A stretch of 60,447 nt of DNA, taken from contig CAZCXI010000001.1 of assembly GCA_964502635.1 (NCBI GenBank), positions 1 through 60,447 of the forward strand. The letters run 5' to 3'. This document shows, piece after piece, positions 1 through 60,447 of this stretch. The stretch is from an uncultured Desulfobacterales bacterium. GTDB lineage: Bacteria > Desulfobacterota > Desulfobacteria > Desulfobacterales > C00003060. How positions within the stretch are numbered: position 1 is the first letter of the stretch; the number at the start of each line of letters is the position of its first letter. Under the pieces are notes generated by a model, which made no database searches, was not told the DNA's origin, and worked only from the letters and a program-made list of their open reading frames with translations. Position numbers and translations under genes: made by a program.

Positions 1-91
1 AGTTAGCATTCCTTAACGCTGAACACCTCAAGTGCTTTCTCCCAAAAATGCTCAATTTCGCTCACAAAAGACTTCCAACGAAACCATCAAC
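1..91. repeat. Partial copy (right arm, cut by the window edge) of the intergenic palindromic repeat family called R1 here
   Basis: nt 1-91 align by eye, base for base with a few mismatches, to 23304-23392 (agt.agcatt.cttaacgc..gaca.ctca.gtgc.tttctcccaaaatgctcaat.tcg). The terminal acgaaaccatcaa also matches 10398-10409. Confidence 0.6.
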
Positions 92-214
92 ATTTTAGGA
101 GGACACGAATTGCCATGGCCCTGATGGATGTATCGGCATGCGACGTGGAAAGCTTGAAGGTAAGAGCTCCGCATAAAAAGCGTTCCGGCAAAAGGGCAAA
201 ATGGGGTATAGAGA

Positions 215-895
215 GTGTCCATGGAAAAGGAAATTGCGAAGCGACTGGCATCCAGGCAATGGAAGAAAATCACCAATGAAAAGCTGGTGGCGTCTGCAGT
301 GTTGCTGCTGCTTCTTGAAAAAGATGGGCAGTACCAGGTGCTCTTTACAAGAAGATCAGACAAGGTGGAACACCACAAAGGTGAGATTTCTTTCCCAGGA
401 GGCACGGTGCGCCCGGATGACGCGGACCTCCTTGACACGGCCCTGCGAGAAGGCGCTGAAGAGATCGGCATTGCCGCCGGTGATGTGACCATTCTGGGGA
501 GGCTGGACGACATTTTGACGGTGTCGACCGGTTTCGTGATCACGCCCTATGTGGGGATTCTTCCCTATCCCTATGCGTTTCAAATCAATAGAGACGAAGT
601 TGCCGAGTTGATTTTTGTGCCTTTAGGGGCCCTAGCCAGGCACGGCTGCATGAAGGCCTCGGAAGTGACCCTGGAAGGAAAAGAAATCAGGACATGCGCC
701 TTTGACTATCAAGGCGACAGGATTTGGGGCGCTACGGCCCGCATCGTCAAACAGTTCCTCGATATTACCAGGGATACCACGGGTAGGGATAATACGGATA
801 AGGGTACCACGGATAGTACCAGTAATCGTAGTAGGGATAGTAAGGCCGGGTGTAACGGGGTTCCTTGGGCCAGAGATAAATTTCTTCGGCCTTGA
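215..895 (+). CDS. Nudix hydrolase, CoA pyrophosphatase (NudL-like)
   Basis: Nudix box GGTVRPDDADLLDTALREGAEEIGI. GTG start at 215, with ATG at 221 as an alternative. The last ~40 codons are low-complexity and run antisense through the Tyr/Pro-rich tail of the convergent Slp gene. Confidence 0.8.
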   Translation: MSMEKEIAKRLASRQWKKITNEKLVASAVLLLLLEKDGQYQVLFTRRSDKVEHHKGEISFPGGTVRPDDADLLDTALREGAEEIGIAAGDVTILGRLDDILTVSTGFVITPYVGILPYPYAFQINRDEVAELIFVPLGALARHGCMKASEVTLEGKEIRTCAFDYQGDRIWGATARIVKQFLDITRDTTGRDNTDKGTTDSTSNRSRDSKAGCNGVPWARDKFLRP

Positions 896-1286
896 TGACC
901 GGATACCGGTATGTCCGGTTGCCCAACGGTTGAGGCGACACCCCCGAGACCTCCCCTCCCACGGTGAGCTTGCGATCTTTGCGGTAAATCTCAGGATCAA
1001 GGAATTTGTCGGTTCGCACCACAAACCGACCTTGAGAGAGATCTGTTGCTTTGGGCTCGTTCCGAGAATTCAATGGCGCCTGCAACACGGTGATCCGGGT
1101 ACCATCCGGCTCGTTGACGGTTTCCAGGATATAGCCCCCCAAAACGATCCTTTCGCCCCGGTGGGCGTCTCCTTTAAGGAGCTCATGAAACGGGACAGGT
1201 GGTCCGACCTGCTGCCGAAATTGCCTCGATGGGACAGTGGCGCAGCCGGCATAAATCCCCAGGGTCAGCAACACCATGAAGGACAC
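765..1286 (-). CDS. Slp-family outer-membrane lipoprotein with an aromatic/proline-rich C-terminal tail
   Basis: Lipobox LGIYAG-C. Core resembles the next gene (GERIVLGGYIL, VLQAPL, SQGRF, FLDPEIY). The ORF-track start at 1478 overlaps the upstream gene, so GTG 1286 (or ATG 1277) is more plausible. The tail reads RPYYPYYDYWYYPWYPYPYYPYPWYPW. Confidence 0.7.
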   Translation of the reverse strand: MSFMVLLTLGIYAGCATVPSRQFRQQVGPPVPFHELLKGDAHRGERIVLGGYILETVNEPDGTRITVLQAPLNSRNEPKATDLSQGRFVVRTDKFLDPEIYRKDRKLTVGGEVSGVSPQPLGNRTYRYPVIKAEEIYLWPKEPRYTRPYYPYYDYWYYPWYPYPYYPYPWYPW

Positions 1287-1344
1287 CAGAAGCTTCCACT
1301 CGCCCCCTAATTTGTCCTCTGAGGACTCAGAGAAGGCGATGGCG

Positions 1345-1845
1345 TTACAACCAGGTTCCCACACCAATGCCGAAATGGAAACTGGGGGATTTGCGTACGG
1401 TGGCCGGCCATGACTTAATCTCAATGGCTTCCACCACGGGATAGACATACTGAAACCCTCCGATAGATCGAACTTCACTGCCGGCGACTCTGCCCACCAC
1501 AGTCAGCAGGCTTCCTGCCTGATAGATGGCCGGATCGAGAAACTGTTTGGATTGAACGATATAACGGCCCTGGGAGCGGTCGCCGTCTTTTGGCCGACCC
1601 CTCGTATCCAGCGGCAGTTGCAGAACCGTAATCTCCGAGGAGGTCTCAGAGCCTTGAGTTGCTACGACCTTGCCACCGAAGATGACGGTCGCTCCTGTAT
1701 GCTCATCCGGGGCCTTTTGCAGCGCCGCGAACGTTCCCTGATAGGTGACCTGGGAGCGGGCCTGCTGGGAAATGCCCGTTGCGCAGCCGAGCATCATCAA
1801 GATAACGCAGAAGCCAACAAATCGAGCGGTCCATGTCACGGCCAT
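1345..1845 (-). CDS. Slp-family outer-membrane lipoprotein
   Basis: Signal peptide plus lipobox ILMMLG-C. Slp-like core (VIFGGKVV, VLQLPLD, SQGRYIV, FLDPAIY). Tandem paralog of 765..1286. Confidence 0.75.
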   Translation of the reverse strand: MAVTWTARFVGFCVILMMLGCATGISQQARSQVTYQGTFAALQKAPDEHTGATVIFGGKVVATQGSETSSEITVLQLPLDTRGRPKDGDRSQGRYIVQSKQFLDPAIYQAGSLLTVVGRVAGSEVRSIGGFQYVYPVVEAIEIKSWPATVRKSPSFHFGIGVGTWL

Positions 1846-1887
1846 TTCCTCCTTCCAGCTCGCATGTCGTAGCTATCTCATATCAAG

Positions 1888-2178
1888 GGTGACGGCTTGT
1901 AAAAAGTCGATTTTACTCACTGCTGAGCAGCTGAAGTGCCTGTCTCCCAGTTCGAGACCTTTGAATAACCTCGGAAAGCGACAATTATGAGGTTTTTGGG
2001 TACCCATCCGGGCGAAGCGAACGGCCCGCCCTAGTGGGCAAATCGCAAGCTGTTTGAGGCCGTTAGGCCGAGTTCTTGCGATTTAGTGAGCAAGATCTCA
2101 GATGGGTCAAAAACCTCATATCAAAGAGCGAGCCGAGGTTATTCAAAGGTCTCAGTTCGTAAAATACGAGTCTGTCAA
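1888..2178. repeat. R1-family intergenic element with nested long inverted repeats
   Basis: Begins with gggtgacggcttgtaaaaagtcgattttactca (compare 23176-23211) and ends with acgagtctgtca (compare 23379-23390). Contains a perfect 21-bp inverted repeat (1954-1974 / 2133-2153), an imperfect one (1987-2008 / 2101-2119) and a perfect 10-bp one (2040-2049 / 2075-2084). Confidence 0.7.
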
Positions 2179-2266
2179 ACATAAATAAGGCAATTAGAGT
2201 CGAGTGTCAATGCAGACCGGCAGAGGATCTATGCATCACAATGTTAAGTTGTTCTTGGGCGAGCCC

Positions 2267-4807
2267 TTAGTCCCTGTGCCGGGGATCACGCTTTGAGGCA
2301 ACACCGCGCGGTCGCTTGATGATGGTGGCAAGCTTCACGGTCCTGTCTGACAGGGCAAAGATATCGCGCAGTGCATCGGTGCACTTCACGTGCCGTCCGG
2401 GGGACACATTCAGCCTCATTTCGGCTGTCGATGGCGACACAAGGCGAAGTTCGGCAACAACGTCCTTGAGATCGATGGTTTTCACGCGACCTTTTCGATC
2501 CGTTTTCGTGAAAGCCCGCGTGGTGCTTCTCAGGAAGTCCTTCAGCCTGGCCTCCGAAAATGTGGCTTCTTTCAGGGTAACCGTGTAGTGGAACGGATCG
2601 AGCTTTTTGGGTGGGGACCGATCCAGGGCCGGAACGCACGCCGTGATTTTGAGGCCATCCGGCAATTGCTCGTTGACCCGCTCGAGGAGGGAAGCGGGCT
2701 CAACGTGGAGCGCTACATCCACGAAGAAGTGTTCTTCCGTGCTTTCAATGCCTACAGGCAGCGCTGCTGTGAAGGAGACCTTCGGCGCTGGATGAAACCC
2801 CTCGGAGAATCTCAAGGGGATTCCGGCGCGTCTGAAGGCGCGCATAAAGAGCTTAACGAGTTCCAGGTGTCCAAAATACCTGGCCGGGCCTCGCTTGGCA
2901 TAGGAAACGTCAAGGTTCTTGAAAGAGCGTGTAGCTGTCTTTCTTGGAAGGCCATGGCCAACCTTGGCCAGCGCTTGTGCTTCAAAGGTAACCGGTTTGA
3001 CGGTCTCAAAGTCGCACACCCCGCACAGGTTGCACTCGTCGTGCCGGCAATCCGGGGTCTGGGTAACGGCCAGGGCCTTTTCCCACTCCTTTTCCAAGAA
3101 TGCCTTGGAGACCCCACAATCTATGTGATCCCAGGGCAGGGGTTCTGAGAGGTCGCGGCCTCGGGTTGTGTAGAAATCCAAATCAACACCACAGGCGTCC
3201 ATCGCCTTTTTCCATCGCGTGTATTTGAAGTGATCACTCCATCCATCAAAGCGGCAGCCCATCTCATAGGCCTTGATCAACAACCGGCTTAATCGTCTGT
3301 CACCTCTTGCCCAGAGTCCTTCAAGGATGCTCATTTCAGGGGTTTGCCACTTGAAGCGGATACCCCGGCTCCTGAGCCTGCTCCGGAGCGAGCGAATCTT
3401 CTCTTTGCTTTCGGCCAGCGAGATCTGATGGCACCACTGGAAAGGGGTATGGGCCTTTGGAATGAAGGTGGAGACACTGACAGTAACGTCTTTATGGCCC
3501 GTGGCACTGGAACCGATCCTTTGCAACCGTTTCACGAGCCCCACAATCGCATCGACGTCTGCTTCGGTCTCCGTGGGCAGCCCGATCATGAAGTAAAGCT
3601 TGATGAGTCGCCATCCCATATCAAAGGCACTCCGCACCGTGTCTTCCAAGGCTTGCTCGGTGATATTCTTGTTGATGACTTGACGGAGACGCCGGCTTCC
3701 GGCTTCAGGGGCAACCGTGAAGCCTGTTTTTCTCACCCGCTTGATCTGGGCCATGAGCGTCTCGGTGAGGCTTCCAACCCGCAGAGAAGGCAGAGAAACG
3801 GCAATGTTGTCCGGCCCGCATCGGTCCATTAGCCGATCTATGAGAATTTGGATAGCACCATAGTCGCCGGTGCTGAGGGAGAGCAAGGAGATGTCCTCAT
3901 AGCCCGTGCTGCCCAGGGCGCGATCTGCCAGGTAAAGGACGCTTTGCGGAGCACGTTCGCGCACTGGGCGATAGATCATCCCGGCCTGGCAGAATCGGCA
4001 CCCTCTCGTGCAACCCCGGCATATCTCAAGGCTCAAGCGGTCGTGGATCGGGTTGCCAAAGGCAACGACGGGACGGTCTGGATACGGCGCTTCGTTGAGG
4101 TCGGAAACCAGGGCCTTGTGCACAACATCGTAGCCGGAGAACCGGGGGGTGAGCGCCTGGCGCCCTCTGACGTCCTGGTATGCCTCAAAGAAAGAAGGAA
4201 TATAGACGCCTCGCAGTTGTGACCATCTTTCAAGGAGTCTTTGACGGGTACCCCCGGCTTCCTTCCATTGGAGCCAGGTCTCCGCCAGCTCAACCACGAC
4301 CTCTTCACCATCACCTATAACCATGGCGTCGAAAAAGTGGGCGAGGGGTTCGGGATTGAACGTGCAGGGGCCGCCAGCGACAACAAAAGGGTGTGCGTCG
4401 TCCCGGTCTCGTGCATAGAGCGGAACGCCGGAAAGGCTTAACATGTTCAATATATTAGTAAAAGTAAGTTCATACAACAGGCTGAAACCCAGGATGTCAA
4501 AGTCCGCAAGGGGTCTGTGCGTCTCAAGAGAGCACAGCGGGGTGTTGGTGGCCCGCAGCTCTGCTTCAAGATCAAGCCCAGGAGCAAAGACCCTTTCGGC
4601 AGCAATGTCTTCTCGTGCGTTTAGAACATGGTATAGTATCTGGATGCCGAGGTGAGACATTCCTACCTCGTAAAGATCGGGGAAGGCCAGGGCGACCCGG
4701 AGCCGAACCTTGCGTGGATCTTTGCGAACTGCATTGATCTCCGAACCGAGGTAATGGCTGGGATGTCGAATCAGGGGGAGTATATCCTCAAGGCATTGAC
4801 GGCTCAT
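2267..4807 (-). CDS. B12-binding-domain radical SAM protein fused to a radical-SAM-associated C-terminal domain (TIGR03960/TIGR03936-type architecture)
   Basis: 846-aa ORF with radical SAM motif CRGCTRGCRFC, the N-terminal HPSHYLGSEIN signature typical of this family, and a long C-terminal extension. Confidence 0.8.
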   Translation of the reverse strand: MSRQCLEDILPLIRHPSHYLGSEINAVRKDPRKVRLRVALAFPDLYEVGMSHLGIQILYHVLNAREDIAAERVFAPGLDLEAELRATNTPLCSLETHRPLADFDILGFSLLYELTFTNILNMLSLSGVPLYARDRDDAHPFVVAGGPCTFNPEPLAHFFDAMVIGDGEEVVVELAETWLQWKEAGGTRQRLLERWSQLRGVYIPSFFEAYQDVRGRQALTPRFSGYDVVHKALVSDLNEAPYPDRPVVAFGNPIHDRLSLEICRGCTRGCRFCQAGMIYRPVRERAPQSVLYLADRALGSTGYEDISLLSLSTGDYGAIQILIDRLMDRCGPDNIAVSLPSLRVGSLTETLMAQIKRVRKTGFTVAPEAGSRRLRQVINKNITEQALEDTVRSAFDMGWRLIKLYFMIGLPTETEADVDAIVGLVKRLQRIGSSATGHKDVTVSVSTFIPKAHTPFQWCHQISLAESKEKIRSLRSRLRSRGIRFKWQTPEMSILEGLWARGDRRLSRLLIKAYEMGCRFDGWSDHFKYTRWKKAMDACGVDLDFYTTRGRDLSEPLPWDHIDCGVSKAFLEKEWEKALAVTQTPDCRHDECNLCGVCDFETVKPVTFEAQALAKVGHGLPRKTATRSFKNLDVSYAKRGPARYFGHLELVKLFMRAFRRAGIPLRFSEGFHPAPKVSFTAALPVGIESTEEHFFVDVALHVEPASLLERVNEQLPDGLKITACVPALDRSPPKKLDPFHYTVTLKEATFSEARLKDFLRSTTRAFTKTDRKGRVKTIDLKDVVAELRLVSPSTAEMRLNVSPGRHVKCTDALRDIFALSDRTVKLATIIKRPRGVASKRDPRHRD

Positions 4808-5209
4808 GGTTTCCTTGTTATCAATTTCTAAGCTACGCGTAGCCCTCTTGGGCGTAGCAAGGATCGTCGCATGCCACGGCCGGCCAGAAGGCTACCTTGG
4901 TCGAACCCGTTGTCGTCCGATACGGTGTGTGGGTATGATGGGTTTTCGCCAAGGGTAAACGACACGGCCATTTTTGGCCTTTTTGTGGACCTCACCGTCT
5001 GTGTATTGATCAATAACCGACTGTATCGATACAACCTGTTGTTATTGTGTGCTTTTGTGTCGGTTTCCGTGGCGTTTCTTTCAACGCTGGGGTAAACTCT
5101 AACGATTTGTCATCAGGTCTGTCAAGAGACAGGCTGCGACCTTTCCGGTAAGGTCGGAATCGATTTGAGGTTTATCACATCTGAAATCCATAAGGAGGCA
5201 TGGATTCTC

Positions 5210-6622
5210 ATGATGCGTTGTGTGGGTGGTCATCGTGGGACCTTCGTGGCGCTGGTTTTCATGCTGCTGGGACCGGTTGCCTTCCTATCGGCAGATGCCC
5301 GGGGCCTTCCTTATTCACGAGAGAACGCAGTGGTTCAAGCGGTCAAAAAGGTGAGTCCCGCAGTCGTCAATATTAGCAGTGAATACGAGGTGATAGCGCG
5401 CTCTAACCCTTTTTTTGATTCCGGCCTTGATCCCTTCTTCGACTCCTTTTTCAGAGACTTCTTTGATCCGCATTATCAGCGGCGTTATAAGGGCCAGAGC
5501 CTTGGCTCCGGCGTGATCATTGACGGCAGTCGGGGCTATATCCTGACTAATGAACACGTCATCGCAAGGAGCGCAAAGATCAGGGTTGTGCTGAAAGACG
5601 AGCGGGGGTTTGATGCTGAGCTCGTGGGGGCAGCTCCAGATTTTGACCTCGCGGTCCTGAAGATAGAGACCGATGGGACTTTGCCGGCTGTCGGGATGGG
5701 CGAGTCCGACGACCTTATGATCGGGGAGACGGTCATTGCTATTGGCAACCCATTCGGGTTTTCTCACAGCGTGACCACAGGGGTCATCAGTGCCCTGCAC
5801 CGCTCTGTGCAGGCGGCAGAGCGAACCTATCGGGACTTTATCCAGACCGACGCTTCCATCAATCCTGGAAACAGCGGAGGGCCACTGCTGAATATCAATG
5901 GCAACCTCATCGGCATCAATACAGCCATCTATTCAAAGGCGCAGGGTATTGGTTTTGCCATCCCTATCAACAGGGCCAAGCGGGTCGTGGATGATCTCAT
6001 CAGGTATGGCGAGATACATATCCCCTGGCTGGGTTTGTTTGTCCAGGATCTTGACCCGCAACTGGTGCACTATTTCAACATCCCACAAGGACAAGGTGTG
6101 TTGGTATCTAGAGTGACAGAGCATGGTCCTGCTCAGGCGGCCGGTCTGCGAGCCGGCGATGTGATCACCGCCGTAGGACAAAGGGGTGTGACTTCCACGG
6201 AGAGCTATCATGCGATCATCCGGGATTATTCCGATGGAGATGTCATCCCGGTCAGTGTCTGGAAAAATGGTACGGCTCACGTCATGCGCGTTGCTTCCCG
6301 CACGTTCCCCGAGGCCCTGGCCGAAGACCTCGGCTATGAGGCGCTGGGCGTTCGAGTGCAGGAGGTCTCCACGGCACTGCGCCATAGGTTTGCAATAGCG
6401 GCCAGGGACGGCGTGGTGGTCACGGAACTTCGGCAGGGTTCCTATCTTCAGCGCATCGGGGCACGGCCCGGTGACGTCTTGCGCAAGATCAATGAAATGG
6501 TGATAAGAACGGTGGATGACTTCAAGGCGGCGGTGATCAAGTATCGGCAAAAGGAATCCGCCGTGCTGCTCATACAACGGCGCAATCAGCAGTATTACGT
6601 GACGGTGAAATCGGACGTGTAG
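5210..6622 (+). CDS. HtrA/DegP-family periplasmic serine protease with PDZ domains
   Basis: Catalytic triad context TNEHVI / DLAVLKI / GNSGGPL, plus two PDZ-like C-terminal segments. AAGGAGG at 5192-5198 precedes ATG 5210. The TTG start at 5165 in the track is less likely. Confidence 0.85.
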   Translation: MMRCVGGHRGTFVALVFMLLGPVAFLSADARGLPYSRENAVVQAVKKVSPAVVNISSEYEVIARSNPFFDSGLDPFFDSFFRDFFDPHYQRRYKGQSLGSGVIIDGSRGYILTNEHVIARSAKIRVVLKDERGFDAELVGAAPDFDLAVLKIETDGTLPAVGMGESDDLMIGETVIAIGNPFGFSHSVTTGVISALHRSVQAAERTYRDFIQTDASINPGNSGGPLLNINGNLIGINTAIYSKAQGIGFAIPINRAKRVVDDLIRYGEIHIPWLGLFVQDLDPQLVHYFNIPQGQGVLVSRVTEHGPAQAAGLRAGDVITAVGQRGVTSTESYHAIIRDYSDGDVIPVSVWKNGTAHVMRVASRTFPEALAEDLGYEALGVRVQEVSTALRHRFAIAARDGVVVTELRQGSYLQRIGARPGDVLRKINEMVIRTVDDFKAAVIKYRQKESAVLLIQRRNQQYYVTVKSDV

Positions 6623-6651
6623 AACGGTATCAGAGGACTTTCGCGGGAAAC

Positions 6652-8094
6652 ATGATGAACATGGGCCGAACGCCTCTCAGGACATTGACTAAGTTTATTG
6701 TTTTCTTGCTCATGCCGTCGTTATGTCTGGGTGCCTGTGGAAAGAACAAAGCCCTGGAACGCATTGAAAAGTCAGGCACGATAACGGTGATCACCCGGAA
6801 CAACGCTCATTGTTATTACAGATACCGGGATCAGGACATGGGTTTTGAATACGATCTGGCAAACGCCTTCGCTGATTTCCTGGGCGTTGAACTGAAGCTG
6901 AAGGTGGCCGAATCTTGGAACGGATGGCTTCCATTGCTGAACAACGGGGAGGGAGACCTGGTGGCTGCAAGCATGACCATCACGCCTTCGAGGATGCAGT
7001 GGGTAGATTTTTCAAAAGGCTACTTGCCTGTCCAGCAAATGGTCATTACTCACAAGAAGAACACAGACGTAAGAGGCCTGAACGACCTTGGGGGAAAAAC
7101 CATCTATGTTCGCGGCGGGACTTCCTATGAGGAAAGACTGCGGGAATTAAAGCGAAGGGGCCTTAATATTACGATCAAGGCCGAGGACGACGTGCCTACA
7201 GAAGAGCTGATCCAGGCCGTGGAGGAAGGCAAGATCGAAGTCACCATGGCAGATTCTAACGTGGCCCTGTTAAATCGTCGTTACTACCCGGACATACGCA
7301 TCGCTTTTCCCATCCAGAAACTTCAGGCCTTGGGCTGGGCCGTAAAAAAGGGGGAAACGGCCTTGCTGGATAGAATCAACGAATTTTTTGGCATGATTGA
7401 AAAAGATGGCACCTTCAAGGCCATATACAATCGATACTATGCCGACGTGGAAAGGTTCGACCGTCTCGATATCAAGAAATTTCAGCAGAGAATCGAGTCT
7501 CGCCTGCCCAGGTATGAGAAGACGATCAAAAAGGCCGCTGAGCTATATAGGTTTGACTGGCGTTTGATTGCGGCCCTCATCTATCAGGAATCTCAATTCA
7601 GGCCTTGGGCGAGAAGTTTTTCCGGGGTGAGGGGGCTCATGCAACTCACCCTGCCGACTGCCCGGGACGTTGGTGTCGAGAACCGGCTGGACCCCCACCA
7701 AAGCATCATGGGGGGGGTCCGATACTTAAGAAGGCTTTATAGCTGGCCTGATGAAATCCCTGAACCGGACAGGCTCCTGATGGCCCTTGCCGCCTACAAC
7801 GTTGGCAAGGGGCATATACAAGACGCGCGGAGGCTGGCCTCGGACATGCACCTTGATCCCAACAGATGGTCGTCTCTGGAAAAGACGTTGCCGTTGTTGC
7901 GCGAGCTCAAGTATTATAAGAAGAGCAAGTTTGGATATTGCCGGGGCACAGAGCCCGTCGACCATGTACAGCAAATCATGACATACTATGACATTCTCAA
8001 GAGGCAGGCCATTGAAAATGAGGGGAGAGGGAGCGGCAAACGAGAGGATGTTTCACGTGAAACATCCTCTCCGTGGCCTCATTGTCGCGGCTAA
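6652..8094 (+). CDS. mltF: Membrane-bound lytic murein transglycosylase F-like protein (solute-binding domain plus SLT domain)
   Basis: Signal/lipoprotein-like N-terminus (SLCLGAC), a family-3 solute-binding-like domain, and the SLT motif YQESQFRPWARSFSGVRGLMQL. Confidence 0.8.
   Translation: MMNMGRTPLRTLTKFIVFLLMPSLCLGACGKNKALERIEKSGTITVITRNNAHCYYRYRDQDMGFEYDLANAFADFLGVELKLKVAESWNGWLPLLNNGEGDLVAASMTITPSRMQWVDFSKGYLPVQQMVITHKKNTDVRGLNDLGGKTIYVRGGTSYEERLRELKRRGLNITIKAEDDVPTEELIQAVEEGKIEVTMADSNVALLNRRYYPDIRIAFPIQKLQALGWAVKKGETALLDRINEFFGMIEKDGTFKAIYNRYYADVERFDRLDIKKFQQRIESRLPRYEKTIKKAAELYRFDWRLIAALIYQESQFRPWARSFSGVRGLMQLTLPTARDVGVENRLDPHQSIMGGVRYLRRLYSWPDEIPEPDRLLMALAAYNVGKGHIQDARRLASDMHLDPNRWSSLEKTLPLLRELKYYKKSKFGYCRGTEPVDHVQQIMTYYDILKRQAIENEGRGSGKREDVSRETSSPWPHCRG
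8042..8071. other. Perfect 30-nt palindrome inside the 3' end of mltF
   Basis: gagaggatgtttcacgtgaaacatcctctc is its own reverse complement and lies 23 nt before the mltF stop. Confidence 0.6.
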
Positions 8095-8358
8095 CGCGTG
8101 AGCGCTCTTGCGGAGGGGGCGAGCGTCCATGATTTCTTTGCCTTGATGGTGAAGGTGTTGTCGATACCTTGGTTTTGCGGCGAGCATTTGTAACGAATCA
8201 GTCGATGAGGAGGTGAAGATCCATTCTTGTCCTGAAATCAGGCCGGCAGGGATGGCGTTTTGTCACACGAATATCGTACCTTCGGCCCTCAGGGCTCTTG
8301 GCGATGCCCTGAGGGGTTTCGAGTTTAACTGGCTCATTCAGAAAAGGGAGGTAGAACC

Positions 8359-8673
8359 ATGTTGGATCTCATCAAGAAGACGATGTTGACAGGTGTAGGG
8401 TTGGCCGGTTTGACCAAGGACAAGGTCGAAAAATTGGCCAAGGAACTGGCAAAAAAGGGGAGGCTTTCCGAGCAGGAGGGAAAGAAGCTACTCGATCATC
8501 TCTCGAAGAAATCAGAGAAAGCGAGGAAGGATCTGGAGGCCCAGATAGAAAGAGTCGTAAAGAAGACCATGAAGAAGATGAATCTTGCTACACGAGAAGA
8601 TGTGTTGAAACTCACGAAACGGATAAAGAAGCTGGAGGGGGCATTGAAAGACAAAGAGGGGGCGAGGTGCTGA
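8359..8673 (+). CDS. Phasin-like small coiled-coil protein (the type commonly found upstream of ubiB)
   Basis: 104 aa, Lys/Glu-rich and helical. AGGGAGG RBS. Overlaps the ubiB start by 7 nt. Confidence 0.6.
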   Translation: MLDLIKKTMLTGVGLAGLTKDKVEKLAKELAKKGRLSEQEGKKLLDHLSKKSEKARKDLEAQIERVVKKTMKKMNLATREDVLKLTKRIKKLEGALKDKEGARC

Positions 8674-10364
8674 GCATCCGAAAAATTGGCATCATTGGTC
8701 GCACCTATCGTCATCTGAACCGCTACCGTCAGATCCTTGCGGTCCTATTCAGATACGGCTTTGGGGATCTGGTGGACGTGCTGAGGATCGAGCAGTATCT
8801 TGAAATCGGTCTTCAAATGATCTCCAGAAAAAGGCGGGAACAGGTAGAAAAACTCACGAGATCGGAAAGGGTTCGCATGGCATTGGAAGAACTCGGTCCG
8901 ACCTTTATCAAATTGGGCCAGGTGCTTTCCACGCGTCCTGACCTGGTTGCCCCGGAATTTGTAGAAGAGCTTTCAAAACTCCAGGATCATGTTCCCCCCT
9001 TTGGTTATGACGAGGTGCGGCGGATCGTTGAAGGAGAACTCGCCGGGAGCCTTGAAGACACGTTCCAGTCATTTGAGGAAACCCCTCTCGCCGCAGCGTC
9101 TATCGGCCAGGTTCACAGGGCACGGCTGAAGGATGGCGAGGACGTCATCGTCAAGGTCCAGCGTCCGGGTATCCGCAAGGTCATCGAGGTGGATTTGGAG
9201 ATCATGCTCCATTTGGCCTCGCTCATGGAGCGGCACTTAGAAGAGTTTCAGACAAACCGCCCCGTGAGAATCGTGGAGGAATTTGCTCGAACCCTTGAAA
9301 AAGAGGTAGATTACACCATCGAGGCCTCACACATAGAGCGATTTTCCCGGCAATTTATGGATGATGAGACGGTTTATGTTCCGAAGGTCTTTCGCGAGAC
9401 AACCACAGAGCGCGTTCTGACCATGGAGTATATCGACGGGGTCAAGGCCTCAGATATTGACCGCATAGAGAAAGAAGGGTTGGACAGGAAGATCATCACG
9501 GCCAGGGGAGCCGACTTGATCCTCAAACAGATATTTGATCACGGGTTCTTTCACGCAGATCCCCATCCAGGAAACATCTTTGTCCTGCCGGGTAATGTGA
9601 TCTGCTATCTCGATTTCGGCATGATGGGATCCATCGACCGGCAAACCCGGGAAGATTTTGCTGATCTGGTCCACAGCGTCGTAAAGAAAGACGAAGCGGG
9701 CGCGATGCAGGCCCTCCTGATGCTTACCCGGTATGATGAGGAGCCTGACGGGAGGCTCTTAGCCAGAGAGTTAGCAGATTTCATGGGGCAGCATCTTTAC
9801 AAGCCACTCAAAGACCTGCAAATGGAAAAGCTCCTCCAGCAGCTCGTGGAACTTATTTCTCGCTATCGTCTCCAGATGCCGCCTGATCTTTTCCTCATGT
9901 TGAAGGCATTGGCCACCGTAGAGGGCGTGGGCCTTTCGCTTGATCCGGATTTTCACATGATCAATCAAGCCGCTCCTTTTATTCGGCGCGTCAGGATGGA
10001 GCAGTTTGGTCCCAAACGCATGGCAAACGATATTGTTAAGTCCGGTGCTGAGCTTGTTCGACTTGTCCAGGAAATCCCGGGAGAACTGCGGGGGCTATTG
10101 AGGCAGATGAAACGGGGCAAGGTCAAGATGGAATTTGAGCACCGAGGGCTTGAGCCGATGCTGGCAACCCATGACCAAATCAGCAACCGGATTGCCTTTT
10201 CTATTGTCATCGCTGCCCTGATCGTCGGTTCGGCGCTTATCGTTCTTTCCAAAACCCCCCCGTTCCTGCTCGGCATCCCGGTGATCGGCATCGTTGGTTT
10301 TGTGGTGGCCGGTGTGATGGGGGTCTGGCTCCTAATAGCCATCTTGAGAAAGGGGAGGCTTTAG
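8667..10364 (+). CDS. ubiB: ABC1/UbiB-family atypical kinase
   Basis: AAASIGQVHRARLKDGEDVIVKVQRPGI and HADPHPGNIF motifs, plus two C-terminal transmembrane helices. Confidence 0.85.
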   Translation: MLSIRKIGIIGRTYRHLNRYRQILAVLFRYGFGDLVDVLRIEQYLEIGLQMISRKRREQVEKLTRSERVRMALEELGPTFIKLGQVLSTRPDLVAPEFVEELSKLQDHVPPFGYDEVRRIVEGELAGSLEDTFQSFEETPLAAASIGQVHRARLKDGEDVIVKVQRPGIRKVIEVDLEIMLHLASLMERHLEEFQTNRPVRIVEEFARTLEKEVDYTIEASHIERFSRQFMDDETVYVPKVFRETTTERVLTMEYIDGVKASDIDRIEKEGLDRKIITARGADLILKQIFDHGFFHADPHPGNIFVLPGNVICYLDFGMMGSIDRQTREDFADLVHSVVKKDEAGAMQALLMLTRYDEEPDGRLLARELADFMGQHLYKPLKDLQMEKLLQQLVELISRYRLQMPPDLFLMLKALATVEGVGLSLDPDFHMINQAAPFIRRVRMEQFGPKRMANDIVKSGAELVRLVQEIPGELRGLLRQMKRGKVKMEFEHRGLEPMLATHDQISNRIAFSIVIAALIVGSALIVLSKTPPFLLGIPVIGIVGFVVAGVMGVWLLIAILRKGRL

Positions 10365-10375
10365 CGAGTAGACGG

Positions 10376-10409
10376 AGTGAGTAAAATCGACTTTTTACGA
10401 AACCATCAA
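10376..10409. repeat. Solo terminal segment of the R1 repeat family
   Basis: agtgagtaaaatcgactttttacgaaaccatcaa is the reverse complement (1 mismatch) of 23180-23211. It contains the imperfect palindrome gtaaaa-tcgac-tttttac and sits directly after the ubiB stop. Confidence 0.6.
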
Positions 10410-10502
10410 GCTTTGTTTTTGGGATAAGTTACCTTTACGCAATATATGGGACCGTGCATGTTCGGAGGGCATCTTCATGATTCGCAGGTTGGGCTGATGA
10501 TG

Positions 10503-12968
10503 TTATGATGCTTCCTTGGCAAAAACCCACTTCTCAAGCATCTCAAATACAAGCTCCCTTTTGACCGGCTTTGGAATATAATCGTCCATACCTGCTTCAA
10601 GACACTTTTCCCTATCACCTTTCATGGCATGGGCGGTCATGGCAACGATTGGAACGGTTTCAAATCCTTTGTCCCTGATAGCTCTTGTTGCTTTCATGCC
10701 GTCCATGTGCGGCATTTGAACATCCATAAAGATCAGGTCAAACGCTTCAGGAGCCTTCGTGTATTTCTCGATGGCCTCCAGTCCATCATTGGCCACCTCT
10801 ACTTGATAGCCGGCCTTGGTCAACACCATCTTGGCCAGCTTCTGATTCACAGGGTTGTCTTCTGCCAAAAGAATGCGTGCGGAATGCTTGGCCTCTTCCC
10901 TCATAGAATGTTGAGTAACAATGGACACCGGTCTCTTTTCCTTGTCGTCATGCTTCTTTTCCCCCAGCAGCCTCTCCATCATGTCCAAGAGCTTTCGTCG
11001 ATGGACGGGCTTGGGCAAAAAGCCGTCAAAACCAGCCTCAAGACACTTTTTTGCATCACCCTCGGTAGATGATGAATAAGCCAGCAAAGGGATATAAGGA
11101 ATCTCTGACCGGGGATTGCGAATTTGCCGCGCCACGTCATAGCCGCCCATTTCAGGCATTTGAATGTCCAAAATGCAGACATCAAAGGGATCACCCCCCT
11201 CAAAGGCACCTTTCACAGTGGGTACGACTTCCTCCGCCCTTGTGAGCCCTTCTGTGTGCATGCCTGCTGATTTCATGATGTGTGTCAAAACAGTCAGGTT
11301 GTTCTTGTTATCATCAACAATGAGCACTTTCTTCCCGGCAAGTGAAACCGGGGCAAATCTCTTTACCTGTTTGCCTTCAGCCTTTTGCAGCCAGGCCGTA
11401 AAGCAAAATGTGCTTCCCTTGCCCGGCTCACTTTCTGCCCAGACATCACCGCTCATGATCTGGGCGATTCTCTTGCAAATGGGAAGTCCCAGACCGGTGC
11501 CGCCGTACTTCCTGGTGGTAGAAGTGTCGGCTTGTTGAAAGACCTCAAAGATGATGTTTACCTTATCTTTTGGGATGCCAATTCCAGTATCTCTAACGCT
11601 GACATGAAGTTTCACCCGTCCGTCGTGTTCCTCTGCCATGTCAACATAAAGCTCTATCTCACCGGCTTCGGTAAACTTGGCGGCATTGCCCATAAGGTTC
11701 AACAGCACCTGGCGAAACCGAGCCGGGTCTCCTCTAACATAAGCCGGAACTTCGTCGCCGATGCGGCACAGTATCTCAATGGGCTTGTCTTGCAGCCTTG
11801 GGCGAATCAGCTCGCAGACATCATGGGCTGTCACTTCCGGATCAAAGTCAACGGTTTCAACCTCCAACTGACCTGCTTCGATTTTGGAAAAATCAAGGAT
11901 ATCGTTTATCAAGGACAATAACCCATCACCGCTTCGTTTTATGGTCTCGGCATACTCCGTCTGCTCATCGTCCAACTTGGTATCCAGCAGCATCTCCGTA
12001 AAACCGAGCACTCCGTTCATGGGGGTGCGGATCTCGTGGCTCATGTTTGCAAGAAATTGGCTTTTTGCGGCGTTGGCCATCTCAGCTTGCATCGCCATGT
12101 TTTTGGCGTTAGCAACCGCCCGTTCAAGCTGGTTGTTTGCTTGGATCAACTCCCGGTTTGCAGCTTCAAGATCAGCCTTGGCCTTTTTCAGTGCCTCCGC
12201 AGCCGATTTTTGTTCGGTAATGTCGGCAGCGACTCCTTCGATGTAGCCTCTTTCTGGATAAATGCGCGCAGAGTAACGCACCCATATTGTTGAACCATCG
12301 TTACACGATAAACGGGCCTCGAAATTAGTGACCTCGCCGGTCTCCTGCATCTCAGCCAACATTCGCTCGCGGGTGCCTGGATCAAGATAGTGATCTTCGG
12401 TAACAAACTTGGCGATGCATTCTTCGCAATCTTTGTAAGCAAACATCTCGGCGAGTCGTCCATTGCACTCCAAAATTTTCCCATCACTGAGCCTCGTGCG
12501 AAACAATGCCACTTGGGCATTATTATAGATGCTTCGATATTTGTCCTCGGTCTCCTGCAGCGCCTGTTCCGCCCGTTTCCGTTCGATCGCATATCTTATG
12601 GCACGGGTTAGCAAGTTGCTATCTATCTGTCCCTTTACCAGGTAGTCCTGCGCGCCAGCCCGCATTGCCTGTGCTGCCAGAGTCTTGTCGTCAAGACCGG
12701 TCAGCAACACGATCGGCACGTCGCCCACCTGATCGTAGGTTCTGGCGAACGTGTCAAGCCCCTGACTATCGGGTAGTCCGAGGTCCAATAGAATTACATC
12801 AACGCCACCCTCAGCCAGACGCTTGAATCCAGTCGAAAGCCGATCGATACTCTCCAGAGTGAAGACAGACTCTTCCGTCTCAGCCAAAAATTCACGGATC
12901 AACCGGGCGTCTCCGGGGTTGTCTTCAAATAACAGGACGTTGATGGCTTTTTCACTCATCTTTGTCAA
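10503..12968 (-). CDS. Hybrid sensor histidine kinase (REC-PAS-HisKA-HATPase-REC-REC)
   Basis: N-terminal receiver (LLDLGLPD), a PAS region, H-box [15 protein letters not shown] boxes [17 protein letters not shown] and [11 protein letters not shown], and two C-terminal receivers ([18 protein letters not shown]). Confidence 0.9.
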
Positions 12969-13393
12969 TGTGTCGGTAATATGACGATGCTCAGCCAGAA
13001 GTCTTTGATGGCTTTCACAACCTTAATGAACTGGTCCAGGTCAATCGGTTTTCGGATGTAGCAGTTTGCGTGGAGGTTATAAGTCTTGACAATGTCCTCC
13101 TCAGCACCTGATACGGTCAGGATCACCACTGGAATGCGTCTCAACTCCTCGTTCGCCTTGACATCGGCTAGGACCTCACGACCGTCCTTTTTGGGCAGGT
13201 TCAGGTCGAGCAGGATGACGTCCGGACGAGGTGCATCCGAATACTCCCCCTCCCTGCGGAGGAAGGCCATCGCCTCCACGCCGTCTTGGACCCAGCTCAG
13301 GTTGTTATGCACCTTGGCATCCTTGAGAGCTTCTATCGCAAGGCGCGCATCGCCAGGGTTGTCCTCAACCAATAACATCTCGACAGGCTTCAT
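12965..13393 (-). CDS. Single-domain response regulator (receiver only)
   Basis: 142 aa with [21 protein letters not shown] and a C-terminal KP motif. 4-nt overlap with the downstream hybrid kinase. Confidence 0.9.
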
Positions 13394-13441
13394 TTTTTTC
13401 CTCCATGGTTTCTTATCAACATGATGTACACCAAGAATCCG

Positions 13442-14899
13442 CTATCCAGGATTCCCAAGTGATGATTCGCTTACCGGAATGGTAAAATAGAACTTCGAGC
13501 CTTTGCCGGACTCTGAGTCCACCCACATTCGACCGCCGTGGCGCTCAACAATCCTTTTGCAGACAGCGAGGCCGATCCCGGTGCCAGGATACTCGGTGTT
13601 TCCATGCAGGCGTTGAAAGATGGCAAAAATGCGTTCATAGTACTGGGAGTCAATTCCAATACCGTTGTCACTCACAGAGAAAACCCATGTACCGTTTTTT
13701 TGCTCCGACGAGACATGAATGCGTGGACGATCCTTGTTACGGAATTTAATGGCATTGGCCACCAAGTTCTGGATCAACTGGACCATCTGTGTCTTGTCTG
13801 TCATTACGGTCGGGAGGGTGTCGTTCGTGGTAATGGCGCCGCTTTCCTCGGTTGCGGCGCTCAGATTGAGAAGTGCCTCGGAAAGCACTTGGTTACAATC
13901 TGTCGTTTCAAAAGGTTTGCCTTTCGTGCCGACGCGCGAATACGAGAGCAGGTCATTTATAAGCGTGTGCATGCGATTTGCACCGTCAACGGCAAAGCCA
14001 ATAAACTCGTCCGCGTCCTCATCCAGCTTGCTCTTGTAGCGCCGTGCCAGCAGTTGCACGTAGCTGGAAACCATACGCAACGGCTCTTGAAGATCGTGCG
14101 AGGCTACATAGGCAAACTGTTCCAGCTCAGCATTGGAACGCGCCAATTCCCCCAGGGTTTCCTTCAATTCTTTCTCCGCCCGCTGGCGTTCGGTGATCTC
14201 TCTAGACACACTATCAATCATATGGTTGGTCACATTCTTCAGGGATTCCAATAGTTCCACTTCTGAAACCCCAGATATACGAGCAGCCAGATCACCTTTG
14301 GAGACCCTGTTCAACGTATCGAAGTGCTGAGCAAGCCCTATGGCAAAATCGTGAGACAGATGAACGATCTCCGCGAGGTTCTCGGCAGTCAGGTTGACCA
14401 TATGTTTCAGTTTGACAATCAACTCGAGTTCAGAGGCTTCGGGTATCCTTACTGAAGGATCTCCTGAAGAAATCCGTTTTAACGCCTCGAAAACCTCGGA
14501 CAAGCCCAGGGCCAACTCCATGCTGGTGTTTTGGGATTCCTCTTCGCTCTCCCGCAGGGCCTCCTGTGTCTTCGCCATCTTCTCACTCAGCATAGCCACT
14601 ACTATGGCGACTACTATGAGCATGAAAGTTCTTGAGTAATCATGTAACGTAGGCACCTGCACTCGCAGAAAAATGTGGCTCAAAATCAAAAGAGCTGCCA
14701 ACAATACGGCTACAAGCAAGCCTTTTTTTTTCCACCAAAGACATGCCAATATGCTTGGAATATAGTAAAAATGCGTAACAACAGCACCAGTTCCGAGTAC
14801 CGCATGAAAATAGTATGTCAAGAAGCAGGCGGTGGGCAGGAGGATGGCAATCAACGATAATTTGAATTTTTCGGATTGCAACCTCAGTACCGTTTTCAT
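13442..14899 (-). CDS. Membrane sensor histidine kinase
   Basis: N-terminal transmembrane segments, H-box SHDLQEPLRMV, NLVANAIKF, DNGIGID and GTGIGLAVCK. GGAGG RBS before ATG 14899, whereas the track start at 14950 lacks one. Confidence 0.85.
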   Translation of the reverse strand: MKTVLRLQSEKFKLSLIAILLPTACFLTYYFHAVLGTGAVVTHFYYIPSILACLWWKKKGLLVAVLLAALLILSHIFLRVQVPTLHDYSRTFMLIVVAIVVAMLSEKMAKTQEALRESEEESQNTSMELALGLSEVFEALKRISSGDPSVRIPEASELELIVKLKHMVNLTAENLAEIVHLSHDFAIGLAQHFDTLNRVSKGDLAARISGVSEVELLESLKNVTNHMIDSVSREITERQRAEKELKETLGELARSNAELEQFAYVASHDLQEPLRMVSSYVQLLARRYKSKLDEDADEFIGFAVDGANRMHTLINDLLSYSRVGTKGKPFETTDCNQVLSEALLNLSAATEESGAITTNDTLPTVMTDKTQMVQLIQNLVANAIKFRNKDRPRIHVSSEQKNGTWVFSVSDNGIGIDSQYYERIFAIFQRLHGNTEYPGTGIGLAVCKRIVERHGGRMWVDSESGKGSKFYFTIPVSESSLGNPG

Positions 14900-15106
14900 G
14901 ATTTTGCCTCCTACTAACTCTGAATCGAATCTTGAATCTCGTTGACCCATAAGCCAATAAAGATTCCTAGCATATACTTCGATCTAATGCGTCGAGCGTC
15001 AGTCCCACATACACTCTTCCCTGCACTTTTTGTCATGGATTCCGGCACGTCTAGAACAGCAATTGAGTTTGTAACGTTGTCACTCTCGGCTGCCTCAAGC
15101 CAGGTG

Positions 15107-15463
15107 TCAAAAAGAGAATGTAACAGTAGCATTTCTAATTTCGTTCAAGAATGTCGTTGCGCCTATTATCTCAACGCTTTCTCTGAGATCCTCTTTCTTT
15201 AGATCCTTTGTCTCCAGCGCCAGTGCGCATAAACATATCTTACCACCCAGGCGCACCACTCCATCGTATAATTCAACTAAATTGGGCATTCCTTTGACCT
15301 TGCTCATCTTCTCCATCTCTCCTTTTACCAGCGCCAGTGAACCACAGGGTGTGAAAAATAAAACCAAATCATCCCCGGACGCAACTGCTGAAGAACCAAT
15401 GATGAAGGCTGGGAATACATTATCTGGACAGGAACCATTCACTGTGATTGCTACTTTAGGCAT
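15107..15463 (-). CDS. DsrE/DsrF-like sulfur-relay family protein
   Basis: 118 aa with a DsrE-fold-like pattern (AFIIGSSAVASGDDLVLFFTPCG, KICLCALA). Neighbour of a TusA-like gene. Confidence 0.6.
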   Translation of the reverse strand: MPKVAITVNGSCPDNVFPAFIIGSSAVASGDDLVLFFTPCGSLALVKGEMEKMSKVKGMPNLVELYDGVVRLGGKICLCALALETKDLKKEDLRESVEIIGATTFLNEIRNATVTFSF

Positions 15464-15621
15464 TATTTAATTTCGCCGATTACAAACACATCACCACAAT
15501 CCGTTTATCTCCCTCGTCTACAATAATCGTGGAAACGAAGATGTCGAGTTATGCCCGTGGTTCGACTTCGGGCAATTCCTAATAGTTGGTTCTGACTCCG
15601 TTCCTGAACGACGGTAATACT

Positions 15622-15846
15622 CTAGAATTGTATCTGGATCCTCTTCTGGTTTGCCCCGTTATCATTTACGGAAAGGAAGACCTTGCCCAGCCGCTCGCAC
15701 CAGGTGCGCACATCTCTCTCGAAGGTGAGGCAGTCTCCCAATACCTCCAAAATGTCACCGTGCTTCATGTCCGGGGCCTTCACGGCGATCTTAAGGACCG
15801 GCTGGGGGCATTTCTGGCCGAGCGTGTCTAATACTTCTAACGTCAT
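15622..15846 (-). CDS. TusA-like sulfurtransferase
   Basis: CPQP active-site motif (LGQKCPQPVLK). GAGGAGAA RBS before ATG 15846. About 80 percent identical by eye to 58042..58266. Confidence 0.8.
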   Translation of the reverse strand: MTLEVLDTLGQKCPQPVLKIAVKAPDMKHGDILEVLGDCLTFERDVRTWCERLGKVFLSVNDNGANQKRIQIQF

Positions 15847-16253
15847 AATGAGTTCTCCTCTCAACCGTTTCAATACCAGAATACTACACCGGTCTTTCCA
15901 CTAGCAGGAATTATGCCTAAATGGTCGCGATGTCATCATTCCAAGTAATATCAAATAATTGAGACTCTTTTATAGCAGCGTCTCGATGTCAAAGTCTGGA
16001 TGAATTTGATCCAAATGCTCCCGTTTTGTCAAAGTATTGACATTTGGTCATGACAGGCTGAGAAGGCCTGAGCAGGTTGTACGTGAGACATGTCTGGGAA
16101 TGAAGGGAGGCATGCTGGTGCAAGGAGCTTATAAGCCGACTTCAAGGAAGGCGTAAAGAAGAGTCCCTACCGGCTCCCATTGGGATAGCGGAGGCACCTG
16201 TGTATGGCGGACGTTATAATTTTGTCACTTTATGTTCCCCTGATTTTTTCCAA

Positions 16254-16904
16254 CTAGATTTCCAGGTCCTTTACTTCATTTTCCCGCCCGAACTTCTGCA
16301 AGCGTTTGCGAAGCCGCTCGATTTCCTGTTGAAGCTGAGGTAACCACTCGTGCTCCATCTTTTTCCGCACCGACTGCCCGGAACGCTGCAATTCTTCTCT
16401 CAGACGCTCCAGTTCTCGTTCGAGCTTTTTGAACTCCTTGCTCTCAGGGACACCTGTGAGTTCCTCGGACAGATGCTCAAAGGCCTTCTTGATGCCCTCA
16501 ACCTGTTCCGCCAAGCTCTGCCCCAACTGACTGAAGGCGGCAGACGGCTTGCCCGAGCCTTCAACTATCGCGCCGTCTTCGAGGGGTACTCCTCCTTTAC
16601 GGGCCTGGATGATTTCAATGGCTTTCTTGCCTTTGTTCTTGGGGTCCTCGGTGATGAAGAACATGGAGTCCTCTGTGGCGGCATTGGCAAAGGCTTTTCT
16701 GATTGCCACATCGACCAGGTAATACCCATCCTCACCATAGAATATGCCGGCTACTTGCCCGATATGATTCTGTTGAAAAATCACCCTGTCAGCCGCTTCG
16801 AGCCCATGGGTCTGATCATACTTGATCCTGAAATTCAGCACTTTTTCTTCGCATCCCCAAAAGACCAAGAGCAACATCAACAGCATCACAATTTTCTTTG
16901 GCAT
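16254..16904 (-). CDS. Lipoprotein with an MlaD/Mce-like domain and a C-terminal coiled coil
   Basis: GGGAGG RBS, signal peptide and lipobox LVFWG-C, then a charged heptad-like tail (ERELERLREELQ). Confidence 0.5.
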   Translation of the reverse strand: MPKKIVMLLMLLLVFWGCEEKVLNFRIKYDQTHGLEAADRVIFQQNHIGQVAGIFYGEDGYYLVDVAIRKAFANAATEDSMFFITEDPKNKGKKAIEIIQARKGGVPLEDGAIVEGSGKPSAAFSQLGQSLAEQVEGIKKAFEHLSEELTGVPESKEFKKLERELERLREELQRSGQSVRKKMEHEWLPQLQQEIERLRKRLQKFGRENEVKDLEI

Positions 16905-17062
16905 GCAGCGCCTCCCAATATATTCAGTGGATCTTTCCGCTCTTGCTAATCTTAAAACCATGGCGAAAGGGACATGCCTCTAACTGGAATGTTCAACCCA
17001 TCTAGCGGGGCCGGGGCCTTGAACGACGATATCACCGCATGGAAGCGAATCGACGCGAGTCA

Positions 17063-17638
17063 TTAGGGAACTATTCTTATGTTATCAATGAGTTTGACGG
17101 TTCCCGAGGTAGTCCGTGCGATCTCCATGACACGCTCCTTCTGCTGTTTTGATGCCACGACTCCTGTCAGTGAGACCACGCCATTATTGACGTCCACGTC
17201 AATATTCAGCGAGCGAATGCGAGGCTCTTTTAACAGCTTGGCTTTGATCTTACTCCCTATGACCTTGTCGTCAATGGCCCGGCCAATGCTCTTTGAGCCG
17301 ACCTGAAGATTGTTCTTGACCCTTTTCACGCCAGGAACTTGTCCGGCGATTTCAACGGCACGTCTTGACGCCTGCTCGCTTCCCACAACACCGGTTAGGA
17401 TAACCTCACCCTGCAGGGTATCCACATCAATCTGGCGGGCTTTGGTGACAGGGTCTTTTACCAGCTCCGCGTTGACCTTGGTCGTGATGGCCGAATCGTC
17501 CCATATCCGGCCGACACTTCGTTCGTCAGTCCCAGCCTTGTACGCACCGGTAGCCCCCGCTCCGATAACGGCAGGCGCACATCCCGCAGCCGTCATAAGG
17601 AGCAGAAAAAATCCGTATAAGGGCAGATATGGCTTCAT
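17063..17638 (-). CDS. BON-domain (OsmY-like) periplasmic lipoprotein
   Basis: Lipobox MTAAG-C and two BON-like repeats (VDTLQGEVILTGVV...VKRVKNNLQV and VDVNNGVVSLTGVV...VKLIDNIRIV). Confidence 0.75.
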   Translation of the reverse strand: MKPYLPLYGFFLLLMTAAGCAPAVIGAGATGAYKAGTDERSVGRIWDDSAITTKVNAELVKDPVTKARQIDVDTLQGEVILTGVVGSEQASRRAVEIAGQVPGVKRVKNNLQVGSKSIGRAIDDKVIGSKIKAKLLKEPRIRSLNIDVDVNNGVVSLTGVVASKQQKERVMEIARTTSGTVKLIDNIRIVP

Positions 17639-18063
17639 GGTTTTCAACCCTCGCTGATCCTTCAATGGGGTCCTGTTCTCCAGGACTTTCTTGCCGCTGT
17701 TCACCAGGGGGACTTAACGGTGATTCACACTTGATACTCAGACGGAACAGCCGCGCAACATCTTCCGATTATCACAATTCAAGCCTTCCGGCAAATTTGT
17801 TTTCCATGCCTTGGCGCGGGTCTCAGCAGGCGAATTCTGCGGATTTCTTTTCAAAGCCATCCCGTCCCCATTCCACCTTTCCCCTGCCTGAGCTTCATAT
17901 CGACAAGATATTGCTTACGGACAGCCCAAGCGAAAGAAATAATCTCTTGATAAAGTCCTTGCACCGGATATAAGGATAATCATTCCTTTTGACGAATGAA
18001 TCTTGTTAGTATAGGGATAGTCCGGAAGCCAGGTAGTTACACAACCGGCAAGGCGCATACGGC

Positions 18064-18213
18064 ATGGCTAATCCACAAATCCGGCTTGAAAAAATGATTG
18101 CAAAGCTGAGGGAACAGGGCCGTCGTGTGACTCCTGAGCGACTGGCGGTACTCAAGATCCTGGCAAAGAGCGAGGCGAATATCCCTCCTGGACAGTCTAT
18201 GTCCAGATCATGA
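18064..18213 (+). pseudogene. Fur/PerR-family regulator, N-terminal fragment only
   Basis: [37 protein letters not shown] matches the Fur-family winged-helix N-terminus. The sequence then diverges and stops after 49 codons, so no metal-binding domain is present. Confidence 0.65.
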
Positions 18214-18813
18214 CGCCTGAACAGGCTCAGACGTATTGCTTCGACCCTTTTGACATCACCAAGGTGTGGTTTCATGGTGATTTTCCGCTGATTCCCGTAG
18301 GAAAGATTGTCCTGAACCGCAACCCGGAGAATTATTTCGCAGAAGTTGAGCAGGCTGCCTTCTCCCCCGCGAACGTTGTTCCTGGTATTGCGGCTTCACC
18401 AGGCAAGATGCTTCAGGCTGTTCAGTTGTCACAACACCCACCGCCATCGCCTCGGACCAAACTGCCACGTGTTGCCTGTGAACCGGGCCAAGGCATGTCC
18501 GACGCACAATTACCAGCGGGACGGATTCATGCGTTTTGACGCCAATGGCAGCCCAAGTCCCAATTACTACCCAAACAGTTTTGGTGGACCGTTAGCCGAT
18601 CCCAAAGCGGGAGAACCGTCTTTTGAAGTTGCCGGCATGGCGTCATGTCAGGCCTATACCCATCCAAACGACGATTTTTTCCAGGCCGGTCAAACTCTCG
18701 CGCAAGTGAACATAAAGAAAGAACAGGCGGTGAGGCTTGTGGATAGGATGAATCACCTGCAGGAGCCATTCGACCGGTGGGGAATTGACCTTTTACGAGT
18801 CTGTGCTTCTTAG
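18210..18813 (+). pseudogene. Catalase, C-terminal ~40 percent only, with an internal frameshift
   Basis: [57 protein letters not shown] in one frame, then [17 protein letters not shown]....[10 protein letters not shown]...PNYYPNSF in another (shift near 18417-18425). About 290 N-terminal codons are absent. Confidence 0.8.
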
Positions 18814-19470
18814 AATAATCAGATTTCTCCTGATGTCCAGGAAGGGCAACCGATATTCTTTCTTTTCCAGGCTGAGGGCCGCGCTCCTGATTCTGGATCC
18901 GGCACGCTCAAGCTCATCGTCCACGTCCAAGCCCTTCATGGCAATCACCATGCCCGGCCTCCCGAGCAATGGAAGGGCCTGATCCAGAAACCTGTGCAGC
19001 TTTGAGACAGCCTTGGACACAATCACGCCGTAGCGGCGTGCCTCCGCTTGGACCTCTGTGGTGAGCGCTTCAGCCCGGACATGACGAGCCTCGATATCTT
19101 GCAACTCCAGAGTCCTGATGAGGTGCTTTAGAAAGTGGGCCTTCTTTCTTGACGCGTCGATCAGATTGAGGTGTAAATCGGGCCGGATGACCTTGAGGGG
19201 GACCCCAGGAAACCCGCCGCCGGACCCGATGTCCAGCACCTTGGAGTGCGGAGGGATCAAAGGGACCAGGGGCAAGGTATCCAGGAAGTGTTTTTCCGCA
19301 AGCTCTTTGAGGTCCGTAATGGCCGTTAGGTTGGCAAAACGGTTCCATTCGAGAAGCTCTTTGGCATGAAGGGCAAACTGAGTGGTGTGAGACGGGTCCA
19401 AATGGGTTTTCATGACCCTGGCACCTTCTTCAACTCGGTCTACGAAGTCAGCCCATTCCGGCAGTGGCAT
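18793..19470 (-). CDS. rsmG: 16S rRNA (guanine527-N7)-methyltransferase
   Basis: SAM motif VLDIGSGGGFPGVPL and the GidB-like overall pattern. Confidence 0.85.
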   Translation of the reverse strand: MPLPEWADFVDRVEEGARVMKTHLDPSHTTQFALHAKELLEWNRFANLTAITDLKELAEKHFLDTLPLVPLIPPHSKVLDIGSGGGFPGVPLKVIRPDLHLNLIDASRKKAHFLKHLIRTLELQDIEARHVRAEALTTEVQAEARRYGVIVSKAVSKLHRFLDQALPLLGRPGMVIAMKGLDVDDELERAGSRIRSAALSLEKKEYRLPFLDIRRNLIILRSTDS

Positions 19471-19476
19471 AGGGAT

Positions 19477-19773
19477 CTATCTCTTGAGGTCCACGATGGT
19501 GGCACCCCAGCCGCCTCCATGGGCCGGGGCGTCTGAAAAGGATGCCACCATAGGGAGCTGTTTCAGCAAACCGCGAACCCGGTCCTTTAGCAATCCCTGC
19601 CCCTTGCCGTGGATGATCCGTACAGAATAAAGCCTGGCCTTCCGACAGGCGTTCAGGTATTCTTCAAGAAGGCTGGGGATTTCTTTGGGGGCAAAGGTAT
19701 GAAGATCAAGGACATCTTCGATGGGAACCTTGACAGGCCCTGTATGATTTTGGTCGCTCGACCCTCGCTCCAT
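19477..19773 (-). CDS. Smr-domain protein
   Basis: LDLHTF...VRIIHGKGQGLLK pattern of the Smr/MutS2 C-terminal domain. 98 aa. Confidence 0.7.
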   Translation of the reverse strand: MERGSSDQNHTGPVKVPIEDVLDLHTFAPKEIPSLLEEYLNACRKARLYSVRIIHGKGQGLLKDRVRGLLKQLPMVASFSDAPAHGGGWGATIVDLKR

Positions 19774-19811
19774 GGGTTGTGAGGATACCGATTTTGGTCA
19801 AAAGCGCAAGT

Positions 19812-20738
19812 ATGTTGCCTTCACATGAGAAAACACGGGATCAAGAGGAAGAAATAATCCTCCTTGGAGCCCATTTTTCCATTGCCGGGGGCTTGCATAA
19901 GGCCCTTTTGGCCACCCAGGAATACGGGTGCACGGCCTTACAGATCTTTACGAAAAATGCGAGCACCTGGAGGGAGCGGGGGCTTTCTTCTCAAGAGATT
20001 GACCAGTTCCAAGCTGTAAAAAAGGAAAGTGGCATCCGGTCCGTATGTGTGCATGCAGCCTATTTGATCAACCTGGCCTCGCCGGATCAAGGCAAATATG
20101 AAAAGTCCATCAAGGCCCTTGAACACGAACTCATACGCTCATCTCAACTGGGGATCCCCCACGTCATTATGCACCCGGGTGCCCACATGGGTATGGGAGA
20201 AGACAAGGGCTTGCAGCGCATTGCAGAAGGAATCAACAAGGTGTTTGACCGTGTGCCTGAAACCACCTGCCGGGTTCTTCTTGAGACCACGGCAGGCCAG
20301 GGGTCCAACCTGGGCTACACCTTTGAGCATCTGGCCGCTGTCGCGGCCATGGTGGAAGATGATAAGAGGATTGGCTTTTGTTTTGACACGTGCCATGTGT
20401 TTGCAGCGGGCTATGATTTACGCGGCGAAGTGGCTTACGGTCAGACCATGAAGGCCTTCGATGACACCCTTGGGCTCAAACGACTCCATGTGATTCACCT
20501 CAATGACGCCAAGAAGGGGCTTGGCAGCCGGCGCGATCGACACGAGCACATCGGCGAGGGGCACATCGGCCTTGAGGCGTTTCGATTCATCATGAACGAC
20601 TCCCGGCTCAAGGCCATCCCAAAGATCCTTGAAACACCCAAGCAGAAAGACCCCGTGGACTGCGACCGTTTGAATCTGGAACGGCTGCGGGGCCTGGTGC
20701 ATCACCGAGCTCACAGCAGCTTCGTTGCAATCTCATAA
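19812..20738 (+). CDS. nfo: Deoxyribonuclease IV (endonuclease IV)
   Basis: LLGAHFSIAGG, HPGAH and HLNDAKKGLGSRRDRHEHIGEGHIG motifs. Start ATG 19812 was chosen over the upstream GTG. 28-nt convergent overlap with the next gene. Confidence 0.85.
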   Translation: MLPSHEKTRDQEEEIILLGAHFSIAGGLHKALLATQEYGCTALQIFTKNASTWRERGLSSQEIDQFQAVKKESGIRSVCVHAAYLINLASPDQGKYEKSIKALEHELIRSSQLGIPHVIMHPGAHMGMGEDKGLQRIAEGINKVFDRVPETTCRVLLETTAGQGSNLGYTFEHLAAVAAMVEDDKRIGFCFDTCHVFAAGYDLRGEVAYGQTMKAFDDTLGLKRLHVIHLNDAKKGLGSRRDRHEHIGEGHIGLEAFRFIMNDSRLKAIPKILETPKQKDPVDCDRLNLERLRGLVHHRAHSSFVAIS

Positions 20739-21679
20739 ACACAGGCAAAGGCTTCACTCGATTGATCCAGCTTGGTCAGCGGAACCATTTCGGATACCAT
20801 CCTGTCTATCTGTTTATCGTAGACGATGCCCCCCAAGTCTGTGGGGTGTATCATAAGATACTTTTGGGCAACTAGCTGTATAATACGACCTGCATTCTTG
20901 TCATGGGTGTCCTTGGTCATGTTGGTAATCATGGCCGGCTGGATTCTTTCAATCTCTCTTTTCAGGGCCTCCACCATATCCGTGCCGTCAGCGTCTGCGA
21001 TCGCCTGAAAAAGCTCTTTGATGGTTCGCACCCTGAGCTCATTTTTCGGATTCATGGCGGTTTCAACCAAGGCCCTGAGGGACGGCTCTCGGCTGGAAAG
21101 TTGGCTTAACCTTCGGTATACTGCATTGCGAACAAAGGCATAGGCGTTCTGAATCGATGTCGGCTGTGGCGTCAGAACAGCAATCTTTTGGTGGGCAACA
21201 AGAAAAAAATCGAGGGCATTAAAAGAAGTCCCGGCTCCGAGATCAAGCACGACATGGTCGGCAGGGAGTCTGAAGATGTTCTGTATGATCTTGACTTTTT
21301 GGGCAAACTTGGGGTTGGCCAGGGAAAGAATTTCACCGGCGCCGCTGATGAGGCGAAGGTTTTCGATCTCAGTGGCAATGCAAATATCTTCTAATGAAGC
21401 AAATTTCCTAGTAATAAAATCATTCAGCGTGCGAGGCGGACTCTTGATCCCCATAAGGGTATGGAGATTCGCCCCTCCCAGATCGGTGTCCACAAGGATG
21501 GTCCGTTTATCCATACGAGTCAACCAAAAGGCCAGGAGGGTACTGATGATGCTCTTTCCCACCCCGCCTTTTCCTCCGCCCACGGCCCAGACCTTAGGAA
21601 ACGATTTTTTCTCAGCTTGCCGGCTTTCTTTCAATGCTACCCCTTCCCCTTGAGTCAGGGAGGTCTTATTTTTTAACAA
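20711..21679 (-). CDS. MinD/ParA-family P-loop ATPase
   Basis: Deviant Walker A GGGKGGVGKS and Walker B VVLDLGAG. 14-nt overlap with the upstream PilZ gene. Confidence 0.8.
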   Translation of the reverse strand: MLKNKTSLTQGEGVALKESRQAEKKSFPKVWAVGGGKGGVGKSIISTLLAFWLTRMDKRTILVDTDLGGANLHTLMGIKSPPRTLNDFITRKFASLEDICIATEIENLRLISGAGEILSLANPKFAQKVKIIQNIFRLPADHVVLDLGAGTSFNALDFFLVAHQKIAVLTPQPTSIQNAYAFVRNAVYRRLSQLSSREPSLRALVETAMNPKNELRVRTIKELFQAIADADGTDMVEALKREIERIQPAMITNMTKDTHDKNAGRIIQLVAQKYLMIHPTDLGGIVYDKQIDRMVSEMVPLTKLDQSSEAFACVYEIATKLL

Positions 21680-22835
21680 GAGACTCCCATAAGCTCCAGA
21701 TCAGATTCTGCTCACCGTCGCTTCCATAACAATACCCTTCCAAAAGCTCCCGGTCAGGATCGGTCATCTCCTCGAATTTTATGCCTACCACCGTGCTGGT
21801 TTTTCCCTCATGAGAGACCTCTTTGCTCCAGGCAATCGTGCCCAAGATATGAAGCTTCATGGCGGCCGACGGTAACCCCATTTCAATCTTGACCTTTCTG
21901 CCTACCATGTCGGCGGACGGACCTGTTTGATACGTCGCACCTAAAATGATACAGGCCCCGCCCAGGGAGATGTCGTCGGTGAAGCCGTTGAGAAACAAAG
22001 GTGTCTTGCCTATCTCTTCTCGAAACACCTTCATGCTCACCTTGGTTGGCAGTTGATGTCTGGCCGTCTTCCGGACGGTCGGGGAAGGGATCTCTCCCCC
22101 TAGTTCAGAGCGCGCCTTGTATAGTTCATTCACCAGACGTTCGACATGTGGATATTTCTCGCAAAGCGCCATCAGCCTTGGTTTTGAGATCTTCACTAAC
22201 TCCGCTCTGGTGATGGTCTCCACATCTGATTCGGATACGCGGTCTCCGTCAAAGGGATAAATATCGCCAAAGAAATCGTTGTCCACCAAGTCTATCGTGG
22301 TTTTCTTGTGAACTCTCCCTCCCTCCTCCAAAGGATGGTAGGTCGTCTCTTTCAAGGCTCCAGAAACAACCAAGTACATGTCGTTTTGTACGCCTCCGAA
22401 CTTCTTCAATACCCTGCCGGCTCGAAAACGAATCCGCACCAACTGGACCATGAAAGCAACCATTTGAGGATAGCTCATTTGGGCCAAAAAACGCTGCACC
22501 GGCGTATCTTCTGAAATCCCTTTGCAGAGGGCCACATGAAAGGCTTTGCCCTCTTGCTGGGCAGGCCGAACGATACGCCACTCAGAAATCTTGGATACGA
22601 TGGCCTGCAGCCCCATGCCTGCCTCAATGAAATACCTGGCAGCGGCTCTGTAAGCATCGGCTGCTGCGTCAAAGGATTTCTGTCGGGCCAACAAATCAGC
22701 AAGGGCACGATGGAGTCCTGGATCGTTGGGAAAGACTTTGAGTAGATTCTCAAATTCTCCCACGGAATCAATCGTCAAAGACCCATCTATAATGCGCTTG
22801 ACGATGCTGCTGTGTGTCTCAAGGTGGTGACTCAA
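21666..22835 (-). CDS. Cyclic-nucleotide-binding-like domain plus PilZ-domain protein
   Basis: Central cNMP-binding-like segment (MYLVVSGALKE...FFGDIYPF...ETITRAELVKI). C-terminal PilZ signatures RKTARHQ and DISLGGA. Confidence 0.7.
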   Translation of the reverse strand: MSHHLETHSSIVKRIIDGSLTIDSVGEFENLLKVFPNDPGLHRALADLLARQKSFDAAADAYRAAARYFIEAGMGLQAIVSKISEWRIVRPAQQEGKAFHVALCKGISEDTPVQRFLAQMSYPQMVAFMVQLVRIRFRAGRVLKKFGGVQNDMYLVVSGALKETTYHPLEEGGRVHKKTTIDLVDNDFFGDIYPFDGDRVSESDVETITRAELVKISKPRLMALCEKYPHVERLVNELYKARSELGGEIPSPTVRKTARHQLPTKVSMKVFREEIGKTPLFLNGFTDDISLGGACIILGATYQTGPSADMVGRKVKIEMGLPSAAMKLHILGTIAWSKEVSHEGKTSTVVGIKFEEMTDPDRELLEGYCYGSDGEQNLIWSLWESLVKK

Positions 22836-22849
22836 CTTTTACTCCCCGG

Positions 22850-23161
22850 CTAAATGTTCTTTCCACCTTTCATGGATTCTATGATGGCATCTATACGCTT
22901 ATTCATCACATCGCTCTTTTGATAAGAAAGGCGCACAATTTTGTACAATGATCTCATTTTGGTGTCAAATTTGAGCAACATTTCAACCAGCTGTGCCAGA
23001 GTCTCCGTCATGGATCCGATCTGCTTCTGAATATCCTCGGGGGTGGCCCCGGGTTGCGTGTCGGCTTTATCTTGTTTGAGGCCCGTGATCAAGTCCTCGA
23101 GGTCTTCTTTTTCCTCGTCCGAAAGACCAACATTCAACGCTGCAGGGGGTTCTTTAGCCAC
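22850..23161 (-). CDS. Hypothetical small acidic/helical protein
   Basis: 103-aa ORF with a GTG start, co-oriented and 14 nt upstream of the PilZ gene. I recognise no family. Confidence 0.45.
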   Translation of the reverse strand: MAKEPPAALNVGLSDEEKEDLEDLITGLKQDKADTQPGATPEDIQKQIGSMTETLAQLVEMLLKFDTKMRSLYKIVRLSYQKSDVMNKRIDAIIESMKGGKNI

Positions 23162-23178
23162 GGTATCCCAACATCAGG

Positions 23179-23392
23179 GTTGATGGTTTCGCAAAAAGTC
23201 GATTTTACTCATTCCGTGAACATTTAGGGGCACTTGAGATGTTCAGCTAAAATGCTAACACGCGGTGAAACTCTGCGCTCAACTCGGGCTAATGCCCTCA
23301 AACAGTAAGCATTTCTTAACGCCAGACATCTCACGTGCCTTTCTCCCAAAATGCTCAATGTCGTTCGGAAAACACTTCTTACGAGTCTGTCA
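23179..23392. repeat. Complete copy of the R1 intergenic palindromic element (MITE/REP-like)
   Basis: The left end gttgatggtttcgcaaaaagtcgattttactca recurs inverted at 10376-10409 and degenerate at 58-91. The internal arms 23213-23259 and 23304-23358 are imperfect inverted repeats. There is no ORF. Confidence 0.7.
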
Positions 23393-24268
23393 CGATTGAT
23401 CAAACTTGTTAAACTCGTCCTTGATCCGCTTGTCTATGGCAGCCATGCTTTCCTTGGCTTCAAGGGTTGCGTCCAGCGTCCGACCACCTTGCCTTGAGCC
23501 GGGCCCACGTCTTTTTTGAAAAACGATAAAACTCAATAACGCGACAAGAACGATGGAAAGGACCATGAGTATAGCCAACGGGTATGTTTGCCATGGGCTG
23601 TGCTGGACAGAATGGTTCACGGACGGACCTTGTCTGTCAGGCTCTGGCTTTGCGATCTCTCCCACAGCGGTGGCTGGTTCTCTGGGCAACGTGGCAGATC
23701 GTTTTGCCGGGTCCTGCGGAGGCCTCTGTGAATGTCCCGGAGCCTCCTGTATAGCCGGTTTATTCTTGAAGCTGCGAGGTTGTTCCAACGGCTTGTCCGC
23801 CTCCGCCACTGCCCTCTCGGAGCCCTCCTGGATCGATCCTCCGAATATGACATTCTCAGGGGGTGTTTCCATCCGGTAGATGTCTAGAACAACGCGTTCG
23901 GGGTTGGAAAGAGAAAAAGACTTGAGCCTGAAATATGGAAAAGAAAGGGTAATCTGAGCAGCCAAATGGGTGTCTCGCTGGACAAATTCAATGGTATCAA
24001 CCCGTTTGGTTGTTTCACTCGATATCTGCCGCGGCAAGGCGGTTGTGGTATCAAGAAATACCACGGAAAGCTTTCCCTTCCCTCTAACCTGAGGTTTCTC
24101 AAACACGGCTGGGCCACGGAATTCAAAGACGACTCTTGTGAACCCTTCGTGCTCGCCAATTCTAATATATCTTAATTGAGCCCCTTGAGCCGACCCAATC
24201 AGCCACGAAGACACAATACCGACCAATGAGACCGTCACGACGAGTTTGATCTTGCTCAAGGTCATCAT
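23390..24268 (-). CDS. AMIN-domain protein with a C-terminal membrane anchor
   Basis: Signal peptide, AMIN-like block (LRYIRIGEHEGFTRVVFEF...RVVLDIY), a Pro-rich linker, one transmembrane helix and a short cytoplasmic tail. Confidence 0.55.
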   Translation of the reverse strand: MMTLSKIKLVVTVSLVGIVSSWLIGSAQGAQLRYIRIGEHEGFTRVVFEFRGPAVFEKPQVRGKGKLSVVFLDTTTALPRQISSETTKRVDTIEFVQRDTHLAAQITLSFPYFRLKSFSLSNPERVVLDIYRMETPPENVIFGGSIQEGSERAVAEADKPLEQPRSFKNKPAIQEAPGHSQRPPQDPAKRSATLPREPATAVGEIAKPEPDRQGPSVNHSVQHSPWQTYPLAILMVLSIVLVALLSFIVFQKRRGPGSRQGGRTLDATLEAKESMAAIDKRIKDEFNKFDQS

Positions 24269-24762
24269 TAAGCAGGCCCTTTGATGAAATCAGAATCCCT
24301 TGGAGTTCAAACTGCATACCACAGCTCAAGAGTTTTTGCCAACAGTTTGAAGCTCTCCTGCAGCTTGGGGCGGGGCAGCTGCGACCGTTTAGGGTTCGGC
24401 TGTTTTTCAGACTGGCGGGTTGTCATTTTAGATCAAAGGGAAGGGGACGGACGATGGCTGGTGAGATACACAGGAGCAGGGTGCTGCCGCCGGACGAGAT
24501 CGAGTACACTTAGGCGCTCATGTCCGCCAAGCGGGTACATCTCCGGCCCCTAAGAGTGACAACCGGCGGCAAGATCAGCACTAGGGTTGCCGGTGGTAAA
24601 TCTCATGGAAGATCGAAGGCATAGTGGGGTGCTTCAGTCCCGGATTTGAATGAGTCCTTGTTTTATCTGCAGATTCCCAACCTAAAATGACCCCCATGGG
24701 CACCATCAGTTTGACCGGAAGACGGACTAAGGCAGAGCCCTTTTTCTCACACTGGTGATCTT

Positions 24763-24806
24763 TTAACCCTAGCGTTGGTGCGCGGTTTTACCAACGCTAG
24801 GGTTAA
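24763..24806. terminator. Perfect 17-bp stem hairpin at a gene 3' end
   Basis: ttaaccctagcgttggt (24763-24779), a 10-nt loop, then accaacgctagggttaa (24790-24806). The right arm contains the stop codon of the 24803..25426 gene. There is no clear U-tract on the minus strand. Confidence 0.5.
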
Positions 24807-25426
24807 TACACGAGTACTAACCCGAGATGCGATATGAAAGGTACGTCTGATGGTGTGGTAGCCGTTCCAACGGGATAGATATCCCAGCCTGCCCGTGCTG
24901 CCATCTTGTAGGCATCCATTCCCACCGCATGCATGGAAGGCCTCCCCTTCAAAGGATGCCGGCATGACTTTTCGGCTTGCAAAGCGCTGCAATCCTCATT
25001 CAAGCAAAGGGTGGTCTTGCACGAGGCTCCGCCAAACCCAACGGCCAGATAGTAGCCATCATAATATGCCTGTGCCTCGATCTTTGATACAATTTCAAGA
25101 TTCTTCACCTTCATCTCGTGGCTGCTCGCACCGTCTTTCTCATAAGGCCCGTCCACTTTGAAGAGGATAGCGTATTGGAAGCCCTCAACGACTGTTTTAA
25201 CCCATTCCGCATCGGGCGTTTGAGGTGGACAATTGATGTTTGTCCCGCTTACTGGACATTTAGGAAATAAGCATTTAGCCACTACTCTGCGGTCAACAAC
25301 CACGTCATTAGATCGTATGATTCTGGCGGCCGTGGCCCCCAGTTCGACAGCTTTTTGCCTGTATCCTTCCAGATCGCTACGAAGGCTCTGTTCTGAAATC
25401 TCGTGTGCAATTCTGCGAAGCATCAC
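24803..25426 (-). CDS. DUF2284-like predicted metal-binding protein
   Basis: Cys pattern CLFPKCPVSGTNINCPP ... CKTTLCLNEDC ... C, as I recall for DUF2284. 207 aa. Confidence 0.5.
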   Translation of the reverse strand: MMLRRIAHEISEQSLRSDLEGYRQKAVELGATAARIIRSNDVVVDRRVVAKCLFPKCPVSGTNINCPPQTPDAEWVKTVVEGFQYAILFKVDGPYEKDGASSHEMKVKNLEIVSKIEAQAYYDGYYLAVGFGGASCKTTLCLNEDCSALQAEKSCRHPLKGRPSMHAVGMDAYKMAARAGWDIYPVGTATTPSDVPFISHLGLVLVY

Positions 25427-25486
25427 GTCCCAGCCCTGTCTTTGTCTTGTGAAAAGCTTACCACATGTATTGGTGTCGAGTAGGTA

Positions 25487-25675
25487 TCAACTCGTCATCC
25501 AATGTTTGTCATCCAATATTCTGTAAGCATTCTTGATCACATCTTCCAGTCTCATTCTGTAATCCATGGGAAGGTTCTTGTAGTTGTAAAACATGATTTC
25601 TCCGGCGCCCCTGGCTATCATTTCCACCGCCTTGCGGTCGTCAGGAGTCAGGCTCTCTTTGCTCAGTTTGTTCAT
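25487..25675 (-). CDS. Hypothetical small protein
   Basis: AGGAG RBS before ATG 25675. 62 aa with no recognisable motif. Confidence 0.4.
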   Translation of the reverse strand: MNKLSKESLTPDDRKAVEMIARGAGEIMFYNYKNLPMDYRMRLEDVIKNAYRILDDKHWMTS

Positions 25676-26125
25676 AGAACACTCCTGGCAGATTGATATG
25701 CATAGACCATCGGCCCTCCGGTTCTGAGAGGCAGGCCCCAGGTGAGCATGACTCACCAGGGGCCTGAAACAGGAGAAAAGAGATGAAGCCTAGCAGCTTC
25801 ATCCGAACACGGGGCCTTTGAGTGGAGGGTCAGCGCCATCAAGATCCCGTATGTTTATTATCTCAACACGTCACACAAGAAGTCCAATAGCAAATATCAA
25901 TCAATCGGTATGGCTGATATGGAAAAAATCTATAGAATAGACAAGAACCCTTAGGATTGTATTGTAAATTTCAATAACGATAGCCCACCATTATTGATAT
26001 TACATATTTGACACCTGTGTCTAAAGTAGAGAAAATTGATCGATTTTGCCTAATGGCAGCGCTTTGCCTGCTGAGCAAAAGCAGCTGTGGACGGCCTCAC
26101 TTCCGCCATGAAAAGGAAAGGTCAT

Positions 26126-26722
26126 ATGGAAACATTGAACTGCCGAGGGCTTGCCTGTCCCCAACCGGTGCTCCGGACAAAGCAGTTTATTGAATCCAAT
26201 CCGCAGGCCTTAGAATTCACGGTCGTAGTCGACAATGCCGCCTCTGCCCAAAACGTGTTGCGCTTTGTGGAAAGCCAGGGTTGCACTGCGTCCCTTCAGC
26301 AAACGGGTTCTGAGTTTGAGATTAAGGCCGTGAGGTCCCAAGAGACCATGGGTGAACCGGCTGAAAAAGACGTGGCAGAGACCAGCCAAAAAACCCTGGT
26401 ACTGATCACCAAAAATACCATGGGCTCTGGTGACGATCTTTTGGGAGCGGGCCTCATGTTGAATTTCTTGAAAACGATTAACGAGATGGGAGAGTCCCTC
26501 TGGAGACTGATTTTCTTAAACAGCGGGGTGAAGCTGACCATCGAAGGGGCCGAGACTTTGCCCGTCATACAACAACTCGAGGCCGAGGGTGTCAGTGTCC
26601 TGGTATGCGGCACCTGTTTGAATCATTTTAATCTGCTGGAGCAAAAAAAGGTCGGAGAAACCACCAACATGTTGGACATTGTCACCAGCATGCAACTTGC
26701 CGACAAAGTGATTAGCCCTTGA
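26126..26722 (+). CDS. yedF: Sulfurtransferase-like selenium-metabolism protein YedF (TusA domain plus DsrE-like domain)
   Basis: N-terminal TusA motif RGLACPQPVL, and a C-terminal domain with VLITKNTMGSGDDLLG and VCGTCLNHF, as in long-form YedF. Confidence 0.75.
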   Translation: METLNCRGLACPQPVLRTKQFIESNPQALEFTVVVDNAASAQNVLRFVESQGCTASLQQTGSEFEIKAVRSQETMGEPAEKDVAETSQKTLVLITKNTMGSGDDLLGAGLMLNFLKTINEMGESLWRLIFLNSGVKLTIEGAETLPVIQQLEAEGVSVLVCGTCLNHFNLLEQKKVGETTNMLDIVTSMQLADKVISP

Positions 26723-26761
26723 CGGGCTTGAGAACCCGAACTTGAACTTATCTCGAACAGC

Positions 26762-28036
26762 ATGAATGAACAGTACGAAAAAATGTGGGAGGAACTCGGG
26801 CTGGATATCACCGCCCATGACGGGCTGTTGAAGGTCCTTGGAAAATTCTATGGTGATATCTATCTCACCCAGGATAACCGCCTAAAAGGAATGGAATATT
26901 TAGATTTCGTGCTGTCGGAAGTCCACGGCCTTCGCATCAAGGAACTCCAAGATGCCAAAGCTGCCGGCAAGAAGATCATTGGCACCTTCTGCGTGTTTGT
27001 ACCGGAAGAGCTGATTTGGGCTGTCAACGGTGTGGCGATCGGCCTTTGCGCAGGCGCTGAGATCGGCAAAGAAGCAGCTGAAAAGATCTTACCCCGAAGC
27101 ACCTGTGCTTTGATCAAGTCCTTTGTGGGCTTTAAGCTCTCAAGGCTCTGTCCCTATATTGAATGCTGCGATTTAGTCGTCGGCGAAACCACCTGTGATG
27201 GCAAAAAAAAGGCCTACGAGATTTTCGAAGAATACGCGCCTATGTATATCCTGGAACTCCCGCAGATGAAAGGGCCATCCGATCGAGCCCTCTTTAGGAA
27301 TGAGGTGTTGAAGTTTAAGGCAAAGATGGAAGAGATCAGTGCCCAAGAAATTACGGCTGAAAAACTAAGGGAGGCTATCCAACTCATCAACAGCCGGCGG
27401 AGGGCTTTACAGAGGCTTAATGAGCTGCGCAAAGCCGTTCCCACACCGATTTCCGGAAGGGACGCACTGCTTATCAATCAGATCTCATTCTACGATGACC
27501 CAGTGCGGTTTACTGCCAAGATCAATGAGCTTTGTGATGAGCTTGAAAAGCGTGTGGCACAGGGCAAGGGGATCGTTGAAGATGGCATCCCGCGACTCAT
27601 GACCTCCGGGTGCCCCATGGCCGTGCCCAATTGGAAACTTCCTTACGTCGTGGAGTCCTCCGGGGCGGTCATCGTGGGAGAGGAATCGTGCATCGGCACA
27701 CGAAACACAAGGGATCTCGTGGATGAGACGGGCAACTCAGTGGAACATATGATCGAGGCCATCGTGGATCGTTATATGCGTATTGACTGTGCCTGCTTTA
27801 CCCCCAATCCTGAACGTCTCGAACACATTGTGGAGATGGCCAAGGACCTTAAGGTGGATGGTGTCATCCATTACGCCCTTCAATTCTGTCATCCTTATAC
27901 CATTGAAGCTTACAAGGTGGAAAAGGTCCTGGAGACGGAGAATATTCCTGTGCTCAGGATTGAGACAGACTACAGCATGGAAGACGTTGAACAGCTTAAA
28001 ACGCGCGTGGAGGCCTTCGTGGAAATTGTGAAGTAA
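26762..28036 (+). CDS. 2-hydroxyacyl-CoA-dehydratase-family protein, probably a double-cubane-cluster-type anaerobic reductase
   Basis: 424 aa, with conserved Cys spaced as in HgdB/BcrC-like proteins (FCVFVPEE, STCALIKS, GETTCDGKKK, SGCPM, EESCIG, DCACFT, LQFCHPY). Followed by its ATPase partner. Confidence 0.65.
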   Translation: MNEQYEKMWEELGLDITAHDGLLKVLGKFYGDIYLTQDNRLKGMEYLDFVLSEVHGLRIKELQDAKAAGKKIIGTFCVFVPEELIWAVNGVAIGLCAGAEIGKEAAEKILPRSTCALIKSFVGFKLSRLCPYIECCDLVVGETTCDGKKKAYEIFEEYAPMYILELPQMKGPSDRALFRNEVLKFKAKMEEISAQEITAEKLREAIQLINSRRRALQRLNELRKAVPTPISGRDALLINQISFYDDPVRFTAKINELCDELEKRVAQGKGIVEDGIPRLMTSGCPMAVPNWKLPYVVESSGAVIVGEESCIGTRNTRDLVDETGNSVEHMIEAIVDRYMRIDCACFTPNPERLEHIVEMAKDLKVDGVIHYALQFCHPYTIEAYKVEKVLETENIPVLRIETDYSMEDVEQLKTRVEAFVEIVK

Positions 28037-28050
28037 GCGGGGATACTTAG

Positions 28051-28800
28051 GTGCGTGTTGCCGGCATTGACATCGGTTCCCGAACCATAGAGCTGGTGGT
28101 GTTGAACGAAAGAGGGATTGTTCTAAGCAAACGGGCGGATTCTGGCTTTGACCCAACGGCGGGTGTCAAAAAACTCCTTGAAGAGGTTGACTATGACCGG
28201 ATCATGGCCACAGGCTATGGACGCCATCTCTTTGAACTTTCCTTTGTTGCGCCTACAGTCACAGAAATAAAGGCATACGCCATGGGCGCTCAGGCCATGT
28301 TTCGTGGCGTACGCACTATCCTTGATATTGGGGGCCAGGATTCCAAGGCCATTGCGGTAAACGATGTTGGCAAAGTGACCAAGTTCGAGATGAACGATCG
28401 CTGTGCGGCAGGAACGGGAAAGTTTCTTGAGATCATGGCAAGCAGCCTTGGCTACAGCCTTGATGACTTCGGGCGTGAGGCCCTGAAGGCTGAGAAGGAG
28501 CTTCAAATCAGCAGCATGTGTACGGTCTTTGCCGAATCTGAGGTCACCTCCCTGCTTGCCAAGGGGGAAAACCGGCGAGAAATTGCTATGGGTCTACACC
28601 ACTCTGTGGTGCGTCGTGCAGCTGGCATGCTGAGGCGGGTTTTGGTGGAAGGACCCGTTGTCTTTGCGGGAGGCGTGGCCAGGAATGCATGCATGCGTCA
28701 CCTGTTGGAAGAGACCCTCGAAAAAGAGATAACTGTTCCAGAAGACCCACAAATGGTGGGGGCCTATGGAGCAGCGTTGTTGGCAGCAGGCCAGGGATAG
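28051..28800 (+). CDS. Acyl-CoA dehydratase activase / BcrAD-BadFG-type ATPase (archerase)
   Basis: AGIDIGS phosphate-1 motif, MNDRCAAGTGKFLE cluster-ligand region and FAGGVARN. 249 aa. Confidence 0.85.
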   Translation: MRVAGIDIGSRTIELVVLNERGIVLSKRADSGFDPTAGVKKLLEEVDYDRIMATGYGRHLFELSFVAPTVTEIKAYAMGAQAMFRGVRTILDIGGQDSKAIAVNDVGKVTKFEMNDRCAAGTGKFLEIMASSLGYSLDDFGREALKAEKELQISSMCTVFAESEVTSLLAKGENRREIAMGLHHSVVRRAAGMLRRVLVEGPVVFAGGVARNACMRHLLEETLEKEITVPEDPQMVGAYGAALLAAGQG

Positions 28801-28936
28801 ACTTGTCTGATCAAAACCTGGAAAAGTCCTATAGGACTCCATATGCCAAAGGAGGTGATGCCGATCTGAACGAAAGCTTTCCTTAAAGATGGCTCGTTGT
28901 CTTGCCGAGCCGAACTCAAGAACTGGAGGAATGAAA

Positions 28937-30097
28937 ATGAAGAAATTGGTAGTGTTAACAAACATGATGATTGTGCTGTTTCTTGTTTGCACCATGGTGA
29001 GCCCTTCCTGGGCCGGAATCAAGATGGAAATTGATGAACAGACCAAGGGAGAGATCGGCATCTGGATGCAGACTTGGTATCAGTGGGTTGAAGATGGCAA
29101 GGGTGATGAAGATTTGAACGACTTCCTGATCCGGCGGGCCTATCTGTATCTGAAAGGTGATGTGACCCAGTATGTGAGCTTCTTCACCCATATTGCCTCG
29201 GATAAGGTCGGCGCAGAGGGGTTGGATAAGCCAGGTATCGGCCTTGGGAGCGGCGTTGCGTGGCGAGATCTGTGGATCACCTTGAACCTGGACGAGGCCT
29301 TTAAGATCCAGATGGGACGCATGTATGTGCCCCTGACCAGAAACTACGGCACGACATCCACCAAGGCGATGTTAACCATGGACCTCCCGTTTCTCCAGGG
29401 GGGCTCGCGGGGCGGTATCTTCTATGCCCAGAAGGTGGGGCGAGATGACAGTGTCACCCTGTGGGGGAATCCTTTTGATGGCAAGCTGCAATACCGCTTC
29501 ATGATTTCCGAAGGGGTTGAGGGTGACAACAATCCCGAAGACAACCTGCGGTTCGTGGGCCGGTTGTCTTTGAGTTTGCTCGAGCCCGAAACCGCTTGGT
29601 TTAACAAGGGGACATACCTCGGGAAGAAAAAGGTCTTGAGCCTTGGCCTGGGCTTCCAGAGTCAAGACGATCTCACATTAGGTGGCGTTGAGGGTGAGGA
29701 TAATCAGGTCTGGACGGCAGACGTCTTCTTTGATCATCCGGTGGGAGAGGGTGCGGTCACATTTGAAGCGGCCTACATCGATATCGACAATTGCACAGAG
29801 ACCCAGCCCCAGATGTACACGGACTTGGCCGCTGGTGATGACGCCGAGAACTGGTACATTAACGCAGGCTATCTTTTCCCCGGCACCCTCGGCATAGGCC
29901 AAGTTCAACCGTATATCCGGTATGAAACAGTCGATGTTGATGAGAAGAATGAAACCGATTTCTGGAGTGGGGGTGTCAACTACTATATGAAAGGACACAA
30001 TTGCAAGTTGACCGCAGATTACATGCACGTTGATCCAGACAACGACGAAAAAGACGAAAGGGACATCTTCACGTTGCAGTTCTGTATTGGATTCTAA
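28937..30097 (+). CDS. Outer-membrane beta-barrel porin-like protein
   Basis: Signal peptide ending SWA-G, alternating amphipathic strands, and the C-terminal FTLQFCIGF with terminal Phe. GGAGGA is 6 nt before ATG 28937. Confidence 0.55.
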   Translation: MKKLVVLTNMMIVLFLVCTMVSPSWAGIKMEIDEQTKGEIGIWMQTWYQWVEDGKGDEDLNDFLIRRAYLYLKGDVTQYVSFFTHIASDKVGAEGLDKPGIGLGSGVAWRDLWITLNLDEAFKIQMGRMYVPLTRNYGTTSTKAMLTMDLPFLQGGSRGGIFYAQKVGRDDSVTLWGNPFDGKLQYRFMISEGVEGDNNPEDNLRFVGRLSLSLLEPETAWFNKGTYLGKKKVLSLGLGFQSQDDLTLGGVEGEDNQVWTADVFFDHPVGEGAVTFEAAYIDIDNCTETQPQMYTDLAAGDDAENWYINAGYLFPGTLGIGQVQPYIRYETVDVDEKNETDFWSGGVNYYMKGHNCKLTADYMHVDPDNDEKDERDIFTLQFCIGF

Positions 30098-30245
30098 ACT
30101 GGGATAAACTTGGCCTTGGGGGAATTGAGGCCCTCAAGGCCAAACTTTTTCCAAAAATCACCCAAACGGGGAAACCTCTGGGAGACATCGCGTGAGCCCC
30201 CGCTGGAGCTGTTGGTCCATCTTGGGGCTCATGGGCAACATTTCA

Positions 30246-30446
30246 ATGAACCTCGTTTTCGTCTGTCCTGAAAACCATAAGACCTTCGAAACCGATCATT
30301 TCAACATCATCCAAGACAACGGCGTGAAGATGACCGAGACCGGCCAGAGGGTCTGGGATGCAAAGGTCGAGCTCGTCTCAGGTTGTCCTTTTTGCGGCAA
30401 GATCCACGAATATCAGGTCAGCGACCTTCCCTGCCCCTTCAGTTGA
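30246..30446 (+). CDS. Hypothetical small Cys-containing (zinc-ribbon-like) protein
   Basis: FVCPENH ... GCPFCGKIH pattern. 66 aa. The start is uncertain. Confidence 0.35.
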   Translation: MNLVFVCPENHKTFETDHFNIIQDNGVKMTETGQRVWDAKVELVSGCPFCGKIHEYQVSDLPCPFS

Positions 30447-30781
30447 CCTCGGAGAAGCTTTTCTCTGCAAAGCTACTTTCCATCCACAAATGGCCCTTTT
30501 TCGCCTGAGCGGCGTTCTCTTCGGGTTCTTGCCTGCGATGTACGATAAGTACGCCTCTGTATAAAGGCGCCTCTTCCCGGTGCTATTTCCACAAGACATA
30601 GAAGAGGCGAGATACGCCCCAGGAGTTCAAATGGGGTTCCAGTTGTCCTCTTTTTTCTCAGTATAGATATTTTCAATGGTTTTTATAGCTTTGCATTTGT
30701 ATAAGCTATTTGATTTTTTGATGCGTGTCATAGATAATATTATTGGCATATTTTTCATCCCTTGAATAAACAAGGAACCGT

Positions 30782-32107
30782 ATGCAGCAGAGACTAACCA
30801 TCTTAGGCCTAGCATGGGCGTTGAAGGAAGATCCCTTCTACGGCGAGGATCAGCTGGTTTTTGATATGAACCTGTGTCTGAGGCGTCAGCTCTTGCAGGC
30901 TCCCATGACCTTCAAATTCATCGGAACGCCCACAGACCTTGATGAACATTTTCCTGGTTCTGGGCACTCTGAAATACAGCGCTCAATACCCTATCAGGAC
31001 CAGTTGGAACTGATCCACACCTGGTGCGGACTTGCAAGACTGGACACCTACCGACCCAGGGACGACAGGTCCACCGGTTGGTTCGGCTGGGAATATGAAG
31101 AACGCTGCCACCTTGATTTGGAGATTGACCGAGACGACTTGAAGAAGTTTTTGAGAAATTGGAAACTTCCCCTTCCTGCTTTTTGGTTTCCCCAAGACCC
31201 TGACAATTCTCAGCGCAAAATGGCCCTTGGAGAGCCCGACAGCGAGTTGGCGTGGGATAACTTGGTTCTTCTGGGGGAAATCCAAGACGAGATAAGCGCG
31301 TGGAAGAATACAGCAGCCTCCAGTGTGACCGAGCGTGTGGAAGGGGCACGTCAGCTGTGCAGGCTTCAAAGGGAGCGGATGGCCGTTTTGAGTCATTTAA
31401 CCGGAAGGCGTGATTCCTTCAATGCCTCACTAACGGCCAGCGGTGGAATCGGCGAGCCGAATAGCTTGAGCCACCACCCTGCCGAAGCAGCGTCAAGCCC
31501 TTTTGTCTTCCGTAGCGAGGGCGATTTCTGGAACATCGTATACGATGGAAAAAGGATTCCCCCCCTTAAGAATTGTTTGGGACTGCGCTACATCGCCTTT
31601 TTGCTTGGGAGTCCCCATCAAGATATCCATGTGATGGAACTGTCGCACACAGTCAATGGCCACCAGCACGGTTGGTCAGGGGTTCCTATTGGTGTAATCA
31701 ACCAAGACCAACTAATGGCAGATGGATTGAGCCTCTCCCGCATGGGAGACGCTGGCGTGGTCCTTGATGCCAGAGCCAAGGCGGACTACAGGAAGAGGAT
31801 CAGAGATATTCAGGAGGAACTTGAGGAAGCTCAAGCCTTCAGCGACCTGCCAAAGATTTCGAAATTACAGGAGGAACTGGAATACATTGAAAAAGAGCTT
31901 GCCACCGTGGTGGGCCTTGCAGGAAAAGATCGAAAGGCAGCCGACACCAAGGAAAGAATCCGCAAGGCTGTCACCAACCGCATCCGAGGCAGCCTAAAAA
32001 AGCTTGAGAGAGCATACCCTCCTTTGGGACACCACCTTTCCAACGCCATCAAGACCGGCACCTTCTGCTCCTATTGCCCCGAAGAGTCTATCCCCTGGAG
32101 CCTGTAA
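30782..32107 (+). CDS. Hypothetical protein, two-part, with unknown function
   Basis: 441-aa ORF preceded by a visibly AT-rich region. The C-terminal half (FVFRSEGDFWNIVYDGKRIPPLKNCLGLRYIAFLL...LDARAKADYRKRIRDIQEELEEA...TGTFCSYCPE) resembles an uncharacterised module that I recall from the N-termini of large regulators. Confidence 0.55.
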   Translation: MQQRLTILGLAWALKEDPFYGEDQLVFDMNLCLRRQLLQAPMTFKFIGTPTDLDEHFPGSGHSEIQRSIPYQDQLELIHTWCGLARLDTYRPRDDRSTGWFGWEYEERCHLDLEIDRDDLKKFLRNWKLPLPAFWFPQDPDNSQRKMALGEPDSELAWDNLVLLGEIQDEISAWKNTAASSVTERVEGARQLCRLQRERMAVLSHLTGRRDSFNASLTASGGIGEPNSLSHHPAEAASSPFVFRSEGDFWNIVYDGKRIPPLKNCLGLRYIAFLLGSPHQDIHVMELSHTVNGHQHGWSGVPIGVINQDQLMADGLSLSRMGDAGVVLDARAKADYRKRIRDIQEELEEAQAFSDLPKISKLQEELEYIEKELATVVGLAGKDRKAADTKERIRKAVTNRIRGSLKKLERAYPPLGHHLSNAIKTGTFCSYCPEESIPWSL

Positions 32108-32277
32108 ATCTTAGGTATATGTATTCCGCTACACAGATTTTGGCATCGCTACAACATTCTTTGCGCCTTATCAGTAAATGGACAAAGGCTCGAGGGTCGC
32201 ACTTGCGGCCCCGGGTTCCGCCCCAGGTTTCATAGGTTCGTCAACGGAGATGCATCGCCTGGGGAAGGCTTCAAGGG

Positions 32278-32479
32278 GACCGCATGCAAAATTTGGGGGG
32301 AATGGTAGCCCGAATGAGAAAGGACCACAACACCTCGTCACTCCCCTGCCTGGGTTTTCTGATTGGGAGGTCGGTTTGGCTCAGGCCCGAGGCAGCTGAC
32401 GAAGGAGTGCAGTACTGCAAGAATTGCCTTCTGGTTCCATCCATTCACTGTCTATTCCCCCCAAATTTTGCATGCGGTC
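32278..32479. repeat. 202-bp cassette bounded by perfect 26-bp inverted repeats, containing an inverted Tat-signal mini-ORF
   Basis: gaccgcatgcaaaatttggggggaat (32278-32303) is the exact reverse complement of 32454-32479. On the minus strand the interior encodes MDGTRRQFLQYCTPSSAASGLSQTD..., which is homologous to the start of the hydrogenase small subunit at 32637. Confidence 0.8.
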
Positions 32480-32636
32480 AGGGGTTGTTGGAGAGGTTCA
32501 ACGACTCACGGGATCGTTTTTCGAAAACCAAAATGGAAAGGAGTGATGCCAAGCTTGTGATTGAGGTAAGGAGGAAAAATTTTAATGTAGCATTCAGCTG
32601 AAACTGGGTGCACGAATTGGAAGGGAGGGAGAAACA

Positions 32637-34001
32637 ATGAATTTGAGAATTACGAGAAGGCAGTTTCTACAGTATTGTACTGCCTCTGCCGCTGCCTTGG
32701 GCCTGAGCCAAACCGACCTCCTGAAGCTGGAAGAGGTTTTGGCCACACCCAACACGGGGTGTTCGAGCCCCACCCCCTCGGTGATCTGGCTTTCAGGACA
32801 GGCTTGCACGGCTTGCCAGATCTCCATGCTCAACAGGGTGGCCATGGTTACGGGGGGCTACTATGACGGTGACATGATCGATGCTCTGTATTCGACCGCA
32901 TCTCCGTTGCCGCCGCCCTATCCGCAAGCCCCCGTGGGCACGGGAACACCGGCGGACCCCGTGGGTCTGGAGCTCGATGTGGTCAAAGACGTGGCAGACT
33001 TGGTCGTTGGCGACGCGGTGAGTGCCGTGGTTCCCCAACTCCAGCCGTCCCCGGGAAGCCCGAGGGCAGGGTGGGCGCCATTTCCCAACGGCTACATCAC
33101 CCTGGAGTGGATCAGCACTACCATGGCCGGCGCAGGCGAGCTGACCGTGCGTCATCTCCAGAGCATCGTAGAAGGGGGACCCTTTATCCTGCTTTTGGAC
33201 GGGTCAATTCCCACGGCTTCGCCAAGCGACCCCACACTGCAGACGAGAAACGAAAAGGCCTGCTTTGTTCTTGACAATGTGGACTACCCGGAATGGCCGG
33301 CCGGAACCGGTGCCAAGGTCATCAGCGCACTGAACGCCGGGCCGGTCACGCTGGCCAACTGCCTGCGATGGATATGCGACACCAACGGTGCGAACTGCCT
33401 CGCGGCCATTGCCACAGGGACTTGTTCGTCCTATGGCGGAATCCCTGCGGCCCAGGGCAGCCCCACGGGGGCTACCTCCATGGAGGCTTTCTTTGCGCAA
33501 GAAGGAATTACCACGCCGGTGGTCAATGTGCCCGGCTGTCCGCCCCACCCGGATTGGATGGTCTATCCAGTGGCCTATTATCTGATCCACAGCGCCCTGC
33601 CGGAGCTGGATCAGTGGGGAAGGCCAAAGGCGGTCTTCAGCGGTTCTTCAGATGGCGAGCCCTTCTGCTACGACTGCCCGAACAAGCCCACCCAAGGGAC
33701 TCCCGATGCGGCTCAAGAGTTGGGGGATTCGGGTTGTTTGGGCGGCCTCGGGTGCAAAGGCCCTTACACCTTTGGTGATTGCCCGGTCCGTCAGAAGAAC
33801 ACGGCAGACGACGGTACGTTGATGAACTGGTGCGTAGGGGCCCAGGGATCAGGTGCTCCGTCAGGTCACGTGGGTAGTGGTATCGGTGAAAGCCGTCATC
33901 CCTGCCAGGGATGTATCCAACCCGATTTTCCGGATTGGTCCGGGTTGACAACATTCGATCAAAAAACCAACAGAAAAATCAAGGGATTCTATAACCCATA
34001 A
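32637..34001 (+). CDS. [NiFe]-hydrogenase small subunit, Tat-exported, unusually long
   Basis: Twin-arginine signal ITRRQFLQY and Fe-S ligand contexts GQACTACQIS, GTCSSYGG, PGCPPHPDW, CYDCP, GCLGGLGCKGPYTFGDCP and HPCQGC. No C-terminal transmembrane helix. Confidence 0.85.
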   Translation: MNLRITRRQFLQYCTASAAALGLSQTDLLKLEEVLATPNTGCSSPTPSVIWLSGQACTACQISMLNRVAMVTGGYYDGDMIDALYSTASPLPPPYPQAPVGTGTPADPVGLELDVVKDVADLVVGDAVSAVVPQLQPSPGSPRAGWAPFPNGYITLEWISTTMAGAGELTVRHLQSIVEGGPFILLLDGSIPTASPSDPTLQTRNEKACFVLDNVDYPEWPAGTGAKVISALNAGPVTLANCLRWICDTNGANCLAAIATGTCSSYGGIPAAQGSPTGATSMEAFFAQEGITTPVVNVPGCPPHPDWMVYPVAYYLIHSALPELDQWGRPKAVFSGSSDGEPFCYDCPNKPTQGTPDAAQELGDSGCLGGLGCKGPYTFGDCPVRQKNTADDGTLMNWCVGAQGSGAPSGHVGSGIGESRHPCQGCIQPDFPDWSGLTTFDQKTNRKIKGFYNP

Positions 34002-34019
34002 TAAGGAGGTGAGACAGAA

Positions 34020-36266
34020 ATGGCTAAGATCGTAAAGCTTGCTCCCATAGACCGAATTGAAGGGCATCTGGATATCGAAACGGTGGTCTCCGATGCCACA
34101 AAGCTGACCACTGACGCCAAGTGTCAGGCTGTCATGTTTAGGGGCATTGAGGAGATTATGAAAAAGAGAGACCCGAGGGATGCCCCCATTATCACGCAGC
34201 GCCCCTGTGGGGTCTGCCCCACGTCCCATGGTGTGGCCTCCAGCAAGAACATCGGAGATGCCTTTGGGTTTCGATGTGACAACGACTTCGTGAACGGGCC
34301 GGATCCCATCGACGTGCCCAACAACGGCCGTCTCCTGAGGAACTTGGCGCTGGGCTGCAATTATGTCATGTCTCACTTGGTCCATTTCTACCACTTGGTG
34401 GCTCTGGACTACGTGAACGTGAACAGCACAGGGCTCATCCCCAAGGGCTTTGCCTGCCCTAACTATGACGACCGGTTCTACGCCCGGGGCATTGATCCGA
34501 CGGGCAGCCTGGGGGCACCGGCCTATACGGTAAACAATATCGGCGGCGCGGCCGGTACAGTGCCTTCGCCTGTTGTGGGGGACCTGACCGCCTACTTTGC
34601 GAGCCAGTACGTGCGGGCCCTCAAGTTCCGGCGGATGGCCCATCAGATCCATGCGCTCTTTGCGGGCAAGATGCCCCACGTGTCTAATTTCACACCGGGT
34701 GCCATGACCAATAAGCCCTACGACTCCTCTCCAACCGGGGCGGATCCGGCTGTGGTTCAGAAGTTCAGGGAAATCCTGTATGCCGGACCGGGTTATGCCC
34801 TTTCAGACAGGACCCATCCCCTGAACGGACAACCGATCACCGTGAGTAACCCCCACCCGGAGAGCATCCTCGGTTTCATCGGAAAACCCACGGACTTCTG
34901 GAATTGGGTCAACGGGGTGAGTGTCACGGGAACACCGCTGGGCGGTCCACTCGGCGGGCCCTTTGATCCTGCGGCACTACCGCTGTGGGCCCAGGTAGGA
35001 GACGGCTCGGGGACGGCGGGTACCAACTGGCAGCCCTACATCGGCACCCATCTCTTTGATGTCGTGGCCGCCGCCCATGTATTCCCCGAGTATTTCTGGA
35101 TCGGCACCGGAGTGAACCGGCATCTCGCCTGGGGCGCCTTTGAGGGCGCGGTTGGCGATGCGCCATGGATCGGGACAGGCCATGCAGACAACCGGCTCTG
35201 CACCCGATTCCGAACCCACGTCAATCCCACCACGGGGGCTGTCATCGGCTGGTATCCCGTGGACCACCTGGATTCTGTGGAAATGGTGGACAGTTCCTGG
35301 TACGACGACACCGCGGGCAAGAAGCGGCACATGTGGCAGGGCAAGACCAAGTGGAACCCGGACAAGGCCGGGGCCTACAGCTATGCCAAATCCCCGAGGT
35401 ACTACAATGCCTCTTCGGGCACGGGTCATCCCGTGGGGCACTTGCCCTATGAAGTGGGACCCCTTTCCCGGATGATGGCCAATGCCAAGTACGTGGTGGA
35501 CGATGGCGGTCTTGGAAATCCCGTGGTCTTAAATGCCGTGGTGAGCGGCGACCGGACGGGCTACTACCCGGGTATCCTCAGCGACGTGGATCAGACGCTC
35601 GTTCCCACCAATCCATGGATTGGTGGATCTGGGGTAGGAATCTTCCCGTCGGCTGGGCAAGCGCCCACCGATTTCACTGCCGGTCCCTATGGCTCGATCC
35701 TCTACGGGAATTACCTGAACGCCCTGGCGAGCCCCGCCGTTTATAAGAGCAACTATACGGGCGACGGTGTTCTCGACCGGATTGCGGCTCGGGCCTTGGA
35801 AACCTACTATGTGGCCAAGCATCTTTGGTATTGGTTCAACCAGCTCGATCCGAACGAAACATCCAATGTCACGCGACGTTACAACTGGGGCGAGGGCAAG
35901 GGCTGGAAGGAGTTCGTGCCCAAATACAGTAAAGGCGTAGGCTTGACTGAGGCCCCGCGGGGTGCTTTAGGCCACTGGATCAAGATTGGCAACAGAAAGA
36001 AAAAGAAGTTGAAGGGGAAGATCTCCAAATACCAGATCATTACCCCTACGGCCTGGCTGGTGAGTCCCAAGGTAGACGCGGGTCTGGGTGACGCCCACGG
36101 CCCCATGGAGGAATCCCTGGTTGGAACGCCCCTACAGATTTTCGACGAGCCCATTGAGCTCTTGAGAATCGTCCACTCCTTTGACCCGTGTCTCGCTTGC
36201 ACGGTGCATGTGATGACACCGAAAAAGGAGAAAGTGGCTGAGGCGATCGTCGAGCCCGCTGGCTAG
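34020..36266 (+). CDS. [NiFe]-hydrogenase large subunit, unusually long (748 aa)
   Basis: N-terminal RIEGH and RPCGVCPTSH motifs. C-terminal DPCLACTVH followed by an 18-aa extension. AAGGAGG RBS. Confidence 0.9.
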   Translation: MAKIVKLAPIDRIEGHLDIETVVSDATKLTTDAKCQAVMFRGIEEIMKKRDPRDAPIITQRPCGVCPTSHGVASSKNIGDAFGFRCDNDFVNGPDPIDVPNNGRLLRNLALGCNYVMSHLVHFYHLVALDYVNVNSTGLIPKGFACPNYDDRFYARGIDPTGSLGAPAYTVNNIGGAAGTVPSPVVGDLTAYFASQYVRALKFRRMAHQIHALFAGKMPHVSNFTPGAMTNKPYDSSPTGADPAVVQKFREILYAGPGYALSDRTHPLNGQPITVSNPHPESILGFIGKPTDFWNWVNGVSVTGTPLGGPLGGPFDPAALPLWAQVGDGSGTAGTNWQPYIGTHLFDVVAAAHVFPEYFWIGTGVNRHLAWGAFEGAVGDAPWIGTGHADNRLCTRFRTHVNPTTGAVIGWYPVDHLDSVEMVDSSWYDDTAGKKRHMWQGKTKWNPDKAGAYSYAKSPRYYNASSGTGHPVGHLPYEVGPLSRMMANAKYVVDDGGLGNPVVLNAVVSGDRTGYYPGILSDVDQTLVPTNPWIGGSGVGIFPSAGQAPTDFTAGPYGSILYGNYLNALASPAVYKSNYTGDGVLDRIAARALETYYVAKHLWYWFNQLDPNETSNVTRRYNWGEGKGWKEFVPKYSKGVGLTEAPRGALGHWIKIGNRKKKKLKGKISKYQIITPTAWLVSPKVDAGLGDAHGPMEESLVGTPLQIFDEPIELLRIVHSFDPCLACTVHVMTPKKEKVAEAIVEPAG

Positions 36267-36348
36267 TGATCATTAACCAAAGGGTAGGAGGCCCCAAAAG
36301 GGTCTCTTACCTCAACAATGAATGACTCTTGCCAAAGCTGAACAGCAA

Positions 36349-36371
36349 AGAGGGCACTGTGTCCCTTTTTT
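36349..36371 (+). terminator. Weak intrinsic-terminator-like hairpin after the hydrogenase genes
   Basis: agagggcactgtgtccc followed by tttttt. The stem is short and imperfect. Confidence 0.35.
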
Positions 36372-36532
36372 CCGAGCCCATTTCCGCCAGAAGATCACCA
36401 CAAAGAGAGCAAGTCCTGGCTCGCGAAGAGCAGCGTGAGAGCCTATCGGAACGATTACCAATGGCGCACGGCTGAACATTGAAGAGGCTTGGAAACGATG
36501 AGTCCCGCTGAAAACCTGTGCCGCGGCGGATG

Positions 36533-37843
36533 TCAATCGGTCAGTCTGAAGGGTTCGTAATCCCTTGGAACGTAGGGCCTTTCGATCCCGCTCAGTTGGC
36601 AGCCCAGAAGGCATGATCGGTCGGTGTAATTCAACAGGGTTAACATCAATTCCTGCCCCCGCAATAGTCCTAGGCACCCCGTGGCTGCACTCGCCTCGTC
36701 AAAGGACGCAACCTCATCGCGTCGAACATTTGGACCCACGAGTACCACGGGCACGGGCTCTCCAGAGTGGATCAAAGAAGATATGCTCGGCGTGGAATGA
36801 TCTGCAGTAACTGTGACCAACAAGTCATCTCTGTCTTCCACCGCATCCACCAGCTCATCCAAGCCGCGATCCAAGGTGGCGATGGCAGCTTCCTTGCGCC
36901 TTGGATCTCCTTTGTGGGCCGCCTCATCCGGGACCTTTGTATGGACGTGGATAAAATCATGGGCATTAACCGCTAAGGCCAGACGGATCCTTTCTCTGAG
37001 ATCCTCATCGGCCTTGTCGGTGTCTTTTGCCCGGACGAAGGTTAGGCCAAGCTCGTGGGCCAAACCTCCATACACGGATGGTGACGCGATCAGCATGCCG
37101 GCAAGACCCCAGCGCTGATCAAAAGGCTCCTGGATGATACGCCGGCCACAACGCTGCGTGACAAGAAAGTTAGCAGGCGGGAGCTTTCTGGCCTCACGCA
37201 AGCGGTTCGTTTCGTGGCTGATTAGCACCCTGTGGCAGTGAGTCAGATACTCGTTGAGGGCTTTTGCCGTGCGCGCCGCGTCCTCAGGCTCTGCATTGTC
37301 GCGAAGAGGCACGATACGGGCTACAGTGCGACCGACCAGGATAGGATCGGAGTCAGATACGTAAGGTGAGGCCTGGCCGTTCAGGACGAGTATGGCATCA
37401 TTTCGGCGGGTCTGCTGGAGGCGGAAGTCGATGCCCTCTGCTTCATAGGTGGAAACAGCAGCGAAAAGTCCTCCCATTTCTGGTGAATCCGCCTCAATAT
37501 CATCACGCCCCTGAGTCAGGATCGGTACGCTGCCTTTCCAACTCACACCTGAAACGTGCGCCAGGCACAGGACGTCTCTGTCATCAAAGGCCACACCCTC
37601 TCCCACCGCCTCCAGGAGCCCCCGGCCAGGAAAATTCTTCAGATCATAGCCAAAGAGCAGGTAGTGGGCGGTCTCGCTCGGTAGACACTGGCCAGGCAAT
37701 GCAGCATGGAAAAGCCCGTTACTACCCAGGCGAGCTAATCGATCCAGATTGGGCGTGGCGGCCGCTTGCAGGGGGGTGCGATGATTCAGTATCTCATACG
37801 ATCGATCACCGAGGCCGTCTAGAAGAATAAGGATGATTTTCAT
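36533..37843 (-). CDS. apgM: Cofactor-independent phosphoglycerate mutase, archaeal-type (ApgM-like metalloenzyme superfamily)
   Basis: MKIILILLDGLGD, TPNLDRLA and TADHSTP motifs. 436 aa. Confidence 0.7.
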   Translation of the reverse strand: MKIILILLDGLGDRSYEILNHRTPLQAAATPNLDRLARLGSNGLFHAALPGQCLPSETAHYLLFGYDLKNFPGRGLLEAVGEGVAFDDRDVLCLAHVSGVSWKGSVPILTQGRDDIEADSPEMGGLFAAVSTYEAEGIDFRLQQTRRNDAILVLNGQASPYVSDSDPILVGRTVARIVPLRDNAEPEDAARTAKALNEYLTHCHRVLISHETNRLREARKLPPANFLVTQRCGRRIIQEPFDQRWGLAGMLIASPSVYGGLAHELGLTFVRAKDTDKADEDLRERIRLALAVNAHDFIHVHTKVPDEAAHKGDPRRKEAAIATLDRGLDELVDAVEDRDDLLVTVTADHSTPSISSLIHSGEPVPVVLVGPNVRRDEVASFDEASAATGCLGLLRGQELMLTLLNYTDRSCLLGCQLSGIERPYVPRDYEPFRLTD

Positions 37844-37882
37844 CAGAAACCTGGAGGGGACAATTCTGGATTCTTACTTGCC

Positions 37883-38731
37883 TTAAGCATGAGATATGAG
37901 GCGTGCTGAGGGCTCTTGATGATCGGACCTGCTGTCATGATCCGATTGTGTCAAATACTCGTCTATAACCTTCTTTGTTTGCAACAATCCGTCAGTTTCT
38001 CTAACTTCAAGAACCCACCACTCGCAACCAATATCCCGCAGGATGTTCAGACGGTCTTCGATGTCTTCCAGTCGCTCGGGTGGTATATGTCCTACCCCGG
38101 AAACTTCCGTGTAATATACATGGGCATTGAGAGCGCGATCTGAATGAGGACTAACAAAATCCTCAATGCCATAGGACTGACTCCGGACCGACTCGCACGC
38201 GTGGGCGTGACCGATATCAAAAGTGACTGCAGCGCCGCTTCCTCGGATGAGTTTTTCAAAGAGGTGGGGCCTGCTCGTCCATCCCCAGGCGAGGTTCTCC
38301 AGGCAGATGGTTACCCCCCTGCGTGCACCGTATTGAACCAGGTTTGCCAGGTTCTCAATCGTTGCCTCCCATGACAGGGGCTCTGTGGAATCGTGGCCAA
38401 GGCCGATGTGGATTGTCAGGTATCGTCCTTCCACTTTAGAAACCAAGCGGATGATACGACGAAAAACGGCCTCGGCCGCCTTGGCCTCCCGTGGGTCCTC
38501 GTGGCCCAAGTCTATCTGATAAAAAGGACAGTGAAAACGAACCTCCAGGGAATCCAAAAGGGACAGGCTCCTCACCCATTTTGATTCTTCTAAAGGTGTT
38601 GCAGGCAGGATACTGGGATCGAACGACCAGTCGATGCCTGAAAACCCGTGACGAAGGGCAAATGCCCTGATCTCTGTGACCTCTTTCAGGAAATTGCACA
38701 TGGCCAATTTAGGTTTCATAGTGTTATTCAT
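37883..38731 (-). CDS. Sugar phosphate isomerase/epimerase (xylose-isomerase-like TIM barrel)
   Basis: 282 aa with the pattern of AP-endonuclease-2/xylose-isomerase-like barrels (ICLENL, FDIGHAH). Confidence 0.6.
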   Translation of the reverse strand: MNNTMKPKLAMCNFLKEVTEIRAFALRHGFSGIDWSFDPSILPATPLEESKWVRSLSLLDSLEVRFHCPFYQIDLGHEDPREAKAAEAVFRRIIRLVSKVEGRYLTIHIGLGHDSTEPLSWEATIENLANLVQYGARRGVTICLENLAWGWTSRPHLFEKLIRGSGAAVTFDIGHAHACESVRSQSYGIEDFVSPHSDRALNAHVYYTEVSGVGHIPPERLEDIEDRLNILRDIGCEWWVLEVRETDGLLQTKKVIDEYLTQSDHDSRSDHQEPSARLISHA

Positions 38732-38994
38732 ATTTGAAATGCCGATCCATCTCTTATTTTAGGTTCAATATAATTTTACATCGAATCAGGCAATAAAACA
38801 AATAGAAAATATCCATAATATTGGATACGATACCATAGGCAAAATCTATGGAGGGTTAGGTCAGGCAAGAACGGACCCTTTTCTTGGGTCGAAGGCAGCC
38901 CCCCCATAACAGAAATCTATGTGGGCCTCTTGAGTAGTTCTGGCTCGACCTCGTCAGCTAAAAAAACTTGACTTGGCTGGCCATGAAAAGCATC

Positions 38995-39011
38995 TATACA
39001 AAGTATGTATA
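38995..39011. promoter_or_regulatory. Candidate operator palindrome TATACA-N5-TGTATA upstream of the His-rich peptide gene
   Basis: Perfect 6+6 inverted repeat ending 22 nt before ATG 39034. A TTGACT -35-like hexamer lies at 38968-38973. Confidence 0.3.
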
Positions 39012-39033
39012 CCTTGTGAAAGGAGGATTTATC

Positions 39034-39165
39034 ATGAAAGGAACACACGAACACACCCATGGGCAAGATGAGCACGTCCACGATCACGATCACAACGGAG
39101 ACCATGGTCCCCACAGCCATGTGCATCCAGCTCATGAGACTGAACTGCATGATCACACGCACTAA
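39034..39165 (+). CDS. Histidine-rich small protein (43 aa), putative metal-binding
   Basis: AGGAGG RBS. The sequence MKGTHEHTHGQDEHVHDHDHNGDHGPHSHVHPAHETELHDHTH contains 15 His. Confidence 0.6.
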   Translation: MKGTHEHTHGQDEHVHDHDHNGDHGPHSHVHPAHETELHDHTH

Positions 39166-39185
39166 ATTTCTTTATTAGCTGCTTT

Positions 39186-39226
39186 GAACACAAGGCGAGC
39201 CAAGGAGGTACCCTTGTGTTCTTTCC
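39186..39226 (+). terminator. Hairpin after the His-rich gene
   Basis: gaacacaagg (39186-39195) pairs with ccttgtgttc (39212-39221), followed by ttt. The loop is 16 nt. Confidence 0.5.
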
Positions 39227-39347
39227 AAAAAACCAAGCCACTGTTCATTCCCCTGGGTTCCTATGAATAGTAGAGCCCTCGGGGTAAATGAGGGCAGGTA
39301 CTGGAATCTGGGGTAGCGGGACGGGTTTTTGCTGGCCCCAAAAAAGA

Positions 39348-39376
39348 TTGACAAAAGAGGGAAGGCGTGTTATTTT
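39348..39376 (+). promoter_or_regulatory. Sigma70-like promoter
   Basis: TTGACA (39348-39353), a 17-nt spacer, then TATTTT (39371-39376). Confidence 0.5.
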
Positions 39377-39383
39377 AAAAACG

Positions 39384-39506
39384 TTTTGAGATAGGTATGA
39401 AGCCTGTCACAAGTTAGCTCAAGCTTGTCTTCACAGTTAAGCGAATCTAAGCCACGGAGGCAGTCTTTCTCTGAAGAGGAAGAATCCTTGCGTGGCTTTT
39501 TGTTTT
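39384..39506 (+). ncRNA. Candidate ~120-nt small RNA or terminator-containing 5' leader
   Basis: Bounded by the promoter above and a strong intrinsic terminator (aagccacg 39449-39456 / cgtggctt 39491-39498, plus TTTTGTTTT). Contains no ORF longer than 6 codons. Confidence 0.4.
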
Positions 39507-39585
39507 CTTGGTGGTTCAACGAGCTGATGGAATAGTTCGATTATCGACTTTCCGAGGTATAGTCCCTCTTTTATACAGGAGATCT

Positions 39586-39816
39586 ATGAAATCGACGAGC
39601 GATCGGGAAAAGCTGAGGGTCCTTTTGGTTCACTGGGTGGCGCACAACCGCGAACACGCAGAGACGTTTCGACAATGGGCTCGGCGTGCTGGGCAGTTGG
39701 GATCTAGAGAAGCCGCTTCAAAACTCGAGGCTGCAGTTCAGGAAATGGACGTCGTGAATAACCGTCTCCTGACCGCCCTGGACATACTCGGAGGACCTCT
39801 GGAACACCACCATTGA
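39586..39816 (+). CDS. Hypothetical small helical protein ending in HHH
   Basis: AGGAG RBS before ATG 39586. 76 aa with HWVAHNREHAETF and a C-terminal LEHHH. Confidence 0.45.
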   Translation: MKSTSDREKLRVLLVHWVAHNREHAETFRQWARRAGQLGSREAASKLEAAVQEMDVVNNRLLTALDILGGPLEHHH

Positions 39817-39945
39817 TATCCGGGGCAGCACATGGAGAATGACATCAGCTACCGCATCTAAAACACACCAAATGAGGAAAGGGGGTGGGATGAAACAGAA
39901 AGCCCACAACCTATCATCTAAAGGCGCTTACTCCGGTTCTGTCCA

Positions 39946-41046
39946 TCATAAAAGCCATCTTTTAAAGAAAGAGTCATGAATTCTCCATCCTTTGTTTTTA
40001 TCCAAAACCCCCCCCTTCTCCAGGTTCGATAACGCTGCAGTGACTTGTGATGCCGCCCTGAAACCGAATCTGTCCAGATTGTGCGCGGCAAATATGTTTT
40101 TCCCTGCTGTTCCCGCTATGAGTTTTAGCGCCCTCCTTTGGTTTAAAGTCAATGAATCCCATACATAAGAATATTCAGGTATCCGCTTTTCCACTATTCT
40201 GCGTTCTACCTTGTCAAGGAGATCAAAAGATAATTCCTCTTCCATCCAAATGTTGAAGAAGAACTCCTGGACATACATCGGGTGATTTTCGCACCTTTCT
40301 ATGACATCCTCAATTAATCTATCCTTAATCCTCCTATTTGCTTTTCGATATAACCTCTTAATCCAATCCACATAATGAATGGTTTTGATTTTCCCTAACG
40401 GATAACTCGTAGCCAGCATATAAAAGGCCCGGTTCCTATCATTGAACATCTCAGTAATTAAGTGCCTTTGACTTCCAGCGAAAATGTATGAGATTCTTTC
40501 GTGTCTTTGTATCGACCTTCTAAGGCGTTTCTCAAAGGCATTCCCGCCGTAAGCTGCCACTTCCTGGAACTCATCGAATGCAACAACCATTTTTTTCTTT
40601 TTTGACAGGTCCTCTATAATTGCGAATATTTCATCAATCGTTCTATCTTCTACAGCCCTGTTGAAAACCGGTAATGCCGTGGGCAGCCCGGTAACGGGGT
40701 CGACACTGAAGTTTACCCCAATACTCCTGACCCCTTCACGGATCATCTTTATAAGGCGGTTCATCTGTGACTCGACAGCGCTTAAGCCTCTGAGAAAGGA
40801 AGCGATAAATTCCTCGGTACGCGTTGTCCCATAGAGATCTATGTATACAGGCTTTACATTTCTAAGACCCTTAAATATTCTTAAAATTAGCGAGCTTTTG
40901 CCATGGCGCCTGTGTGAGTACAACAGCACGTTTTGAGAACTCTCTATGTACTGCCTTAATTCCTTCTGCTCCTTTTCTCTGTTGCAAAAGGCAGGTTCTT
41001 CAACGACACCTGAAAACTTGAACGGGTTATCCATTTTTTTCACCAA
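39946..41046 (-). CDS. AAA-type ATP-binding protein (archaeal-ATPase/DUF234-like architecture)
   Basis: Walker A SHRRHGKSS and Walker B MVVAFDEFQ. The gene is visibly more AT-rich than its neighbours. Confidence 0.65.
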   Translation of the reverse strand: MVKKMDNPFKFSGVVEEPAFCNREKEQKELRQYIESSQNVLLYSHRRHGKSSLILRIFKGLRNVKPVYIDLYGTTRTEEFIASFLRGLSAVESQMNRLIKMIREGVRSIGVNFSVDPVTGLPTALPVFNRAVEDRTIDEIFAIIEDLSKKKKMVVAFDEFQEVAAYGGNAFEKRLRRSIQRHERISYIFAGSQRHLITEMFNDRNRAFYMLATSYPLGKIKTIHYVDWIKRLYRKANRRIKDRLIEDVIERCENHPMYVQEFFFNIWMEEELSFDLLDKVERRIVEKRIPEYSYVWDSLTLNQRRALKLIAGTAGKNIFAAHNLDRFGFRAASQVTAALSNLEKGGVLDKNKGWRIHDSFFKRWLL

Positions 41047-41440
41047 AATTTACGTTGCTATCGACTCATATTATCGGTAATCTTATTACCCTATTTACGT
41101 AATGTCAACAAAATCCTTATCGCCCCGGGAATTAAAAATGGCATTTTGTTGATTGTTGAAACACTGCCACCTCCTCCTATTGCTCAGCCCAGAGATGCAT
41201 CATCGTTTATGGCAGGGAATTGATGATTGGCGATCTGGCAATCCAGTTGTTAATGGCCGTGGGTGTTGCTTCGTCGCCTTGCCGGTGTACAGCGTGCACA
41301 TCGGGTGCCTACTTGGAACAAAAGGGACGAGGTGAGGGCTTCGTGGTAGGTGTTGCTCAGTGCCATTGTTCCTTGAGGATTCGAGGTGTGTTGAGGAGGA
41401 GAAGCCCTCCCTCCTTATATCCCTTTCGTTCTTAGACAGC

Positions 41441-41644
41441 GACCATGTTGCATACAAGGCTTGGGGAGACAGACACTGACGGCGTATGCATGTCACTAGA
41501 AGGCAATTCTTGCAGTACTGCACAACCTCCGCACCTGCTTTGGGTCTGAGCCCGACCGACCTCCTGAAGCCAGAGAAGGCACGGGCAGAACAAAATGATT
41601 GTTTCCATCCGTCAGCGCTATTCCCCCCAAACTCTGCATGCGGT
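41441..41644. repeat. Second, degenerate copy of the 32278-32479 cassette, in the opposite orientation, with an orphan Tat-signal ORF start
   Basis: attccccccaaactctgcatgcggt (41620-41644) matches 32454-32478 with 2 mismatches. The left end gaccatgttgcatacaaggcttgggga is degenerate. The interior encodes MHVTRRQFLQYCTTSAPALGLSPTDLLK on the plus strand with no hydrogenase body behind it. Confidence 0.7.
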
Positions 41645-42199
41645 TATTTGCTTTTCTTCCCCCTCCACCAAACGAGAACCCCAGAGACTCCAAAGATGAT
41701 GCAAATCCCCATCAAAGCCTTTTCGTACCTGGAAAGTGGACTTTCACCGGTCTCCCCACGTTGCTCGTTTGCTTGCAACACCAGCGCCTCGTTAACTGGC
41801 ACCCTGACCTCTAGCCGATGCCCCATTTCATCGTCCACGACCACCTTCCAATCGCCCGGCGCATCTGGGAAAAAACAGAACCGACCGTTTCTATCTGTTC
41901 TTCCCGATTGAAAAGTCAACCCTTTTGATCTTGCCATCCTCATAGTACTGGAATTGGTCCATGACCTCATCTGCATTGCTGTCGATTTCCAGCTTGATGA
42001 GCTTGCCACCCTTACCAAAGTGAGCGATCTGGTCGATCCTGCCATCTCCGGTGGTATCGCGCTTAAGGACATCTCGGCTTGCCCACCCTGATTCAGGGCG
42101 CAACGGAATCACCAAAGTGAACACAATCAACAGGGAGATAAAGTAATTCACAAAGGATGCCTCGTCAGGAGCAACAAAAAAAGCCAGGTAGCACTGCAA
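41644..42199 (-). pseudogene. Frameshifted gene for a membrane-anchored protein (DxDGDG-like motif plus Ig-like/carboxypeptidase-regulatory-like domain plus C-terminal TM)
   Basis: ORFs 41891..42199 and 41644..42072 overlap in different frames. Removing one T from the minus-strand TTTT run (plus-strand AAAA 41911-41914) gives a continuous ...EDGKIKRVDFQSGRTDRNGRFCFFPDAPGDWKVVV... reading frame. Confidence 0.6.
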
Positions 42200-42260
42200 G
42201 CTTCTGCTCGCTTGCCTTCCTGGCTTCGCGTTTCTTTCTACTTAAATTATGTGGTTTGGT

Positions 42261-42290
42261 AAAAAATAAGACGCAACTTCTTGATGCGCC
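42261..42290 (-). terminator. Intrinsic terminator downstream of selD
   Basis: On the minus strand GGCGCA-tcaagaagt-TGCGTC (one G-U pair) is followed by TTATTTTTT. Confidence 0.6.
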
Positions 42291-42373
42291 TTTATTTTAG
42301 AATGGCAGAAAAAGCAGACTGTGTCAAAATTGTTTTGGATGCCGTGTCTTTACGCCTTCGCACAAAGGCCAAC

Positions 42374-43441
42374 TCAAGCGATTTGCAGTTTGCCCTTCGC
42401 ATCTAAGCCAATGACCTCGCCGATAATCGTCGCTGATCGCACTCCCTCATGTTTTAATTCCTCAAGGCAGGCCTCCCCCTCATCCGCACCAATGGAGATA
42501 ACCAACCCGCCTGAGGTTTGGGGATCAAAGATGAGGTCCATGAGAACCGTTTCCACGCCAGGCTTGATTTCCACCATGTGCTCACAGAAATGCCTAGTCG
42601 CATAACTTCCGGCCGGTATCAGACCCATCAAGGCATACTCCTTGGCCTCAGGAATGATCGGGATCTTGTCAGCATAGACAGCGATCTCCACATGGCTGGC
42701 TCTGGCCATTTCCAAAAGGTGTCCCCCGAGGCCAAAACCGGTCACGTCCGTACAGGCATGAGTTTTGTATTTCAGCATAATCTGTGATGCCTGGCCGTTA
42801 AGGGTCGCGGCGATCTCGATCATCGTCTCCAGCGCTTTTTCGCTAGCCAATTTCCCCTTAACGGCGGTGGCAATGATACCCGTTCCGATGGGTTTGGTCA
42901 GTATGAGTTGATCCCCGACCTCGGTACCTTGATTGGCCAGGATTTTCTGGGGATGGACAACGCCTGTCACAGAAAGGCCATACTTAAGCTCCTGATCATC
43001 CACACTGTGTCCCCCTAGCAGGACCGCACCTGCCTCGTGAATCTTTTCCAGACCCCCTCGCAGGATTTCTTTGAGGATCTCCTTAGGCATATCCGTGATT
43101 GGAAAACAGACGATGTTCATAGCGGTCAGCGGCCTGCCACCCATGGCGTAGACATCGCTTAAGGCATTGGCTGCCGCAATGCGGCCGAAGTGATAGGGGT
43201 TGTTTACGATAGGCGTAAAAAAATCGAGGGTCTGTACCAGGGCCATATCGTCGTTCAGCTTATAGACGCCGGCATCATCAGAGGTCTCTATGCCTACAAG
43301 GAGATTAGGGTGCCTAATCACGGGCAGGTCCCTCATCACCTCTTCCAGGTCCCCTGGACTCAGTTTGGCAGCTCAGCCCGATGCCCTAACCTTTTCGGTC
43401 AAGTTAATAGGGTCATCGAGGGGGCTCAACGCATCAGGCAT
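42374..43441 (-). CDS. selD: Selenide, water dikinase (selenophosphate synthetase), selenocysteine-containing form
   Basis: The 321-aa ORF carries DDAGVY, GGHSVDD and TDVTGFGL motifs. It extends upstream through an in-frame TGA (43373-43375) to ATG 43441, giving MPDALSPLDDPINLTEKVRASG-U-AAKLSPGDL, the canonical G-(C/U)-x-x-K SelD active site. Confidence 0.9.
43344..43375 (-). promoter_or_regulatory. Sec UGA codon plus candidate SECIS hairpin of selD
   Basis: UGA, then 14 nt downstream UCCAGG-GGA-CCUGGA (43358-43344), a G-rich apical loop at the distance expected for bacterial SECIS elements. Confidence 0.55.
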
Positions 43442-44336
43442 ATTTCTTGGCAGCGCACCTTCCATCGCCTTCCTTTGCTATCTCCTCCAAGACCGACTCC
43501 AAGGCCTTTGGGATCTCCTTGACTATTGCAGCCACCTGTGTTGCCGGGGTTGGATTGGCAAGGGCACCCGCCAGGCGATTCACCCTGGCAGCGATGGTCG
43601 CCGCCTGTGCCACGGGGTATCCAGCGTAGGTGAGTGCGGCCACGATGCCCGTCAGCGTATCTCCTGTGCCACCAATGGGCTCCAGGGTCGTCACGTTCGG
43701 GGTGTCAACAGCAGCCAACAGCCCGTCCTTGGTGCATATATAATCTTTCGACCCCTTGATCAATAGTGTTTTGGCAGCATTTTCCCCTTCAAATGCCCTT
43801 TTGATCAGATCAGGAACGTTCTTCTCCTCGTGAAGAATGAAACTCCGGGTGTAAAACGGGTGAGGGGCCAACTCGTCGGCCAAGAAGGCCAATTCTCCGA
43901 TGTCAGGAGTAAAAAGGTCGTAACATGGCGAAAACCCGCTCATTTTGGCCGCATACATGTAACCTGCATCGGCAATCAGCAGCGGGAGTTTGCCTCTTTC
44001 TTCCAAGGCCAACAAGATCCGGTTATGCCAGTCAACATCAGGCTGAAGGTAATGAAAGGTAACAACCTTAGCACCCATAGCTGGAAGCCGGGTCTTCAGA
44101 TGCTCGTATAGCTTTCTGCTGCCGTCTCCTACCCCCTCATCTCCTACGAGAAAACAGAAAGGCTTGGAGAGGCCAAGCGTCTCACATGCCATGGATGTGG
44201 CGGCAATCATGGCAGGTGTCCCTCGGTTGACCGACGTTTCATGGCCATCCAAAAACAAGCAATCCCCCTTCAGTGTAACCGTCCCTGAAACCAGGGGGTA
44301 ATACTTATCCGGAACCGTACCGATCAAAGCGAGCAT
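43434..44336 (-). CDS. YjeF_C-like / ribokinase-fold carbohydrate-kinase-family protein of unknown role
   Basis: GGTGDTLTG anion-hole motif near the C-terminus. 300 aa. Overlaps the selD start by 8 nt and the upstream gene by 13 nt. Confidence 0.6.
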   Translation of the reverse strand: MLALIGTVPDKYYPLVSGTVTLKGDCLFLDGHETSVNRGTPAMIAATSMACETLGLSKPFCFLVGDEGVGDGSRKLYEHLKTRLPAMGAKVVTFHYLQPDVDWHNRILLALEERGKLPLLIADAGYMYAAKMSGFSPCYDLFTPDIGELAFLADELAPHPFYTRSFILHEEKNVPDLIKRAFEGENAAKTLLIKGSKDYICTKDGLLAAVDTPNVTTLEPIGGTGDTLTGIVAALTYAGYPVAQAATIAARVNRLAGALANPTPATQVAAIVKEIPKALESVLEEIAKEGDGRCAAKKYA

Positions 44337-44857
44337 TGACGCTTTATCTCTTCATAAGCCAATTGCAGGGCATACCCGCAAAGGGTATGACCAATTTCCC
44401 TCGGAGCAGGCGACTGTCGAAGATCTTTTCCCACCAGCATGGCCCCCAGGTATGGCACATCCGGGCAACCGCCCCCGGAAATATTCACAATCTCAAGGGT
44501 CTCTTTCTCTATCGTAAGTTTCATGTTGGCCGCGCGCACCATAAGGTATTGCCCATAATCTGTTGTCTTGAACAGTTCAACCGGTTTGAGGAGCGGATCA
44601 TCCACAGGCACTGCTTCCAACGGTTGAACCTTATTAGCTTCCAGTACCCTCAAAATATTCAACTGTTCGACCAGGGGAAATTCGATCACCATGTCACAGC
44701 CGGTCCGCAGCTCGGGGGGCGGCCCCATGACACGAACCTTCCACCCCTTTTTCTCCAAAAGGGATTTGGCCTTGATCACTTCGCTGGTATTGTGAAAGGA
44801 AAGAAACCCTCGATCCGGGCTCTTTTGCTGGGAGGCAGCCCTTTTTCCAAATGCCAT
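44324..44857 (-). CDS. DUF3343-like (putative Se/S carrier) domain protein with an extra C-terminal Cys-containing half
   Basis: The N-terminal FHNTSEVIKAKSLLEKKGWKVRVMGPPPELRTGCDMVIEF fits my recollection of DUF3343. The C-terminal half contains SGGGCPDVPYL. 177 aa. Confidence 0.5.
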   Translation of the reverse strand: MAFGKRAASQQKSPDRGFLSFHNTSEVIKAKSLLEKKGWKVRVMGPPPELRTGCDMVIEFPLVEQLNILRVLEANKVQPLEAVPVDDPLLKPVELFKTTDYGQYLMVRAANMKLTIEKETLEIVNISGGGCPDVPYLGAMLVGKDLRQSPAPREIGHTLCGYALQLAYEEIKRQCSL

Positions 44858-44863
44858 GGCTCT

Positions 44864-45082
44864 TTACTCTTTCTTGATCAGGATCTTGTACCCTGTACCT
44901 GATTCGGCAACGCCCGCTACCTCCCAACCCTGGCTTTCGGCCGCACGGCTCACGTTTTCCTTTGACGTGTCCGTGTCCACCAGGACCTCAATTTCCCCTT
45001 TGTTAAGGTCCCTGATTCTATTCAAGGTCATCAGCACAGGTTGTGGGCAAGAAAGGCCGCTTGCATCAACGATTTCAGCCAT
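44864..45082 (-). CDS. TusA-like sulfur/selenium carrier
   Basis: SGLSCPQPVL motif. GGAGA RBS before ATG 45082. 72 aa. Confidence 0.8.
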   Translation of the reverse strand: MAEIVDASGLSCPQPVLMTLNRIRDLNKGEIEVLVDTDTSKENVSRAAESQGWEVAGVAESGTGYKILIKKE

Positions 45083-45099
45083 CGTAATCTCCTTCCTTG

Positions 45100-46191
45100 T
45101 TAGGCCTTTTGTCTCATGGTCAGTCCAATGAACGAGCACACCAGAAGGCCAATAATGACAGCAGCAATACCGTGAGGACCAACCCCTTTGGGTGAGCTTG
45201 CCAGCCCAAAATTGTGGGCAAAACCAGCACCAACAATCATACCCAGGACAAAGACGGCCGCATCACCATCACCTTCTCCTGCCAGGAATAACTGGCGGCC
45301 CGGGCAGCCACCGGCAAGGCAAAAGGCTAGCCCCGCCACGACCATGCCCCCGAAGTTCCAAAGCTGCATAGTGTGAGCAACGGGTTGTTTGGCAAATCCT
45401 GGATGAAACTGTCCCACAATCAGGTTGGTGAGAAAAGCGAAGGCAATCAGTGCCAGCACACCGTAGAAAAGATAAGGTATGCGAAACAAAATCAGGTCTC
45501 GAAAGGCCCCCATGGTGCAAAATCGGCTACGCTGTGCCAGAAAACCGATGGCAAGACCTATGACAAGAGAAAGTGCAATAGACGCATGCATGGCCCCCGG
45601 ACCCTTCATGCTGTAAAAAAGGATCCCGCTTTTTGGCTCCCCTTTGATCTGGGGAAAACTTAGGAGCAGCACCAGAAAGCCAAGCATGATCAGGGGCATG
45701 AGCCAGCCCACAGATACGTATGTCTTGTTGCTCCGGCCAAGGTTATATCCGCCCTTGAGGAAAAAGGTGCCGATCCATATGCCAACAATCAATCCAAGGA
45801 GGCCAAGGATGGCGTTCCCGTCACCCGCGGAAAGACGCAGCATGGCACGCCAGGGGCACCCCAAGAAAACCAGCGCCCCGATCATGGCAAAGACTCCCAG
45901 CACAAAGCGCACAATAGGAGCAGAACCAGCCCTCGGCCTGAACTCCCTGAACGCATAGGCTGCAATCAACGCCCCGAGGACAAAACCGATGATCTCAGGG
46001 CGCATGTACTGAACCACGGCCGCCCGATGGATGCCGATGGCGCCTGCGATGTCCCGTTCAAAGCAGGCCACGCACACCCCCATATTTCCCGGGTTGCCAA
46101 ATTTTTGCAACAGAGGAGCAAACACGCCAATGAATGCCCCAACAGACACGATTCCCCACCGCGTGCCCAGAAAGTTTTTGACTTGCCCCAT
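45100..46191 (-). CDS. yedE: YedE-family putative selenium/sulfur transporter
   Basis: Polytopic membrane protein with the GNPGNMGVCVACFERD motif and a second CPGRQ half-site. 363 aa. Confidence 0.75.
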   Translation of the reverse strand: MGQVKNFLGTRWGIVSVGAFIGVFAPLLQKFGNPGNMGVCVACFERDIAGAIGIHRAAVVQYMRPEIIGFVLGALIAAYAFREFRPRAGSAPIVRFVLGVFAMIGALVFLGCPWRAMLRLSAGDGNAILGLLGLIVGIWIGTFFLKGGYNLGRSNKTYVSVGWLMPLIMLGFLVLLLSFPQIKGEPKSGILFYSMKGPGAMHASIALSLVIGLAIGFLAQRSRFCTMGAFRDLILFRIPYLFYGVLALIAFAFLTNLIVGQFHPGFAKQPVAHTMQLWNFGGMVVAGLAFCLAGGCPGRQLFLAGEGDGDAAVFVLGMIVGAGFAHNFGLASSPKGVGPHGIAAVIIGLLVCSFIGLTMRQKA

Positions 46192-46700
46192 CAGCTCTCT
46201 CCTTTCTTTCTGAAATCGAATAGACTGTATTTATGGGCACATAGTCACACCAAACATGAAGTCAACACGACAAGAGCGCAAACAACTACCTCCATTCACG
46301 AGACTTTCAACTCCTGTCTAACTGGCGTTCCAAAGCCGCGACTATTTGTATTTTAGATTACTCCAAGAATTTGTAGGCGTCCAATACGTAATATCGATAC
46401 GAAAGGGGCAATTATATAGAAAATATCAATATATGCCTCTTATAGTGCGGTGAGCTCCGGGAGACACGAAGGGTTGCCACAAGCGATAGATAAGGAACAA
46501 GACGGTTGTTTCAAAGGGCCAGCCTTGATTGACCGGCCTCCTTCCTGCAAACTGGGTCCTTCAGGGAGCGGGGAGTCACCTGTCCTGACATCATGGCATG
46601 GGTTGCTTGCGGGAGACTTCATACTTATTGTTAGAAAAAGACCATGTCCAAGAGAGTTGGTAGGATTATAAGGATTCAAGTGGTCAGGGATTCGAGTAAA

Positions 46701-46916
46701 ATGCTTAAGAATTATGAAGAATTAAAAGTCTGGCAACGGTCCTATCACCTATGTTTAGAAATTTACAAAGTAACAAAAACATTCCCTAATGAAGAAAGAT
46801 ACGGCCTGACATCGCAAATAAGGAGGGCCGCGGCATCTTTTCCCAGTAACGCACCGGAGGAATACCGAACAAAACCACTCGAACCCTTGAATCCTCGAAC
46901 CCTGTGCATCAACTAA
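46701..46916 (+). pseudogene. Truncated four-helix-bundle protein (23S-rRNA-intervening-sequence-type)
   Basis: MLKNYEELKVWQRSYHLCLEIYKVTKTFPNEERYGLTSQIRRAAASFPSN matches the family N-terminus and then diverges, so about 60 percent is missing. Flanked by the imperfect inverted repeats 46671-46696 and 46878-46904. Confidence 0.6.
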
Positions 46917-46984
46917 TCGGGAAAAGAACCTCAAAAAAGATCTCCGAAAGGAGTTCTCAATTGACAAAGGAAAAAGGAGCGAAC

Positions 46985-47199
46985 ATGCTTGAAAAGGTCA
47001 TAAAGAGTGATAAAGAATGGCGGAAGATACTGACAACAGAACAATACAGGATCACCCGGAAAAAGGGAACGGAAAGAGCGTTTTCTTGTGTAACCGATGT
47101 GACGCCCACCTTGGACATGTATTTCACGACGGGCCACCACCCACAGGACTTCGCTACTGCATCAACTCCGTGGCCCTGAAATTTGTTGGAACCAATTGA
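46985..47199 (+). pseudogene. msrB: Methionine-R-sulfoxide reductase B with an internal deletion and frameshift
   Basis: Frame 1 gives [34 protein letters not shown]. Frame 2 gives [33 protein letters not shown]. The roughly 60-70 codons normally between these blocks are absent (junction near 47073-47080). Confidence 0.75.
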
Positions 47200-47264
47200 G
47201 ACCTTTGAAAAACTCCTTTTTCCTTATTCGCATCGTTTCTGGTTCAGGGTATTAGGAGAAGAGC

Positions 47265-48275
47265 GTGGTTCGGAAAAAACGCCCACCCGGTCGGCGTGAG
47301 ACTACGGTTTCTTGGGTCATCATGGGCACGCTGGCCGTCATTGCCATAGGGATTTTTGTCAGACAATCCCACTACGACCCAGCGCTGTTTGTCCCCAGGG
47401 TTCTCGAGGCCCAGGCGCCCGGCGAGGGTGTGCCAGCGTCTCTCGCCTCATCAGATTTTTCCGGGTTTGTTCCTGAACAGTTAAGCGCGCTGAGTCCCCT
47501 GGAAGCCTTTGGCCCTGAAACCCTGTCAGACAAGATTGACGGCAAGGCAGAACTGTACCTTGCCGCCGGTTTTTTGGGCTTACGATGCCAGCGGTTTGGG
47601 GAGCCGCTTGATCCCCAGTCTTGGATGGAGGTCTTTGTCTATGACATGGGGACACTTTACCAAGCCTTTGCGGCATACGGCAGCCAGAAGCGTGAAGAGG
47701 CAACACCTTTAGACCTCACGCCTTTTTCCTACAAGACAAGAAATGCCTTGTTTTGGGTCCACGGGAAATACTATGTGGAGATCATTGCCTCGGCGGCTTC
47801 AAAGGCCATGATGGAATCCATGCTTGCTTTTGGAAGAAAGTTCGTCTCGAAGACGTCTGTTGAAGAACATGGCCTCGATGAACTAGCGCTTTTTCCAGGG
47901 GACCATTTGGAACAAGGCAGTATCGCTCTTCTCATATCCAATGCCTTCGGCTTTTCCGGCCTGAAAAATTGCTTCACGGCCCGTTATCATGTGGAGGGCG
48001 GAGAGCTGCTGGCCTTCCTATCCAAGAAAGAGGCTCCTGAAGAGGCGGAAAGGGTGGTCAAGGCCTACCACGCCTTTCTGTTGGAAAACGGCGGCACCTC
48101 TGTGCCTTTGAGCACGGATCTCACGTCAGGCGCGTTGGCCGAGATACTGGATACCTTTGAACTCATTTTTCGTCACGGCCCGTATGTTGCCGGCGTCCAC
48201 GAAGCACCCAACCGAAAGGCGGCTGAGAAGCTGGCCTCGATGCTTGACAGGCACCTTGCTGAGGCGATCCGATGA
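47265..48275 (+). CDS. Hypothetical N-terminally membrane-anchored protein
   Basis: GGAG RBS plus GTG start. One transmembrane helix (VSWVIMGTLAVIAIGIFV). 4-nt overlap with the next gene. Confidence 0.5.
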   Translation: MVRKKRPPGRRETTVSWVIMGTLAVIAIGIFVRQSHYDPALFVPRVLEAQAPGEGVPASLASSDFSGFVPEQLSALSPLEAFGPETLSDKIDGKAELYLAAGFLGLRCQRFGEPLDPQSWMEVFVYDMGTLYQAFAAYGSQKREEATPLDLTPFSYKTRNALFWVHGKYYVEIIASAASKAMMESMLAFGRKFVSKTSVEEHGLDELALFPGDHLEQGSIALLISNAFGFSGLKNCFTARYHVEGGELLAFLSKKEAPEEAERVVKAYHAFLLENGGTSVPLSTDLTSGALAEILDTFELIFRHGPYVAGVHEAPNRKAAEKLASMLDRHLAEAIR

Positions 48276-49267
48276 TCCCATCCTCCGAAAAGCGATCCAT
48301 GACCCGGCGGGCTTTTCTCATTCGTTCGGCCAAGGCCGGCGCCTGCGTTGCGGCGGCCACAGGCCTGGGTCTGTCGCTGTACGATTCAAAGGCGCCCCAA
48401 GGCTCCCAAGAAAAAGGGGCTCTCGTCACCCTTCCCGATTTTTCTGTTGCCGGCAGGGTCGGTCAAATGAGCATCGTGACGGGCGAAGATCGCGTCAAGA
48501 CGGTCCAGCGTGCACTCAAGACTCTGGGAGGCATTGAAGCCTTTGTCCGCCCTGGCGACCGGGTTGTTGTCAAGGTCAACGCTGCCTTTGCCACGCCTCC
48601 CATCCTCTCAGCCACTGCAAACCCTGAATTGGTGGCCGAAGTCGCCAGGCTGTGTTTCAGGGCCGGGGCGTCTTCGGTCACAGTGACGGACAACCCCATC
48701 AACGACCCGGCAAGCTGTTTTACGCTCACGGGTATTGCTCAGGCGGTCCGCTCGGTAGGGGCCCAGGTGGTGATGCCCAGAGAAGGCAGTTTCAAACCCA
48801 CAACCTTGAAAGACGGAGCCCTGATCAAGGATTGGCCTTTGTTTTACACCCCCCTTGAGGCCGCGGACAGGCTCATCGGCATCGCCCCCATCAAGGACCA
48901 CCACAGGAGTGGCGCATCCATGACCATGAAAAATTGGTATGGTCTTCTAGGGGGCCGCAGAAACCTCTTTCACCAGGATATCCATAACATCATCAAAGAA
49001 CTCTCCATGATGGTTTCCCCCACCCTGGTGATCTTGGATGGCACATGGACCATGATGACAAACGGTCCCACCGGCGGGTCCCTGGCGGACCTAAAGCAAA
49101 CAAACACCATGATCGTGAGCACAGATCAGGTGGCTGCAGACGCTTTCGGAGCGACTCTGCTGGGAAAAACCGTTTCGGACCTCCCGTACATTGGCAAGGC
49201 CCAGGCCGAAGGGGTGGGGCAATCCGACTATGAGTCCATCAAGCCCTTTCGAGATCACGTGGGCTGA
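48272..49267 (+). CDS. DUF362-like protein with a twin-arginine signal
   Basis: MTRRAFLIRSAKAGACVAAATGLG Tat signal. DUF362-like VVVKVNAAF ... LVILDGT pattern. Confidence 0.6.
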   Translation: MIPSSEKRSMTRRAFLIRSAKAGACVAAATGLGLSLYDSKAPQGSQEKGALVTLPDFSVAGRVGQMSIVTGEDRVKTVQRALKTLGGIEAFVRPGDRVVVKVNAAFATPPILSATANPELVAEVARLCFRAGASSVTVTDNPINDPASCFTLTGIAQAVRSVGAQVVMPREGSFKPTTLKDGALIKDWPLFYTPLEAADRLIGIAPIKDHHRSGASMTMKNWYGLLGGRRNLFHQDIHNIIKELSMMVSPTLVILDGTWTMMTNGPTGGSLADLKQTNTMIVSTDQVAADAFGATLLGKTVSDLPYIGKAQAEGVGQSDYESIKPFRDHVG

Positions 49268-49285
49268 TCGGATGGAAGAGCGCCT

Positions 49286-51229
49286 GTGAGAATCGTTAGA
49301 GCCCGGCAAATCAGTCAGCTATTCTTTTTCCTGCTTTTTTTGTGGTTCTGCGTGGTGGCATCGGCTGGGGAAAGGTGGTGGCAACTGCGGGGTTGGCCGG
49401 TGGACTGGCTCCTGCAGCTCGATCCCCTGGTTGCCCTCGGGACCGTACTCACCACCCGCGCCCTGTATGCGGGGTTGCTCTGGGCCTTGCTTACCGTGGT
49501 TTTGACGATCCTTTTGGGAAGATTTTTTTGCAGCTGGGTCTGTCCCTTTGGGACCCTCCACCATTTCGTGGGCTTTCTGGGAAGCCGTAAGAAAACTCTT
49601 GCCAAAAAGGCAGCCACAAACCGCTACCATGGCGCTCAATCTGTCAAGTATGTCCTTCTCGTCTTTCTTCTCGGGGCCGCAGCCGGGGAGCTGCTTGCCG
49701 ATCTTCCGGGGCTCTCGCCTGGCCGATCTTGGCCGGGGTGGGTCCTGTTTGTACTTGCTTTGTTGGTGGTCCTTTTCCTCGCCTTACGAAACGTCGCTTC
49801 AAAGAAAGCCAGGACGCTTTGTTGGATCTTGGTTTGGGTGGCGGTTTGGATCCTTGTGGCATGGGCCTTTGCCGATCATTCGCTTGTCGGCGCATCCCTT
49901 CAAACCGGGCTCTTGGATCCCATTCCTCTAATCCACCGCTCTGTCAATCTAGTGATTCTACCGATTGTTGACGGGGTCACGCATCAGCTGGCCGTCGGCC
50001 AGCGTCACACACAAGGGGCATGGCTCATAGGGGCGGTCTTTTTGACCGCCGTTTTGTTGAACCTGAGCACACCTCGCTTCTATTGCAGGTTTGTGTGCCC
50101 CTTGGGGGCCCTGCTTGGTGTCCTTGGCCGCTATGCGTTGTGGCGCGTGGGGAAAAACCAGAGCGAATGCAGTCAGTGTGCGCGCTGTGAGGCTGCCTGT
50201 GAAGGGGCCTGCGAGCCTTCGAAGAAGATTCGGATCAGCGAATGCGTGCTTTGCATGAACTGTCTGGACGCCTGTCACGAGGATCTCATGGGCTATGGCA
50301 CAACGCCTTCCGAATCGGGAGAAGAGGTCTCGCCGGACCTTTCTCGAAGAGGTTTTATGGTGTCGCTGCTTTCGGGCGTGGCTGCGGTGCCTGTGACACG
50401 CCTTGGCGGCGCCTTGGGTACAAATTGGTCTCCCATGCTCATCCGCCCCCCAGGGGCTCTGATGGAAGAAGATTTCCTCAAACGGTGCATTAAATGTGGA
50501 CAATGCATGCGGATTTGTCCCACCAACATTATTCACCCCGCCTGTTTCCAGGCAGGCCTGGAAGGCCTCTGGACGCCCATGCTCAATTTTCGGGTCGGCA
50601 CCAGCGGCTGCCAATACAACTGCGTTGCCTGCGGGCATGTCTGTCCCACGGCTGCCATACGGCCCATCACCGTCAATGAAAAACAGGGCAAGAACGATTT
50701 TGCCCAAGCCGGCCCCATACGGCTGGGGACCGCTTTCGTGGATCGAGGCCGATGCCTTCCTTGGGCCATGGACAAACCCTGCATCGTTTGCCAGGAAAAC
50801 TGCCCCGTGAGTCCAAAGGCGATCTTTACGCGGGAACATTTCAGCCCAGTGAGGGAAGATCCGTTCTTGGTTGAGTCGGTTCATGGGATGAAGGTGACGT
50901 TACAAGGCCGCCACTTAAGGCCGGGGGTTGTGGCAACAGGAGACTATTTTTGTCGCGTGATCACTCAGGAAGAAAATGGGCGCTGGAAGATCCTGGAGAA
51001 CACGAAGAGCGTCTTGGTGCTTTCTCCAGACCCTACCCAGAAAGCCCTGCTGGAGCCGGGAAACAACCTGGAAATTGAGCGTCGGCTGAAGCAGCCTCAC
51101 GTGGACCTAAGACGCTGTATCGGCTGTGGAATTTGTGAGCACGAGTGCCCCGTGAGCGGCCGACGGGCCATCCGGGTGACTGCCGAAAACGAGTCTCGGA
51201 GCGAGGCGCACAGGCTTCTTTTGTCATAA
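49286..51229 (+). CDS. Integral-membrane polyferredoxin (NapH/MauN-like N-terminus plus multiple 4Fe-4S motifs)
   Basis: Transmembrane helices with CSWVCPFG and CRFVCPLG motifs, followed by CSQCARCEAAC, CVLCMNCLDAC, CIKCGQCMRICP, CVACGHVCP, CIVCQENCP and CIGCGICEHECP. Confidence 0.8.
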   Translation: MRIVRARQISQLFFFLLFLWFCVVASAGERWWQLRGWPVDWLLQLDPLVALGTVLTTRALYAGLLWALLTVVLTILLGRFFCSWVCPFGTLHHFVGFLGSRKKTLAKKAATNRYHGAQSVKYVLLVFLLGAAAGELLADLPGLSPGRSWPGWVLFVLALLVVLFLALRNVASKKARTLCWILVWVAVWILVAWAFADHSLVGASLQTGLLDPIPLIHRSVNLVILPIVDGVTHQLAVGQRHTQGAWLIGAVFLTAVLLNLSTPRFYCRFVCPLGALLGVLGRYALWRVGKNQSECSQCARCEAACEGACEPSKKIRISECVLCMNCLDACHEDLMGYGTTPSESGEEVSPDLSRRGFMVSLLSGVAAVPVTRLGGALGTNWSPMLIRPPGALMEEDFLKRCIKCGQCMRICPTNIIHPACFQAGLEGLWTPMLNFRVGTSGCQYNCVACGHVCPTAAIRPITVNEKQGKNDFAQAGPIRLGTAFVDRGRCLPWAMDKPCIVCQENCPVSPKAIFTREHFSPVREDPFLVESVHGMKVTLQGRHLRPGVVATGDYFCRVITQEENGRWKILENTKSVLVLSPDPTQKALLEPGNNLEIERRLKQPHVDLRRCIGCGICEHECPVSGRRAIRVTAENESRSEAHRLLLS

Positions 51230-51259
51230 GACCATGAAGGCAAAGAGGAGGGAAAACTC

Positions 51260-52486
51260 ATGAGCAAGAAAGGCAAATATCTGTCACGAAGGCAATGGCT
51301 CAAAGGTGCAGGCGCAGCAGGCTTGGGGTCCGTGCTTCTTTCCACAGGCATCCTGGCCGGGGCTGCCACTGAAACGCCTGCGGACAGCGCCAAGCCGCGG
51401 GTGGTGCCCACTCGACCGTTCGGAAAGACGGGCGTGCAGGTCTCCTGTCTCGCCTTGGGCGGCATGTTCGACATTCCATCCAACCAGCTTGTGCTCAAGC
51501 AGGCCTTAGACTGGGGTGTCACGTACTGGGATACGGCAGACTGTTATGGCGGTGGAAAAAGTGAGAAGGGCATCGGAAAATTTTTTTCCCGATACCCCGA
51601 TACCCGACAAAAGGTCTTTCTGGTGACCAAATCCGATGCCCGAGATCCTGAGGGTATGACTCGGCTTCTGAATCGATCTCTAAAAAGGCTGAAAACGGAT
51701 TATATCGACCTCTATTTTATTCACGGGCTCAGCCAGATCAGGGAGATGAACTTGAAGACCCGAGACTGGGTGAAAGAGGCCAAGGCACAAGGAAAAATCA
51801 AGTTTTTCGGTTTCAGCACCCACAAGAACATGGAAAAGTGTATGCAGAACGCGGCCAAGCTGGGCTGGATCGACGGGATCATGATGCGGTACAATTTTCG
51901 GCACATGCACAACAAGGAGATGATAGCTGCCGTGGACGCCTGTGCCCGGGCAGGCATCGGCTTGACAGCCATGAAGACACAAGGTGGCGGACCGGTACGC
52001 TCGGAAAGCGAGACAGAACTTGAATTGGCCGGTCGGTTTCTGAAACAGGGCTTTACCGACAAACAGGCCAAGCTCTTGGCTGTCTGGGAGGACCCCCGCA
52101 TGGCGAGTCTGTGTTCGCAAATGCCGAACCTGACCATTCTCATGTCCAACGTGGATGCTGCTTGCAGGCAGAAGAAGCTTTCAGCCGGAGATAAAGAGCT
52201 TCTGAAAAAACATGCCCGTGAGACCACCGGGAGTTACTGCGCGGGATGTGCCCACATCTGTGAGCCGGCTGTTGAAGGAAAAGTGCCCGTCAGCGACGTC
52301 ATGCGATACCTGATGTACCATCACCATTACGCAGATCATGACCAGGCCAGAGCGCTTTGTGCAGAACTCCCCAAGGAGATCTGCCATCGCCTTTTGAGCC
52401 TGGATTTTTCTGCCGCCGAGCAGAGGTGCCCCCAGGGCCTCAAGATCGGGAAGTTGATGAGGCGAGCGGCTCAAGTTTTGGCCTAA
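51260..52486 (+). CDS. Aldo/keto reductase with a twin-arginine signal and a C-terminal Cys motif
   Basis: LSRRQWLKGAGAAGLG Tat signal, AKR motifs WDTADCYGGGKSEKGIG and DYIDLYFIHG, and C-terminal CAGCAHIC ... C. Confidence 0.8.
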   Translation: MSKKGKYLSRRQWLKGAGAAGLGSVLLSTGILAGAATETPADSAKPRVVPTRPFGKTGVQVSCLALGGMFDIPSNQLVLKQALDWGVTYWDTADCYGGGKSEKGIGKFFSRYPDTRQKVFLVTKSDARDPEGMTRLLNRSLKRLKTDYIDLYFIHGLSQIREMNLKTRDWVKEAKAQGKIKFFGFSTHKNMEKCMQNAAKLGWIDGIMMRYNFRHMHNKEMIAAVDACARAGIGLTAMKTQGGGPVRSESETELELAGRFLKQGFTDKQAKLLAVWEDPRMASLCSQMPNLTILMSNVDAACRQKKLSAGDKELLKKHARETTGSYCAGCAHICEPAVEGKVPVSDVMRYLMYHHHYADHDQARALCAELPKEICHRLLSLDFSAAEQRCPQGLKIGKLMRRAAQVLA

Positions 52487-52554
52487 GGCAGCAATGGGGT
52501 AAGGCATTGACCTCCAGGAGCATTTTATATATGCTGATCTGTCAAAGGTCCATT

Positions 52555-52605
52555 TCGTTCACTCCGTGAACATGTTGGGCGCTCACAAGAGACTTTTTGC
52601 GCGTT
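52555..52605. repeat. Miniature remnant related to the R1 family
   Basis: cactccgtgaacatgtt resembles 23208-23224 and ctcacaagagactttttgcg resembles 61-80. Confidence 0.35.
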
Positions 52606-52653
52606 CATCCCATGTAGACGTCCAGCAGAGACAGGAGAAAGGAGAACACGTGC

Positions 52654-52899
52654 ATGGCGGCAAAGGACGGGCTCGTTCTTGAAGACTTCACGAGAGTGAC
52701 CGACTGCATTGACATGGCACTTGAGAGAGTCAACACCATATATCAGTCATCGGACCTGACCGAAGAACAAAAATCTGAGGTGGGCAGGCTCGGGCGCTTG
52801 CTCCACCAGACGGGTCATGACATCGGTCACTTTTTTATGACCTTGGAAACACTGCCCGATGAACTTAAAGAAAAATTGCATGAATATTACGGGCATTAG
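52654..52899 (+). CDS. Hypothetical small protein
   Basis: 81-aa ORF with a GGAGAAAGGAG RBS region. I recognise no family. Confidence 0.4.
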   Translation: MAAKDGLVLEDFTRVTDCIDMALERVNTIYQSSDLTEEQKSEVGRLGRLLHQTGHDIGHFFMTLETLPDELKEKLHEYYGH

Positions 52900-53061
52900 G
52901 CCATACCATTGATGAACGGACAATACTTTCCAATGATAACAGATTCCCAATCGGTATAGTAAACTTCAGGGGAAAATCCCCATGGCACCCAAAAAGGCTC
53001 TGTGCATTGTACAAGACATATATCTGCACGGGGCCTGTTTTTTCTGACAGGAGTTGTTCAA

Positions 53062-55026
53062 GTGGCAGAAAGAATAGGCATTTTTGTCTGTGAATGCGGT
53101 CCGAACATCAAGGAGGCCATGGACCTGGATGAAGTAGTGACATTCGTCCAAGGCCTTGAAAACGTGGTCCTGGCCAAAGCCTTTGGGCTGTTGTGTGCAG
53201 TGGAGGGTCAAGCGCTTATCGCAAAAGACATCAAAGAGCACGACCTCACGAGAATAGTCATTGCAGCCTGTTCGCCAAAGGAGCATGAAAAGACCTTTAA
53301 GCAATGCCTGGAGAAGGCCGGTCTCAATCCTTTTCTTTTGCAAATCGCCAATATTAGAGAGCAATGCGCCTGGGTGGTTGAAGACAAGGCCCTTGCTACG
53401 GACAAGGCCAAGGCGATCATCCGCGCAGCGGTCAGGCGAGTCGCTCATCATGAGCCCTTGGAGGTTAAAGAGATAGAATGCCAACCGCATGCTCTGGTGG
53501 TAGGGGCCGGCATAGCCGGGATCAGTGCCGCACTGACGCTGGCACAAAAACATAGGAAGGTCTATCTGGTTGAGAAGTTGCCGTGTATCGGGGGCAAAGT
53601 GGCCCGATATGAAGATGTGTTTCCCAGCCTGGAGTGCGCTTCTTGTATCCTTGATCCCATACTCGATGAGGTCTTACATAACGAGCATATCGAGATTCTC
53701 ACATTGACCGAGGTCCAGGAAGTATTGGGCTTTTATGGCAACTTCCTGGTCAAGGTGAACCAAAAGGCAAGGTTTGTGGATACTGGGACCTGTATCGGCT
53801 GCGGAGCGTGCCTTGAGGCTTGCCCGGTTAAGGTAAAAAACGAATATAATGAGGGCCTTGATGAACGAAAGGCCATCTACATCCCTTATGCAGGTGCCTT
53901 GCCGAATGTGGCGGCCATCGATAAGAAGCACTGTTTGCGCTGGCAGCAAGAAGCGTGCAGCGCCTGCAGGGAGGCCTGCCCTTTCGGGTCCATTACCTAT
54001 GAGGACACCGACCAGGTGCGCCAGTTGAGAGTGGGCGCCATCGTCCTGGCTACGGGTTTTGATCTCTTCGACCCGGCGAGGGCGCCCCAATACGGATACG
54101 GTAAGATTAAAGATGTGTATACCAGCCTTGAATTTGAAAGACTGGTCAATTCCACCGGGCCAACCGAGGGAAAGATCGTGTTACGAAACGGCCAGGTTCC
54201 TGAAAAGATTGCCCTGGTGCATTGTGTGGGCTCCAGGTCGAGCAAGTTTCATGAACATTGCTCTACGGTCTGCTGCATGTATCTGCTAAAGTTTGCTCAT
54301 CAGGTCAACAGCCAATTGCCTGGTGCTTCAATGACCGGGTTTTACTCCGACCTATGCCTCCCGGGGAAAAAAGCACAGGGCTTCTTTAACAAGATCTCGC
54401 AAGAGGGCCATATGGAATGGATGCACATGAAGGATCCGGATTCCATAGAGATCACGCAAGTGGACGAAAAGACACTCATCAGGTTTACGGATGTGACTGG
54501 AAGCCCCCGCGAAGTCACCGCAGATATGGTCGTCCTGGCGCCCGCCATGGAAGGCGCAAAAGATGCCGGGGCGATGGCTCAGATTTTCGATATATCTCAA
54601 GGCGGAGCAGAGGGGTTTTTTGCTGAAGAAAACAGCCAGGTGGCCCCTGTCTCAACAGCCATGGAGGGCATATTCATTGCGGGCTGTGCCCAAGGCCCAA
54701 AGGACATTCAAAGCTCGGTGGCCCAAGGGCAGGCCGCGGCAGGCAGGATCTTGTCACGCCTTGTCCCGGGAGAGAAGTTGGCCCTTGAGCCCGTAACCGC
54801 TGAAGTGGATGCAGACCTCTGCTGCGGGTGCAAACTATGCGTTGGCCTGTGTTCCTACAAGGCCATCACCTGCGATAACTTGAAAAACAATGTGGCAATT
54901 AACAAAGTGTTGTGCAGGGGTTGCGGCGTTTGCGCTGCCGCGTGTCCCAGCGGGGCCATTAAGGCTCACCACTTTACGGATACGGAAGTGTCCGAAGAAA
55001 TAAAGGGCCTGGTGCGACATGGTTGA
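53062..55026 (+). CDS. hdrA: Heterodisulfide reductase subunit A-like flavoprotein
   Basis: FAD motif LVVGAGIAGISAAL and ferredoxin motifs CIGCGACLEACP, CCGCKLCVGLC and CRGCGVCAAACP. AGGAG is 8 nt before GTG 53062. Confidence 0.85.
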   Translation: MAERIGIFVCECGPNIKEAMDLDEVVTFVQGLENVVLAKAFGLLCAVEGQALIAKDIKEHDLTRIVIAACSPKEHEKTFKQCLEKAGLNPFLLQIANIREQCAWVVEDKALATDKAKAIIRAAVRRVAHHEPLEVKEIECQPHALVVGAGIAGISAALTLAQKHRKVYLVEKLPCIGGKVARYEDVFPSLECASCILDPILDEVLHNEHIEILTLTEVQEVLGFYGNFLVKVNQKARFVDTGTCIGCGACLEACPVKVKNEYNEGLDERKAIYIPYAGALPNVAAIDKKHCLRWQQEACSACREACPFGSITYEDTDQVRQLRVGAIVLATGFDLFDPARAPQYGYGKIKDVYTSLEFERLVNSTGPTEGKIVLRNGQVPEKIALVHCVGSRSSKFHEHCSTVCCMYLLKFAHQVNSQLPGASMTGFYSDLCLPGKKAQGFFNKISQEGHMEWMHMKDPDSIEITQVDEKTLIRFTDVTGSPREVTADMVVLAPAMEGAKDAGAMAQIFDISQGGAEGFFAEENSQVAPVSTAMEGIFIAGCAQGPKDIQSSVAQGQAAAGRILSRLVPGEKLALEPVTAEVDADLCCGCKLCVGLCSYKAITCDNLKNNVAINKVLCRGCGVCAAACPSGAIKAHHFTDTEVSEEIKGLVRHG

Positions 55027-55438
55027 TGCAGTGACAACCAGTTTTGAACCCAAGATTATTGGTTTTCTCTGTAACTGGTGTTCTTACGAAGGGGCCGATG
55101 CTGCGGGAAGGGCTCGCAAAGTCTATCCTGCGAACCTGAGAGTCGTTAGAGTGATGTGCAGCGGCAGGGTCGATCCTCAGTTCATCCTTGAGGCCTTCAA
55201 AGAGGGCGCTGACGGGGTGATGATCCTGGGCTGCCATCCGGGTGACTGCCACTACAAAGAAGGTAATCTCCAAACGCTTAAGAGATACCATGTATTAAAG
55301 AGGGTGCTGAGCAGATTTGGCATAGAAGAAGACAGATTAAGGCTTGATTGGATCTCGGCCGGCGAGGGGGACAAGTTCGTCCAGGTCGTTTCTGAAATGA
55401 CTGAAAGAATGAGGCAACTCGGTCCCTTGTGTCGCTGA
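55019..55438 (+). CDS. mvhD: MvhD-like hydrogenase iron-sulfur subunit
   Basis: GFLCNWCSY, VMCSGRV and LGCHPGDCHY motifs. 8-nt overlap with hdrA. Confidence 0.9.
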   Translation: MVDAVTTSFEPKIIGFLCNWCSYEGADAAGRARKVYPANLRVVRVMCSGRVDPQFILEAFKEGADGVMILGCHPGDCHYKEGNLQTLKRYHVLKRVLSRFGIEEDRLRLDWISAGEGDKFVQVVSEMTERMRQLGPLCR

Positions 55439-55529
55439 TGCCGGACGGGCGACATCGAGATGACCCTCCGGGTGCCGTGTTGACCCTGTTGGCAATGTCT
55501 CCTTAAACAATGGTTGTAGGTTCCTAAAC

Positions 55530-56507
55530 ATGACGGAAAAACCCAAGATTGCGCTGTATTGGTGTTCAAGCTGCGGCGGCTGCGAGGAATCCGTCGTTGA
55601 CTTGGCAGAGGATCTCTTAACGGTTGCTGCGGCTGTCGATATTGTATTTTGGCCGGTAGCCCTGGATTTCAAGTATAAGGATGTTGTCGCCCTCAAGGAT
55701 GGCGAGATCACCGCAACGCTGATCAATGGCGCCATCAGGACGGATGAACAAGAGCATATGGCCAAAATCCTGAGAAAAAAATCCAGATTGCTCTTCGCCC
55801 ACGGAAGCTGTGCACACCTTGGCGGGGTGGTGGGGCTGGCCAATTTTTACGAACGTGAAGACTTGCTGAACCGTTTATACCAAGAGGTTCCCACGATAAA
55901 CAATCCTCAGGCAATCTTACCACAACCCGAAACCATAGAATCCGGCAAAAACCTACAACTGCCGGATTTCCATGATACCGTCAAGGCGTTGGACCAGGTC
56001 GTAGAGGTGGATTACACGATCCCGGGTTGCCCCCCGACGCCAGAGCTCATCAAAGAGGCCGTGATGATGGTCCTGGAGGACCGGCTCCCGCCGAGGGGGA
56101 GCGTATTGGCGGAAAAAAAGGCACTTTGCGATACATGCCCTCGAAGAGACAGCAAGCCCGAACCATTGCGGATAAAGGAGTTCAAACGGGTCTATGAGGC
56201 GGAGTGGGACCCAACAAAGTGTTTCTTGGCTGAGGGCATTATCTGCCTTGGCCCTGCCACCAGGGGAGGGTGCAATGCACGGTGTATCAATGCCAACATG
56301 CCCTGTCGAGGTTGCTTTGGGCCCACGGACAACGTGAGGGACCAGGGCGCAAAATCTTCCTCCTTCGTCGCGTCCATCATTGATGTCACAGACAAAGAAG
56401 CGTTGGAGAAGATTGTCGATTCCATTCCTGATCCTGGCGGACTGTTCTACCGGTACGGCCTGGCCTCATCCATATTGAAGCGAAAGATGACCAGGGACGG
56501 CTCATGA
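55530..56507 (+). CDS. mvhG: Group 3c-type [NiFe]-hydrogenase small subunit (MvhG-like)
   Basis: No signal peptide. YWCSSCGGCEES, HGSCAHLGG, IPGCPP and CRGCFGP motifs. Confidence 0.8.
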   Translation: MTEKPKIALYWCSSCGGCEESVVDLAEDLLTVAAAVDIVFWPVALDFKYKDVVALKDGEITATLINGAIRTDEQEHMAKILRKKSRLLFAHGSCAHLGGVVGLANFYEREDLLNRLYQEVPTINNPQAILPQPETIESGKNLQLPDFHDTVKALDQVVEVDYTIPGCPPTPELIKEAVMMVLEDRLPPRGSVLAEKKALCDTCPRRDSKPEPLRIKEFKRVYEAEWDPTKCFLAEGIICLGPATRGGCNARCINANMPCRGCFGPTDNVRDQGAKSSSFVASIIDVTDKEALEKIVDSIPDPGGLFYRYGLASSILKRKMTRDGS

Positions 56508-58039
56508 GCAAACGAATCACCATTGACCCCATCACCAGATTGGAAGGACACGGCAAGATTGAAATCTTTCTTGACGACCAGAAGGACGTGGAGCGTGTCT
56601 ATTTTCAAGTCCCGGAACTGAGAGGGTTTGAGAAGTTTTGTGAAGGCAGGGCGGCAGAGGAGATGCCTACCCTTACACAAAAGATTTGCGGGGTGTGTCC
56701 CACAGCCCACCATACGGCGTCGAGCAAGGCGCTGGATGATCTGTTCGGCGTTGAGCCGCCGCCCGCGGCAAAAAAGCTCAGAGAGCTCATGTATAACGCC
56801 TTCATGTTTGAAGACCACCTGTTGCATTTCTTTTTTCTGGGAGGCCCTGATTTGATTGTCGGTCCCACAGCGCCAAGGGCGAAAAGGAATATTCTTGGCG
56901 TCGTAGACAAGGTGGGTATCGAGATGGGAAAAAAGGTCGTTGATATCCGGAAACGGGTCCGGGGCGTCAATGCATTAATTGGCGGCAGCGCCCTTTATCC
57001 TGTTTGCGGGCTGCCAGGCGGCGTTTCAAAGGCCATGACCGAGGAGGAGAGGACCCAAGTCCGGGTCGTGACAAGAGATGCAGTGGAATTTGCCAAACTG
57101 ACGTTGGATCTCTTTGATGATATCGTGCTCAATCATAAGGGGTTGGCCAACTGGCTCACCAGTGATGTCTTCTGTCACAAAACGTACTACATGGGCCTGG
57201 TTGATGATCATAACAGGGTCAACTTTTATGACGGGAAAATCCGGGTGGTTGATCCCAACGGCGAGGAGTTTGTCAAATTCGAGGCAAGAGACTATCTGGA
57301 GCACTTAGAGGAACGGGTTGAACCGTGGAGTTATCAGAAAATCCTCTATTTGAAGAACGTCGGCTGGAAGGGGTTCATCGATGGACCGGATAGCGGTGTT
57401 TATAGGGTAGCCCCCCTTGCCCGCCTCAACGCCTCTGAAGGCATGGCCACCCCCTTGGCCCAGGCCGAGTATGAAAATATGTTTCATACCCTGGCTGAAA
57501 AACCTGTTCATAATACCTTGGCCTACCATTGGGCCAGGCTTATCGAGGTCTTGTACGCGGCAGAAAGAATGGACGAGCTTGCCGCAGATGAGGAGCTCAC
57601 CAGTCCCCGGGTACGCAATCTTCCACATCAAACCCCCAAAGAAGGCGTTGGTGTCTGCGAAGCGCCGAGGGGAACGCTTTTTCATCACTACAAGACCGAC
57701 GAGAAGGCCATTGTAGAGAGGTTGAACCTCTTGGTGGCCACGCAGAACAATGCCGCAGCCATTTGCATGTCGATTGACAAGGCGGCTCGAGCCGCCATCA
57801 AAGGCGGCGCTGTCTCCGATGGCAAATTGAATGTGGTAGAGATGGCCTTCCGAGCCTATGATCCCTGCCTCGCCTGTGCCACGCACTGCCTCCCTGGCAA
57901 GAGGCCAACGGTGGTCATGTCCATGATAGGAGTAGGAATCGACAACGACGTTAAAGATCCCCGCAGTCCAGATACATCGGGACGGGGAACGCACTCGCTT
58001 TTCGGGTTGAACCGTAAGATGTTACGCAAGGAGAGGTGA
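56504..58039 (+). CDS. mvhA: Group 3c-type [NiFe]-hydrogenase large subunit (MvhA-like)
   Basis: RLEGHG, KICGVCPTAHH and C-terminal DPCLACATH motifs, followed by about 50 further residues. ATGA overlap with mvhG. Confidence 0.85.
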   Translation: MSKRITIDPITRLEGHGKIEIFLDDQKDVERVYFQVPELRGFEKFCEGRAAEEMPTLTQKICGVCPTAHHTASSKALDDLFGVEPPPAAKKLRELMYNAFMFEDHLLHFFFLGGPDLIVGPTAPRAKRNILGVVDKVGIEMGKKVVDIRKRVRGVNALIGGSALYPVCGLPGGVSKAMTEEERTQVRVVTRDAVEFAKLTLDLFDDIVLNHKGLANWLTSDVFCHKTYYMGLVDDHNRVNFYDGKIRVVDPNGEEFVKFEARDYLEHLEERVEPWSYQKILYLKNVGWKGFIDGPDSGVYRVAPLARLNASEGMATPLAQAEYENMFHTLAEKPVHNTLAYHWARLIEVLYAAERMDELAADEELTSPRVRNLPHQTPKEGVGVCEAPRGTLFHHYKTDEKAIVERLNLLVATQNNAAAICMSIDKAARAAIKGGAVSDGKLNVVEMAFRAYDPCLACATHCLPGKRPTVVMSMIGVGIDNDVKDPRSPDTSGRGTHSLFGLNRKMLRKER

Positions 58040-58041
58040 CG

Positions 58042-58266
58042 ATGGCAGTGGAAATTCTAGACACCCTGGGTCAGAAGTGCCCTCAGCCGGTCCTAAAGAT
58101 CGCCGTGAAGGCTCCGGACATGGAACCCGGTGATATCTTGGAGGTATTGGGAGACTGCCCGACCTTTGAGAAAGATGTGCGCACCTGGTGCCAGCGGCTG
58201 GGCAAGGTCTTTCTTTCCATAAAGGAAGAAGGGAGAAACAGGAAACGGATCCAGATACAGTTTTGA
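58042..58266 (+). CDS. TusA-like sulfurtransferase, last gene of the hdrA-mvh operon
   Basis: LGQKCPQPVLK motif. AAGGAGAGG RBS. Starts 2 nt after the mvhA stop. Paralog of 15622..15846. Confidence 0.8.
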   Translation: MAVEILDTLGQKCPQPVLKIAVKAPDMEPGDILEVLGDCPTFEKDVRTWCQRLGKVFLSIKEEGRNRKRIQIQF

Positions 58267-58535
58267 CGGCTTCGTAAGAAATCCCTTTCCGGCGTTGTGC
58301 TTCATTTTCCGTCTGCCTGTGCGTTGCACGCAGAGAGGCCATCGCGATGCACCATGGCAGTGCCCATCCATAAATGGCATCTTTGGGTCCGATGCGGCGT
58401 TCTCCGCGGGTTTGCGCCTGCGGCTTGTGAAAAGGCCGTCCTCAACGTAGCGCTGCTACGCCTGCGGCGTAAACCCTTGTGCGGCCTTGCCTCGGGCCAA
58501 AGTCTACCATTTCTGAATGAACACCTTGCAGTGCT

Positions 58536-58560
58536 CAACCGAGCCATGTTGGCTCGGTTG
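58536..58560. other. Perfect 11-bp stem, 3-nt loop hairpin
   Basis: caaccgagcca tgt tggctcggttg. There is no U-tract, so a terminator role is uncertain. Confidence 0.4.
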
Positions 58561-58742
58561 GCCGCATTTGTGGATGGACACTGGATCTTATTGCTAGAGA
58601 TTCTGGCGCCTTGCATATGGTCCGCCGCGGATGGATTAACTTGCCGTCGTCGATTTTGTGAACAAGCAACGTTTCAATGAACCGCTCAAAGGCGTCCCTG
58701 TTCGGGCAACAGCCCGTCCATGATTGAAGGGAAATTTCAGAG

Positions 58743-60447
58743 GTGAAAGAAAAGGTGAACTGCTGGGAATTCTTTCAATGTAACGAGAAGGAATGCCCGG
58801 CTTTCAAGTCCAAGGAGCTGAATTGTTGGCTCGTTCCAGGGACCCGTTGTCGCAATGAGATCCAGGGAAAGCTTTTGGAAAAAATCGAGATGTGCCTTGA
58901 ATGCGAGCCCTTTAAAGCGAACATCGATGTCTGTTTCATGGCGGAGACCTTGAAGGTGATCAATGAACAACTCTCAGCGTACAGACATCTGGTTGACGAG
59001 CGAGACAGGGAGTTGGAGGGCACCAGCATGGAGCTGGCCCTGGGCTTGTCCGAGGTCTTTGAGGCGTTAAGAAAGATCGCTTCAGGCGATCCTGAAGTCA
59101 GGATACCTGAAACCTCAGGACTCGAGTTGATGACGAAACTAAAACACATGGTCAACCTGACTGCCGAAGAACTGGGAGAAATCGTTGGTCTTTCTCATGA
59201 GTTCGCCATCGGCCTGGCAGAACACTTCGATGTATTGCATCGAGTCTCACAAGGTGAGCTGAGGGCCCGCATATCCGGCTCTTCACCGGTCGACTTGTTG
59301 GAATCCCTAAGAAAAGTAACCAACGAGATGATTCAGAGTGTATCCACGGAAATCAGCGACCGCAAGCAGGTGGAGAAGGCGCTGCGGGAGACGGAGGAGC
59401 GGTTCCGACAAACGGCTGCGCTATCTCCCTTTCCAATCTCTATCATCGACGTAGACGGACGATATGTGTACTTGAACAAGAAGTTTAGTGAAGTTTTTGG
59501 CTACACACTGGAGGATATCCCCTTCGGAAGGGATTGGTTTCACAAGGCCTACCCAGATGCAGAATACCGGCGAAAAGTCATATCTGCCTGGAAGGGGGAC
59601 CTGGATAAGTTCGGGCCACTGGAGGCCAGGGTTCGAGAGTGCAGGGTGGTCTGCAAGGACGGAACAGTGCGGGATATCGTCTTTAGGCCCGTATCCATGG
59701 ACAACGGAACACAGTTTGTCACCTACGAGGACCTCACCGAGCGCAAGCAGGCGGGGGAGGCGTTGCGGGCGTCCGAAGAGAAATACCGCACTCTCTTCGA
59801 ACTGGCGGCGAGTTCCATTGCGCTAATTGATGGAGAGACGGGTGCGTTTGTGGAATTTAACAAAAGGACGCATGAAAACCTTGGGTTCACCCAGGAGGAG
59901 TTCGCGAAGCTCAAGATAGCCGACTTTGAGGTGATGGAAAGTCCTGAGCAAGTCCTGAGCCACTTCAAGAAAATCACCAAGGAGGGGGCTGATCGATTTG
60001 AGACGAAACATAGGACAAAGAGTGGAGAGATACGAGATGTCCACGTGAGTGCCAGGACCATTACCATCCATGGGAAGGACTACGTTCAGGCCATATGGCG
60101 GGACATTACCGATTTCAAGCGGACAGAGGCAAAGCTGGAGAAAATGTTCACGCAGATCAAGAAGGGCCACGACAATCACTTGTCGATTCTGAATATGCTG
60201 CGCCTGGGAATCGCAACGGTAGACCAGGACGGTCGTGTCACATTTCTCAATCAGACCGCCCAGCAGCTCATCGGAAGGAATCTGACGGCCGTCTCCGGAA
60301 GGCATTGGCAAGCGTTGTTTCATTTCAATGCCCACGACAAGGCCAGGCTCGAGGATATGTTGAGGCATACCCGTGCAGGAGGCAGGAAGCTGCAAGCCCA
60401 GGTCGAATTCCAGCCGGGCCGGCGTTATTGGATGGACATCGAAGTGC
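58743..60447 (+). CDS. Multi-PAS signal-transduction protein with a Cys-rich N-terminal module (3' end outside the window)
   Basis: My own translation from GTG 58743 is open to the window end (568 codons): VKEKVNCWEFFQCNEKECPAFKSKELNCWLVPGTRCRNE...CLEC, then a linker module shared with the 13442 kinase, then at least three PAS-like repeats. The gene is missing from the ORF track because there is no stop codon in the window. Confidence 0.8.
   Translation, partial: MKEKVNCWEFFQCNEKECPAFKSKELNCWLVPGTRCRNEIQGKLLEKIEMCLECEPFKANIDVCFMAETLKVINEQLSAYRHLVDERDRELEGTSMELALGLSEVFEALRKIASGDPEVRIPETSGLELMTKLKHMVNLTAEELGEIVGLSHEFAIGLAEHFDVLHRVSQGELRARISGSSPVDLLESLRKVTNEMIQSVSTEISDRKQVEKALRETEERFRQTAALSPFPISIIDVDGRYVYLNKKFSEVFGYTLEDIPFGRDWFHKAYPDAEYRRKVISAWKGDLDKFGPLEARVRECRVVCKDGTVRDIVFRPVSMDNGTQFVTYEDLTERKQAGEALRASEEKYRTLFELAASSIALIDGETGAFVEFNKRTHENLGFTQEEFAKLKIADFEVMESPEQVLSHFKKITKEGADRFETKHRTKSGEIRDVHVSARTITIHGKDYVQAIWRDITDFKRTEAKLEKMFTQIKKGHDNHLSILNMLRLGIATVDQDGRVTFLNQTAQQLIGRNLTAVSGRHWQALFHFNAHDKARLEDMLRHTRAGGRKLQAQVEFQPGRRYWMDIEV

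Follow-up and report, generated by a model that had tools for sequence, protein, structure and literature searches.

A double-cubane cluster protein and its ATPase between yedF and an ExtI-like porin gene: a predicted selenium-acquisition operon in an uncultured Desulfobacterales bacterium

To our knowledge, the physiological substrate of the double-cubane cluster proteins (DCCPs) has not been established since their cluster was described in 2018. The crystallised DCCP of C. hydrogenoformans (6ENO, 7YYL) is encoded next to its reductase DCCP-R (CHY_0487/0488), an ATPase of the archerase type that carries two cluster cysteines; the pair was described without reference to a selenium context. Members of the family share a seven-cysteine motif, in which six residues are cluster ligands and one is a nearby cysteine, and class-I DCCPs reduce small molecules via narrow substrate channels (PMC7317905). 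The class-II DCCP of E. coli, YjiM, has the same motif and forms a similar two-gene module with its activase YjiL (PMC7317905), but it is devoid of the N-terminal channel-closing helices and may accept larger substrates. The 2-hydroxyacyl-CoA dehydratases and class-I benzoyl-CoA reductases belong to the same superfamily (PF06050) and use the same type of ATP-dependent activator.

The association of DCCPs with selenium is not new, as a phylogenetic correlation between DCCP and SelD was published by Haft in 2022/23. In that work 955 of 970 high-scoring NF040772 proteins came from SelD-positive genomes, and DCCPs were present in 4.7% of genomes as against 38% for SelD (10.1101/2022.07.06.499078), so that a DCCP is not generally required. 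The evidence (Haft & Gwadz, bioRxiv 2022 / J Bacteriol 2023) consists of phylogenetic profiling and of adjacency to the SAO cassette, with YedF unmentioned. YedF is known from YedE/YedF/DUF3343/SelD clusters (Lin et al. 2015), for which a STRING table from Slackia lists a 'CoA-substrate-specific enzyme activase' and a '2-hydroxyglutaryl-CoA dehydratase subunit' among the partners, neither being discussed or recognised as a DCCP system (PMC5322559). For the porin ExtI of Geobacter sulfurreducens there is experimental evidence of a role in the uptake and reduction of selenite (PMC5877670), a link that is also attributed to Jahan 2019 in PMC8981825. Papers tying a DCCP to a selenium reaction were not found in the searched literature, nor was any experiment on, or explicit description of, a yedF-DCCP-ATPase-porin operon.

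In the window, i.e. the whole stretch of 60,447 nucleotides that was analysed, a DCCP/DCCP-R pair has yedF on one side and a selenite-type porin gene on the other:

26008..26036, + strand, sigma-70-like promoter candidate TTGACA-17-GAAAAT (10/12 matches), upstream of yedF
26126..26722, + strand, yedF, long form, 198 aa, TusA domain with CPQP and DsrE-like domain with CGTC
26762..28036, + strand, class-I (long-form) DCCP by family membership, 424 aa, NF040772 match
28051..28800, + strand, predicted DCCP reductase, BcrAD/BadFG 'archerase' ATPase, 249 aa, GTG start, TIGR00241
28937..30097, + strand, ExtI-like outer-membrane porin with signal peptide, 386 aa, NF040900, Porin_O_P, Porin_4
30110..30143, + strand, intrinsic terminator, 13-bp stem with 8 GC pairs and a T-run

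The four genes are co-oriented, with gaps of 39 nt between yedF and the DCCP gene and 14 nt between the DCCP and ATPase genes. As the + strand shows no terminator-like site from the ATPase gene to the porin gene (28800 to 28937) and a strong terminator follows the latter, they are predicted from the sequence to form a single transcription unit, part of a selenium-acquisition island. The promoter candidate is a consensus match only and sits in a 370-nt divergent intergenic region. The yedF start is an ATG preceded by a AAGGAAAGG ribosome-binding site, and GGAGG lies 7 nt ahead of the porin ATG at 28937, upstream of which alternative ATGs are found at 28889 and 28931. No RNA families were detected in the window using Rfam with gathering thresholds.

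In profile searches, YedF (TIGR03527, 220.9 bits, cut-off 110), the DCCP (NF040772 double_cubane, 493.7 bits, cut-off 350) and the ATPase (TIGR00241, 231.3 bits, cut-off 125.4) all exceeded the curated family cut-offs, and the porin exceeded that of NF040900 porin_ExtI by a narrow margin (169.5 bits, cut-off 150; profile positions 3-381 of 403). The initial annotation had described a long-form YedF with a CPQP-containing TusA domain and a DsrE-like domain, followed after 39 nt by a 424-aa protein of double-cubane type, after a further 14 nt by a BcrAD/BadFG-type ATPase and then by a porin-like gene. Coordinates, gaps and family assignments were all reproduced, and the porin can now be named more specifically.

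The DCCP aligns over residues 7-424 with 6ENO/7YYL (E about 1e-145) and is 50% identical over its full length to the C. hydrogenoformans enzyme. The published seven-cysteine spacing, written as a regular expression, matched neither the window DCCP nor the C. hydrogenoformans sequence (even in the latter, the spacings are one or two residues away from those published), and conservation was therefore judged from an alignment. In it, all 67 homologues, the C. hydrogenoformans enzyme among them, have cysteine at the positions of C77, C96, C115, C145, C310, C343 and C376 (spacings X18-X18-X29-X164-X32-X32). Thus, all seven motif cysteines are present, six of them ligands in the family, where eight cluster-ligating cysteines had initially been expected. 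With its 424 aa, and with an alignment to the 421/422-aa crystallised protein that begins at residue 7, the window protein is predicted to retain the N-terminal extension that closes or narrows the substrate channels; by family membership it is a class-I DCCP in the sense of Jeoung/Dobbek. Its score places it within the >400-bit set of Haft & Gwadz, and SelD and Sec decoding are shared with that set; here, in contrast to the profiling evidence, the DCCP gene directly shares an operon with yedF and a porin gene. SAO genes were not seen near the window operon. When the window was translated in all six frames, the DCCP profile matched once only.

Two related functions were considered and rejected. 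As an acyl-CoA dehydratase beta subunit the protein scored 120.5 bits against the HadC cut-off of 700, and no second PF06050 gene is found in the window; as a benzoyl-CoA reductase it reached 93 of 453.8 bits (BzdN) and 53 of 421 bits (BcrC), with no partner subunit. CoA-pathway genes are not found nearby. The protein therefore groups with genuine DCCPs and not with dehydratase beta subunits having an alpha partner elsewhere, which would have refuted the initial annotation.

The sequence of the ATPase matches MbdQ, HadI, HgdC and DCCP-R, and its cluster cysteines C118 and C157, of the [4Fe-4S]-bridging type, are invariant in 52 of 52 sequences. As it fits DCCP-R, dehydratase activators and benzoyl-CoA reductase subunits alike, its assignment as DCCP-R is drawn from its adjacency to the DCCP gene, which is accompanied by no second HGD-D subunit. 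In YedF, the Pfam domains PF01206 (TusA) and PF02635 (DsrE) carry the motifs GLACPQP and CGTC; C11, P12 and P14 and the C161-G-T-C164 motif are invariant among 10 diverse YedF proteins. The equivalog score and this CPxP/CGxC architecture are those of the long-form YedF described by Lin et al. A solved structure of long-form YedF was not found, the only match being a weak one of the TusA domain to 3HZ7, and the literature consulted yielded no biochemical study of selenium binding or transfer by YedF.

YedF co-occurs with SelD-dependent selenium use, since a second selenium cluster (42.4-46.2 kb), 14 kb away, encodes a selenocysteine-containing SelD:

45100..46191, - strand, yedE, putative selenium transporter, first gene of the cluster, Sulf_transp, 650 bits to the YedE profile
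44864..45139, - strand, short TusA-like protein (CPQP), PF01206, 68.6 bits
44324..44857, - strand, DUF3343 (Se_S_carrier) fusion protein, 177 aa, PF11823, 80.6 bits
43434..44336, - strand, Carb_kinase-like protein (profile match)
42374..43465, - strand, selD, selenophosphate synthetase, 494 bits to the SelD profile

The representatives of the two profiles score 484 bits on TIGR04112 (YedE) and 357 bits on TIGR00476 (SelD). The in-frame TGA of selD, at 43373-43375, is translated within the motif RASG-U-AAKLSP. The window thus carries a cluster of the type described by Lin et al., but its yedF stands apart from selD, as the first gene of an operon that it shares with the DCCP and porin genes.

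The porin resembles ExtI of G. sulfurreducens in its full-length profile match, signal peptide, OprP-like porin domains and selenium context. Unlike the ext cluster, the window contains no ext cytochrome genes and no rhodanese match that could correspond to the lipoprotein ExtH, and the porin gene is flanked by the ATPase gene and small unknown ORFs, its operon partners (YedF, DCCP, ATPase) being cytoplasmic; it is therefore called ExtI-like.

A linkage unique to this genome would likewise have refuted the initial annotation, but it recurs in many phyla. Of 80 genomic DCCP loci, 16 have a full-length yedF next to the DCCP gene; these represent no fewer than eight phyla and come from Thermodesulfobacteriota, Chloroflexota, Bacteroidales, WOR-3, Thermoanaerobacteraceae, Cloacimonadota, Myxococcota and Actinomycetota. 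Co-directional clusters with further selenium genes have the order selB-DCCP-ATPase-yedF-yedE-tusA-DUF3343-selD (L032), sclA-selB-sclA-yedF-DUF3343-selD-DCCP-ATPase (L053) and DCCP-ATPase-selD-yedF (L161); in L083, yedF-DCCP-ATPase is followed by selB. The four-gene operon of the window is found again in L171, with a porin 74% identical, and porin homologues at 74-89% identity are always located downstream of yedF. In a close relative yedF is adjacent to the porin gene with the DCCP and ATPase genes missing, which makes the latter an optional cassette. In E. coli, yjiM is presumably not adjacent to yedEF.

At least one of yedF, selB, selD, yedE, sclA-like and DUF3343 genes lies within 10 kb of the DCCP gene in 25 of 71 loci, a lower bound since ORF calling misplaced some ATPases and, in 8 loci, chose an antisense ORF over the DCCP. 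About two thirds of the DCCP loci have no selenium gene within 10 kb. Seen from the side of yedF, selD is the dominant neighbour (51 of 80 yedF loci, 64%), and DCCP is found in only 6 of the 80. Both the absence of selenium genes at most DCCP loci and this last count argue against a selenium reductase, as do the small share of genomes with a DCCP compared with SelD and the relative that has yedF and the porin gene but no cassette. Uptake genes also occur near DCCP genes: L083-85 have a TonB-dependent receptor, and PstSCAB-like ABC transporters are present in at least 8 loci. Further neighbours are SclA-like lyases (at least 6 loci), HdrD-like CCG proteins (at least 9) and molybdopterin oxidoreductases (at least 7). 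A different DCCP substrate could be indicated by the HdrD-like and PstS-like genes.

The best explanation, held with somewhat less than even confidence, is that the operon is a unit of a selenium island in which the DCCP reduces a small selenium species to selenide. Such a species, most likely selenite/HSeO3-, would pass the outer membrane through the ExtI-like porin and reach the cytoplasm by way of YedE (45.1-46.2 kb). ATP hydrolysis by the homodimeric ATPase would drive electrons of low potential onto the [8Fe-9S] cluster, and the DCCP would reduce the selenium species beyond Se(0), as far as selenide. YedF, via its TusA cysteine and/or its CGTC pair, would capture the reduced selenium and relay it to the Sec-containing SelD (42.4-43.5 kb), which would then make selenophosphate. 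Such a cassette would probably widen the usable selenium sources of sulfidic, glutathione-poor anaerobes. The broader proposal, that DCCP and DCCP-R constitute a dedicated ATP-driven assimilatory selenium reductase of anaerobes (selenite/Se(0) to selenide, YedF and SelD), is possible but put forward more tentatively.

From the Se/H2Se potential (-0.40 V) and a pKa of 3.9, we calculated an E0' of about -0.72 V for Se(0)/HSe-, far below ferredoxin, which makes ATP coupling chemically sensible for the selenide step; a value of -730 mV for this couple was not found by text search of the literature. The S(0)/HS- couple lies at -0.27 V and needs no ATP coupling. Two further points count against the preferred explanation: thiol and thioredoxin systems are enough for selenite reduction in the organisms studied, and the recombinant C. 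hydrogenoformans DCCP is active on acetylene, azide and hydrazine. The earlier suggestion that the selenium species is bound to YedF during reduction appears doubtful, as the narrow channels of class-I DCCPs suit small molecules and the N-terminal extension is kept.

A rival explanation is that the DCCP reduces an unrelated small or organic substrate, the selenium link then being indirect, for example through a pathway with an obligatory selenoenzyme step or through shared anaerobe-specific islands. This reading, which we consider rather unlikely, accounts for the many DCCP loci without selenium neighbours, for the recurrence of HdrD-like proteins and molybdopterin oxidoreductases, and for the connection that Haft draws from DCCPs to Stickland metabolism and to the organometallic system SAO (10.1101/2022.07.06.499078). 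It accounts less well for the several phyla in which DCCP and ATPase genes are embedded among selB, yedF, yedE and selD in one co-directional cluster, and for their position inside a conserved yedF-porin unit in the window, which is tighter than a shared habitat explains.

Alternatively, selenium might serve the enzyme, YedF and SelD supplying it for a selenium-bridged analogue of the [8Fe-9S] cluster, i.e. for cofactor maturation. Haft raised this formal possibility, which is based on SelD being present in almost every genome with a DCCP, but it is improbable, as the C. hydrogenoformans DCCP produced in E. coli has a sulfide-bridged cluster and is active (PMC7317905). Moreover, yedF-porin pairs exist without a DCCP, and the outer-membrane and ABC uptake genes at DCCP loci suggest a flux of material and not a trace supply of cofactor.

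Nitrogenase-like methylthio-alkane reductases cleave C-S bonds, and by analogy the DCCP might cleave or reduce organoselenium compounds (such as methylselenol, dimethylselenide or selenocyanate) for selenium recycling. A preprint on the mlp cluster draws a DCCP and its reductase with putative selenium genes and methyl-selenide methyltransferases (PMC10418091), and the SclA-like lyases that adjoin some DCCP genes would fit; yet no methyltransferase or corrinoid genes lie near the operon in the window and the porin and PstS-like neighbours suit an oxyanion better, so that there is little probability in this reading either. Least probable of all is a sulfur system, with YedF relaying persulfide in the manner of TusA/DsrE proteins and the DCCP reducing sulfur species in a sulfate-reducer-like host, for although TusA and DsrE are sulfur-relay folds, two further TusA paralogues occur in the window and YedE relatives import thiosulfate (NCBIfam TsuA matches), YedF matches a selenium-specific equivalog, its homologues mostly adjoin selD, DCCPs track SelD (Haft) and, by established redox chemistry, the reduction of sulfur species needs no potentials that justify ATP coupling. 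Of the "selenium or sulfur species" proposed initially, selenium is favoured by the recurring selD, selB, yedE and DUF3343 neighbours and by the Sec-containing SelD of the window, and sulfur is not.

The locus joins two questions, the natural substrate of DCCPs and the production and chaperoning of selenide for SelD in strict anaerobes without glutathione. As a recurrent compact operon it supplies concrete candidate substrates and a partner protein, and the optional cassette offers natural plus/minus comparisons. If the selenide-forming role is true, a double-cubane enzyme would for the first time have a physiological function, and selenophosphate synthesis would have its first dedicated selenide-producing enzyme. 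An enzyme with nitrogenase-like energetics would gain a role in trace-element assimilation, with a bearing on selenium cycling in sulfidic sediments, and annotation would be affected, as thousands of such genes are still called '2-hydroxyacyl-CoA dehydratase'.

Divergently from the operon lies one further neighbour:

24803..25426, - strand, DUF2284 metal-binding protein, PF10050, 104.6 bits

A tblastn search of the 80 DCCP loci with the porin, the DUF2284 protein, orf89, orf84 and orf441 found no conserved partner, with one weak orf84 match. The DUF2284 protein, orf89, orf84 and orf441 were therefore left out of the system, and the link of the porin was drawn from its own homologues. The position of the Carb_kinase-like gene of the second cluster is also filled in the close relatives L166-168. 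The DUF2284 gene, absent from the 80 DCCP loci, is syntenic in the same relatives, and its product shows partial matches to the selenoprotein families MbdU and ArsM-DUF2284.

The ORF calls reproduced exactly the positions and intergenic gaps given for yedF, the DCCP gene and the ATPase gene in the initial annotation, and the porin-like gene that had been placed after the ATPase passes the NF040900 model 'selenite/tellurite reduction operon porin ExtI' (169.5 bits, cut-off 150). Promoter and terminator sites were called by consensus scans.

Features of the predicted operon and its boundaries
26008-26036, + strand: promoter-like site upstream of yedF
26126-26722, + strand: yedF, ATG start with AAGGAAAGG ribosome-binding site
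26762-28036, + strand: DCCP gene (424 aa), 39-nt gap after yedF
28051-28800, + strand: ATPase gene (249 aa), 14-nt gap after the DCCP ORF
28937-30097, + strand: ExtI-like porin gene, best start with GGAGG 7 nt upstream
30110-30143, + strand: intrinsic terminator 3' of the porin gene, 13-bp GC-rich hairpin and T-run

An alternative, longer yedF ORF begins with GTG at 26087. The scan detected no terminator-like site between the ATPase and porin genes, and the transcription unit is predicted to comprise four co-transcribed genes rather than three. The porin ORF encodes a signal peptide and Porin_O_P and Porin_4 domains. In Geobacter, ExtI resides in the outer membrane, and mutants without it are impaired in reducing selenite and tellurite and in taking up selenite (PMC5877670; Jahan 2019 as cited in PMC8981825). 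In contrast to the Geobacter ext cluster, ext partner genes are missing around the window porin, which we therefore call 'ExtI-like'. A profile search of the window for a rhodanese gave no match. A conserved AAGGAGGTGATG box (28849-28862) precedes the porin start by ~75 nt and is kept at homologous positions in L166, L169, L170 and L171; in the window, a GGCTCG…CGAGCC hairpin (28892-28912) follows it. The region matched no Rfam family, and box and hairpin could form a leader or have a regulatory function.

The profile scans assign the other three products unambiguously at the sequence level, in agreement with their first identification. YedF carries TusA and DsrE domains (Pfam) and, at 220.9 bits, clears the cut-off of 110 set for the equivalog TIGR03527 'sulfurtransferase-like selenium metabolism protein YedF'. 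The ATPase, which keeps both cluster cysteines (C118 and C157), matches the acyl-CoA dehydratase activase model TIGR00241 with 231.3 bits. For the DCCP, the model NF040772 'double-cubane-cluster-containing anaerobic reductase' gives 493.7 bits against a threshold of 350; it reaches only 120.5 bits on HadC (cut-off 700) and 93 on BzdN (cut-off 453.8), which argues against its being an acyl-CoA dehydratase beta subunit. The DCCP aligns with the solved structures of the C. hydrogenoformans enzyme (6ENO, 7YYL; 50% identity, E ~1e-145) from residue 7 to the end and thus represents the long 'class I' form with an N-terminal extension. Eight cluster-ligating cysteines had been expected, but the family motif contains seven, six of them ligands (PMC7317905); all seven (C77, C96, C115, C145, C310, C343 and C376) are invariant in an alignment of 67 homologues.

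All four protein families are already known, and the association of DCCPs with selenium has been published as a correlation. Haft and Gwadz found 955 of the 970 NF040772 proteins scoring >400 bits in SelD-positive assemblies, SelD occurring in 38% of genomes, and proposed either a role in selenium-compound processing or a Se-bridged cofactor; YedF is not mentioned in their preprint (10.1101/2022.07.06.499078). DCCP and DCCPR were also drawn as 'putative selenium metabolism' genes in a 2023 preprint (PMC10418091). In Lin et al. (PMC5322559), a STRING table for Slackia names a 'CoA-substrate-specific enzyme activase' and a '2-hydroxyglutaryl-CoA dehydratase subunit' as partners of YedE/YedF/DUF3343. 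Full-text searches of available papers yielded neither an experimental DCCP-selenium link nor an explicit description of the yedF-DCCP-ATPase-porin operon.

The neighbourhood of the DCCP was examined by a DCCP-alignment scan with one genome per GTDB species, which gave 80 loci of 54-80% identity from many phyla. The linkage is not unique to this genome, as a full-length yedF (>=190 aligned residues, tblastn with the window YedF) lies beside the DCCP gene at 16 of them, including Chloroflexota (L044), Bacteroidales (L053), WOR-3 (L070), Thermoanaerobacteraceae (L071), Cloacimonadota (L072), Myxococcota (L074), Actinomycetota (L077) and several Thermodesulfobacteriota. Flanking ORFs were clustered de novo, representatives were assigned to families and loci were recounted by profile re-scan; the ATPase ranked first, ahead of the families tabulated here.

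Recurrent neighbours of DCCP genes (loci; representative match)
YedF: 15 (profile re-scan)
SelB: 10; TIGR00475, 303.5 bits
HdrD-like protein: 9; Fer4 and CCG domains
Rhodanese: 8; PF00581
PstSCAB-like ABC transporter: 8; PstS-family TIGR02136
SelD: 6; TIGR00476, 357 bits
SclA-like cysteine desulfurase: 6; TIGR01977
DUF3343/Se_S_carrier: 6; PF11823
YedE: 5; TIGR04112, 484 bits

By the same re-scan, at least one core selenium gene was present in the flanks of 25 of the 71 genome loci with a recovered DCCP; for a random 20-kb window, we roughly estimate the chance of a selenium locus at ~1-2%, given a few-Mb genome with a handful of such loci. Several loci combine these genes in one co-directional cluster, with the orders selB-DCCP-ATPase-yedF-yedE-tusA-DUF3343-…-selD (L032) and sclA-selB-sclA-yedF-DUF3343-selD-DCCP-ATPase (L053).

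The PstSCAB-like transporter genes lie downstream of the DCCP gene at L008, L009, L014, L037, L043, L051 and L067 and upstream at L011. In M. maripaludis, selenium starvation induces PstS1 (PMC11097638), and the transporter may serve to import selenium oxyanions across the inner membrane. The HdrD-like gene (Fer4 dicluster and CCG), mostly divergent and upstream, accompanies DCCP or yedF-DCCP at L001, L002, L030, L062, L081, L082 and L171 and is absent beside the window operon; its product could be the system's electron donor or a disulfide/selenotrisulfide reductase.

A reciprocal YedF-alignment scan of metagenomes gave 80 loci (50-93% identity). selD adjoins yedF in 51, mostly tens of nucleotides away, and the DCCP gene is found at six (4/22 among loci extending >=2.5 kb to each side), for instance in the orders DCCP-ATPase-selD-yedF (L161) and DCCP-ATPase-yedF-selD (L133). 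YedF is therefore foremost a SelD partner, the DCCP being a recurrent secondary partner.

Among the closest relatives, L083-85 (DCCP 93% identical) have the order yedF-DCCP-ATPase followed by selB; upstream, in divergent orientation, are genes for a TonB-dependent receptor and for another HGD-D homologue. The 86% relative L081 has no yedF nearby; at 4-8 kb downstream of its DCCP gene lie genes for SelD, a rhodanese and a transporter of the YedE type. Porin homologues are abundant and lie downstream of yedF in all three contexts examined. At L166-168 (porin 89% identical), the order PilZ, AMIN, DUF2284, small ORF, yedF, porin is syntenic with the window and continues with phosphomutase, AP_endonuc_2, selD, Carb_kinase, DUF3343, tusA and yedE, but lacks the DCCP and ATPase genes. 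At L169/170 (porin 80%), yedF-porin adjoins a PstSCAB and PhoU/LMWPc locus, and L171 (porin 74%) has the four-gene operon of the window, preceded by an HdrD-like gene and followed by tusA-yedE. In the junction alignment (window 26740-28840 against L166:6860-7000), the flanks align on both sides: the match to L166 runs to the yedF stop and resumes ~90 nt before the porin start, so that the DCCP and ATPase genes form a clean indel of ~2.1 kb. These two genes behave like an optional cassette in a conserved yedF-porin unit.

Profiles built from the neighbours of DCCP loci revealed a second, complete selenium cluster in the window.

Second selenium cluster (profile matches)
45100-46191, - strand: yedE
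44864-45139, - strand: short tusA
44324-44857, - strand: DUF3343/Se_S_carrier fusion
43434-44336, - strand: Carb_kinase-like gene
42374-43465, - strand: selD, in-frame TGA at 43373-43375

The TGA lies within the canonical motif …RASG-U-AAKLSP…, which makes selD a selenoprotein gene and indicates that the organism decodes selenocysteine; because of it, automatic ORF calling had cut selD to 321 aa. By the names of close homologues, the organism belongs among uncultured Desulfobacterales/Thermodesulfobacteriota.

From the observed parts, their order and their recurrent neighbours we infer a route in which the ExtI-like porin and YedE would admit small selenium species, the ATPase would drive energised electrons onto the double-cubane cluster, the thermodynamically demanding reduction of Se(0) to HSe- would fall to the DCCP and YedF would hand reduced selenium on to SelD. 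Such a selenium-reducing role of the DCCP is put forward tentatively, at a little short of an even chance. By our calculation from standard potentials, E0' of Se(0)/HSe- is ~-0.72 V with 1 M HSe- and remains as low as ~-0.54 V when HSe- is micromolar, which is below typical ferredoxins, whereas sulfur reduction (-0.27 V) needs no ATP. Reduction of selenium or sulfur bound to YedF had been proposed initially. The active site lies buried behind narrow channels, however, so that a free small selenium species is the more likely substrate, and YedF, which might act before catalysis, more likely acts after it. As the cassette is optional and DCCPs are much rarer than SelD, this would be an accessory route rather than a universal pathway, one that might give access to refractory selenium in sulfidic habitats.

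DCCPs reduce acetylene, azide and hydrazine with ATP in vitro, and CoA esters do not fit through the channels of class I (PMC7317905). A substrate unrelated to selenium, only indirectly linked to the selenium genes, is conceivable, if rather unlikely beside the co-directional selenium clusters. A Se-containing DCCP cofactor, as in the second proposal of Haft and Gwadz, seems improbable, and we give cleavage of an organoselenium compound the same low rank. Sulfur chemistry, for which ATP would be superfluous, is the least probable. With the window locus, its relatives with and without the cassette and the selenium operons of several phyla, the long-standing question of the DCCP substrate becomes directly testable.

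Several other features accompany these loci. A DUF2284 metal-binding protein gene (24803-25426, - strand) is divergent from yedF, syntenic in L166-168 and not found near other DCCPs; its best NCBIfam matches are partial, to the double-selenoprotein families MbdU and ArsM-DUF2284, the window copy having Cys. AP_endonuc_2 (xylose-isomerase-like TIM barrel) genes (window 36533-38731, - strand; also L081, L083 and L166-170) often pair with a phosphomutase-like metalloenzyme gene and recur beside yedF/DCCP/selD loci in this lineage. The TonB-dependent receptor of L083 (4458-6527), L084 and L085, divergent from yedF, was called as two ORFs (~465 and 204 aa), which a frameshift or a stop/Sec codon in frame could explain; after it come the second HGD-D homologue, shorter at 385 aa, and ExbBD-TonB. 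PhoU/LMWPc at L169/L170 is an ArsC-like fusion.

Three copies of an 85-87-nt segment (32366-32452, 32652-32736 and 41478-41579; 76-81% identity, one inverted), which codes for the Tat signal of the small NiFe hydrogenase subunit, flank a ~9-kb block of hydrogenase and other genes. Much of this block, including the hydrogenase genes, is missing from the syntenic relative L166, which suggests a rearrangement or insertion. Two more TusA-like paralogues (15622-15873, - strand; 58018-58263, + strand) lie in long inverted repeats of 75-82% identity, ~42 kb apart (14157-14528/59021-59392 and 15626-15859/58029-58262); one has histidine-kinase genes as neighbours, and beside the other lies a second gene for a NiFe hydrogenase large subunit.

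Follow-up and report, generated by a model that had tools for sequence, protein, structure and literature searches.

The locus described here raises the question of what a long, perfect inverted repeat is doing immediately upstream of a [NiFe]-hydrogenase operon. In the window, by which we mean the whole stretch of 60,447 nucleotides that was analysed, the 26-mer GACCGCATGCAAAATTTGGGGGGAAT at 32278–32303 is the exact reverse complement of 32454–32479, enclosing 150 nt in a unit of 202 bp, and dinucleotide-preserving shuffles of the window yield zero matches to this 26-mer at ≤3 mismatches. An earlier note on this DNA had reported the perfect 26-bp inverted repeat around 150 bp, a decoy Tat start inside it, and its position upstream of the operon, all of which are borne out, and had interpreted the unit as an invertible promoter switch (inverton) or, equally, as a MITE. 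The reading to which we give most weight, tentatively and at somewhat short of an even chance, is that the 202-bp unit would specify a structured plus-strand RNA, in the sense of the hydrogenase and derived from the duplicated 5′ end of the gene, and would be a candidate post-transcriptional regulator.

The same note had named an assembly artefact as a possible source of the repeat. This does not hold: across the 529 bp between the genes, 10 further assemblies (JGI and Logan samples) show 100% identity to the window, and a second lineage carries a diverged version of the inverted-repeat structure. The element in the window (copy A), its orthologue in that sister lineage, and a diverged paralogue in the window (copy C) are the three copies compared below.

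Organization of the Locus

The operon comprises genes encoding a [NiFe]-hydrogenase small subunit with a Tat signal (32637–34001, plus strand), assigned by Pfam and NCBIfam, and a large subunit of the Cys type carrying DPCLAC (34020–36266, plus strand). The element lies upstream of the hydrogenase as described earlier, but the gap to the start codon is 157 nt (32480–32636) and not 158. On its other side is a plus-strand gene for a protein of 441 aa with no known domain (30782–32107), whose synteny with the element extends to the sister lineage, and whose C-terminal half is common to many signal-transduction proteins; a further conserved motif follows this gene. The plus-strand spacer between the element and the hydrogenase start (32480–32636) contains the conserved blocks GGAAAGGAGTGATGCC and GGGTGCAC..TTGGAAGGGAGGGAG (real UTR/SD), as well as an 11-bp hairpin (32482–32507) followed by a U-run (32517–32521), which is a weak terminator candidate. 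A scan for consensus promoters and terminators recognised none; for promoters, it covered sigma-70-like sites, of which 31900–32800 has none. A sigma-54 promoter read by eye in GGAAAGGAGTGATGCC (GG-N10-GC) was rejected, the spacing being off by one.

On the plus strand, the element consists of two conserved arms, two inner extensions, and an interior of conserved and variable segments. The left arm of the closing stem (32278–32303), one half of the perfect 26-bp inverted repeat, is a sense copy of the hydrogenase 5′UTR and Shine–Dalgarno (SD) sequence GCATGCAAAATTTGGGGGGAAT; it aligns with the real UTR at 32609–32634, and its positions 32281–32303 are identical in the sister lineage. The left side of the inner stem extension, together with a variable region (32304–32349), continues the stem inward in all three copies, with sequences that differ among them. 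Conserved block 2 (32350–32386) is antisense to the GLSQTDL codons of the Tat signal, includes a 32-nt run identical between the lineages (32355–32386) as well as 18 nt, CTGGGTTTTCTGATTGG, that match nothing in the real gene, and is predicted by folding to form an internal G·U-rich hairpin (helices 5 and 6). A variable segment follows (32387–32408), antisense to the decoy h-region and only ~45% identical between the lineages, and then conserved block 3, GCAGTACTGCAAGAATTGCCTTCT (32409–32432), which is antisense to RRQFLQYC, is predicted to form helix 7, and has the same sequence in all three copies. The right side of the inner extension (32433–32453) is antisense to the start codon region of the decoy, and the right arm of the closing stem (32454–32479) is antisense to the UTR/SD copy. 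Within the right arm, AUUCCCCCC can pair with the real Shine–Dalgarno sequence GGGAGGGAG, and pairs with 32621–32631 in the whole-leader minimum-free-energy (MFE) structure.

Origin of the Element from the Hydrogenase 5′ End

The minus-strand Tat-signal frame noted earlier is present: the ORF at 32271–32444 (57 aa, MDGTRRQFLQYC...) reads MDGTRRQFLQYCTPSSAASGLSQTDL... and is a truncated copy of the small-subunit start. The 23-nt run gggcctgagccaaaccgacctcc common to the element and the real gene (32699–32721) was likewise correctly identified, and the homology extends well beyond it, covering 70 nt at 81% identity (32366–32435 versus 32652–32721). This homology runs on upstream, past the start codon and into the UTR, which makes the 26-mer, too, a copy of the hydrogenase 5′UTR and Shine–Dalgarno region. 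In a three-way alignment, homology between the minus strand of the element and the real gene spans about −35 to codon 29, and the far arm is an inverted copy of part of the UTR. The decoys keep the family-consensus sequence, and their RRQFLQYC codons are identical to those of the real gene of a relative (L101). As judged from these alignments, the element originated when the 5′ end of the small-subunit gene was duplicated in inverted (palindromic) form. The SD, the start codon, and codons 1–30 of the small subunit (~32618–32727) are complementary to the element; this long complementarity to the real mRNA exists because of common descent, and taken alone does not show that pairing has been selected.

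The decoy and the real gene start also constitute a second, larger inverted-repeat pair (32366–32452 versus 32618–32727; ~70–110 nt at 81%, with a 23-nt identical core). The decoy might be a spare 5′ cassette, whose recombination with the real gene start would flip the 216-bp spacer as a phase-variable switch of export or expression, a notion that we consider highly improbable. If it were true, the hydrogenase body would be fused in frame to the decoy UTR, SD, and start (MDGTRRQFLQYCTPSSAASGLSQTDL...), and both the translation-initiation region and the signal peptide would be swapped. The spare role would account for the retention, in all copies, of an SD-like run, an ATG in frame, and unbroken RRQFLQYC codons, and it would fit the recombinational replacement of hydrogenase alleles in the sister lineage, which breaks just past the conserved N-terminus.

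The same frame could instead encode a short Tat-signal-like peptide that, for example, titrates a hydrogenase-specific Tat proofreading chaperone. All three copies have an in-frame ATG that precedes RRQFLQYC by three codons, a GGGGGG resembling an SD sequence, and a reading frame that stays open across the Tat part, and a frame reading IPPKFCMR through the far arm is common to copy A and its orthologue. However, the conserved codons lack any synonymous change, while the real genes vary at those sites, and the h-region is radically changed and not hydrophobic (TPSSAASG or ANPQLALS versus TASAAALG). The C-terminal length also varies (57, 105 or more, and 141 aa), the copy C frame is shifted, structural conservation favours the opposite strand, and a database search with an alignment of the three decoy peptides, which is insensitive for such short queries, found no such family. 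Of the properties of a Tat protein, RRQFLQYC is present, but neither a hydrophobic h-region nor protein-level purifying selection is seen in the decoys. The decoy ORF is thus probably not a functional protein, to judge from its sequence, and the peptide account is barely credible.

Conservation in the Sister Lineage and in Relatives

The orthologous locus of the sister lineage is represented by L001, L093–L095, and L106, which share the upstream gene, the position, and the orientation of the element with the window. A view of L001 as a dispersed MITE copy was rejected, as its flanks mark the orthologous locus. Between the two lineages, four-fold sites are 39–41% identical and hence saturated, and the remaining intergenic DNA is barely alignable, while stretches of 23, 32, 24, and 15 nt in the element are unchanged. 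Among members of the sister lineage, the element shows 3 differences in 203 nt, as against 35 in 424 and 39 in 425 for its intergenic flanks (Fisher p = 5e-4 and 1e-4), and has thus evolved 5–7 times more slowly than its flanks. These comparisons of sequence demonstrate strong purifying selection on the element at its orthologous site. In the same lineage, hydrogenase alleles have been replaced by recombination.

Outside these two lineages, the only true small-subunit family member found in species genomes belongs to a Thermodesulfobacteriota MAG (L013), and it has no decoy. In seven further family members, retrieved by protein, the element is absent, the upstream gene is different, and the intergenic region is ~145 bp. 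A remnant in sp3 (L107, 7600–7676) that had been considered a flipped decoy was rejected, since it is the full-length start region of a real gene and the arms are absent.

Several aspects of this conservation speak against an antisense role. The Tat-signal codons of the real genes are unusually conserved at the nucleotide level family-wide, synonymous sites included, and also in the element-free relatives, and the decoys do not co-evolve with the neighbouring real gene: block 3 is invariant, while in each of the two lineages its target in cis departs from it at 6 of the 24 positions. Differences between block 2 and the neighbouring real genes are confined to 0–1 of 21 positions, and h-region complementarity has decayed in the sister lineage. 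Should the genome encode a paralogous hydrogenase with the start AGAAGGCAATTCTTGCAGTACTGC, it might be the true target of block 3. As CTGGGTTTTCTGATTGG in block 2 has no real-gene counterpart, some of the constraint, at the least, is due to structure or protein binding and not to antisense.

A purely DNA-level account would take the invariant blocks, including the 10-bp palindrome GCAGTACTGC, as operators of a regulator that also binds the Tat-coding start, with the upstream inverted copy acting as a second operator, for instance for DNA looping. It would accommodate the family-wide conservation of the same sequences in real genes, with or without the element, and the independence of block conservation from complementarity to the neighbouring gene; the syntenic upstream gene, with a domain common to many signal-transduction proteins, and the extra conserved motif after it could also be placed within such an arrangement. 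The long closing stem, the G·U strand asymmetry, and the covarying inner extension are nevertheless left unexplained, and the real gene of this organism lacks the palindrome and has GCAGTATTGT instead. We regard this account as improbable, and return to the structured RNA, for which strand and pairing are informative.

Predicted RNA Structure and Strand Asymmetry

Non-Watson–Crick positions in the closing stems of the relatives are distributed unequally between the two strands, with seven G·U pairs on the anti-decoy strand and one on the other. Two stem polymorphisms within a lineage (U·G/C–G and G·U/G–C) likewise preserve pairing on the anti-decoy strand. Predicted folding energies agree in three of three copies, with −105 versus −91, −86 versus −67, and −86 versus −61 kcal/mol for the anti-decoy and the other strand, respectively, so that the anti-decoy strand folds better by 14–25 kcal/mol. 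Copies A and C lie on opposite genomic strands, and a replication-strand mutation bias is therefore no explanation of the asymmetry. Across the aligned stems, 94.9% of the cells are paired, compared with 33–49% in slid controls, and five pairs are changed on both sides; the observed covariation score was reached by 3 of 500 shuffles, and these statistics are thin because only two lineages and one paralogue contribute to them. The inner extensions, whose sequences differ among the copies, pair best with their cognate partners (−14.6, −11.3, and −20.3 kcal/mol, versus −4.4 to −15.9 kcal/mol for non-cognate combinations). At the level of aligned sequence, structure is conserved in a strand-specific manner.

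The MFE structure of the leader together with the early coding sequence is of a different kind, with the anti-Tat region and the right arm folded back onto the SD, the AUG, and codons 1–30. This fold-back has energies of −218 and −217 kcal/mol in the two lineages and is mutually exclusive with the closed hairpin, so that two competing folds are predicted. In searches for known RNAs, Rfam gave no match at E up to 10 in 31900–32900 and none at the gathering score in the whole window, and a tRNA/tmRNA scan returned no matches.

The same data bear on the inversion of the cassette, which the earlier note had raised. In its DNA form, a site-specific recombinase with its gene at another locus would invert the 150 bp lying between the repeats and thereby switch hydrogenase expression; in RNA terms, the leader would toggle between a Tat region copied in antisense and one copied in sense. 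Perfect 26-bp inverted repeats around a short segment upstream of an operon suit such a switch, the presence of the same repeat family at a second locus recalls master-recombinase regulons, and consensus assemblies are compatible with a minor flipped population. However, the orientation relative to the hydrogenase is the same everywhere, that is, in the window, in the 10 further assemblies of the strain, and in 5 assemblies of the sister lineage (consensus assemblies in each case), the 60 kb offer neither a recombinase nor a promoter-like site of the sigma-70 type, and the internal sequence is under strand-specific constraint. The observation that no recombinase is visible in the window is confirmed, with no recombinase or transposase domain among the 49 ORFs. 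The arms of the relatives carry 2–5 mismatches of the G·U type, and because these substitutions keep G·U pairing on one strand only, they are the signature of an RNA structure and not of recombinase sites. Nor would a flip that turns the Tat start toward the hydrogenase, as had been envisaged, fuse the decoy ORF to it, because the frame stops ~70 nt past the right arm. The inverton reading finds no support here and is very unlikely.

Copy Number and the Second Copy

A third near-copy of the 26-mer, with 3 mismatches, at 41620–41645 belongs to copy C (41443–41645, minus strand), a diverged paralogue of the whole element with both arms, the inner extension, and a Tat fragment. The structured (anti-decoy) strand of copy C is the minus strand of the window, and in copies A and C alike, this strand runs in the same direction as the flanking genes. 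Copy C begins directly after the stop of the ORF at 41644–42072, downstream of a selD/Se-carrier cluster, and is met again in contig L002. Its decoy is frameshifted, with AIPPKLCMR in another frame. Copy C diverged before the features common to copy A and its orthologue arose, yet it has kept the arms and block 3.

The 60-kb window thus holds two copies, the second 9 kb from the first. Exact-pattern scans for the arm gave 0 matches in 185,579 GTDB species genomes and 0 matches in viral contigs, while a scan of metagenomes, in a collection that is incomplete and missed the JGI contigs with copy A, returned only the orthologue and copy C. An nhmmer search over the loci of all retrieved relatives added no copies.

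For the MITE interpretation offered earlier, the second copy does exist, but a pure MITE is insufficient in view of the two copies, the neighbour-derived content, and the purifying selection at an orthologous site. Terminal inverted repeats, a small size (202 bp), and the lack of a transposase, with only the truncated decoy ORF inside, are as in MITEs; many dispersed copies are not found, with two in 60 kb and the scans of species genomes, viral contigs, and metagenomes as given above. The tetranucleotide AGGG flanks copy A on both sides, and no flanking repeat is present at the orthologue or at copy C. Given AGGG at both ends of copy A, the element may have a MITE-like origin.

A related account keeps the hairpin and discards the antisense role: the element would be a domesticated or relic MITE-like palindrome for mRNA processing, stability, or termination, in the manner of Correia or REP-type elements, and its hydrogenase-derived content would be a historical accident. 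We judge this unlikely, though it has to be reckoned with seriously. The 26-bp terminal inverted repeats, the size of ~200 bp, the intergenic and co-directional placement of both copies, and AGGG directly at both ends of copy A are in keeping with it, as are an unrelated 200-bp palindrome at 1954–2153 in the same window, the excess of block 2 over its gene-complementary part, the predicted internal hairpins of the blocks, and the failure of the decoys to follow the neighbour's sequence. Stability, on the other hand, would not need invariant internal runs of 24 and 32 nt across saturated divergence. Just two copies were found, the flanking repeat is absent in the sister lineage and at copy C, and the termini beyond CCGCATGC are not conserved.

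Proposed Regulatory Mechanism

For the preferred reading of the unit as an antisense-carrying RNA, we propose the following sequence of events. The RNA would be made within the operon leader or by read-through from the upstream gene. Its ends would supply sense and antisense copies of the 5′UTR/SD that form a closing stem of 26–35 bp, and its interior would supply the start codon and some 30 initial codons (the Tat signal) in antisense. Co-transcriptional folding would lead to the closed hairpin, in which the antisense segment is locked and the hydrogenase ribosome-binding site is free, with the left arm as the proposed "lock", or anti-antisense segment. If the stem were opened or cut, the right-arm sequence AUUCCCCCC (anti-SD) and the anti-Tat blocks could pair with the SD, the AUG, and codons 1–30; this pairing with the small-subunit mRNA would prevent translation, and the long duplex so formed would be open to degradation. 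Copy C (41443–41645) could act likewise in trans. A perfect 26-bp duplex is a classical RNase III substrate. Transcription, pairing in vivo in cis or in trans, a role for RNase III, and the direction of any regulatory effect are inferred. As the spacer hairpin and U-run could stop the transcript before the operon, a cis mechanism would in that case be impossible, and a trans mechanism would still be possible.

Among the properties expected of an antisense regulator, extended complementarity to the translation-initiation region is present (70 nt at 81%, with a duplex predicted in both lineages), and sequence and structure are conserved beyond neutral expectation. Transcription of the strand bearing the antisense would be in keeping with the 7-to-1 G·U asymmetry, the better folding of this strand in every copy, and flanking genes that run in its direction, all of them indirect signs. 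Co-variation of regulator and target is not seen between the decoy blocks, which are invariant, and the real genes, which differ.

If this reading is correct, a folded-back duplicate of the 5′ end of a gene can become a riboregulator of that gene in bacteria, and a single RNA can hold both an antisense inhibitor of the ribosome-binding site and a decoy that locks this inhibitor. To our knowledge, the inverted-duplication route has not been described for bacterial operon leaders, and a full-text literature search found nothing comparable on antisense or inverted-repeat control of hydrogenase small-subunit genes. The element would also provide a handle on the regulation of divergent periplasmic [NiFe] hydrogenases in uncultured, Thermodesulfobacteriota-like bacteria of sediments.

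Comparison with Known Systems

The CREE/NEMIS elements of Neisseria resemble the element in their size (~100–155 bp), their 26-bp inverted repeats, and their frequent position directly upstream of genes. CREE are mobile, occur in hundreds of copies, and contain no host-gene fragment, whereas the element here has only two copies found, an interior antisense to the start of the neighbouring gene, and a position fixed under purifying selection. CREE are transcribed in mRNA as hairpins that RNase III binds and then cleaves or protects, changing the expression of the adjacent gene (PMC2649163). Of the systems compared, CREE come nearest to the way in which the closing stem would function.

For the antisense part, the nearest likeness is to sRNAs of the MicF type. 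MicF pairs with ompF mRNA over the translation-initiation region of its target and is encoded beside another gene, and sRNAs of this type have long been suspected to stem from duplication of the target's 5′ end. The element shares with them the complementarity to the SD, the start codon, and early codons; unlike them, it has ~110 nt of complementarity, shares an intergenic region with its target, and holds the antisense within a 26-bp stem, its transcription being predicted here. The rpoS leader, a self-inhibitory mRNA leader that is opened by the anti-antisense partners DsrA, RprA, and ArcZ, offers the same three partners, namely a ribosome-binding site, an upstream sequestering segment, and a competitor that occupies this segment. 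In the element, the left arm serves as the competitor, belongs to the RNA itself, and pairs perfectly, and the default state would therefore be "on", in contrast to the rpoS leader; unlike for that leader, we know of no trans factor for the element.

For young plant microRNA genes, birth by inverted duplication of the target gene is proposed, and the inverted-repeat pseudogene hairpins of animals arise likewise; both resemble the element in that inverted duplication of part of a target yields a fold-back RNA antisense to the parent gene. Those hairpins are eukaryotic and depend on Dicer and Argonaute, while in the element the arms derive from the UTR and the antisense part lies in the loop.

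Invertons such as fimS, hin, and the Bacteroides capsule promoters have in common with the element the inverted repeats around a short segment upstream of an operon; the element differs in having no orientation polymorphism, recombinase, or promoter motif, and in an RNA-type decay of its repeats. A perfect inverted repeat that a genome scan detects upstream of an operon would accordingly be insufficient for calling an inverton, and comparison of orthologues together with the G·U pattern of arm decay can tell RNA hairpins from recombination sites. MITEs share the terminal inverted repeats, the size of ~200 bp, the lack of a transposase, a possible 4-bp target duplication (AGGG), and the existence of a second copy, and the element departs from them in its adjacent-gene content, the want of further copies, termini and a flanking repeat that are not conserved in the orthologue, and its internal constraint. 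The second, unrelated palindrome of the window, mentioned above, is bounded by a 5-bp flanking repeat.

Anatomy and origin of the element

The 202-bp element at 32278-32479 (copy A) lies upstream of a [NiFe]-hydrogenase operon, which encodes a Tat-signal-bearing small subunit (32637-34001) and a large subunit (34020-36266) with Cys rather than Sec in DPCLAC. As an earlier note on this DNA had claimed, the arms of the element form a perfect 26-bp inverted repeat: GACCGCATGCAAAATTTGGGGGGAAT (32278-32303) and 32454-32479 are exact reverse complements of each other and enclose 150 nt, and no match to the 26-mer arose in any shuffle of the window, even with up to three mismatches allowed. The cassette does read ATG GAT GGA ACC AGA AGG CAA TTC TTG CAG TAC TGC... 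on the minus strand, the Tat-signal start described previously, as a portion of a 57-codon ORF (32271-32444). The position upstream of the hydrogenase was likewise correct, although the right repeat is separated from the hydrogenase ATG by 157 nt and not by the 158 bp reported. The 23-nt run said to be shared with the real gene is present, but the similarity extends far beyond it, with 81% complementarity between 32366-32435 and 32652-32721. A three-way alignment shows that this homology continues past the start codon into the 5'UTR, and the 26-mer therefore aligns with GGGTGCACGAATTGGAAGGGAGGGAG of the real gene. In the minus-strand direction, the element consists of a copy of the UTR and Shine–Dalgarno region, a start codon with about 29 Tat-signal codons (the decoy), other sequence spanning about 60 nt, and the UTR/Shine–Dalgarno copy again, inverted. 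In predicted folding, the stem is longer than 26 bp and runs inward across the decoy start-codon region.

A complete second element, copy C, was found through a near-copy of the 26-mer at 41620-41645; it occupies 41443-41645 on the minus strand, opposite to copy A, begins immediately 3' of the stop codon of a minus-strand ORF, and, besides the near-copy arm, has a degenerate partner for it, the Tat fragment seen in copy A, and an inner stem extension of its own. Copy C predates the split from the sister lineage described below, because it lacks the changes common to copy A and the sister-lineage orthologue; it retains CTGAAGCC like the real genes, where copy A and the orthologue carry CCAATCAGAAAA. 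Despite this age, it is still recognisable. Immediately upstream of copy C, on the same strand, a selenium-utilisation cluster (42374-46191) encodes SelD, a Se/S carrier protein, and a YedE-like transporter. The adjacent-family hydrogenase is Cys-type, and any tie between selenium status and hydrogenase control is pure speculation.

Inverton and MITE readings

The earlier note had proposed a recombinase-flipped switch (inverton) or, equally, a short non-autonomous mobile element (MITE). At least 18 public contigs encode the identical small-subunit protein, and in the ten retrieved (JGI, Logan, several samples) the 529-bp intergenic region is 100% identical, with the cassette in unchanged orientation. 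This identity disposes of an assembly artefact. An inverton is defined by orientation polymorphism and a recombinase; the element has one orientation in these contigs and in the sister lineage, and a Pfam scan of 49 ORFs bore out the claim that the window holds no recombinase, with zero recombinase, integrase, or transposase genes, so that the inverton reading is not supported. The MITE reading gains a second copy in copy C, but the element falls short of a MITE in copy number and in conservation of its termini, and a flanking repeat that could be a target duplication is seen only at copy A. A MITE-like origin with later domestication is possible, since AGGG stands at both ends of copy A and 1954-2153 holds another 200-bp palindrome, unrelated to the element, that has a 5-bp repeat on its flanks. 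No Rfam model matches the element.

The sister lineage and other relatives

A metagenome scan with the arm as the query returned a 1.2-kb contig, which was rejected as a dispersed copy because its flanks are those of the orthologous locus: one flank codes for a protein homologous to that of the upstream gene in the window (30782-32107), and the other end holds a hydrogenase small-subunit start (VITRREFLQY). Longer contigs of this sister lineage, reached via protein P0002 (63% identical; L093-L095) and via the upstream-gene homologue P0122 (51% identical; L106), share the order upstream gene, ~210 nt, element, ~213 nt, small subunit, with the element oriented relative to the hydrogenase as in the window. 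Other family members (52-59% identity) have no decoy, a different upstream gene, and an intergenic region of ~145 bp. In a third lineage (L107), the upstream gene is present, and both the small-subunit gene and the hairpin are absent. A sense-oriented remnant of the UTR and ~10 codons (ITRRQLLQHG...stop) is located at L107 7600-7723, directly 5' of a 794-aa large-subunit gene (7724-10108; also in L108), which would be either an orphan or part of an operon in decay.

Two sister-lineage strains (L094 and L106) are 92-100% identical over the upstream gene, the element, and the first ~63 small-subunit codons, after which (L094 ~2050) identity falls to 55-68%; this pattern indicates a swap of the hydrogenase allele by recombination, with the breakpoint just past the conserved N-terminus. 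Directly 3' of the stop codon of the 441-aa upstream gene, four lineages carry GCTAC, 7-8 nt, a GTAGC-like sequence, GCTAC, and then TAGCGCCT (window 32128-32174; L094 1255-1300; L106 3137-3185; L107 7353-7425; L109 ~2090-2150). This motif is present with or without a hydrogenase downstream, and could belong to the upstream gene as an operator or as a small terminator hairpin.

Selection on the element

Four-fold degenerate sites are only 41% (small subunit) and 39% (upstream gene) identical between the two lineages, so neutral sites are saturated, and the intergenic regions are hardly alignable outside the element. Within it, identical runs of 23 nt (left arm), 32 nt (32355-32386), 24 nt (32409-32432), and 15 nt (32446-32460) are found, and the 24-nt run is also identical in copy C; the stretch between the internal blocks, equivalent to the signal-peptide h-region, has only ~45% identity. 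Among sister-lineage strains, the element shows 3 differences in 203 positions, against 35/424 and 39/425 in the flanking intergenic DNA (p = 5e-4 and 1e-4). This conservation between and within lineages, together with the persistence of copy C, argues that both copies are probably functional.

Translation of the decoy as a signal peptide is unlikely, because the constraint lies at the nucleotide rather than the protein level. The RRQFLQYC codons vary synonymously in the real genes (AGA AGG CAG TTT CTA CAG TAT TGT here; AGA CGC GAG TTT TTA CAG TAC TGC in the sister lineage), whereas those of the three decoys are identical at 24 of 24 positions; the decoy h-regions are radically different (TPSSAASG, ANPQLALS, and TTSAPALG), ORF lengths differ among the copies, copy C carries a frameshift with respect to the other two, and a search with the decoy peptide gave no match. 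Of the 24 positions in the conserved block antisense to RRQFLQYC (32409-32432), 6 depart from the cis target in each lineage, four of these six being wobble-compatible in this organism, and the decoys do not follow changes in the neighbouring real gene. A portion of the other internal block (32350-32386) has no counterpart anywhere in the real gene, and some of the constraint on the element must therefore be structural or protein-related.

Predicted RNA structure and proposed mechanism

Pairing holds for 94.9% of stem cells in the four-sequence alignment, and five pairs are altered on both sides; of 500 shuffles, only 3 reached the covariation score, and in slid controls the paired fraction is 33-49%. 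The inner stem extensions differ in sequence across the three copies, each pairing best with its own partner. At the non-Watson–Crick positions of the closing stem in the sister-lineage copy and copy C (the latter stem re-registered for this count), G·U pairs number seven on the anti-decoy strand and one on the decoy-sense strand. Two of the four within-lineage element polymorphisms fall in the stem, as U·G/C-G and G·U/G-C on the anti-decoy strand, and the anti-decoy strand has the better folding energy in all three copies, the values on it versus the other strand being -105.3 vs -91.3, -86.2 vs -67.1, and -86.0 vs -60.9 kcal/mol. As copies A and C lie on opposite genomic strands, replication-linked mutation bias cannot cause this asymmetry. 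The asymmetry would arise either from selection for RNA structure on the anti-decoy strand or because that strand is the non-template strand of transcription; the transcript implied is the same in either case. In copy A, it is the + strand that carries the structure, in the same sense as the hydrogenase operon.

Folded alone, the element is predicted to form a single long hairpin (-106.7 kcal/mol, z = -6.1). When the leader is folded jointly with the first 45 codons, the predicted minimum-energy structure in both lineages is a fold-back that matches the anti-Tat region to codons 1-30, buries the start codon, and pairs AUUCCCCCC of the right arm with the real Shine–Dalgarno sequence GGGAGGGAG. 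These two predicted folds are mutually exclusive, and the left arm, a sense UTR copy pairing perfectly with the right arm, may act as a built-in rival of the real UTR; the proposed mechanism rests on both features. With the hairpin closed, the ribosome-binding site would stay free, and opening or RNase III cleavage of the hairpin would allow antisense sequestration of the initiation region. We infer this lock-and-release step rather than observe it, because the complementarity follows from descent and the fold-back is only predicted. A small hairpin with a U-run lies 3-45 nt past the element in both lineages; if transcription ends there, the element would act in trans as a separate RNA rather than as a leader. 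No sigma-70-like promoter or canonical terminator was found in 31900-32800.

The finding is real and the element is probably more than a relic; we rate it as a candidate antisense or hairpin RNA regulator. Confidence is high that it has a function of some kind, moderate that this function resides in the + strand RNA, and modest for the specific lock-and-release mechanism.

Young plant microRNA genes, which arise via inverted duplication of target sequence, are the nearest likeness for the origin of the element. For its interior, the nearest are antisense RNAs over the initiation region of a target and rpoS-type self-inhibitory leaders, which use an anti-antisense partner. For the working of the closing stem, the nearest likeness is the Correia elements of Neisseria, described in PMC2649163 as having 26-bp inverted repeats and transcribed hairpins that are RNase III targets and change the expression of neighbouring genes. 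The element belongs to none of these families.

The hydrogenase operon and other features of the window

The Tat signal ITRRQFLQYCTASAAALGLSQTDLLKLEKALATP (window 32637-32740 and homologues) is nearly invariant, though the proteins are otherwise only ~50% identical, and the synonymous sites of its codons in the real genes are unusually conserved across the family, whether the element is present or absent. The hydrogenase genes (32800-36266) have a G+C content of 60-67% versus ~50% in the flanking DNA, and, compared with standard group-1 enzymes, both subunits (454 and 748 aa) have large insertions, features consistent with horizontal acquisition. The large subunit is a single 748-aa ORF in the window, unlike in the other family members L097 (3996-6425), L099 (3288-5522), L101 (3302-5758), and L104 (4470-7043), where it is called as a 60-62-aa ORF, a 70-160-nt gap, and a ~660-760-aa ORF; an insertion, frameshift, or recoding close to the N-terminus may account for the split calls. 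A second [NiFe] hydrogenase, of cytoplasmic type (55530-58039; VhuG-like small subunit and large subunit), adjoins heterodisulfide-reductase-like Fe-S/FAD proteins, and has neither a Tat signal nor similarity to the element.

The palindrome at 1954-2153, between a radical-SAM gene and an Slp lipoprotein gene, consists of a perfect 21-bp inverted repeat (GAGACCTTTGAATAACCTCGG) around 158 bp, is flanked by the direct repeat AGTTC, and folds as a single long hairpin (z ~-10.5 on both strands). It matches no Rfam model, its terminus has a partial copy at 47191-47213, and it looks like a MITE. A dispersed intergenic repeat family containing AAAAGTCGATTTTACTCA occurs at 1899-1937, 10372-10422, 23167-23229, and 52544-52579, with a perfect 23-nt match in inverted orientation between 1899-1921 and 10376-10398, and a 94-nt repeat with 73% identity links window positions 1-94 and 23304-23397.

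Follow-up and report, generated by a model that had tools for sequence, protein, structure and literature searches.

The role of selenium in hydrogenases is usually explained from a single C-terminal terminal ligand. In sequence and in fold, and for both subunits, the closest described relatives of the hydrogenase analyzed here are the Hys-type [NiFeSe] enzymes of Desulfomicrobium baculatum and Desulfovibrio vulgaris Hildenborough (HydDB group 1a; 1cc1, 4kl8, 2wpn). Like it, they are Tat-exported soluble heterodimers without an anchor, they have three [4Fe-4S] clusters with a four-cysteine medial site, and the large subunit (LSU) carries a C-terminal tail. However, they have selenocysteine (Sec) at the L2 position, where the present enzyme has Cys, and their LSUs of about 485-500 aa and small subunits (SSUs) of about 283-317 aa compare with 748 aa and 454 aa here. 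Natural N-terminal CXXU, UXXC, and UXXU [NiFeSe] variants have been described in Group 4 (Takano et al. 2026; PMC13582414), and the same study assigned C-terminal Sec to Groups 1 and 3, the sole exceptions being two CXXU enzymes in Group 1 (for which it cites Baltazar 2011). In the literature searched, N-terminal UXXU was reported for Group 4 only and not for Group 1. In E. coli Hyd-1 (group 1d), the variants C76U and C79U keep 3% and 13% of the native activity, respectively (Evans et al. 2021; PMC8020662).

We analyzed a hydrogenase gene pair on a stretch of DNA of 60,447 nucleotides, which is called the window throughout (Table 1). Both ORFs are located exactly where an initial annotation had placed them, and the translation as well as Pfam and NCBIfam profiles bore out the ligand motifs and the RRQFLQY Tat signal that it had named. 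The SSU translation begins MNLRITRRQFLQY and contains ITRRQFLQY; the TIGR01409 Tat signal scored 21.2 bits (cutoff 16.7), and the motif is conserved throughout the clade described below. The C-terminus of the SSU (…DWSGLTTFDQKTNRKIKGFYNP) is hydrophilic and no transmembrane helix was seen there, as had been annotated. In the LSU, RIEGH is found at residue 12 and EAPRG at residue 644, and the four Ni-Fe ligands C63, C66, C724, and C727 are all present, together with the glutamate of RIEGH and the arginine of EAPRG. The LSU matched PF00374 with 299.3 bits (cutoff 25.8), and the SSU matched PF01058 and PF14720. The best NCBIfam match was NF033181, and the enzyme stayed far below the equivalog or exception cutoffs of NF033181 (373.6 bits, cutoff 600), NF045518 (287.9, cutoff 780), and NF045520 (171.3, cutoff 470). 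The best matches in the PDB were the [NiFeSe] enzymes of Dm. baculatum and D. vulgaris (LSU E = 5e-64, SSU E = 8e-43), and group 1a entries scored 204-220 bits versus 166-178 bits for group 1b. The structure models of both subunits were of moderate quality (pLDDT about 61), and with Foldseek the best match was again group 1a (TM 0.62-0.64, normalised to target). As judged from its sequence, the pair forms an intact and oversized Group 1 [NiFe]-hydrogenase, a heterodimer that is exported via Tat and has no membrane anchor.

Table 1. Features of the hydrogenase locus (coordinates refer to the window)
Feature	Coordinates	Strand	Details
441-aa protein, family without assignment	30782..32107	+	upstream of the hydrogenase in 4/4 Cys-type loci (window, L001, L005, L167)
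Repeat unit upstream of operon	32281..32476	.	inverted SSU 5' copy plus flanking inverted repeat
SSU gene	32637..34001	+	454 aa; Tat signal; 12 conserved Cys
Twin-arginine motif RRQFLQ	32655..32672	+	SSU residues 7-12; TIGR01409
Main SSU insertion	32841..33089	+	residues 69-151; clade-conserved V116, D118, D121, L122, G125, D126
FCYDC	33663..33677	+	SSU residues 343-347; C344 at distal-His position (IHENC in 1cc1_S)
SSU proximal cluster ligands			C57/C60/C263/C301
SSU medial cluster ligands			C382/C399/C423/C426
SSU distal cluster ligands			C344/C347/C367/C373
LSU gene	34020..36266	+	748 aa; Cys-type
L1 Ni-binding motif RPCGVCPTSH	34200..34229	+	LSU residues 61-70; Cys codons TGT, TGC
LSU insertion 1	34716..34850	+	residues 233-277; pLDDT 84-92
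LSU insertion 2	34929..35057	+	residues 304-346; Gly/Pro-rich block quoted in the initial annotation; pLDDT 72-88
LSU insertion 3	35529..35657	+	residues 504-546
L2 motif DPCLACTVH	36183..36209	+	LSU residues 722-730; sense codons
18-residue LSU C-terminal extension	36210..36263	+	after H730, up to stop

The FeS-ligand cysteines of the SSU, 12 in number, are invariant or nearly so in an alignment of 34 SSU sequences. They would suffice for three all-Cys [4Fe-4S] clusters, as predicted from the ligands. In group 1 enzymes, the distal cluster normally has a His where the window SSU has C344, and in Desulfovibrio enzymes this His reportedly matters for the transfer of electrons toward cytochromes, as H184 variants of D. 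fructosovorans indicate. All 34 aligned SSUs share C344, while in a separate, locus-derived SSU alignment one locus (L087) has Gly at this position. The distal site thus differs from the His-Cys3 site of group 1a. C399 is part of an invariant NWC and aligns with INWCVE of 1cc1_S; the medial site therefore has four Cys, as in the [NiFeSe] enzymes. This fourth Cys replaces the Pro of [3Fe-4S] enzymes, in accordance with the rule for three [4Fe-4S] clusters (PMC8020662). Group 1b Hyn-type enzymes, in contrast, combine a medial [3Fe-4S] cluster with a tetraheme cytochrome c3, and the window contains no ORF with multiple CxxCH motifs. The DPUxxC of group 1a Hys-type enzymes is likewise lacking, both in the window and in its clade mates, which also have Cys there.

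Both subunits had been annotated as oversized through insertions, and this was confirmed. Compared with normal-size group 1a-like relatives, the SSU has an excess of ~132 residues, chiefly at 69-117 and 125-151, and the LSU has an excess of ~217 residues in ~12 segments, the largest of which are listed in Table 1. The annotated position of the SSU insertion, straight after ISMLNRV, was correct, whereas the extra sequence of the LSU does not form one central block but ~12 dispersed loops. The insertions are present clade-wide (8% gaps in the LSU) and their identity is 37%, versus 59% in the core. In total, ~350 extra residues sit in insertions with homologous counterparts throughout the clade, and in part they are well predicted in the models.

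At the cluster level, the clade comprises ~65 LSUs and ~80 SSUs, which come without exception from metagenomes or MAGs. When sequences were clustered at 50%, only about 6 full-length representatives were present among 1.84 billion, and among the best 80 genome matches the long form was found in only three Desulfobacterota MAGs. The lengths of the window subunits are typical of this clade, for which no description was found in the literature searched. Large size is the hallmark of a rare clade in metagenomes and Desulfobacterota MAGs, and not a one-off. In a tree that was calculated by neighbour-joining only, the clade formed a long branch nested among normal-size 1a-like sequences. The window sequence, L001, and P0003 grouped together with 100% support, and the remaining members grouped together with 99%, so that the window copy belongs to the earliest-branching lineage. 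A second enlarged clade with ~33% identity (for example L010, from a Thermodesulfovibrionales MAG) was the sister group with 100% support. It is also Tat-signalled, but its subunits are shorter (LSU 640-670 aa, SSU about 415-490 aa), its SSU insertions are different, and it is mostly Cys-type (RHCGVC / DFCIACAVH).

Both cysteine codons of the L1 motif are replaced by TGA in about 90% of the clade (RT-U-GV-U-PITH). For 15 loci the DNA was read, and 15 out of 15 contained exactly two TGAs, at both Cys positions and nowhere else, in frames that are otherwise open over 758-826 codons. All 15 loci carry an identical SECIS-like hairpin of 7 bp, the loop of which starts 26 nt past the first UGA and 17 nt past the second. 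None of its 17 sites is variable in these loci, compared with 18 of 58 sites in the flanks, and it is absent from all four Cys-type loci, including the window. In the sister clade, one member (L100) is also of the UGxU type and has a hairpin of different sequence in the same place. At LSU residue 725, the window enzyme has Leu and 10 out of 10 aligned Sec-type relatives have Cys. On this basis, most of the clade consists of putative double-selenocysteine enzymes, and the window copy is the cysteine form. The putative Sec residues lie in the N-terminal and not in the C-terminal motif, in contrast to Hys. The arrangement of two UGAs three codons apart in L1, a single SECIS-like hairpin, and a G in the apical loop is shared with the Group 4 variants; however, the latter are cytoplasm-facing, membrane-bound, and energy-converting (PMC13582414), while the clade is Tat-exported, belongs to Group 1, and has a cytochrome partner, and the window copy itself has CXXC instead of UXXU.

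Another explanation for the paired TGAs is that they do not encode Sec, but are read as Cys by a suppressor of the tRNA-ReC type, or that the genes have been inactivated. UXXU genomes often also encode tRNA-ReC-like tRNAs, such that one or both UGAs might specify Cys (Takano et al. 2026; PMC13582414), and the hairpin shows no base-pair covariation, because every position is invariant. Nevertheless, we regard this explanation as unlikely. The restriction of the TGAs to the two Cys positions holds for loci from different samples, the hairpin stays invariant between variable flanks and is missing where the codons specify Cys, and L100 retains a hairpin in the same place although its sequence differs. 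Moreover, decoding by tRNA-ReC also needs a SECIS, and thus even Cys insertion would represent recoding and not inactivation. In the crown members, Sec appears to occupy both the terminal and the Ni-Fe bridging N-terminal ligand positions, and both UGAs seem to be decoded via a single SECIS. These positions correspond to those of the Hyd-1 C76U and C79U variants (PMC8020662), but the latter are single and artificial, whereas the clade seems to combine both exchanges naturally, together with the extra Cys at L2 position 725. We consider it moderately probable that the window enzyme is an early-branching all-Cys member of an unrecognised Group 1 subgroup, the crown members of which are natural double-Sec enzymes with Sec as both N-terminal Ni ligands, one SECIS, Cys725, all-Cys clusters, and a dedicated cytochrome. 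As the window lineage branches first, the UGxU form is most simply taken to derive from an enzyme like that of the window.

The genomic context was compared between the window and its relatives. No genes for a cytochrome c, HybA/HybB, a maturation protease, Hyp proteins, or SelB were found in the 60-kb contig; apart from SelB, which it had not mentioned, the initial annotation had said the same. Its description of the hydrogenase as stand-alone holds for this contig and for the Cys-type sister lineage, but not for most relatives. The operons of the latter encode a cytochrome with 7-8 CxxCH motifs (10 loci), HycI (11 loci), and SurA (5 loci). In Sec-type loci the cytochrome is secreted, contains TIG-like domains, and is encoded immediately upstream of the hydrogenase, and SurA is frequent, whereas cytochrome, HycI, and SurA are all missing in the window. 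The Cys-type loci L001, L005, and L167 also have no cytochrome gene; L001 has SSU, LSU, and HycI together, and L005 and L167 have lost the SSU gene and kept the LSU. The 441-aa protein upstream of the Cys-type hydrogenases showed neither a signal peptide nor a redox motif. Selenium-utilisation genes adjoin the window hydrogenase, including a TGA-containing selD, and genes for sulfur/selenium trafficking surround the locus (a TusA-DsrE fusion, YedE, TusA, and a DUF3343-type carrier). The ~85-nt 5' end of the SSU gene, which encodes the Tat signal, recurs in inverted orientation upstream of the operon (32366-32452), and a perfect inverted repeat of 23 nt (32281-32303, 32454-32476) encloses this copy. 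L001 carries the same kind of repeat unit at the same position. A second SSU 5'-end stub is found at 41495-41579, and about 3.6 kb of low-GC DNA is inserted in the window relative to the syntenic L005. The window also encodes a second hydrogenase, of the Mvh/Hdr type (53002-58039), which was not part of the initial annotation; the cluster mates of its MvhA at 90% identity or more are Desulfobacteraceae or Deltaproteobacteria MAGs.

With a probability of about 70%, the product of the window genes is a functional H2-uptake [NiFe]-hydrogenase that is soluble and periplasmic, and it represents the Cys type within a rare Group 1 lineage of enlarged enzymes from uncultured Desulfobacterota. As far as function can be deduced from sequence, the most likely role is periplasmic H2 uptake that feeds a c-type cytochrome, the gene for which would lie in another part of the genome. 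Cofactor insertion would depend on Hyp proteins, and subsequently an endopeptidase of the HycI/HybD type would remove the 18-residue tail of the LSU. As the HycI gene adjoins the hydrogenase in relatives but not in the window, it must here be located elsewhere in the genome. The Tat signal of the SSU would direct the heterodimer, already folded, through the membrane. H2 would then be oxidized in the periplasm, and the electrons would pass via the three clusters to the cytochrome and from there to the membrane complexes of an organism that reduces sulfate or sulfur. The surface on which a large cytochrome partner docks probably owes its shape to the insertions and to the altered distal cluster. 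Genes for a protease, Hyp proteins, a cytochrome, and SelB are all missing from the contig, so that this scheme presupposes both the maturation and the electron acceptor.

The same gaps could also indicate that the operon is decaying or already silent, having lost its cytochrome and protease genes and possibly undergone a Sec-to-Cys change, and that its enzyme has ceased to be matured or used: HycI, the cytochrome, and SelB are adjacent or nearby in relatives, the SSU stubs and the foreign low-GC insertion point to rearrangement, and two of the Cys-type loci have kept the LSU only. Yet the two ORFs run uninterrupted for 1,202 codons in total and conserve all metal ligands and catalytic residues, a GGAGGG ribosome-binding sequence lies shortly 5' of the SSU ATG, L001 retains SSU, LSU, and HycI side by side, and the presence of the upstream stub also in L001 shows that it is old and not a recent scar. 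Decay is thus quite improbable. It is also rather unlikely that the enzyme is functional but uses an acceptor or donor other than a c-type cytochrome, for example a periplasmic sulfur/polysulfide carrier or another FeS protein, or that it mainly evolves H2. H2 evolution is within the reach of [NiFeSe]-like enzymes that have three [4Fe-4S] clusters, and the exchange of the distal His for Cys, the sulfur/selenium trafficking genes, and the lack of a cytochrome gene in all four Cys-type loci would fit such a role. However, Sec-type relatives with the same all-Cys distal cluster and insertions have the multiheme cytochrome gene directly upstream, and the Cys-type genes have no other periplasmic redox partner as a conserved neighbour. 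The functional, cytochrome-linked uptake hydrogenase hence remains our preferred reading.

In practice, gene callers break Sec-type LSUs into a ~60-aa fragment plus an ORF that is truncated at its N-terminus, and metagenomic hydrogenase surveys may consequently misclassify or miss them. If the Sec assignment is true, the clade would offer a natural pair of Cys/Cys and Sec/Sec enzymes with 49-54% identity and the same architecture for testing selenium at two positions of the [NiFe] site, and the surviving Cys/Cys members would serve as natural controls. A periplasmic Group 1 lineage with ~90% UGxU would extend N-terminal UXXU to the soluble class of hydrogenases for which crystal structures and protein-film electrochemistry are available. 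The all-Cys distal cluster, the ~350 extra residues, and the TIG-like multiheme cytochrome raise questions about the end of the enzyme at which electrons exit, and the clade may be of importance for the way in which uncultured Desulfobacterota of sediments couple electron transfer to H2.

Both hydrogenase genes lie exactly where the initial annotation had placed them, adjacent and on the plus strand, and the motifs, the subunit lengths and the absence of a C-terminal anchor that it had described were all found to be real by ORF reading, Pfam and NCBIfam. The large subunit (LSU) matches PF00374 with 299 bits and carries RIEGH at residue 12, RPCGVCPTSH at 61-70, EAPRG at 644 and, ahead of an 18-residue tail, DPCLACTVH at 722-730. 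The small subunit (SSU) matches PF01058 and PF14720, and in NCBIfam also the Tat signal domain. For both subunits, the best PDB matches come from periplasmic [NiFeSe] enzymes, those of Desulfomicrobium baculatum and of Desulfovibrio vulgaris Hildenborough (E-values 5e-64 for the LSU and 8e-43 for the SSU), and the structures of groups 1b, 1c, 1d and 1e rank behind them. Foldseek with the AlphaFold model gave the same ranking as the sequence search (target-normalised TM 0.62-0.64). The top NCBIfam model, NF033181, scored 373.6 bits, well under its cutoff of 600 bits. Judged by these matches and the sub-cutoff score, the enzyme belongs to Group 1 of the hydrogenases, is nearest to group 1a and falls into no curated equivalog. 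The GC3 values of the two genes (0.68 and 0.72) are only modestly raised compared with the neighbouring genes (0.55-0.65), and part of their higher overall GC content stems from a Gly/Pro/Ala-rich composition; the GC3 evidence for horizontal transfer is not decisive. Rfam and ARAGORN gave no match on the window.

Features of the window, SSU cluster ligands and orphan LSU loci of two relatives
Feature	Position	Strand	Description
155-aa ORF	18346-18813	+	Pfam catalase match limited to the final ~57 profile positions; probably a piece of a catalase gene
TusA-DsrE fusion	26087-26722		
HgdB-like dehydratase D-component (HGD-D family) and BcrAD/BadFG-family activator ATPase	26762-28800		
Tat-signal segment, copy 2	unit 32281-32476		inverted, 216 nt upstream of the SSU 5' end
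Tat-signal segment, copy 1			real SSU 5' end
SSU gene	32637-34001	+	454-aa ORF, start MNLRITRRQFLQY
LSU gene	34020-36266	+	748-aa ORF, 18 nt 3' of the SSU ORF
Insertion relative to syntenic L005	38731-42374		~3.6 kb, between AP_endonuc_2 gene and selD
ATPase_2/AAA_14 gene	39946-41046		low GC (0.42)
Tat-signal segment, copy 3	41478-41642		direct, 8.8 kb downstream of the SSU 5' end
selD	42374-43441	-	TIGR00476, 367 bits; putative selenoprotein itself
YedE-TusA-DUF3343	44324-46191		
DUF6599, DUF362, polyferredoxin-like protein	47265-51229	+	647-aa polyferredoxin-like protein; 11 kb downstream of the hydrogenase
HdrA-like	53002-55026	+	674 aa
MvhD-like	about 55046-55450	+	
Mvh/Hdr-type small subunit	55530-56507	+	325 aa
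Mvh/Hdr-type large subunit	56504-58039	+	511 aa
TusA-like ORF	58042-58272	+	directly after the Mvh/Hdr-type cluster
Proximal cluster ligands	C57, C60, C263, C301		SSU alignment
Medial cluster ligands	C382, C399, C423, C426		SSU alignment
Distal cluster ligands	C344, C347, C367, C373		SSU alignment
Orphan LSU locus in L005	6595-10702		794 aa, C-terminal motif DNCLAC; no SSU gene
Orphan LSU locus in L167	575-4530		762 aa, C-terminal motif DYCLAC; no SSU gene

Compared with normal-size group 1a-like relatives, the excess of the LSU amounts to ~217 residues in ~12 segments, the largest being 233-277, 304-346 and 504-546, while that of the SSU (~132 residues) lies mainly at 69-117 and 125-151, directly after ISMLNRV. 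The insertions are present throughout the clade of enlarged relatives (LSU gaps 8%) and show lower identity than the core (37% versus 59% in the LSU, 29% versus 57% in the SSU). The AlphaFold models were only moderate for both subunits (LSU pLDDT 61.6 and pTM 0.70, SSU 60.8 and 0.66), and the LSU N-terminus was weak because most alignment rows lack it. The LSU insertions 233-277 and 304-346 nevertheless were among the best-predicted parts (pLDDT 72-92), and in the model these two have the look of ordered additions to the surface, not of disordered linkers. In a 34-sequence SSU alignment, 12 Cys residues are invariant or nearly so. The four-Cys medial site is common to the window SSU and the [NiFeSe] enzymes, C399 lining up with the INWCVE Cys of 1cc1. 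At the distal site, in contrast, 1cc1_S has the His of IHENC where the window SSU has C344, which is invariant in the 34 sequences and Gly in one member (L087) of a separate locus-derived alignment. This points to a distal cluster with Cys ligands only, an unusual feature in Group 1.

The protein search yielded ~65 LSU clusters (42-67% identity) and ~80 SSU clusters (400-512 aa), all of them metagenome or MAG sequences; at 50% clustering, ~6 full-length representatives and ~10 fragments stand out of 1.84 billion proteins. A single-protein query of the genome collection found nothing among the matches listed. By an alignment-based scan, for which genome counts are lower bounds, the long form was seen in only three genomes (at least three) among the best 80 genome matches, all Thermodesulfobacteriota or Desulfobacteria MAGs.

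Most database LSU entries start just past L1, the Ni-binding motif near the N-terminus. At the DNA level, the frame of one relative, L004, reads APRT-TGA-GV-TGA-PITHG, with TGA at both L1 Cys codons, which explains why the entries start after L1. In 15 of 15 such Sec-type loci read at the DNA level (L004, L007-L009, L087, L089-L095 and L168-L170), TGA was found at the two L1 Cys positions and nowhere else, and read-through of both codons results in LSUs of 758-826 aa. The window and the relatives L001, L005 and L167 are Cys-type, with sense codons at these positions. Among 64 other LSU clusters, 5 had an intact RxCGxC, 48 started within ~60 residues after L1 and 11 were fragments, so that roughly 90% of the informative clade members appear to be Sec-type. 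Position 725, in the C-terminal motif L2, is Cys in 10 of 10 aligned Sec-type and Leu in 3 of 3 aligned Cys-type sequences.

All 15 Sec-type loci share an identical hairpin, AUGGCUC-GGC-GAGCCAU, the stem of which starts 10 nt past the second UGA; the loop starts 26 nt past the first and 17 nt past the second UGA. The hairpin is absent from all four Cys-type loci. In 12 aligned loci, variable sites numbered 0 of 17 in the hairpin versus 18 of 58 in the flanks (p ~0.005, hypergeometric), and for third codon positions the numbers were 0 of 6 versus 12 of 19 (p ~0.01, hypergeometric). Every hairpin position is invariant and no covariation was found in the putative SECIS of the main clade; its support thus rests on conservation, on co-occurrence with TGA and on a different hairpin in L100. 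This locus, from a second enlarged clade, reads RH-TGA-GV-TGA-PIGH at 353-380 and has a 7-bp hairpin, GCGCAUC-GUC-GAUGUGC, in the same place, which suggests that more than one Group 1 lineage acquired or retained the double-Sec motif. Nine further long hydrogenase-like proteins of 700-840 aa (P0296, P0301, P0304, P0308, P0309, P0328, P0344, P0356 and P0380) have ~280-480 extra N-terminal residues, and their profile match stops at position 657, at the protein end and immediately ahead of the L2 Cys motif; they may represent C-terminal-Sec enzymes cut at TGA, possibly fusions.

In a neighbour-joining (NJ) tree (493 columns, 100 bootstraps), the second enlarged clade (LSU 640-670 aa, ~33% identity) was the sister group with 100% support. 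The window, L001 and the protein match P0003 grouped together with 100% and the remaining clade members with 99%; within the latter, the protein match P0009 branched first and L005 next, both ahead of the Sec-type crown. Parsimony on this topology favours one gain of UGxU from an ancestral Cys form over three reversions to Cys, at the level of an NJ tree with a long branch.

In the literature, N-terminal CXXU, UXXC and UXXU motifs have been described for Group 4 only, UXXC and UXXU being termed previously unrecognised; in Groups 1 and 3 Sec is C-terminal, the exceptions being two Group 1 CXXU sequences cited from Baltazar 2011 (Takano et al. 2026, PMC13582414). In a selenoproteome review from 2026, UxxC is the only Sec motif listed for hydrogenase large subunits. 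Natural Sec is usually found at the terminal C-terminal Cys, and the engineered Hyd-1 variants C76U and C79U had 3% and 13% of native activity (Evans et al. 2021, PMC8020662). In the searched literature, which lay mostly outside subscription journals, neither a Group 1 UXXU clade nor the enlarged architecture was found described, and within this literature the subunit lengths matched no described subgroup, in line with the initial annotation.

The Sec-type loci encode a secreted protein (676-897 aa) that carries 7-8 CxxCH motifs, matches c7, c3 and MtrC domains weakly and has a TIG-like, β-rich C-terminal part. Its gene lies directly 5' of the SSU gene in nine loci, and in L007 it is found 8 kb downstream; the common order is CxxCH protein, SSU gene and LSU gene, the last split at the TGAs by gene callers. 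A HycI-type protease is found in 11 loci, a SurA-like PPIase often and a SEC-C/CxxCxxCC protein sometimes. No homologs of these partner proteins were found in the window, and neither were a multi-CxxCH ORF, a hyp gene, a protease gene or a SelB gene, which bears out the earlier claim that it contains no cytochrome, maturation protease or hyp gene.

All four Cys-type loci encode a 441-446-aa protein directly upstream of the hydrogenase, and the 441-aa neighbour matched no family in Pfam, NCBIfam or PDB. In L005 and L167, this conserved protein (~445 aa) is encoded directly 5' of the LSU, in place of the SSU gene; these orphan LSUs may be functional, paired with an SSU encoded elsewhere, or decaying. 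Three of the four (the window, L001 and L005) have a selenium-utilisation cluster of YedE, TusA/YedF, a DUF3343-type Se/S carrier, a Carb_kinase-like protein and SelD. SelB adjoins the hydrogenase in L001 and L005, which are syntenic with the window, and HycI is kept in L001. The window selD has an in-frame TGA (43373-43375), which falls at the canonical SG-U-AAK site and precedes a 6-bp hairpin; the organism therefore probably decodes Sec despite its Cys-type hydrogenase.

Sulfur and selenium trafficking genes occur on both sides of the Group 1 locus. The window, an entire NCBI contig of 60,447 nt, also contains a second hydrogenase cluster of the Mvh/Hdr type (group 3c-like, 53002-58039, plus strand). 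Its genes are all Cys-type and free of in-frame TGA, and no protease gene adjoins them; cluster mates of its MvhA at at least 90% identity are named Desulfobacteraceae or Deltaproteobacteria MAGs. The nearest FeS-protein candidate is the cluster with the polyferredoxin-like protein, which has two Fer4_5 matches and more 4Fe-4S domains; no tie to the hydrogenase was seen.

An ~85-nt segment encoding the SSU Tat signal is present in three copies. A perfect 23-nt inverted repeat, CGCATGCAAAATTTGGGGGGAAT, flanks the inverted copy on both sides, and this 23-mer occurs a third time, with 2 mismatches, after the direct copy. In L001, the upstream unit recurs at the matching position (8282-8402) with 82% conservation. 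Pairing of the inverted stub with the SSU 5' coding region as a regulatory hairpin was unsupported, because the stubs of the window and L001 are closer to each other (80%) than to their own genes (71% and 55%) and compensatory changes are lacking; the unit may be a repeat element, a short ORF or what remains of a divergent gene. The third stub and the low-GC ATPase gene lie in the ~3.6-kb insertion, which is probably foreign or mobile DNA.

As read from the sequence, the enzyme has a Tat signal, the full cluster and Ni-Fe ligand set, a protease-type tail and the clade-wide insertions. On the likeliest reading, maturation of the LSU would depend on Hyp proteins, its tail would be cut by an endopeptidase encoded elsewhere, and the dimer would be exported via Tat. 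In the periplasm it would oxidise H2, the electrons travelling via three [4Fe-4S] clusters to a c-type cytochrome whose gene lies elsewhere, and the insertions and the all-Cys distal cluster may shape the cytochrome interface. That the operon, found here with no partner genes, is instead a silent remnant is quite improbable in our estimate, and it is nearly as improbable that the enzyme has a non-cytochrome partner or serves to evolve H2. For the clade, a reading of UGA as Cys by tRNA-ReC, or inactivation of the Sec-type genes, would also account for the paired TGA codons; we regard it as unlikely, if slightly less so.

The window copy is the all-cysteine form, partner-less within the window, of a rare Group 1 lineage of oversized architecture, most members of which are putative double-selenocysteine enzymes with a multiheme cytochrome of their own.

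Follow-up and report, generated by a model that had tools for sequence, protein, structure and literature searches.

The selD reading frame is divided by an in-frame UGA

The window analysed here, a 60,447-nt stretch of DNA from an uncultured Desulfobacterales bacterium (contig CAZCXI010000001.1), carries on its minus strand a co-directional gene cluster that opens with yedE and closes with selD, the gene for selenide, water dikinase, whose full coding sequence we place at 42374..43441(-). Translation of the minus strand from the ATG at 43441-43439 yields MPDALSPLDDPINLTEKVRASG, followed by an in-frame TGA at 43375-43373 (codon 23), then by AAKLSPGDLEEV and MRDL..., the frame beyond the TGA reading AAKLSPGDLEEVMRDLPV... 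with no further stop until the TGA at 42376-42374. The ATG at 43441, the internal TGA, the GTG at 43339 and the stop at 42374 thus lie in one shared frame of 356 codons including the stop, which corresponds to a conceptual protein of 355 aa with U at residue 23, and both the common frame and the product length proposed in the first-pass annotation were confirmed by this reading. The first 34 codons are lost by ORF finders because of the in-frame UGA. In the mechanical ORF list the gene begins with the GTG at 43337..43339(-), and the 102-nt offset (34 codons) that separates it from the ATG at 43441 agrees with the earlier observation that the ORF track misses a 34-codon N-terminus. Adjoining this GTG, an ATG at 43336 starts a truncated 320-aa public gene call, and the exact 320-aa protein (MRDLPV...) is present on six contigs in the JGI/IMG and Logan gene calls; we regard neither codon as the real start.

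To place the gene among its relatives, we scanned one genome per GTDB species and collected 44 selD loci with 47-85% protein identity. The ATG at 43439..43441(-) is the most likely start codon, as judged from the short N-termini of these relatives. A second in-frame ATG is found at 43465-43463, 8 codons further 5', and is preceded by AAGGA at a distance of 5 nt; the open frame is bounded upstream by an in-frame TAG at 43480. Both candidate ATGs are shared by one relative (L001), and three others (L002, L005 and L009) have an in-frame stop that restricts the start to a Met 15-18 codons before the UGA. Short SelD N-termini therefore appear to be the rule and favour the ATG at 43441, although the start is not uniquely fixed, since the ATG at 43465 lies 3' of the bounding TAG.

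selD closes a cluster of selenium-related genes

The selD ATG at 43441 overlaps the upstream ORF (43434..44336(-)) by 8 nt, the stop codon of the latter being the TGA at 43436-43434, and with selD as the last gene of the co-directional series the operon-like arrangement suggested earlier is borne out. The first gene of the cluster, yedE (45100..46191(-)), encodes a putative selenium transporter that scores 480.7 bits against TIGR04112 (seleno_YedE; cut-off 200). It is followed by a gene for a 177-aa DUF3343/Se_S_carrier protein (44324..44857(-); PF11823, 80.6 bits), in which the DUF3343 domain occupies residues 18-81 and is continued by a C-terminal extension of about 95 aa. Between this gene and selD lies the ORF at 43434..44336(-), which encodes a 300-aa divergent Carb_kinase/NAD(P)HX-dehydratase-like protein (PF01256, 41.7 bits; cut-off 27) of the ribokinase superfamily with an intact GGTGDTLTG motif (GGTGD). 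Its score of 35.6 bits against TIGR00196, the NAD(P)HX dehydratase equivalog, is far below the cut-off of 129.85, and PDB sequence searches with this protein returned no relative below E = 0.17.

The Carb_kinase-like gene sits directly 5' of selD in 11 of the 44 loci. The whole upstream trio is kept in order in six relatives (L001, L002, L004, L006, L007 and L009), partly kept in two more where the contig ends (L005 and L008), and found also in three Dehalococcoidales loci (L015, L017 and L021) at about 41% identity, such that it precedes TGA-type selD in Desulfobacterota, a Nitrospira MAG and Dehalococcoidales. YedE and DUF3343 proteins are published candidate selenium-metabolism genes (PMC5322559; PMC9312934). 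The Carb_kinase-like gene is not among the candidates listed in PMC5322559, a literature search combining selD, selenium and YjeF found no paper, and the trio as a whole is absent from the curated NCBIfam families.

Homology to SelD enzymes extends across the UGA

With U written as C in the query for profile searches, the 355-aa protein scores 393 bits against TIGR00476, the SelD equivalog (cut-off 125), over residues 14-319, and 337.1 bits against NF002098 (cut-off 299), while Pfam recognises AIRS (PF00586, 96.8 bits) and AIRS_C (PF02769, 71.3 bits). The product is, by homology, a member of the SelD family and a predicted selenophosphate synthetase. The TIGR00476 match begins at residue 14, inside the segment dropped by the ORF finder, and at model position 2, and the missed N-terminus is therefore part of the SelD family model. 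Among solved structures the best match is SelD of Aquifex aeolicus (PDB 2yye; E = 8.5e-75), aligned from residue 12, and SelD of Escherichia coli (3u0o) aligns from residue 10 and across ASG-U-AAKLSP. The first-pass annotation had considered that homologs might start only at MMRDL; the family model and the PDB chains instead align from residues 10-14.

In both structural alignments, which cover the segment INLTEKVRASG[U]AAKLSPGDLEEVM, U23 falls over the catalytic Cys of 2yye and 3u0o, and K26 over their Lys, three residues on. The active-site loop G-(Cys/Sec)-x-x-K that had been recognised earlier is hence confirmed at this position, G-[C/U]-x-x-K being the conserved form and SG-U-AAK the form found here. 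Further downstream, SDDAGVY, LDFF, NALSDVYAMGG and TDVTGFGL align with the metal- and ATP-binding Asp motifs of the E. coli and Aquifex enzymes. SelD makes selenophosphate out of selenide and ATP, and its glycine-rich N-terminal loop, which holds the catalytic Cys/Sec and Lys, folds over the ATP site in the course of this reaction. The corresponding Cys17 and Lys20 of E. coli SelD, both required residues, have no counterpart in the truncated form.

The Aquifex protein (2yye / 2zod / 2zau) shares the loop VR(A/S)SG-[U/C]-AAK-(L/V)-(S/G)-PGDL; it differs in belonging to another phylum, in a less conserved C-terminal region and in the Cys of the crystallised chain; the native enzyme is a selenoprotein as well and was crystallised with Cys substituted. 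The E. coli protein has the same fold and loop logic, with G-C-G-C-K in place of G-U-A-A-K, and shares the Asp/Asn motifs DDA, DFF, NA(I/L)SD and TDVTGFG, but carries a Cys (TGY codon) and involves neither recoding nor a SECIS element.

The UGA is conserved at the catalytic column

The closest selD relatives belong to MAGs labelled Deltaproteobacteria, Desulfobacteria and Desulfobacterales, the nearest being 79-85% identical. The codon homologous to residue 23 is TGA in 41 of the 44 loci and TGT in the remaining three, which come from Lederbergia, a Saprospiraceae MAG and a Bacteroidales MAG; all 11 of the closest genomic relatives have TGA at this codon. TGA-type selD spans Desulfobacterota, Syntrophales, Dehalococcoidia, a Nitrospira MAG and Clostridia, and three Clostridioides difficile assemblies are among these loci.

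Sec-containing SelD is known in C. difficile, Desulfotalea psychrophila, Geobacter and Syntrophus spp. (PMC1794560), in line with the earlier statement that such forms exist, and it is listed for many Deltaproteobacteria (PMC1794560; PMC13188914). SelD is moreover the second most widespread prokaryotic selenoprotein family (PMC1794560; PMC13188914). The window gene shares with the known bacterial Sec-SelD proteins the family TIGR00476, a UGA in the identical catalytic column and, directly after it, a stem-loop within the coding sequence. Nothing substantial sets it apart from them, its particularity being an operon of yedE, DUF3343 and Carb_kinase-like genes and a location that is not beside selA, selB or selC. 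The Sec-type selD described here is of a known kind, and its recognition is a correct annotation repair within textbook biology.

A candidate SECIS element follows the UGA

Within the coding sequence 3' of the UGA, a hairpin of 6 bp with a 3-nt loop opening with GG (UCCAGG / GGA / CCUGGA; 43344..43358(-)) forms the putative upper stem-loop of a SECIS element, beginning 14 nt after the UGA, with its loop beginning 20 nt after it. In isolation this hairpin is predicted to fold at -7.3 kcal/mol, and the extended stem-loop around it (43330..43371(-)), of which the lower stem with internal loops is a prediction only, reaches -12.9 kcal/mol; the constrained fold from 43372 reads.((..((.(((...((((((...))))))...)))..))..)).... 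For the 61 nt that surround the site, the MFE structure has an energy of -24.4 kcal/mol (z = -1.83) and carries the hairpin at its apex. Published criteria for bacterial SECIS elements (bSECIS) ask for a loop of 3-9 nt, an upper stem of 4-16 bp, a G within the first two nucleotides of the loop, a UGA-loop spacing of 16-37 nt and an MFE of at most -7.5 kcal/mol (PMC13188914). The window site passes with a loop of 3 (GGA), a stem of 6, GG, a spacing of 20 nt and -12.9 kcal/mol, and thereby also fits the bSECISearch model (PMC13188914, Fig. 2).

Under a strict version of these criteria, which demands a contiguous stem at or below -7.5 kcal/mol, the selD site itself falls short at -7.3 kcal/mol. 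A constrained version that takes in the entire stem-loop was used in its place and proved unspecific: 35 of the 42 Sec-type selD sites and none of the three Cys-type sites pass, as do 209 of 600 TGAs picked at random from the window (about 35%). Rfam reported no SECIS family, whether the entire window was searched at gathering thresholds or positions 43200-43500 at E <= 10; all that it returned were two chance-level matches (mir-657 and MH_s10). The hairpin is also unlike the E. coli fdhF-type sequence and matches no Rfam model.

Codon alignment of the 42 Sec-type sequences places a hairpin at one shared position, in two alternative registers that differ by 3 nt: the form in the window clade and C. 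difficile is UCCAGG/CCUGGA-like, and that in Dehalococcoidia and Syntrophales is GGUCC/GGACC-like. In the gap-free alignment A1, 79% of the cells are paired in one register (a) and 87% in the other (b), compared with at most 64% when the partners are slid by 1-3 columns; compensatory changes among the 42 genes are few, amounting to two pairs per register. RNAalifold returned an empty consensus over the 42 Sec-type UGA contexts, because the two registers compete between lineages.

As the hairpin overlaps the conserved codons S/G-P-G/A-D-L, each sequence was recoded synonymously as a control. In the window, the local fold of nucleotides 10-33 after the UGA reaches -8.1 kcal/mol against a recoded mean of -4.2, a borderline tail fraction of 0.062. 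The tail fraction has a median of 0.025 over the Sec-type genes and is at or below 0.05 in 29 of 42, counts that are not independent given that the sequences are phylogenetically related; the local folds of the Cys-type genes (n = 3) are -5.8, -2.8 and -2.8 kcal/mol. The hairpin exceeds coding constraint in most Sec-type genes. Overall, we regard it as a credible SECIS and as supporting, not decisive, evidence, because random TGAs of the window meet the same criteria at the rate given above. Of the earlier SECIS proposal, the hairpin and its distance from the UGA have been confirmed.

Decoding of the UGA and alternative readings

The genetic code of the organism is standard: TGA terminates 11 of the 23 confident genes of the window, selD included, so UGA is not globally reassigned and the recoding in selD is local. 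Neither selA nor selB was found among the large ORFs of the window, which likewise holds no tRNA-Sec and no tRNA gene at all; selA, selB and selC are presumably present elsewhere in the genome. Canonical tRNA-Sec (UCA) genes lie within about 100-1700 nt of TGA-type selD in three relatives (L019, L020 and L026).

When the window was searched for pairs of ORFs that one TGA connects, 101 mechanical candidates emerged, among which selD alone is convincing. HdrA, MvhD and the NiFe hydrogenase large subunits are often selenoproteins in this lineage, and were considered individually. The best-placed other candidate, MvhD (55019-55483, with a TGA at 55436), has its Pfam FlpD domain complete before the TGA (positions 1-123 of 123), and CNWC is found at its usual Sec site. 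Both NiFe hydrogenase large subunits are of the Cys form (DPCLAC), and HdrA is an uninterrupted ORF, also in the Cys form. SelD is the sole selenoprotein within the window, and, these proteins being Cys forms, no second selenoprotein corroborates Sec decoding. The claim of the first-pass annotation that the organism decodes UGA as Sec stands as a strong inference and not as a demonstration, and its companion suggestion to re-examine split ORFs led, within the window, to no other convincing TGA-split gene.

The window is silent on which tRNA reads the UGA, leaving room for a reading in which the codon is read through without Sec, either as Cys, by a tRNA-Sec-like tRNA(Cys) together with SelB, or as Trp, by near-cognate suppression. 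Unusual long tRNAs in selD neighbourhoods lend this some colour, as one relative (L015) has a 95-nt tRNA-Sec-like tRNA beside selD; yet the anticodon of this tRNA is GCA, which reads UGC/UGU and not UGA, and the relative is a distant one, whereas the canonical tRNA-Sec genes beside selD in the three relatives above carry the matching UCA. TGA-type selD is furthermore shared with C. difficile, which is listed with Sec-containing SelD (PMC1794560), and the selenium transporter and carrier genes of the operon fit a selenium-using cell. Read-through with another amino acid is, on this balance, very unlikely.

If the UGA were instead a true stop, the locus would hold a decaying or truncated selD starting at the GTG at 43339 or the ATG at 43336, with the upstream 22 codons as a remnant or mini-ORF. 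ORF finders and public gene calls do yield this truncated form, which still scores as AIRS/AIRS_C, and the Sec machinery is missing from the window, but the sequence 5' of the UGA does not behave like a remnant. Over 27 loci, nucleotide differences in the 13 codons preceding the UGA number 121, 89 and 239 at codon positions 1, 2 and 3, and LTEKVRASG is unchanged in the 12 closest relatives in spite of 3-8 synonymous codon differences each from the window. This invariance despite synonymous change, together with the dominance of third-position differences, gives the upstream codons a clear coding signature, the mark of purifying selection, and coding signatures are accordingly found on both sides of the UGA, in the conserved codons upstream and in the body of SelD downstream. 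An untranslated remnant would be expected to gather other stops and frameshifts, 41 genomes drawn from several phyla retain the TGA precisely where the catalytic Cys/Sec aligns, and the truncated form would be without the Cys/Sec and Lys that SelD enzymes require. We judge termination at this codon to be extremely improbable.

The TGA at 43375-43373 is genuine and no assembly artefact. The source DNA occurs in salt-marsh metagenomes: every sampled 31-mer (100%) from the 301 bases around the TGA is present in at least 11 salt-marsh runs, and contigs from three independent salt-marsh runs are identical to 43250-43550 with zero differences, at a word depth of 9-25. A diverged strain from a soil metagenome retains the TGA next to a synonymous change in the neighbouring codon (GCT to GCA). 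An ordinary Cys-type selD whose TGT/TGC codon was misread or misassembled as TGA, as the single base separating these codons and the three Cys-type genes among the 44 relatives might suggest, has a negligible probability against these identical contigs, the diverged strain and the uniform TGA of the 11 closest genomic relatives.

A model for SelD synthesis and its implications

With these readings set aside, the in-frame UGA (43373..43375(-), codon 23) almost certainly encodes selenocysteine as the catalytic residue of the predicted N-terminal loop of SelD, and the interpretation of the first-pass annotation is supported by homology, conservation of the TGA, selection on the upstream codons, the hairpin and the operon. 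We hold with high confidence that selD is here a selenoprotein gene, the last of a selenium cluster, which most likely starts at the ATG at 43441 and whose UGA at codon 23 would be read as Sec by way of SelB and a stem-loop. Translation would begin at this ATG, coupled to the upstream gene, and Sec-tRNA(Sec), delivered by SelB, would decode the UGA as selenocysteine. SelB would be recruited by the stem-loop that starts 14 nt 3' of the UGA inside the coding sequence, probably binding its apical hairpin (43358-43344), and translation would then proceed to the ordinary UGA stop at 42376-42374. This route matches the described mechanism, where SelB-GTP-Sec-tRNA(Sec) binds the apical stem-loop 3' of the UGA and delivers Sec at the A site (PMC13188914). 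Sec23 would thus be positioned in the flexible, glycine-rich N-terminal loop G-U-A-A-K. Since synthesis of SelD would itself require selenophosphate, its own product, selD would be autocatalytic, a dependence that has been discussed as maintaining the Sec trait (PMC1794560).

Only the conserved Carb_kinase-like partner that accompanies selD in the selenium operon is potentially new in this locus. It is conceivable, if rather doubtful, that the DUF3343 carrier and this enzyme form an undescribed nucleotide-dependent step that passes imported selenium to the Sec loop of SelD.

For annotation, the correct SelD is a protein of 355 aa (or 363) with Sec23, in place of the 320/321-aa ORF-finder fragment, and public metagenome catalogues hold the exact product of this gene in the truncated 320-aa form only. 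Such a fragment, which has no catalytic loop, would wrongly be rated inactive or partial. Beyond the gene itself, selD marks the organism as a probable Sec decoder, and UGA-split genes elsewhere in its genome deserve attention.

Conserved selenium operon ending in selD, and public gene calls of selD

The selD gene closes a conserved selenium operon on the minus strand, in which yedE, a DUF3343 carrier and a Carb_kinase/ribokinase-like gene (together 43434-46191) precede it in this order. The DUF3343 carrier (177 aa) features a C-terminal extension of about 95 aa with a GGGCP motif within it, and the kinase-like protein is a divergent 300-aa product carrying the motif GGTGDTLTG. The latter scored above the cut-off of none of the curated NCBIfam families, found no relative in the PDB below E = 0.17, and is absent from the published list of candidate selenium genes (PMC5322559). 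In 11 of the 44 related loci, including Dehalococcoidales (about 41% identity), such a kinase-like gene directly precedes a selD with TGA at the codon matching residue 23. As for the selD product itself, the public JGI/IMG and Logan gene calls contain it, on six contigs, only as a truncated 320-aa protein starting at MRDLPV (42377-43336, minus strand); gene calling systematically loses its catalytic N-terminus.

Just downstream of the TGA-type selD in one of these related loci, L015 from Dehalococcoidales, lies a tRNA of 95 nt whose anticodon is GCA (Cys) (L015:4148-4242, plus strand), at the place where two further loci, L019 and L026, encode a tRNA-Sec (UCA). The L015 tRNA is similar to the latter in its T-arm and acceptor end but differs in the anticodon and variable arms, and appears to be a tRNA(Cys) of tRNA-Sec-like type.

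Hydrogenase and heterodisulfide reductase genes

HdrA/Mvh-type families are frequently selenoproteins in Deltaproteobacteria. The HdrA-MvhD-MvhG-MvhA-like set in the window (53002-58039, plus strand) consists entirely of Cys forms, with CNWC in MvhD, DPCLAC in the NiFe large subunit and an uninterrupted HdrA reading frame; SelD is therefore the only selenoprotein that the window holds. A second NiFe hydrogenase large subunit (748 aa; 34020-36266, plus strand) aligns to the NiFeSe_hydrog model, itself roughly 500 aa long, in three separate blocks; the N-terminal part of the match is at 3-234, and the DPCLAC motif is present at the C-terminal end. The protein therefore probably contains a large internal insertion, about 200 aa in length.

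Separately, the frame of an ORF at 24803-25756 (minus strand) begins, directly after an in-frame TGA, with YLLDTNTC, seen only in our list of TGA-joined ORFs and presumably resembling the N-terminus of a PIN-domain (VapC-like) toxin. An 89-codon ORF lies upstream in the same frame and could encode its antitoxin.

Probable habitat of the source organism

Salt-marsh metagenomes, at least 11 runs of them, contain all sampled words of the interval 43250-43550, which covers the 5' part of selD, and soil metagenome runs contain about 70-80%. This result points to an uncultured Desulfobacterales-like organism of salt-marsh sediment as the source of the sequence.
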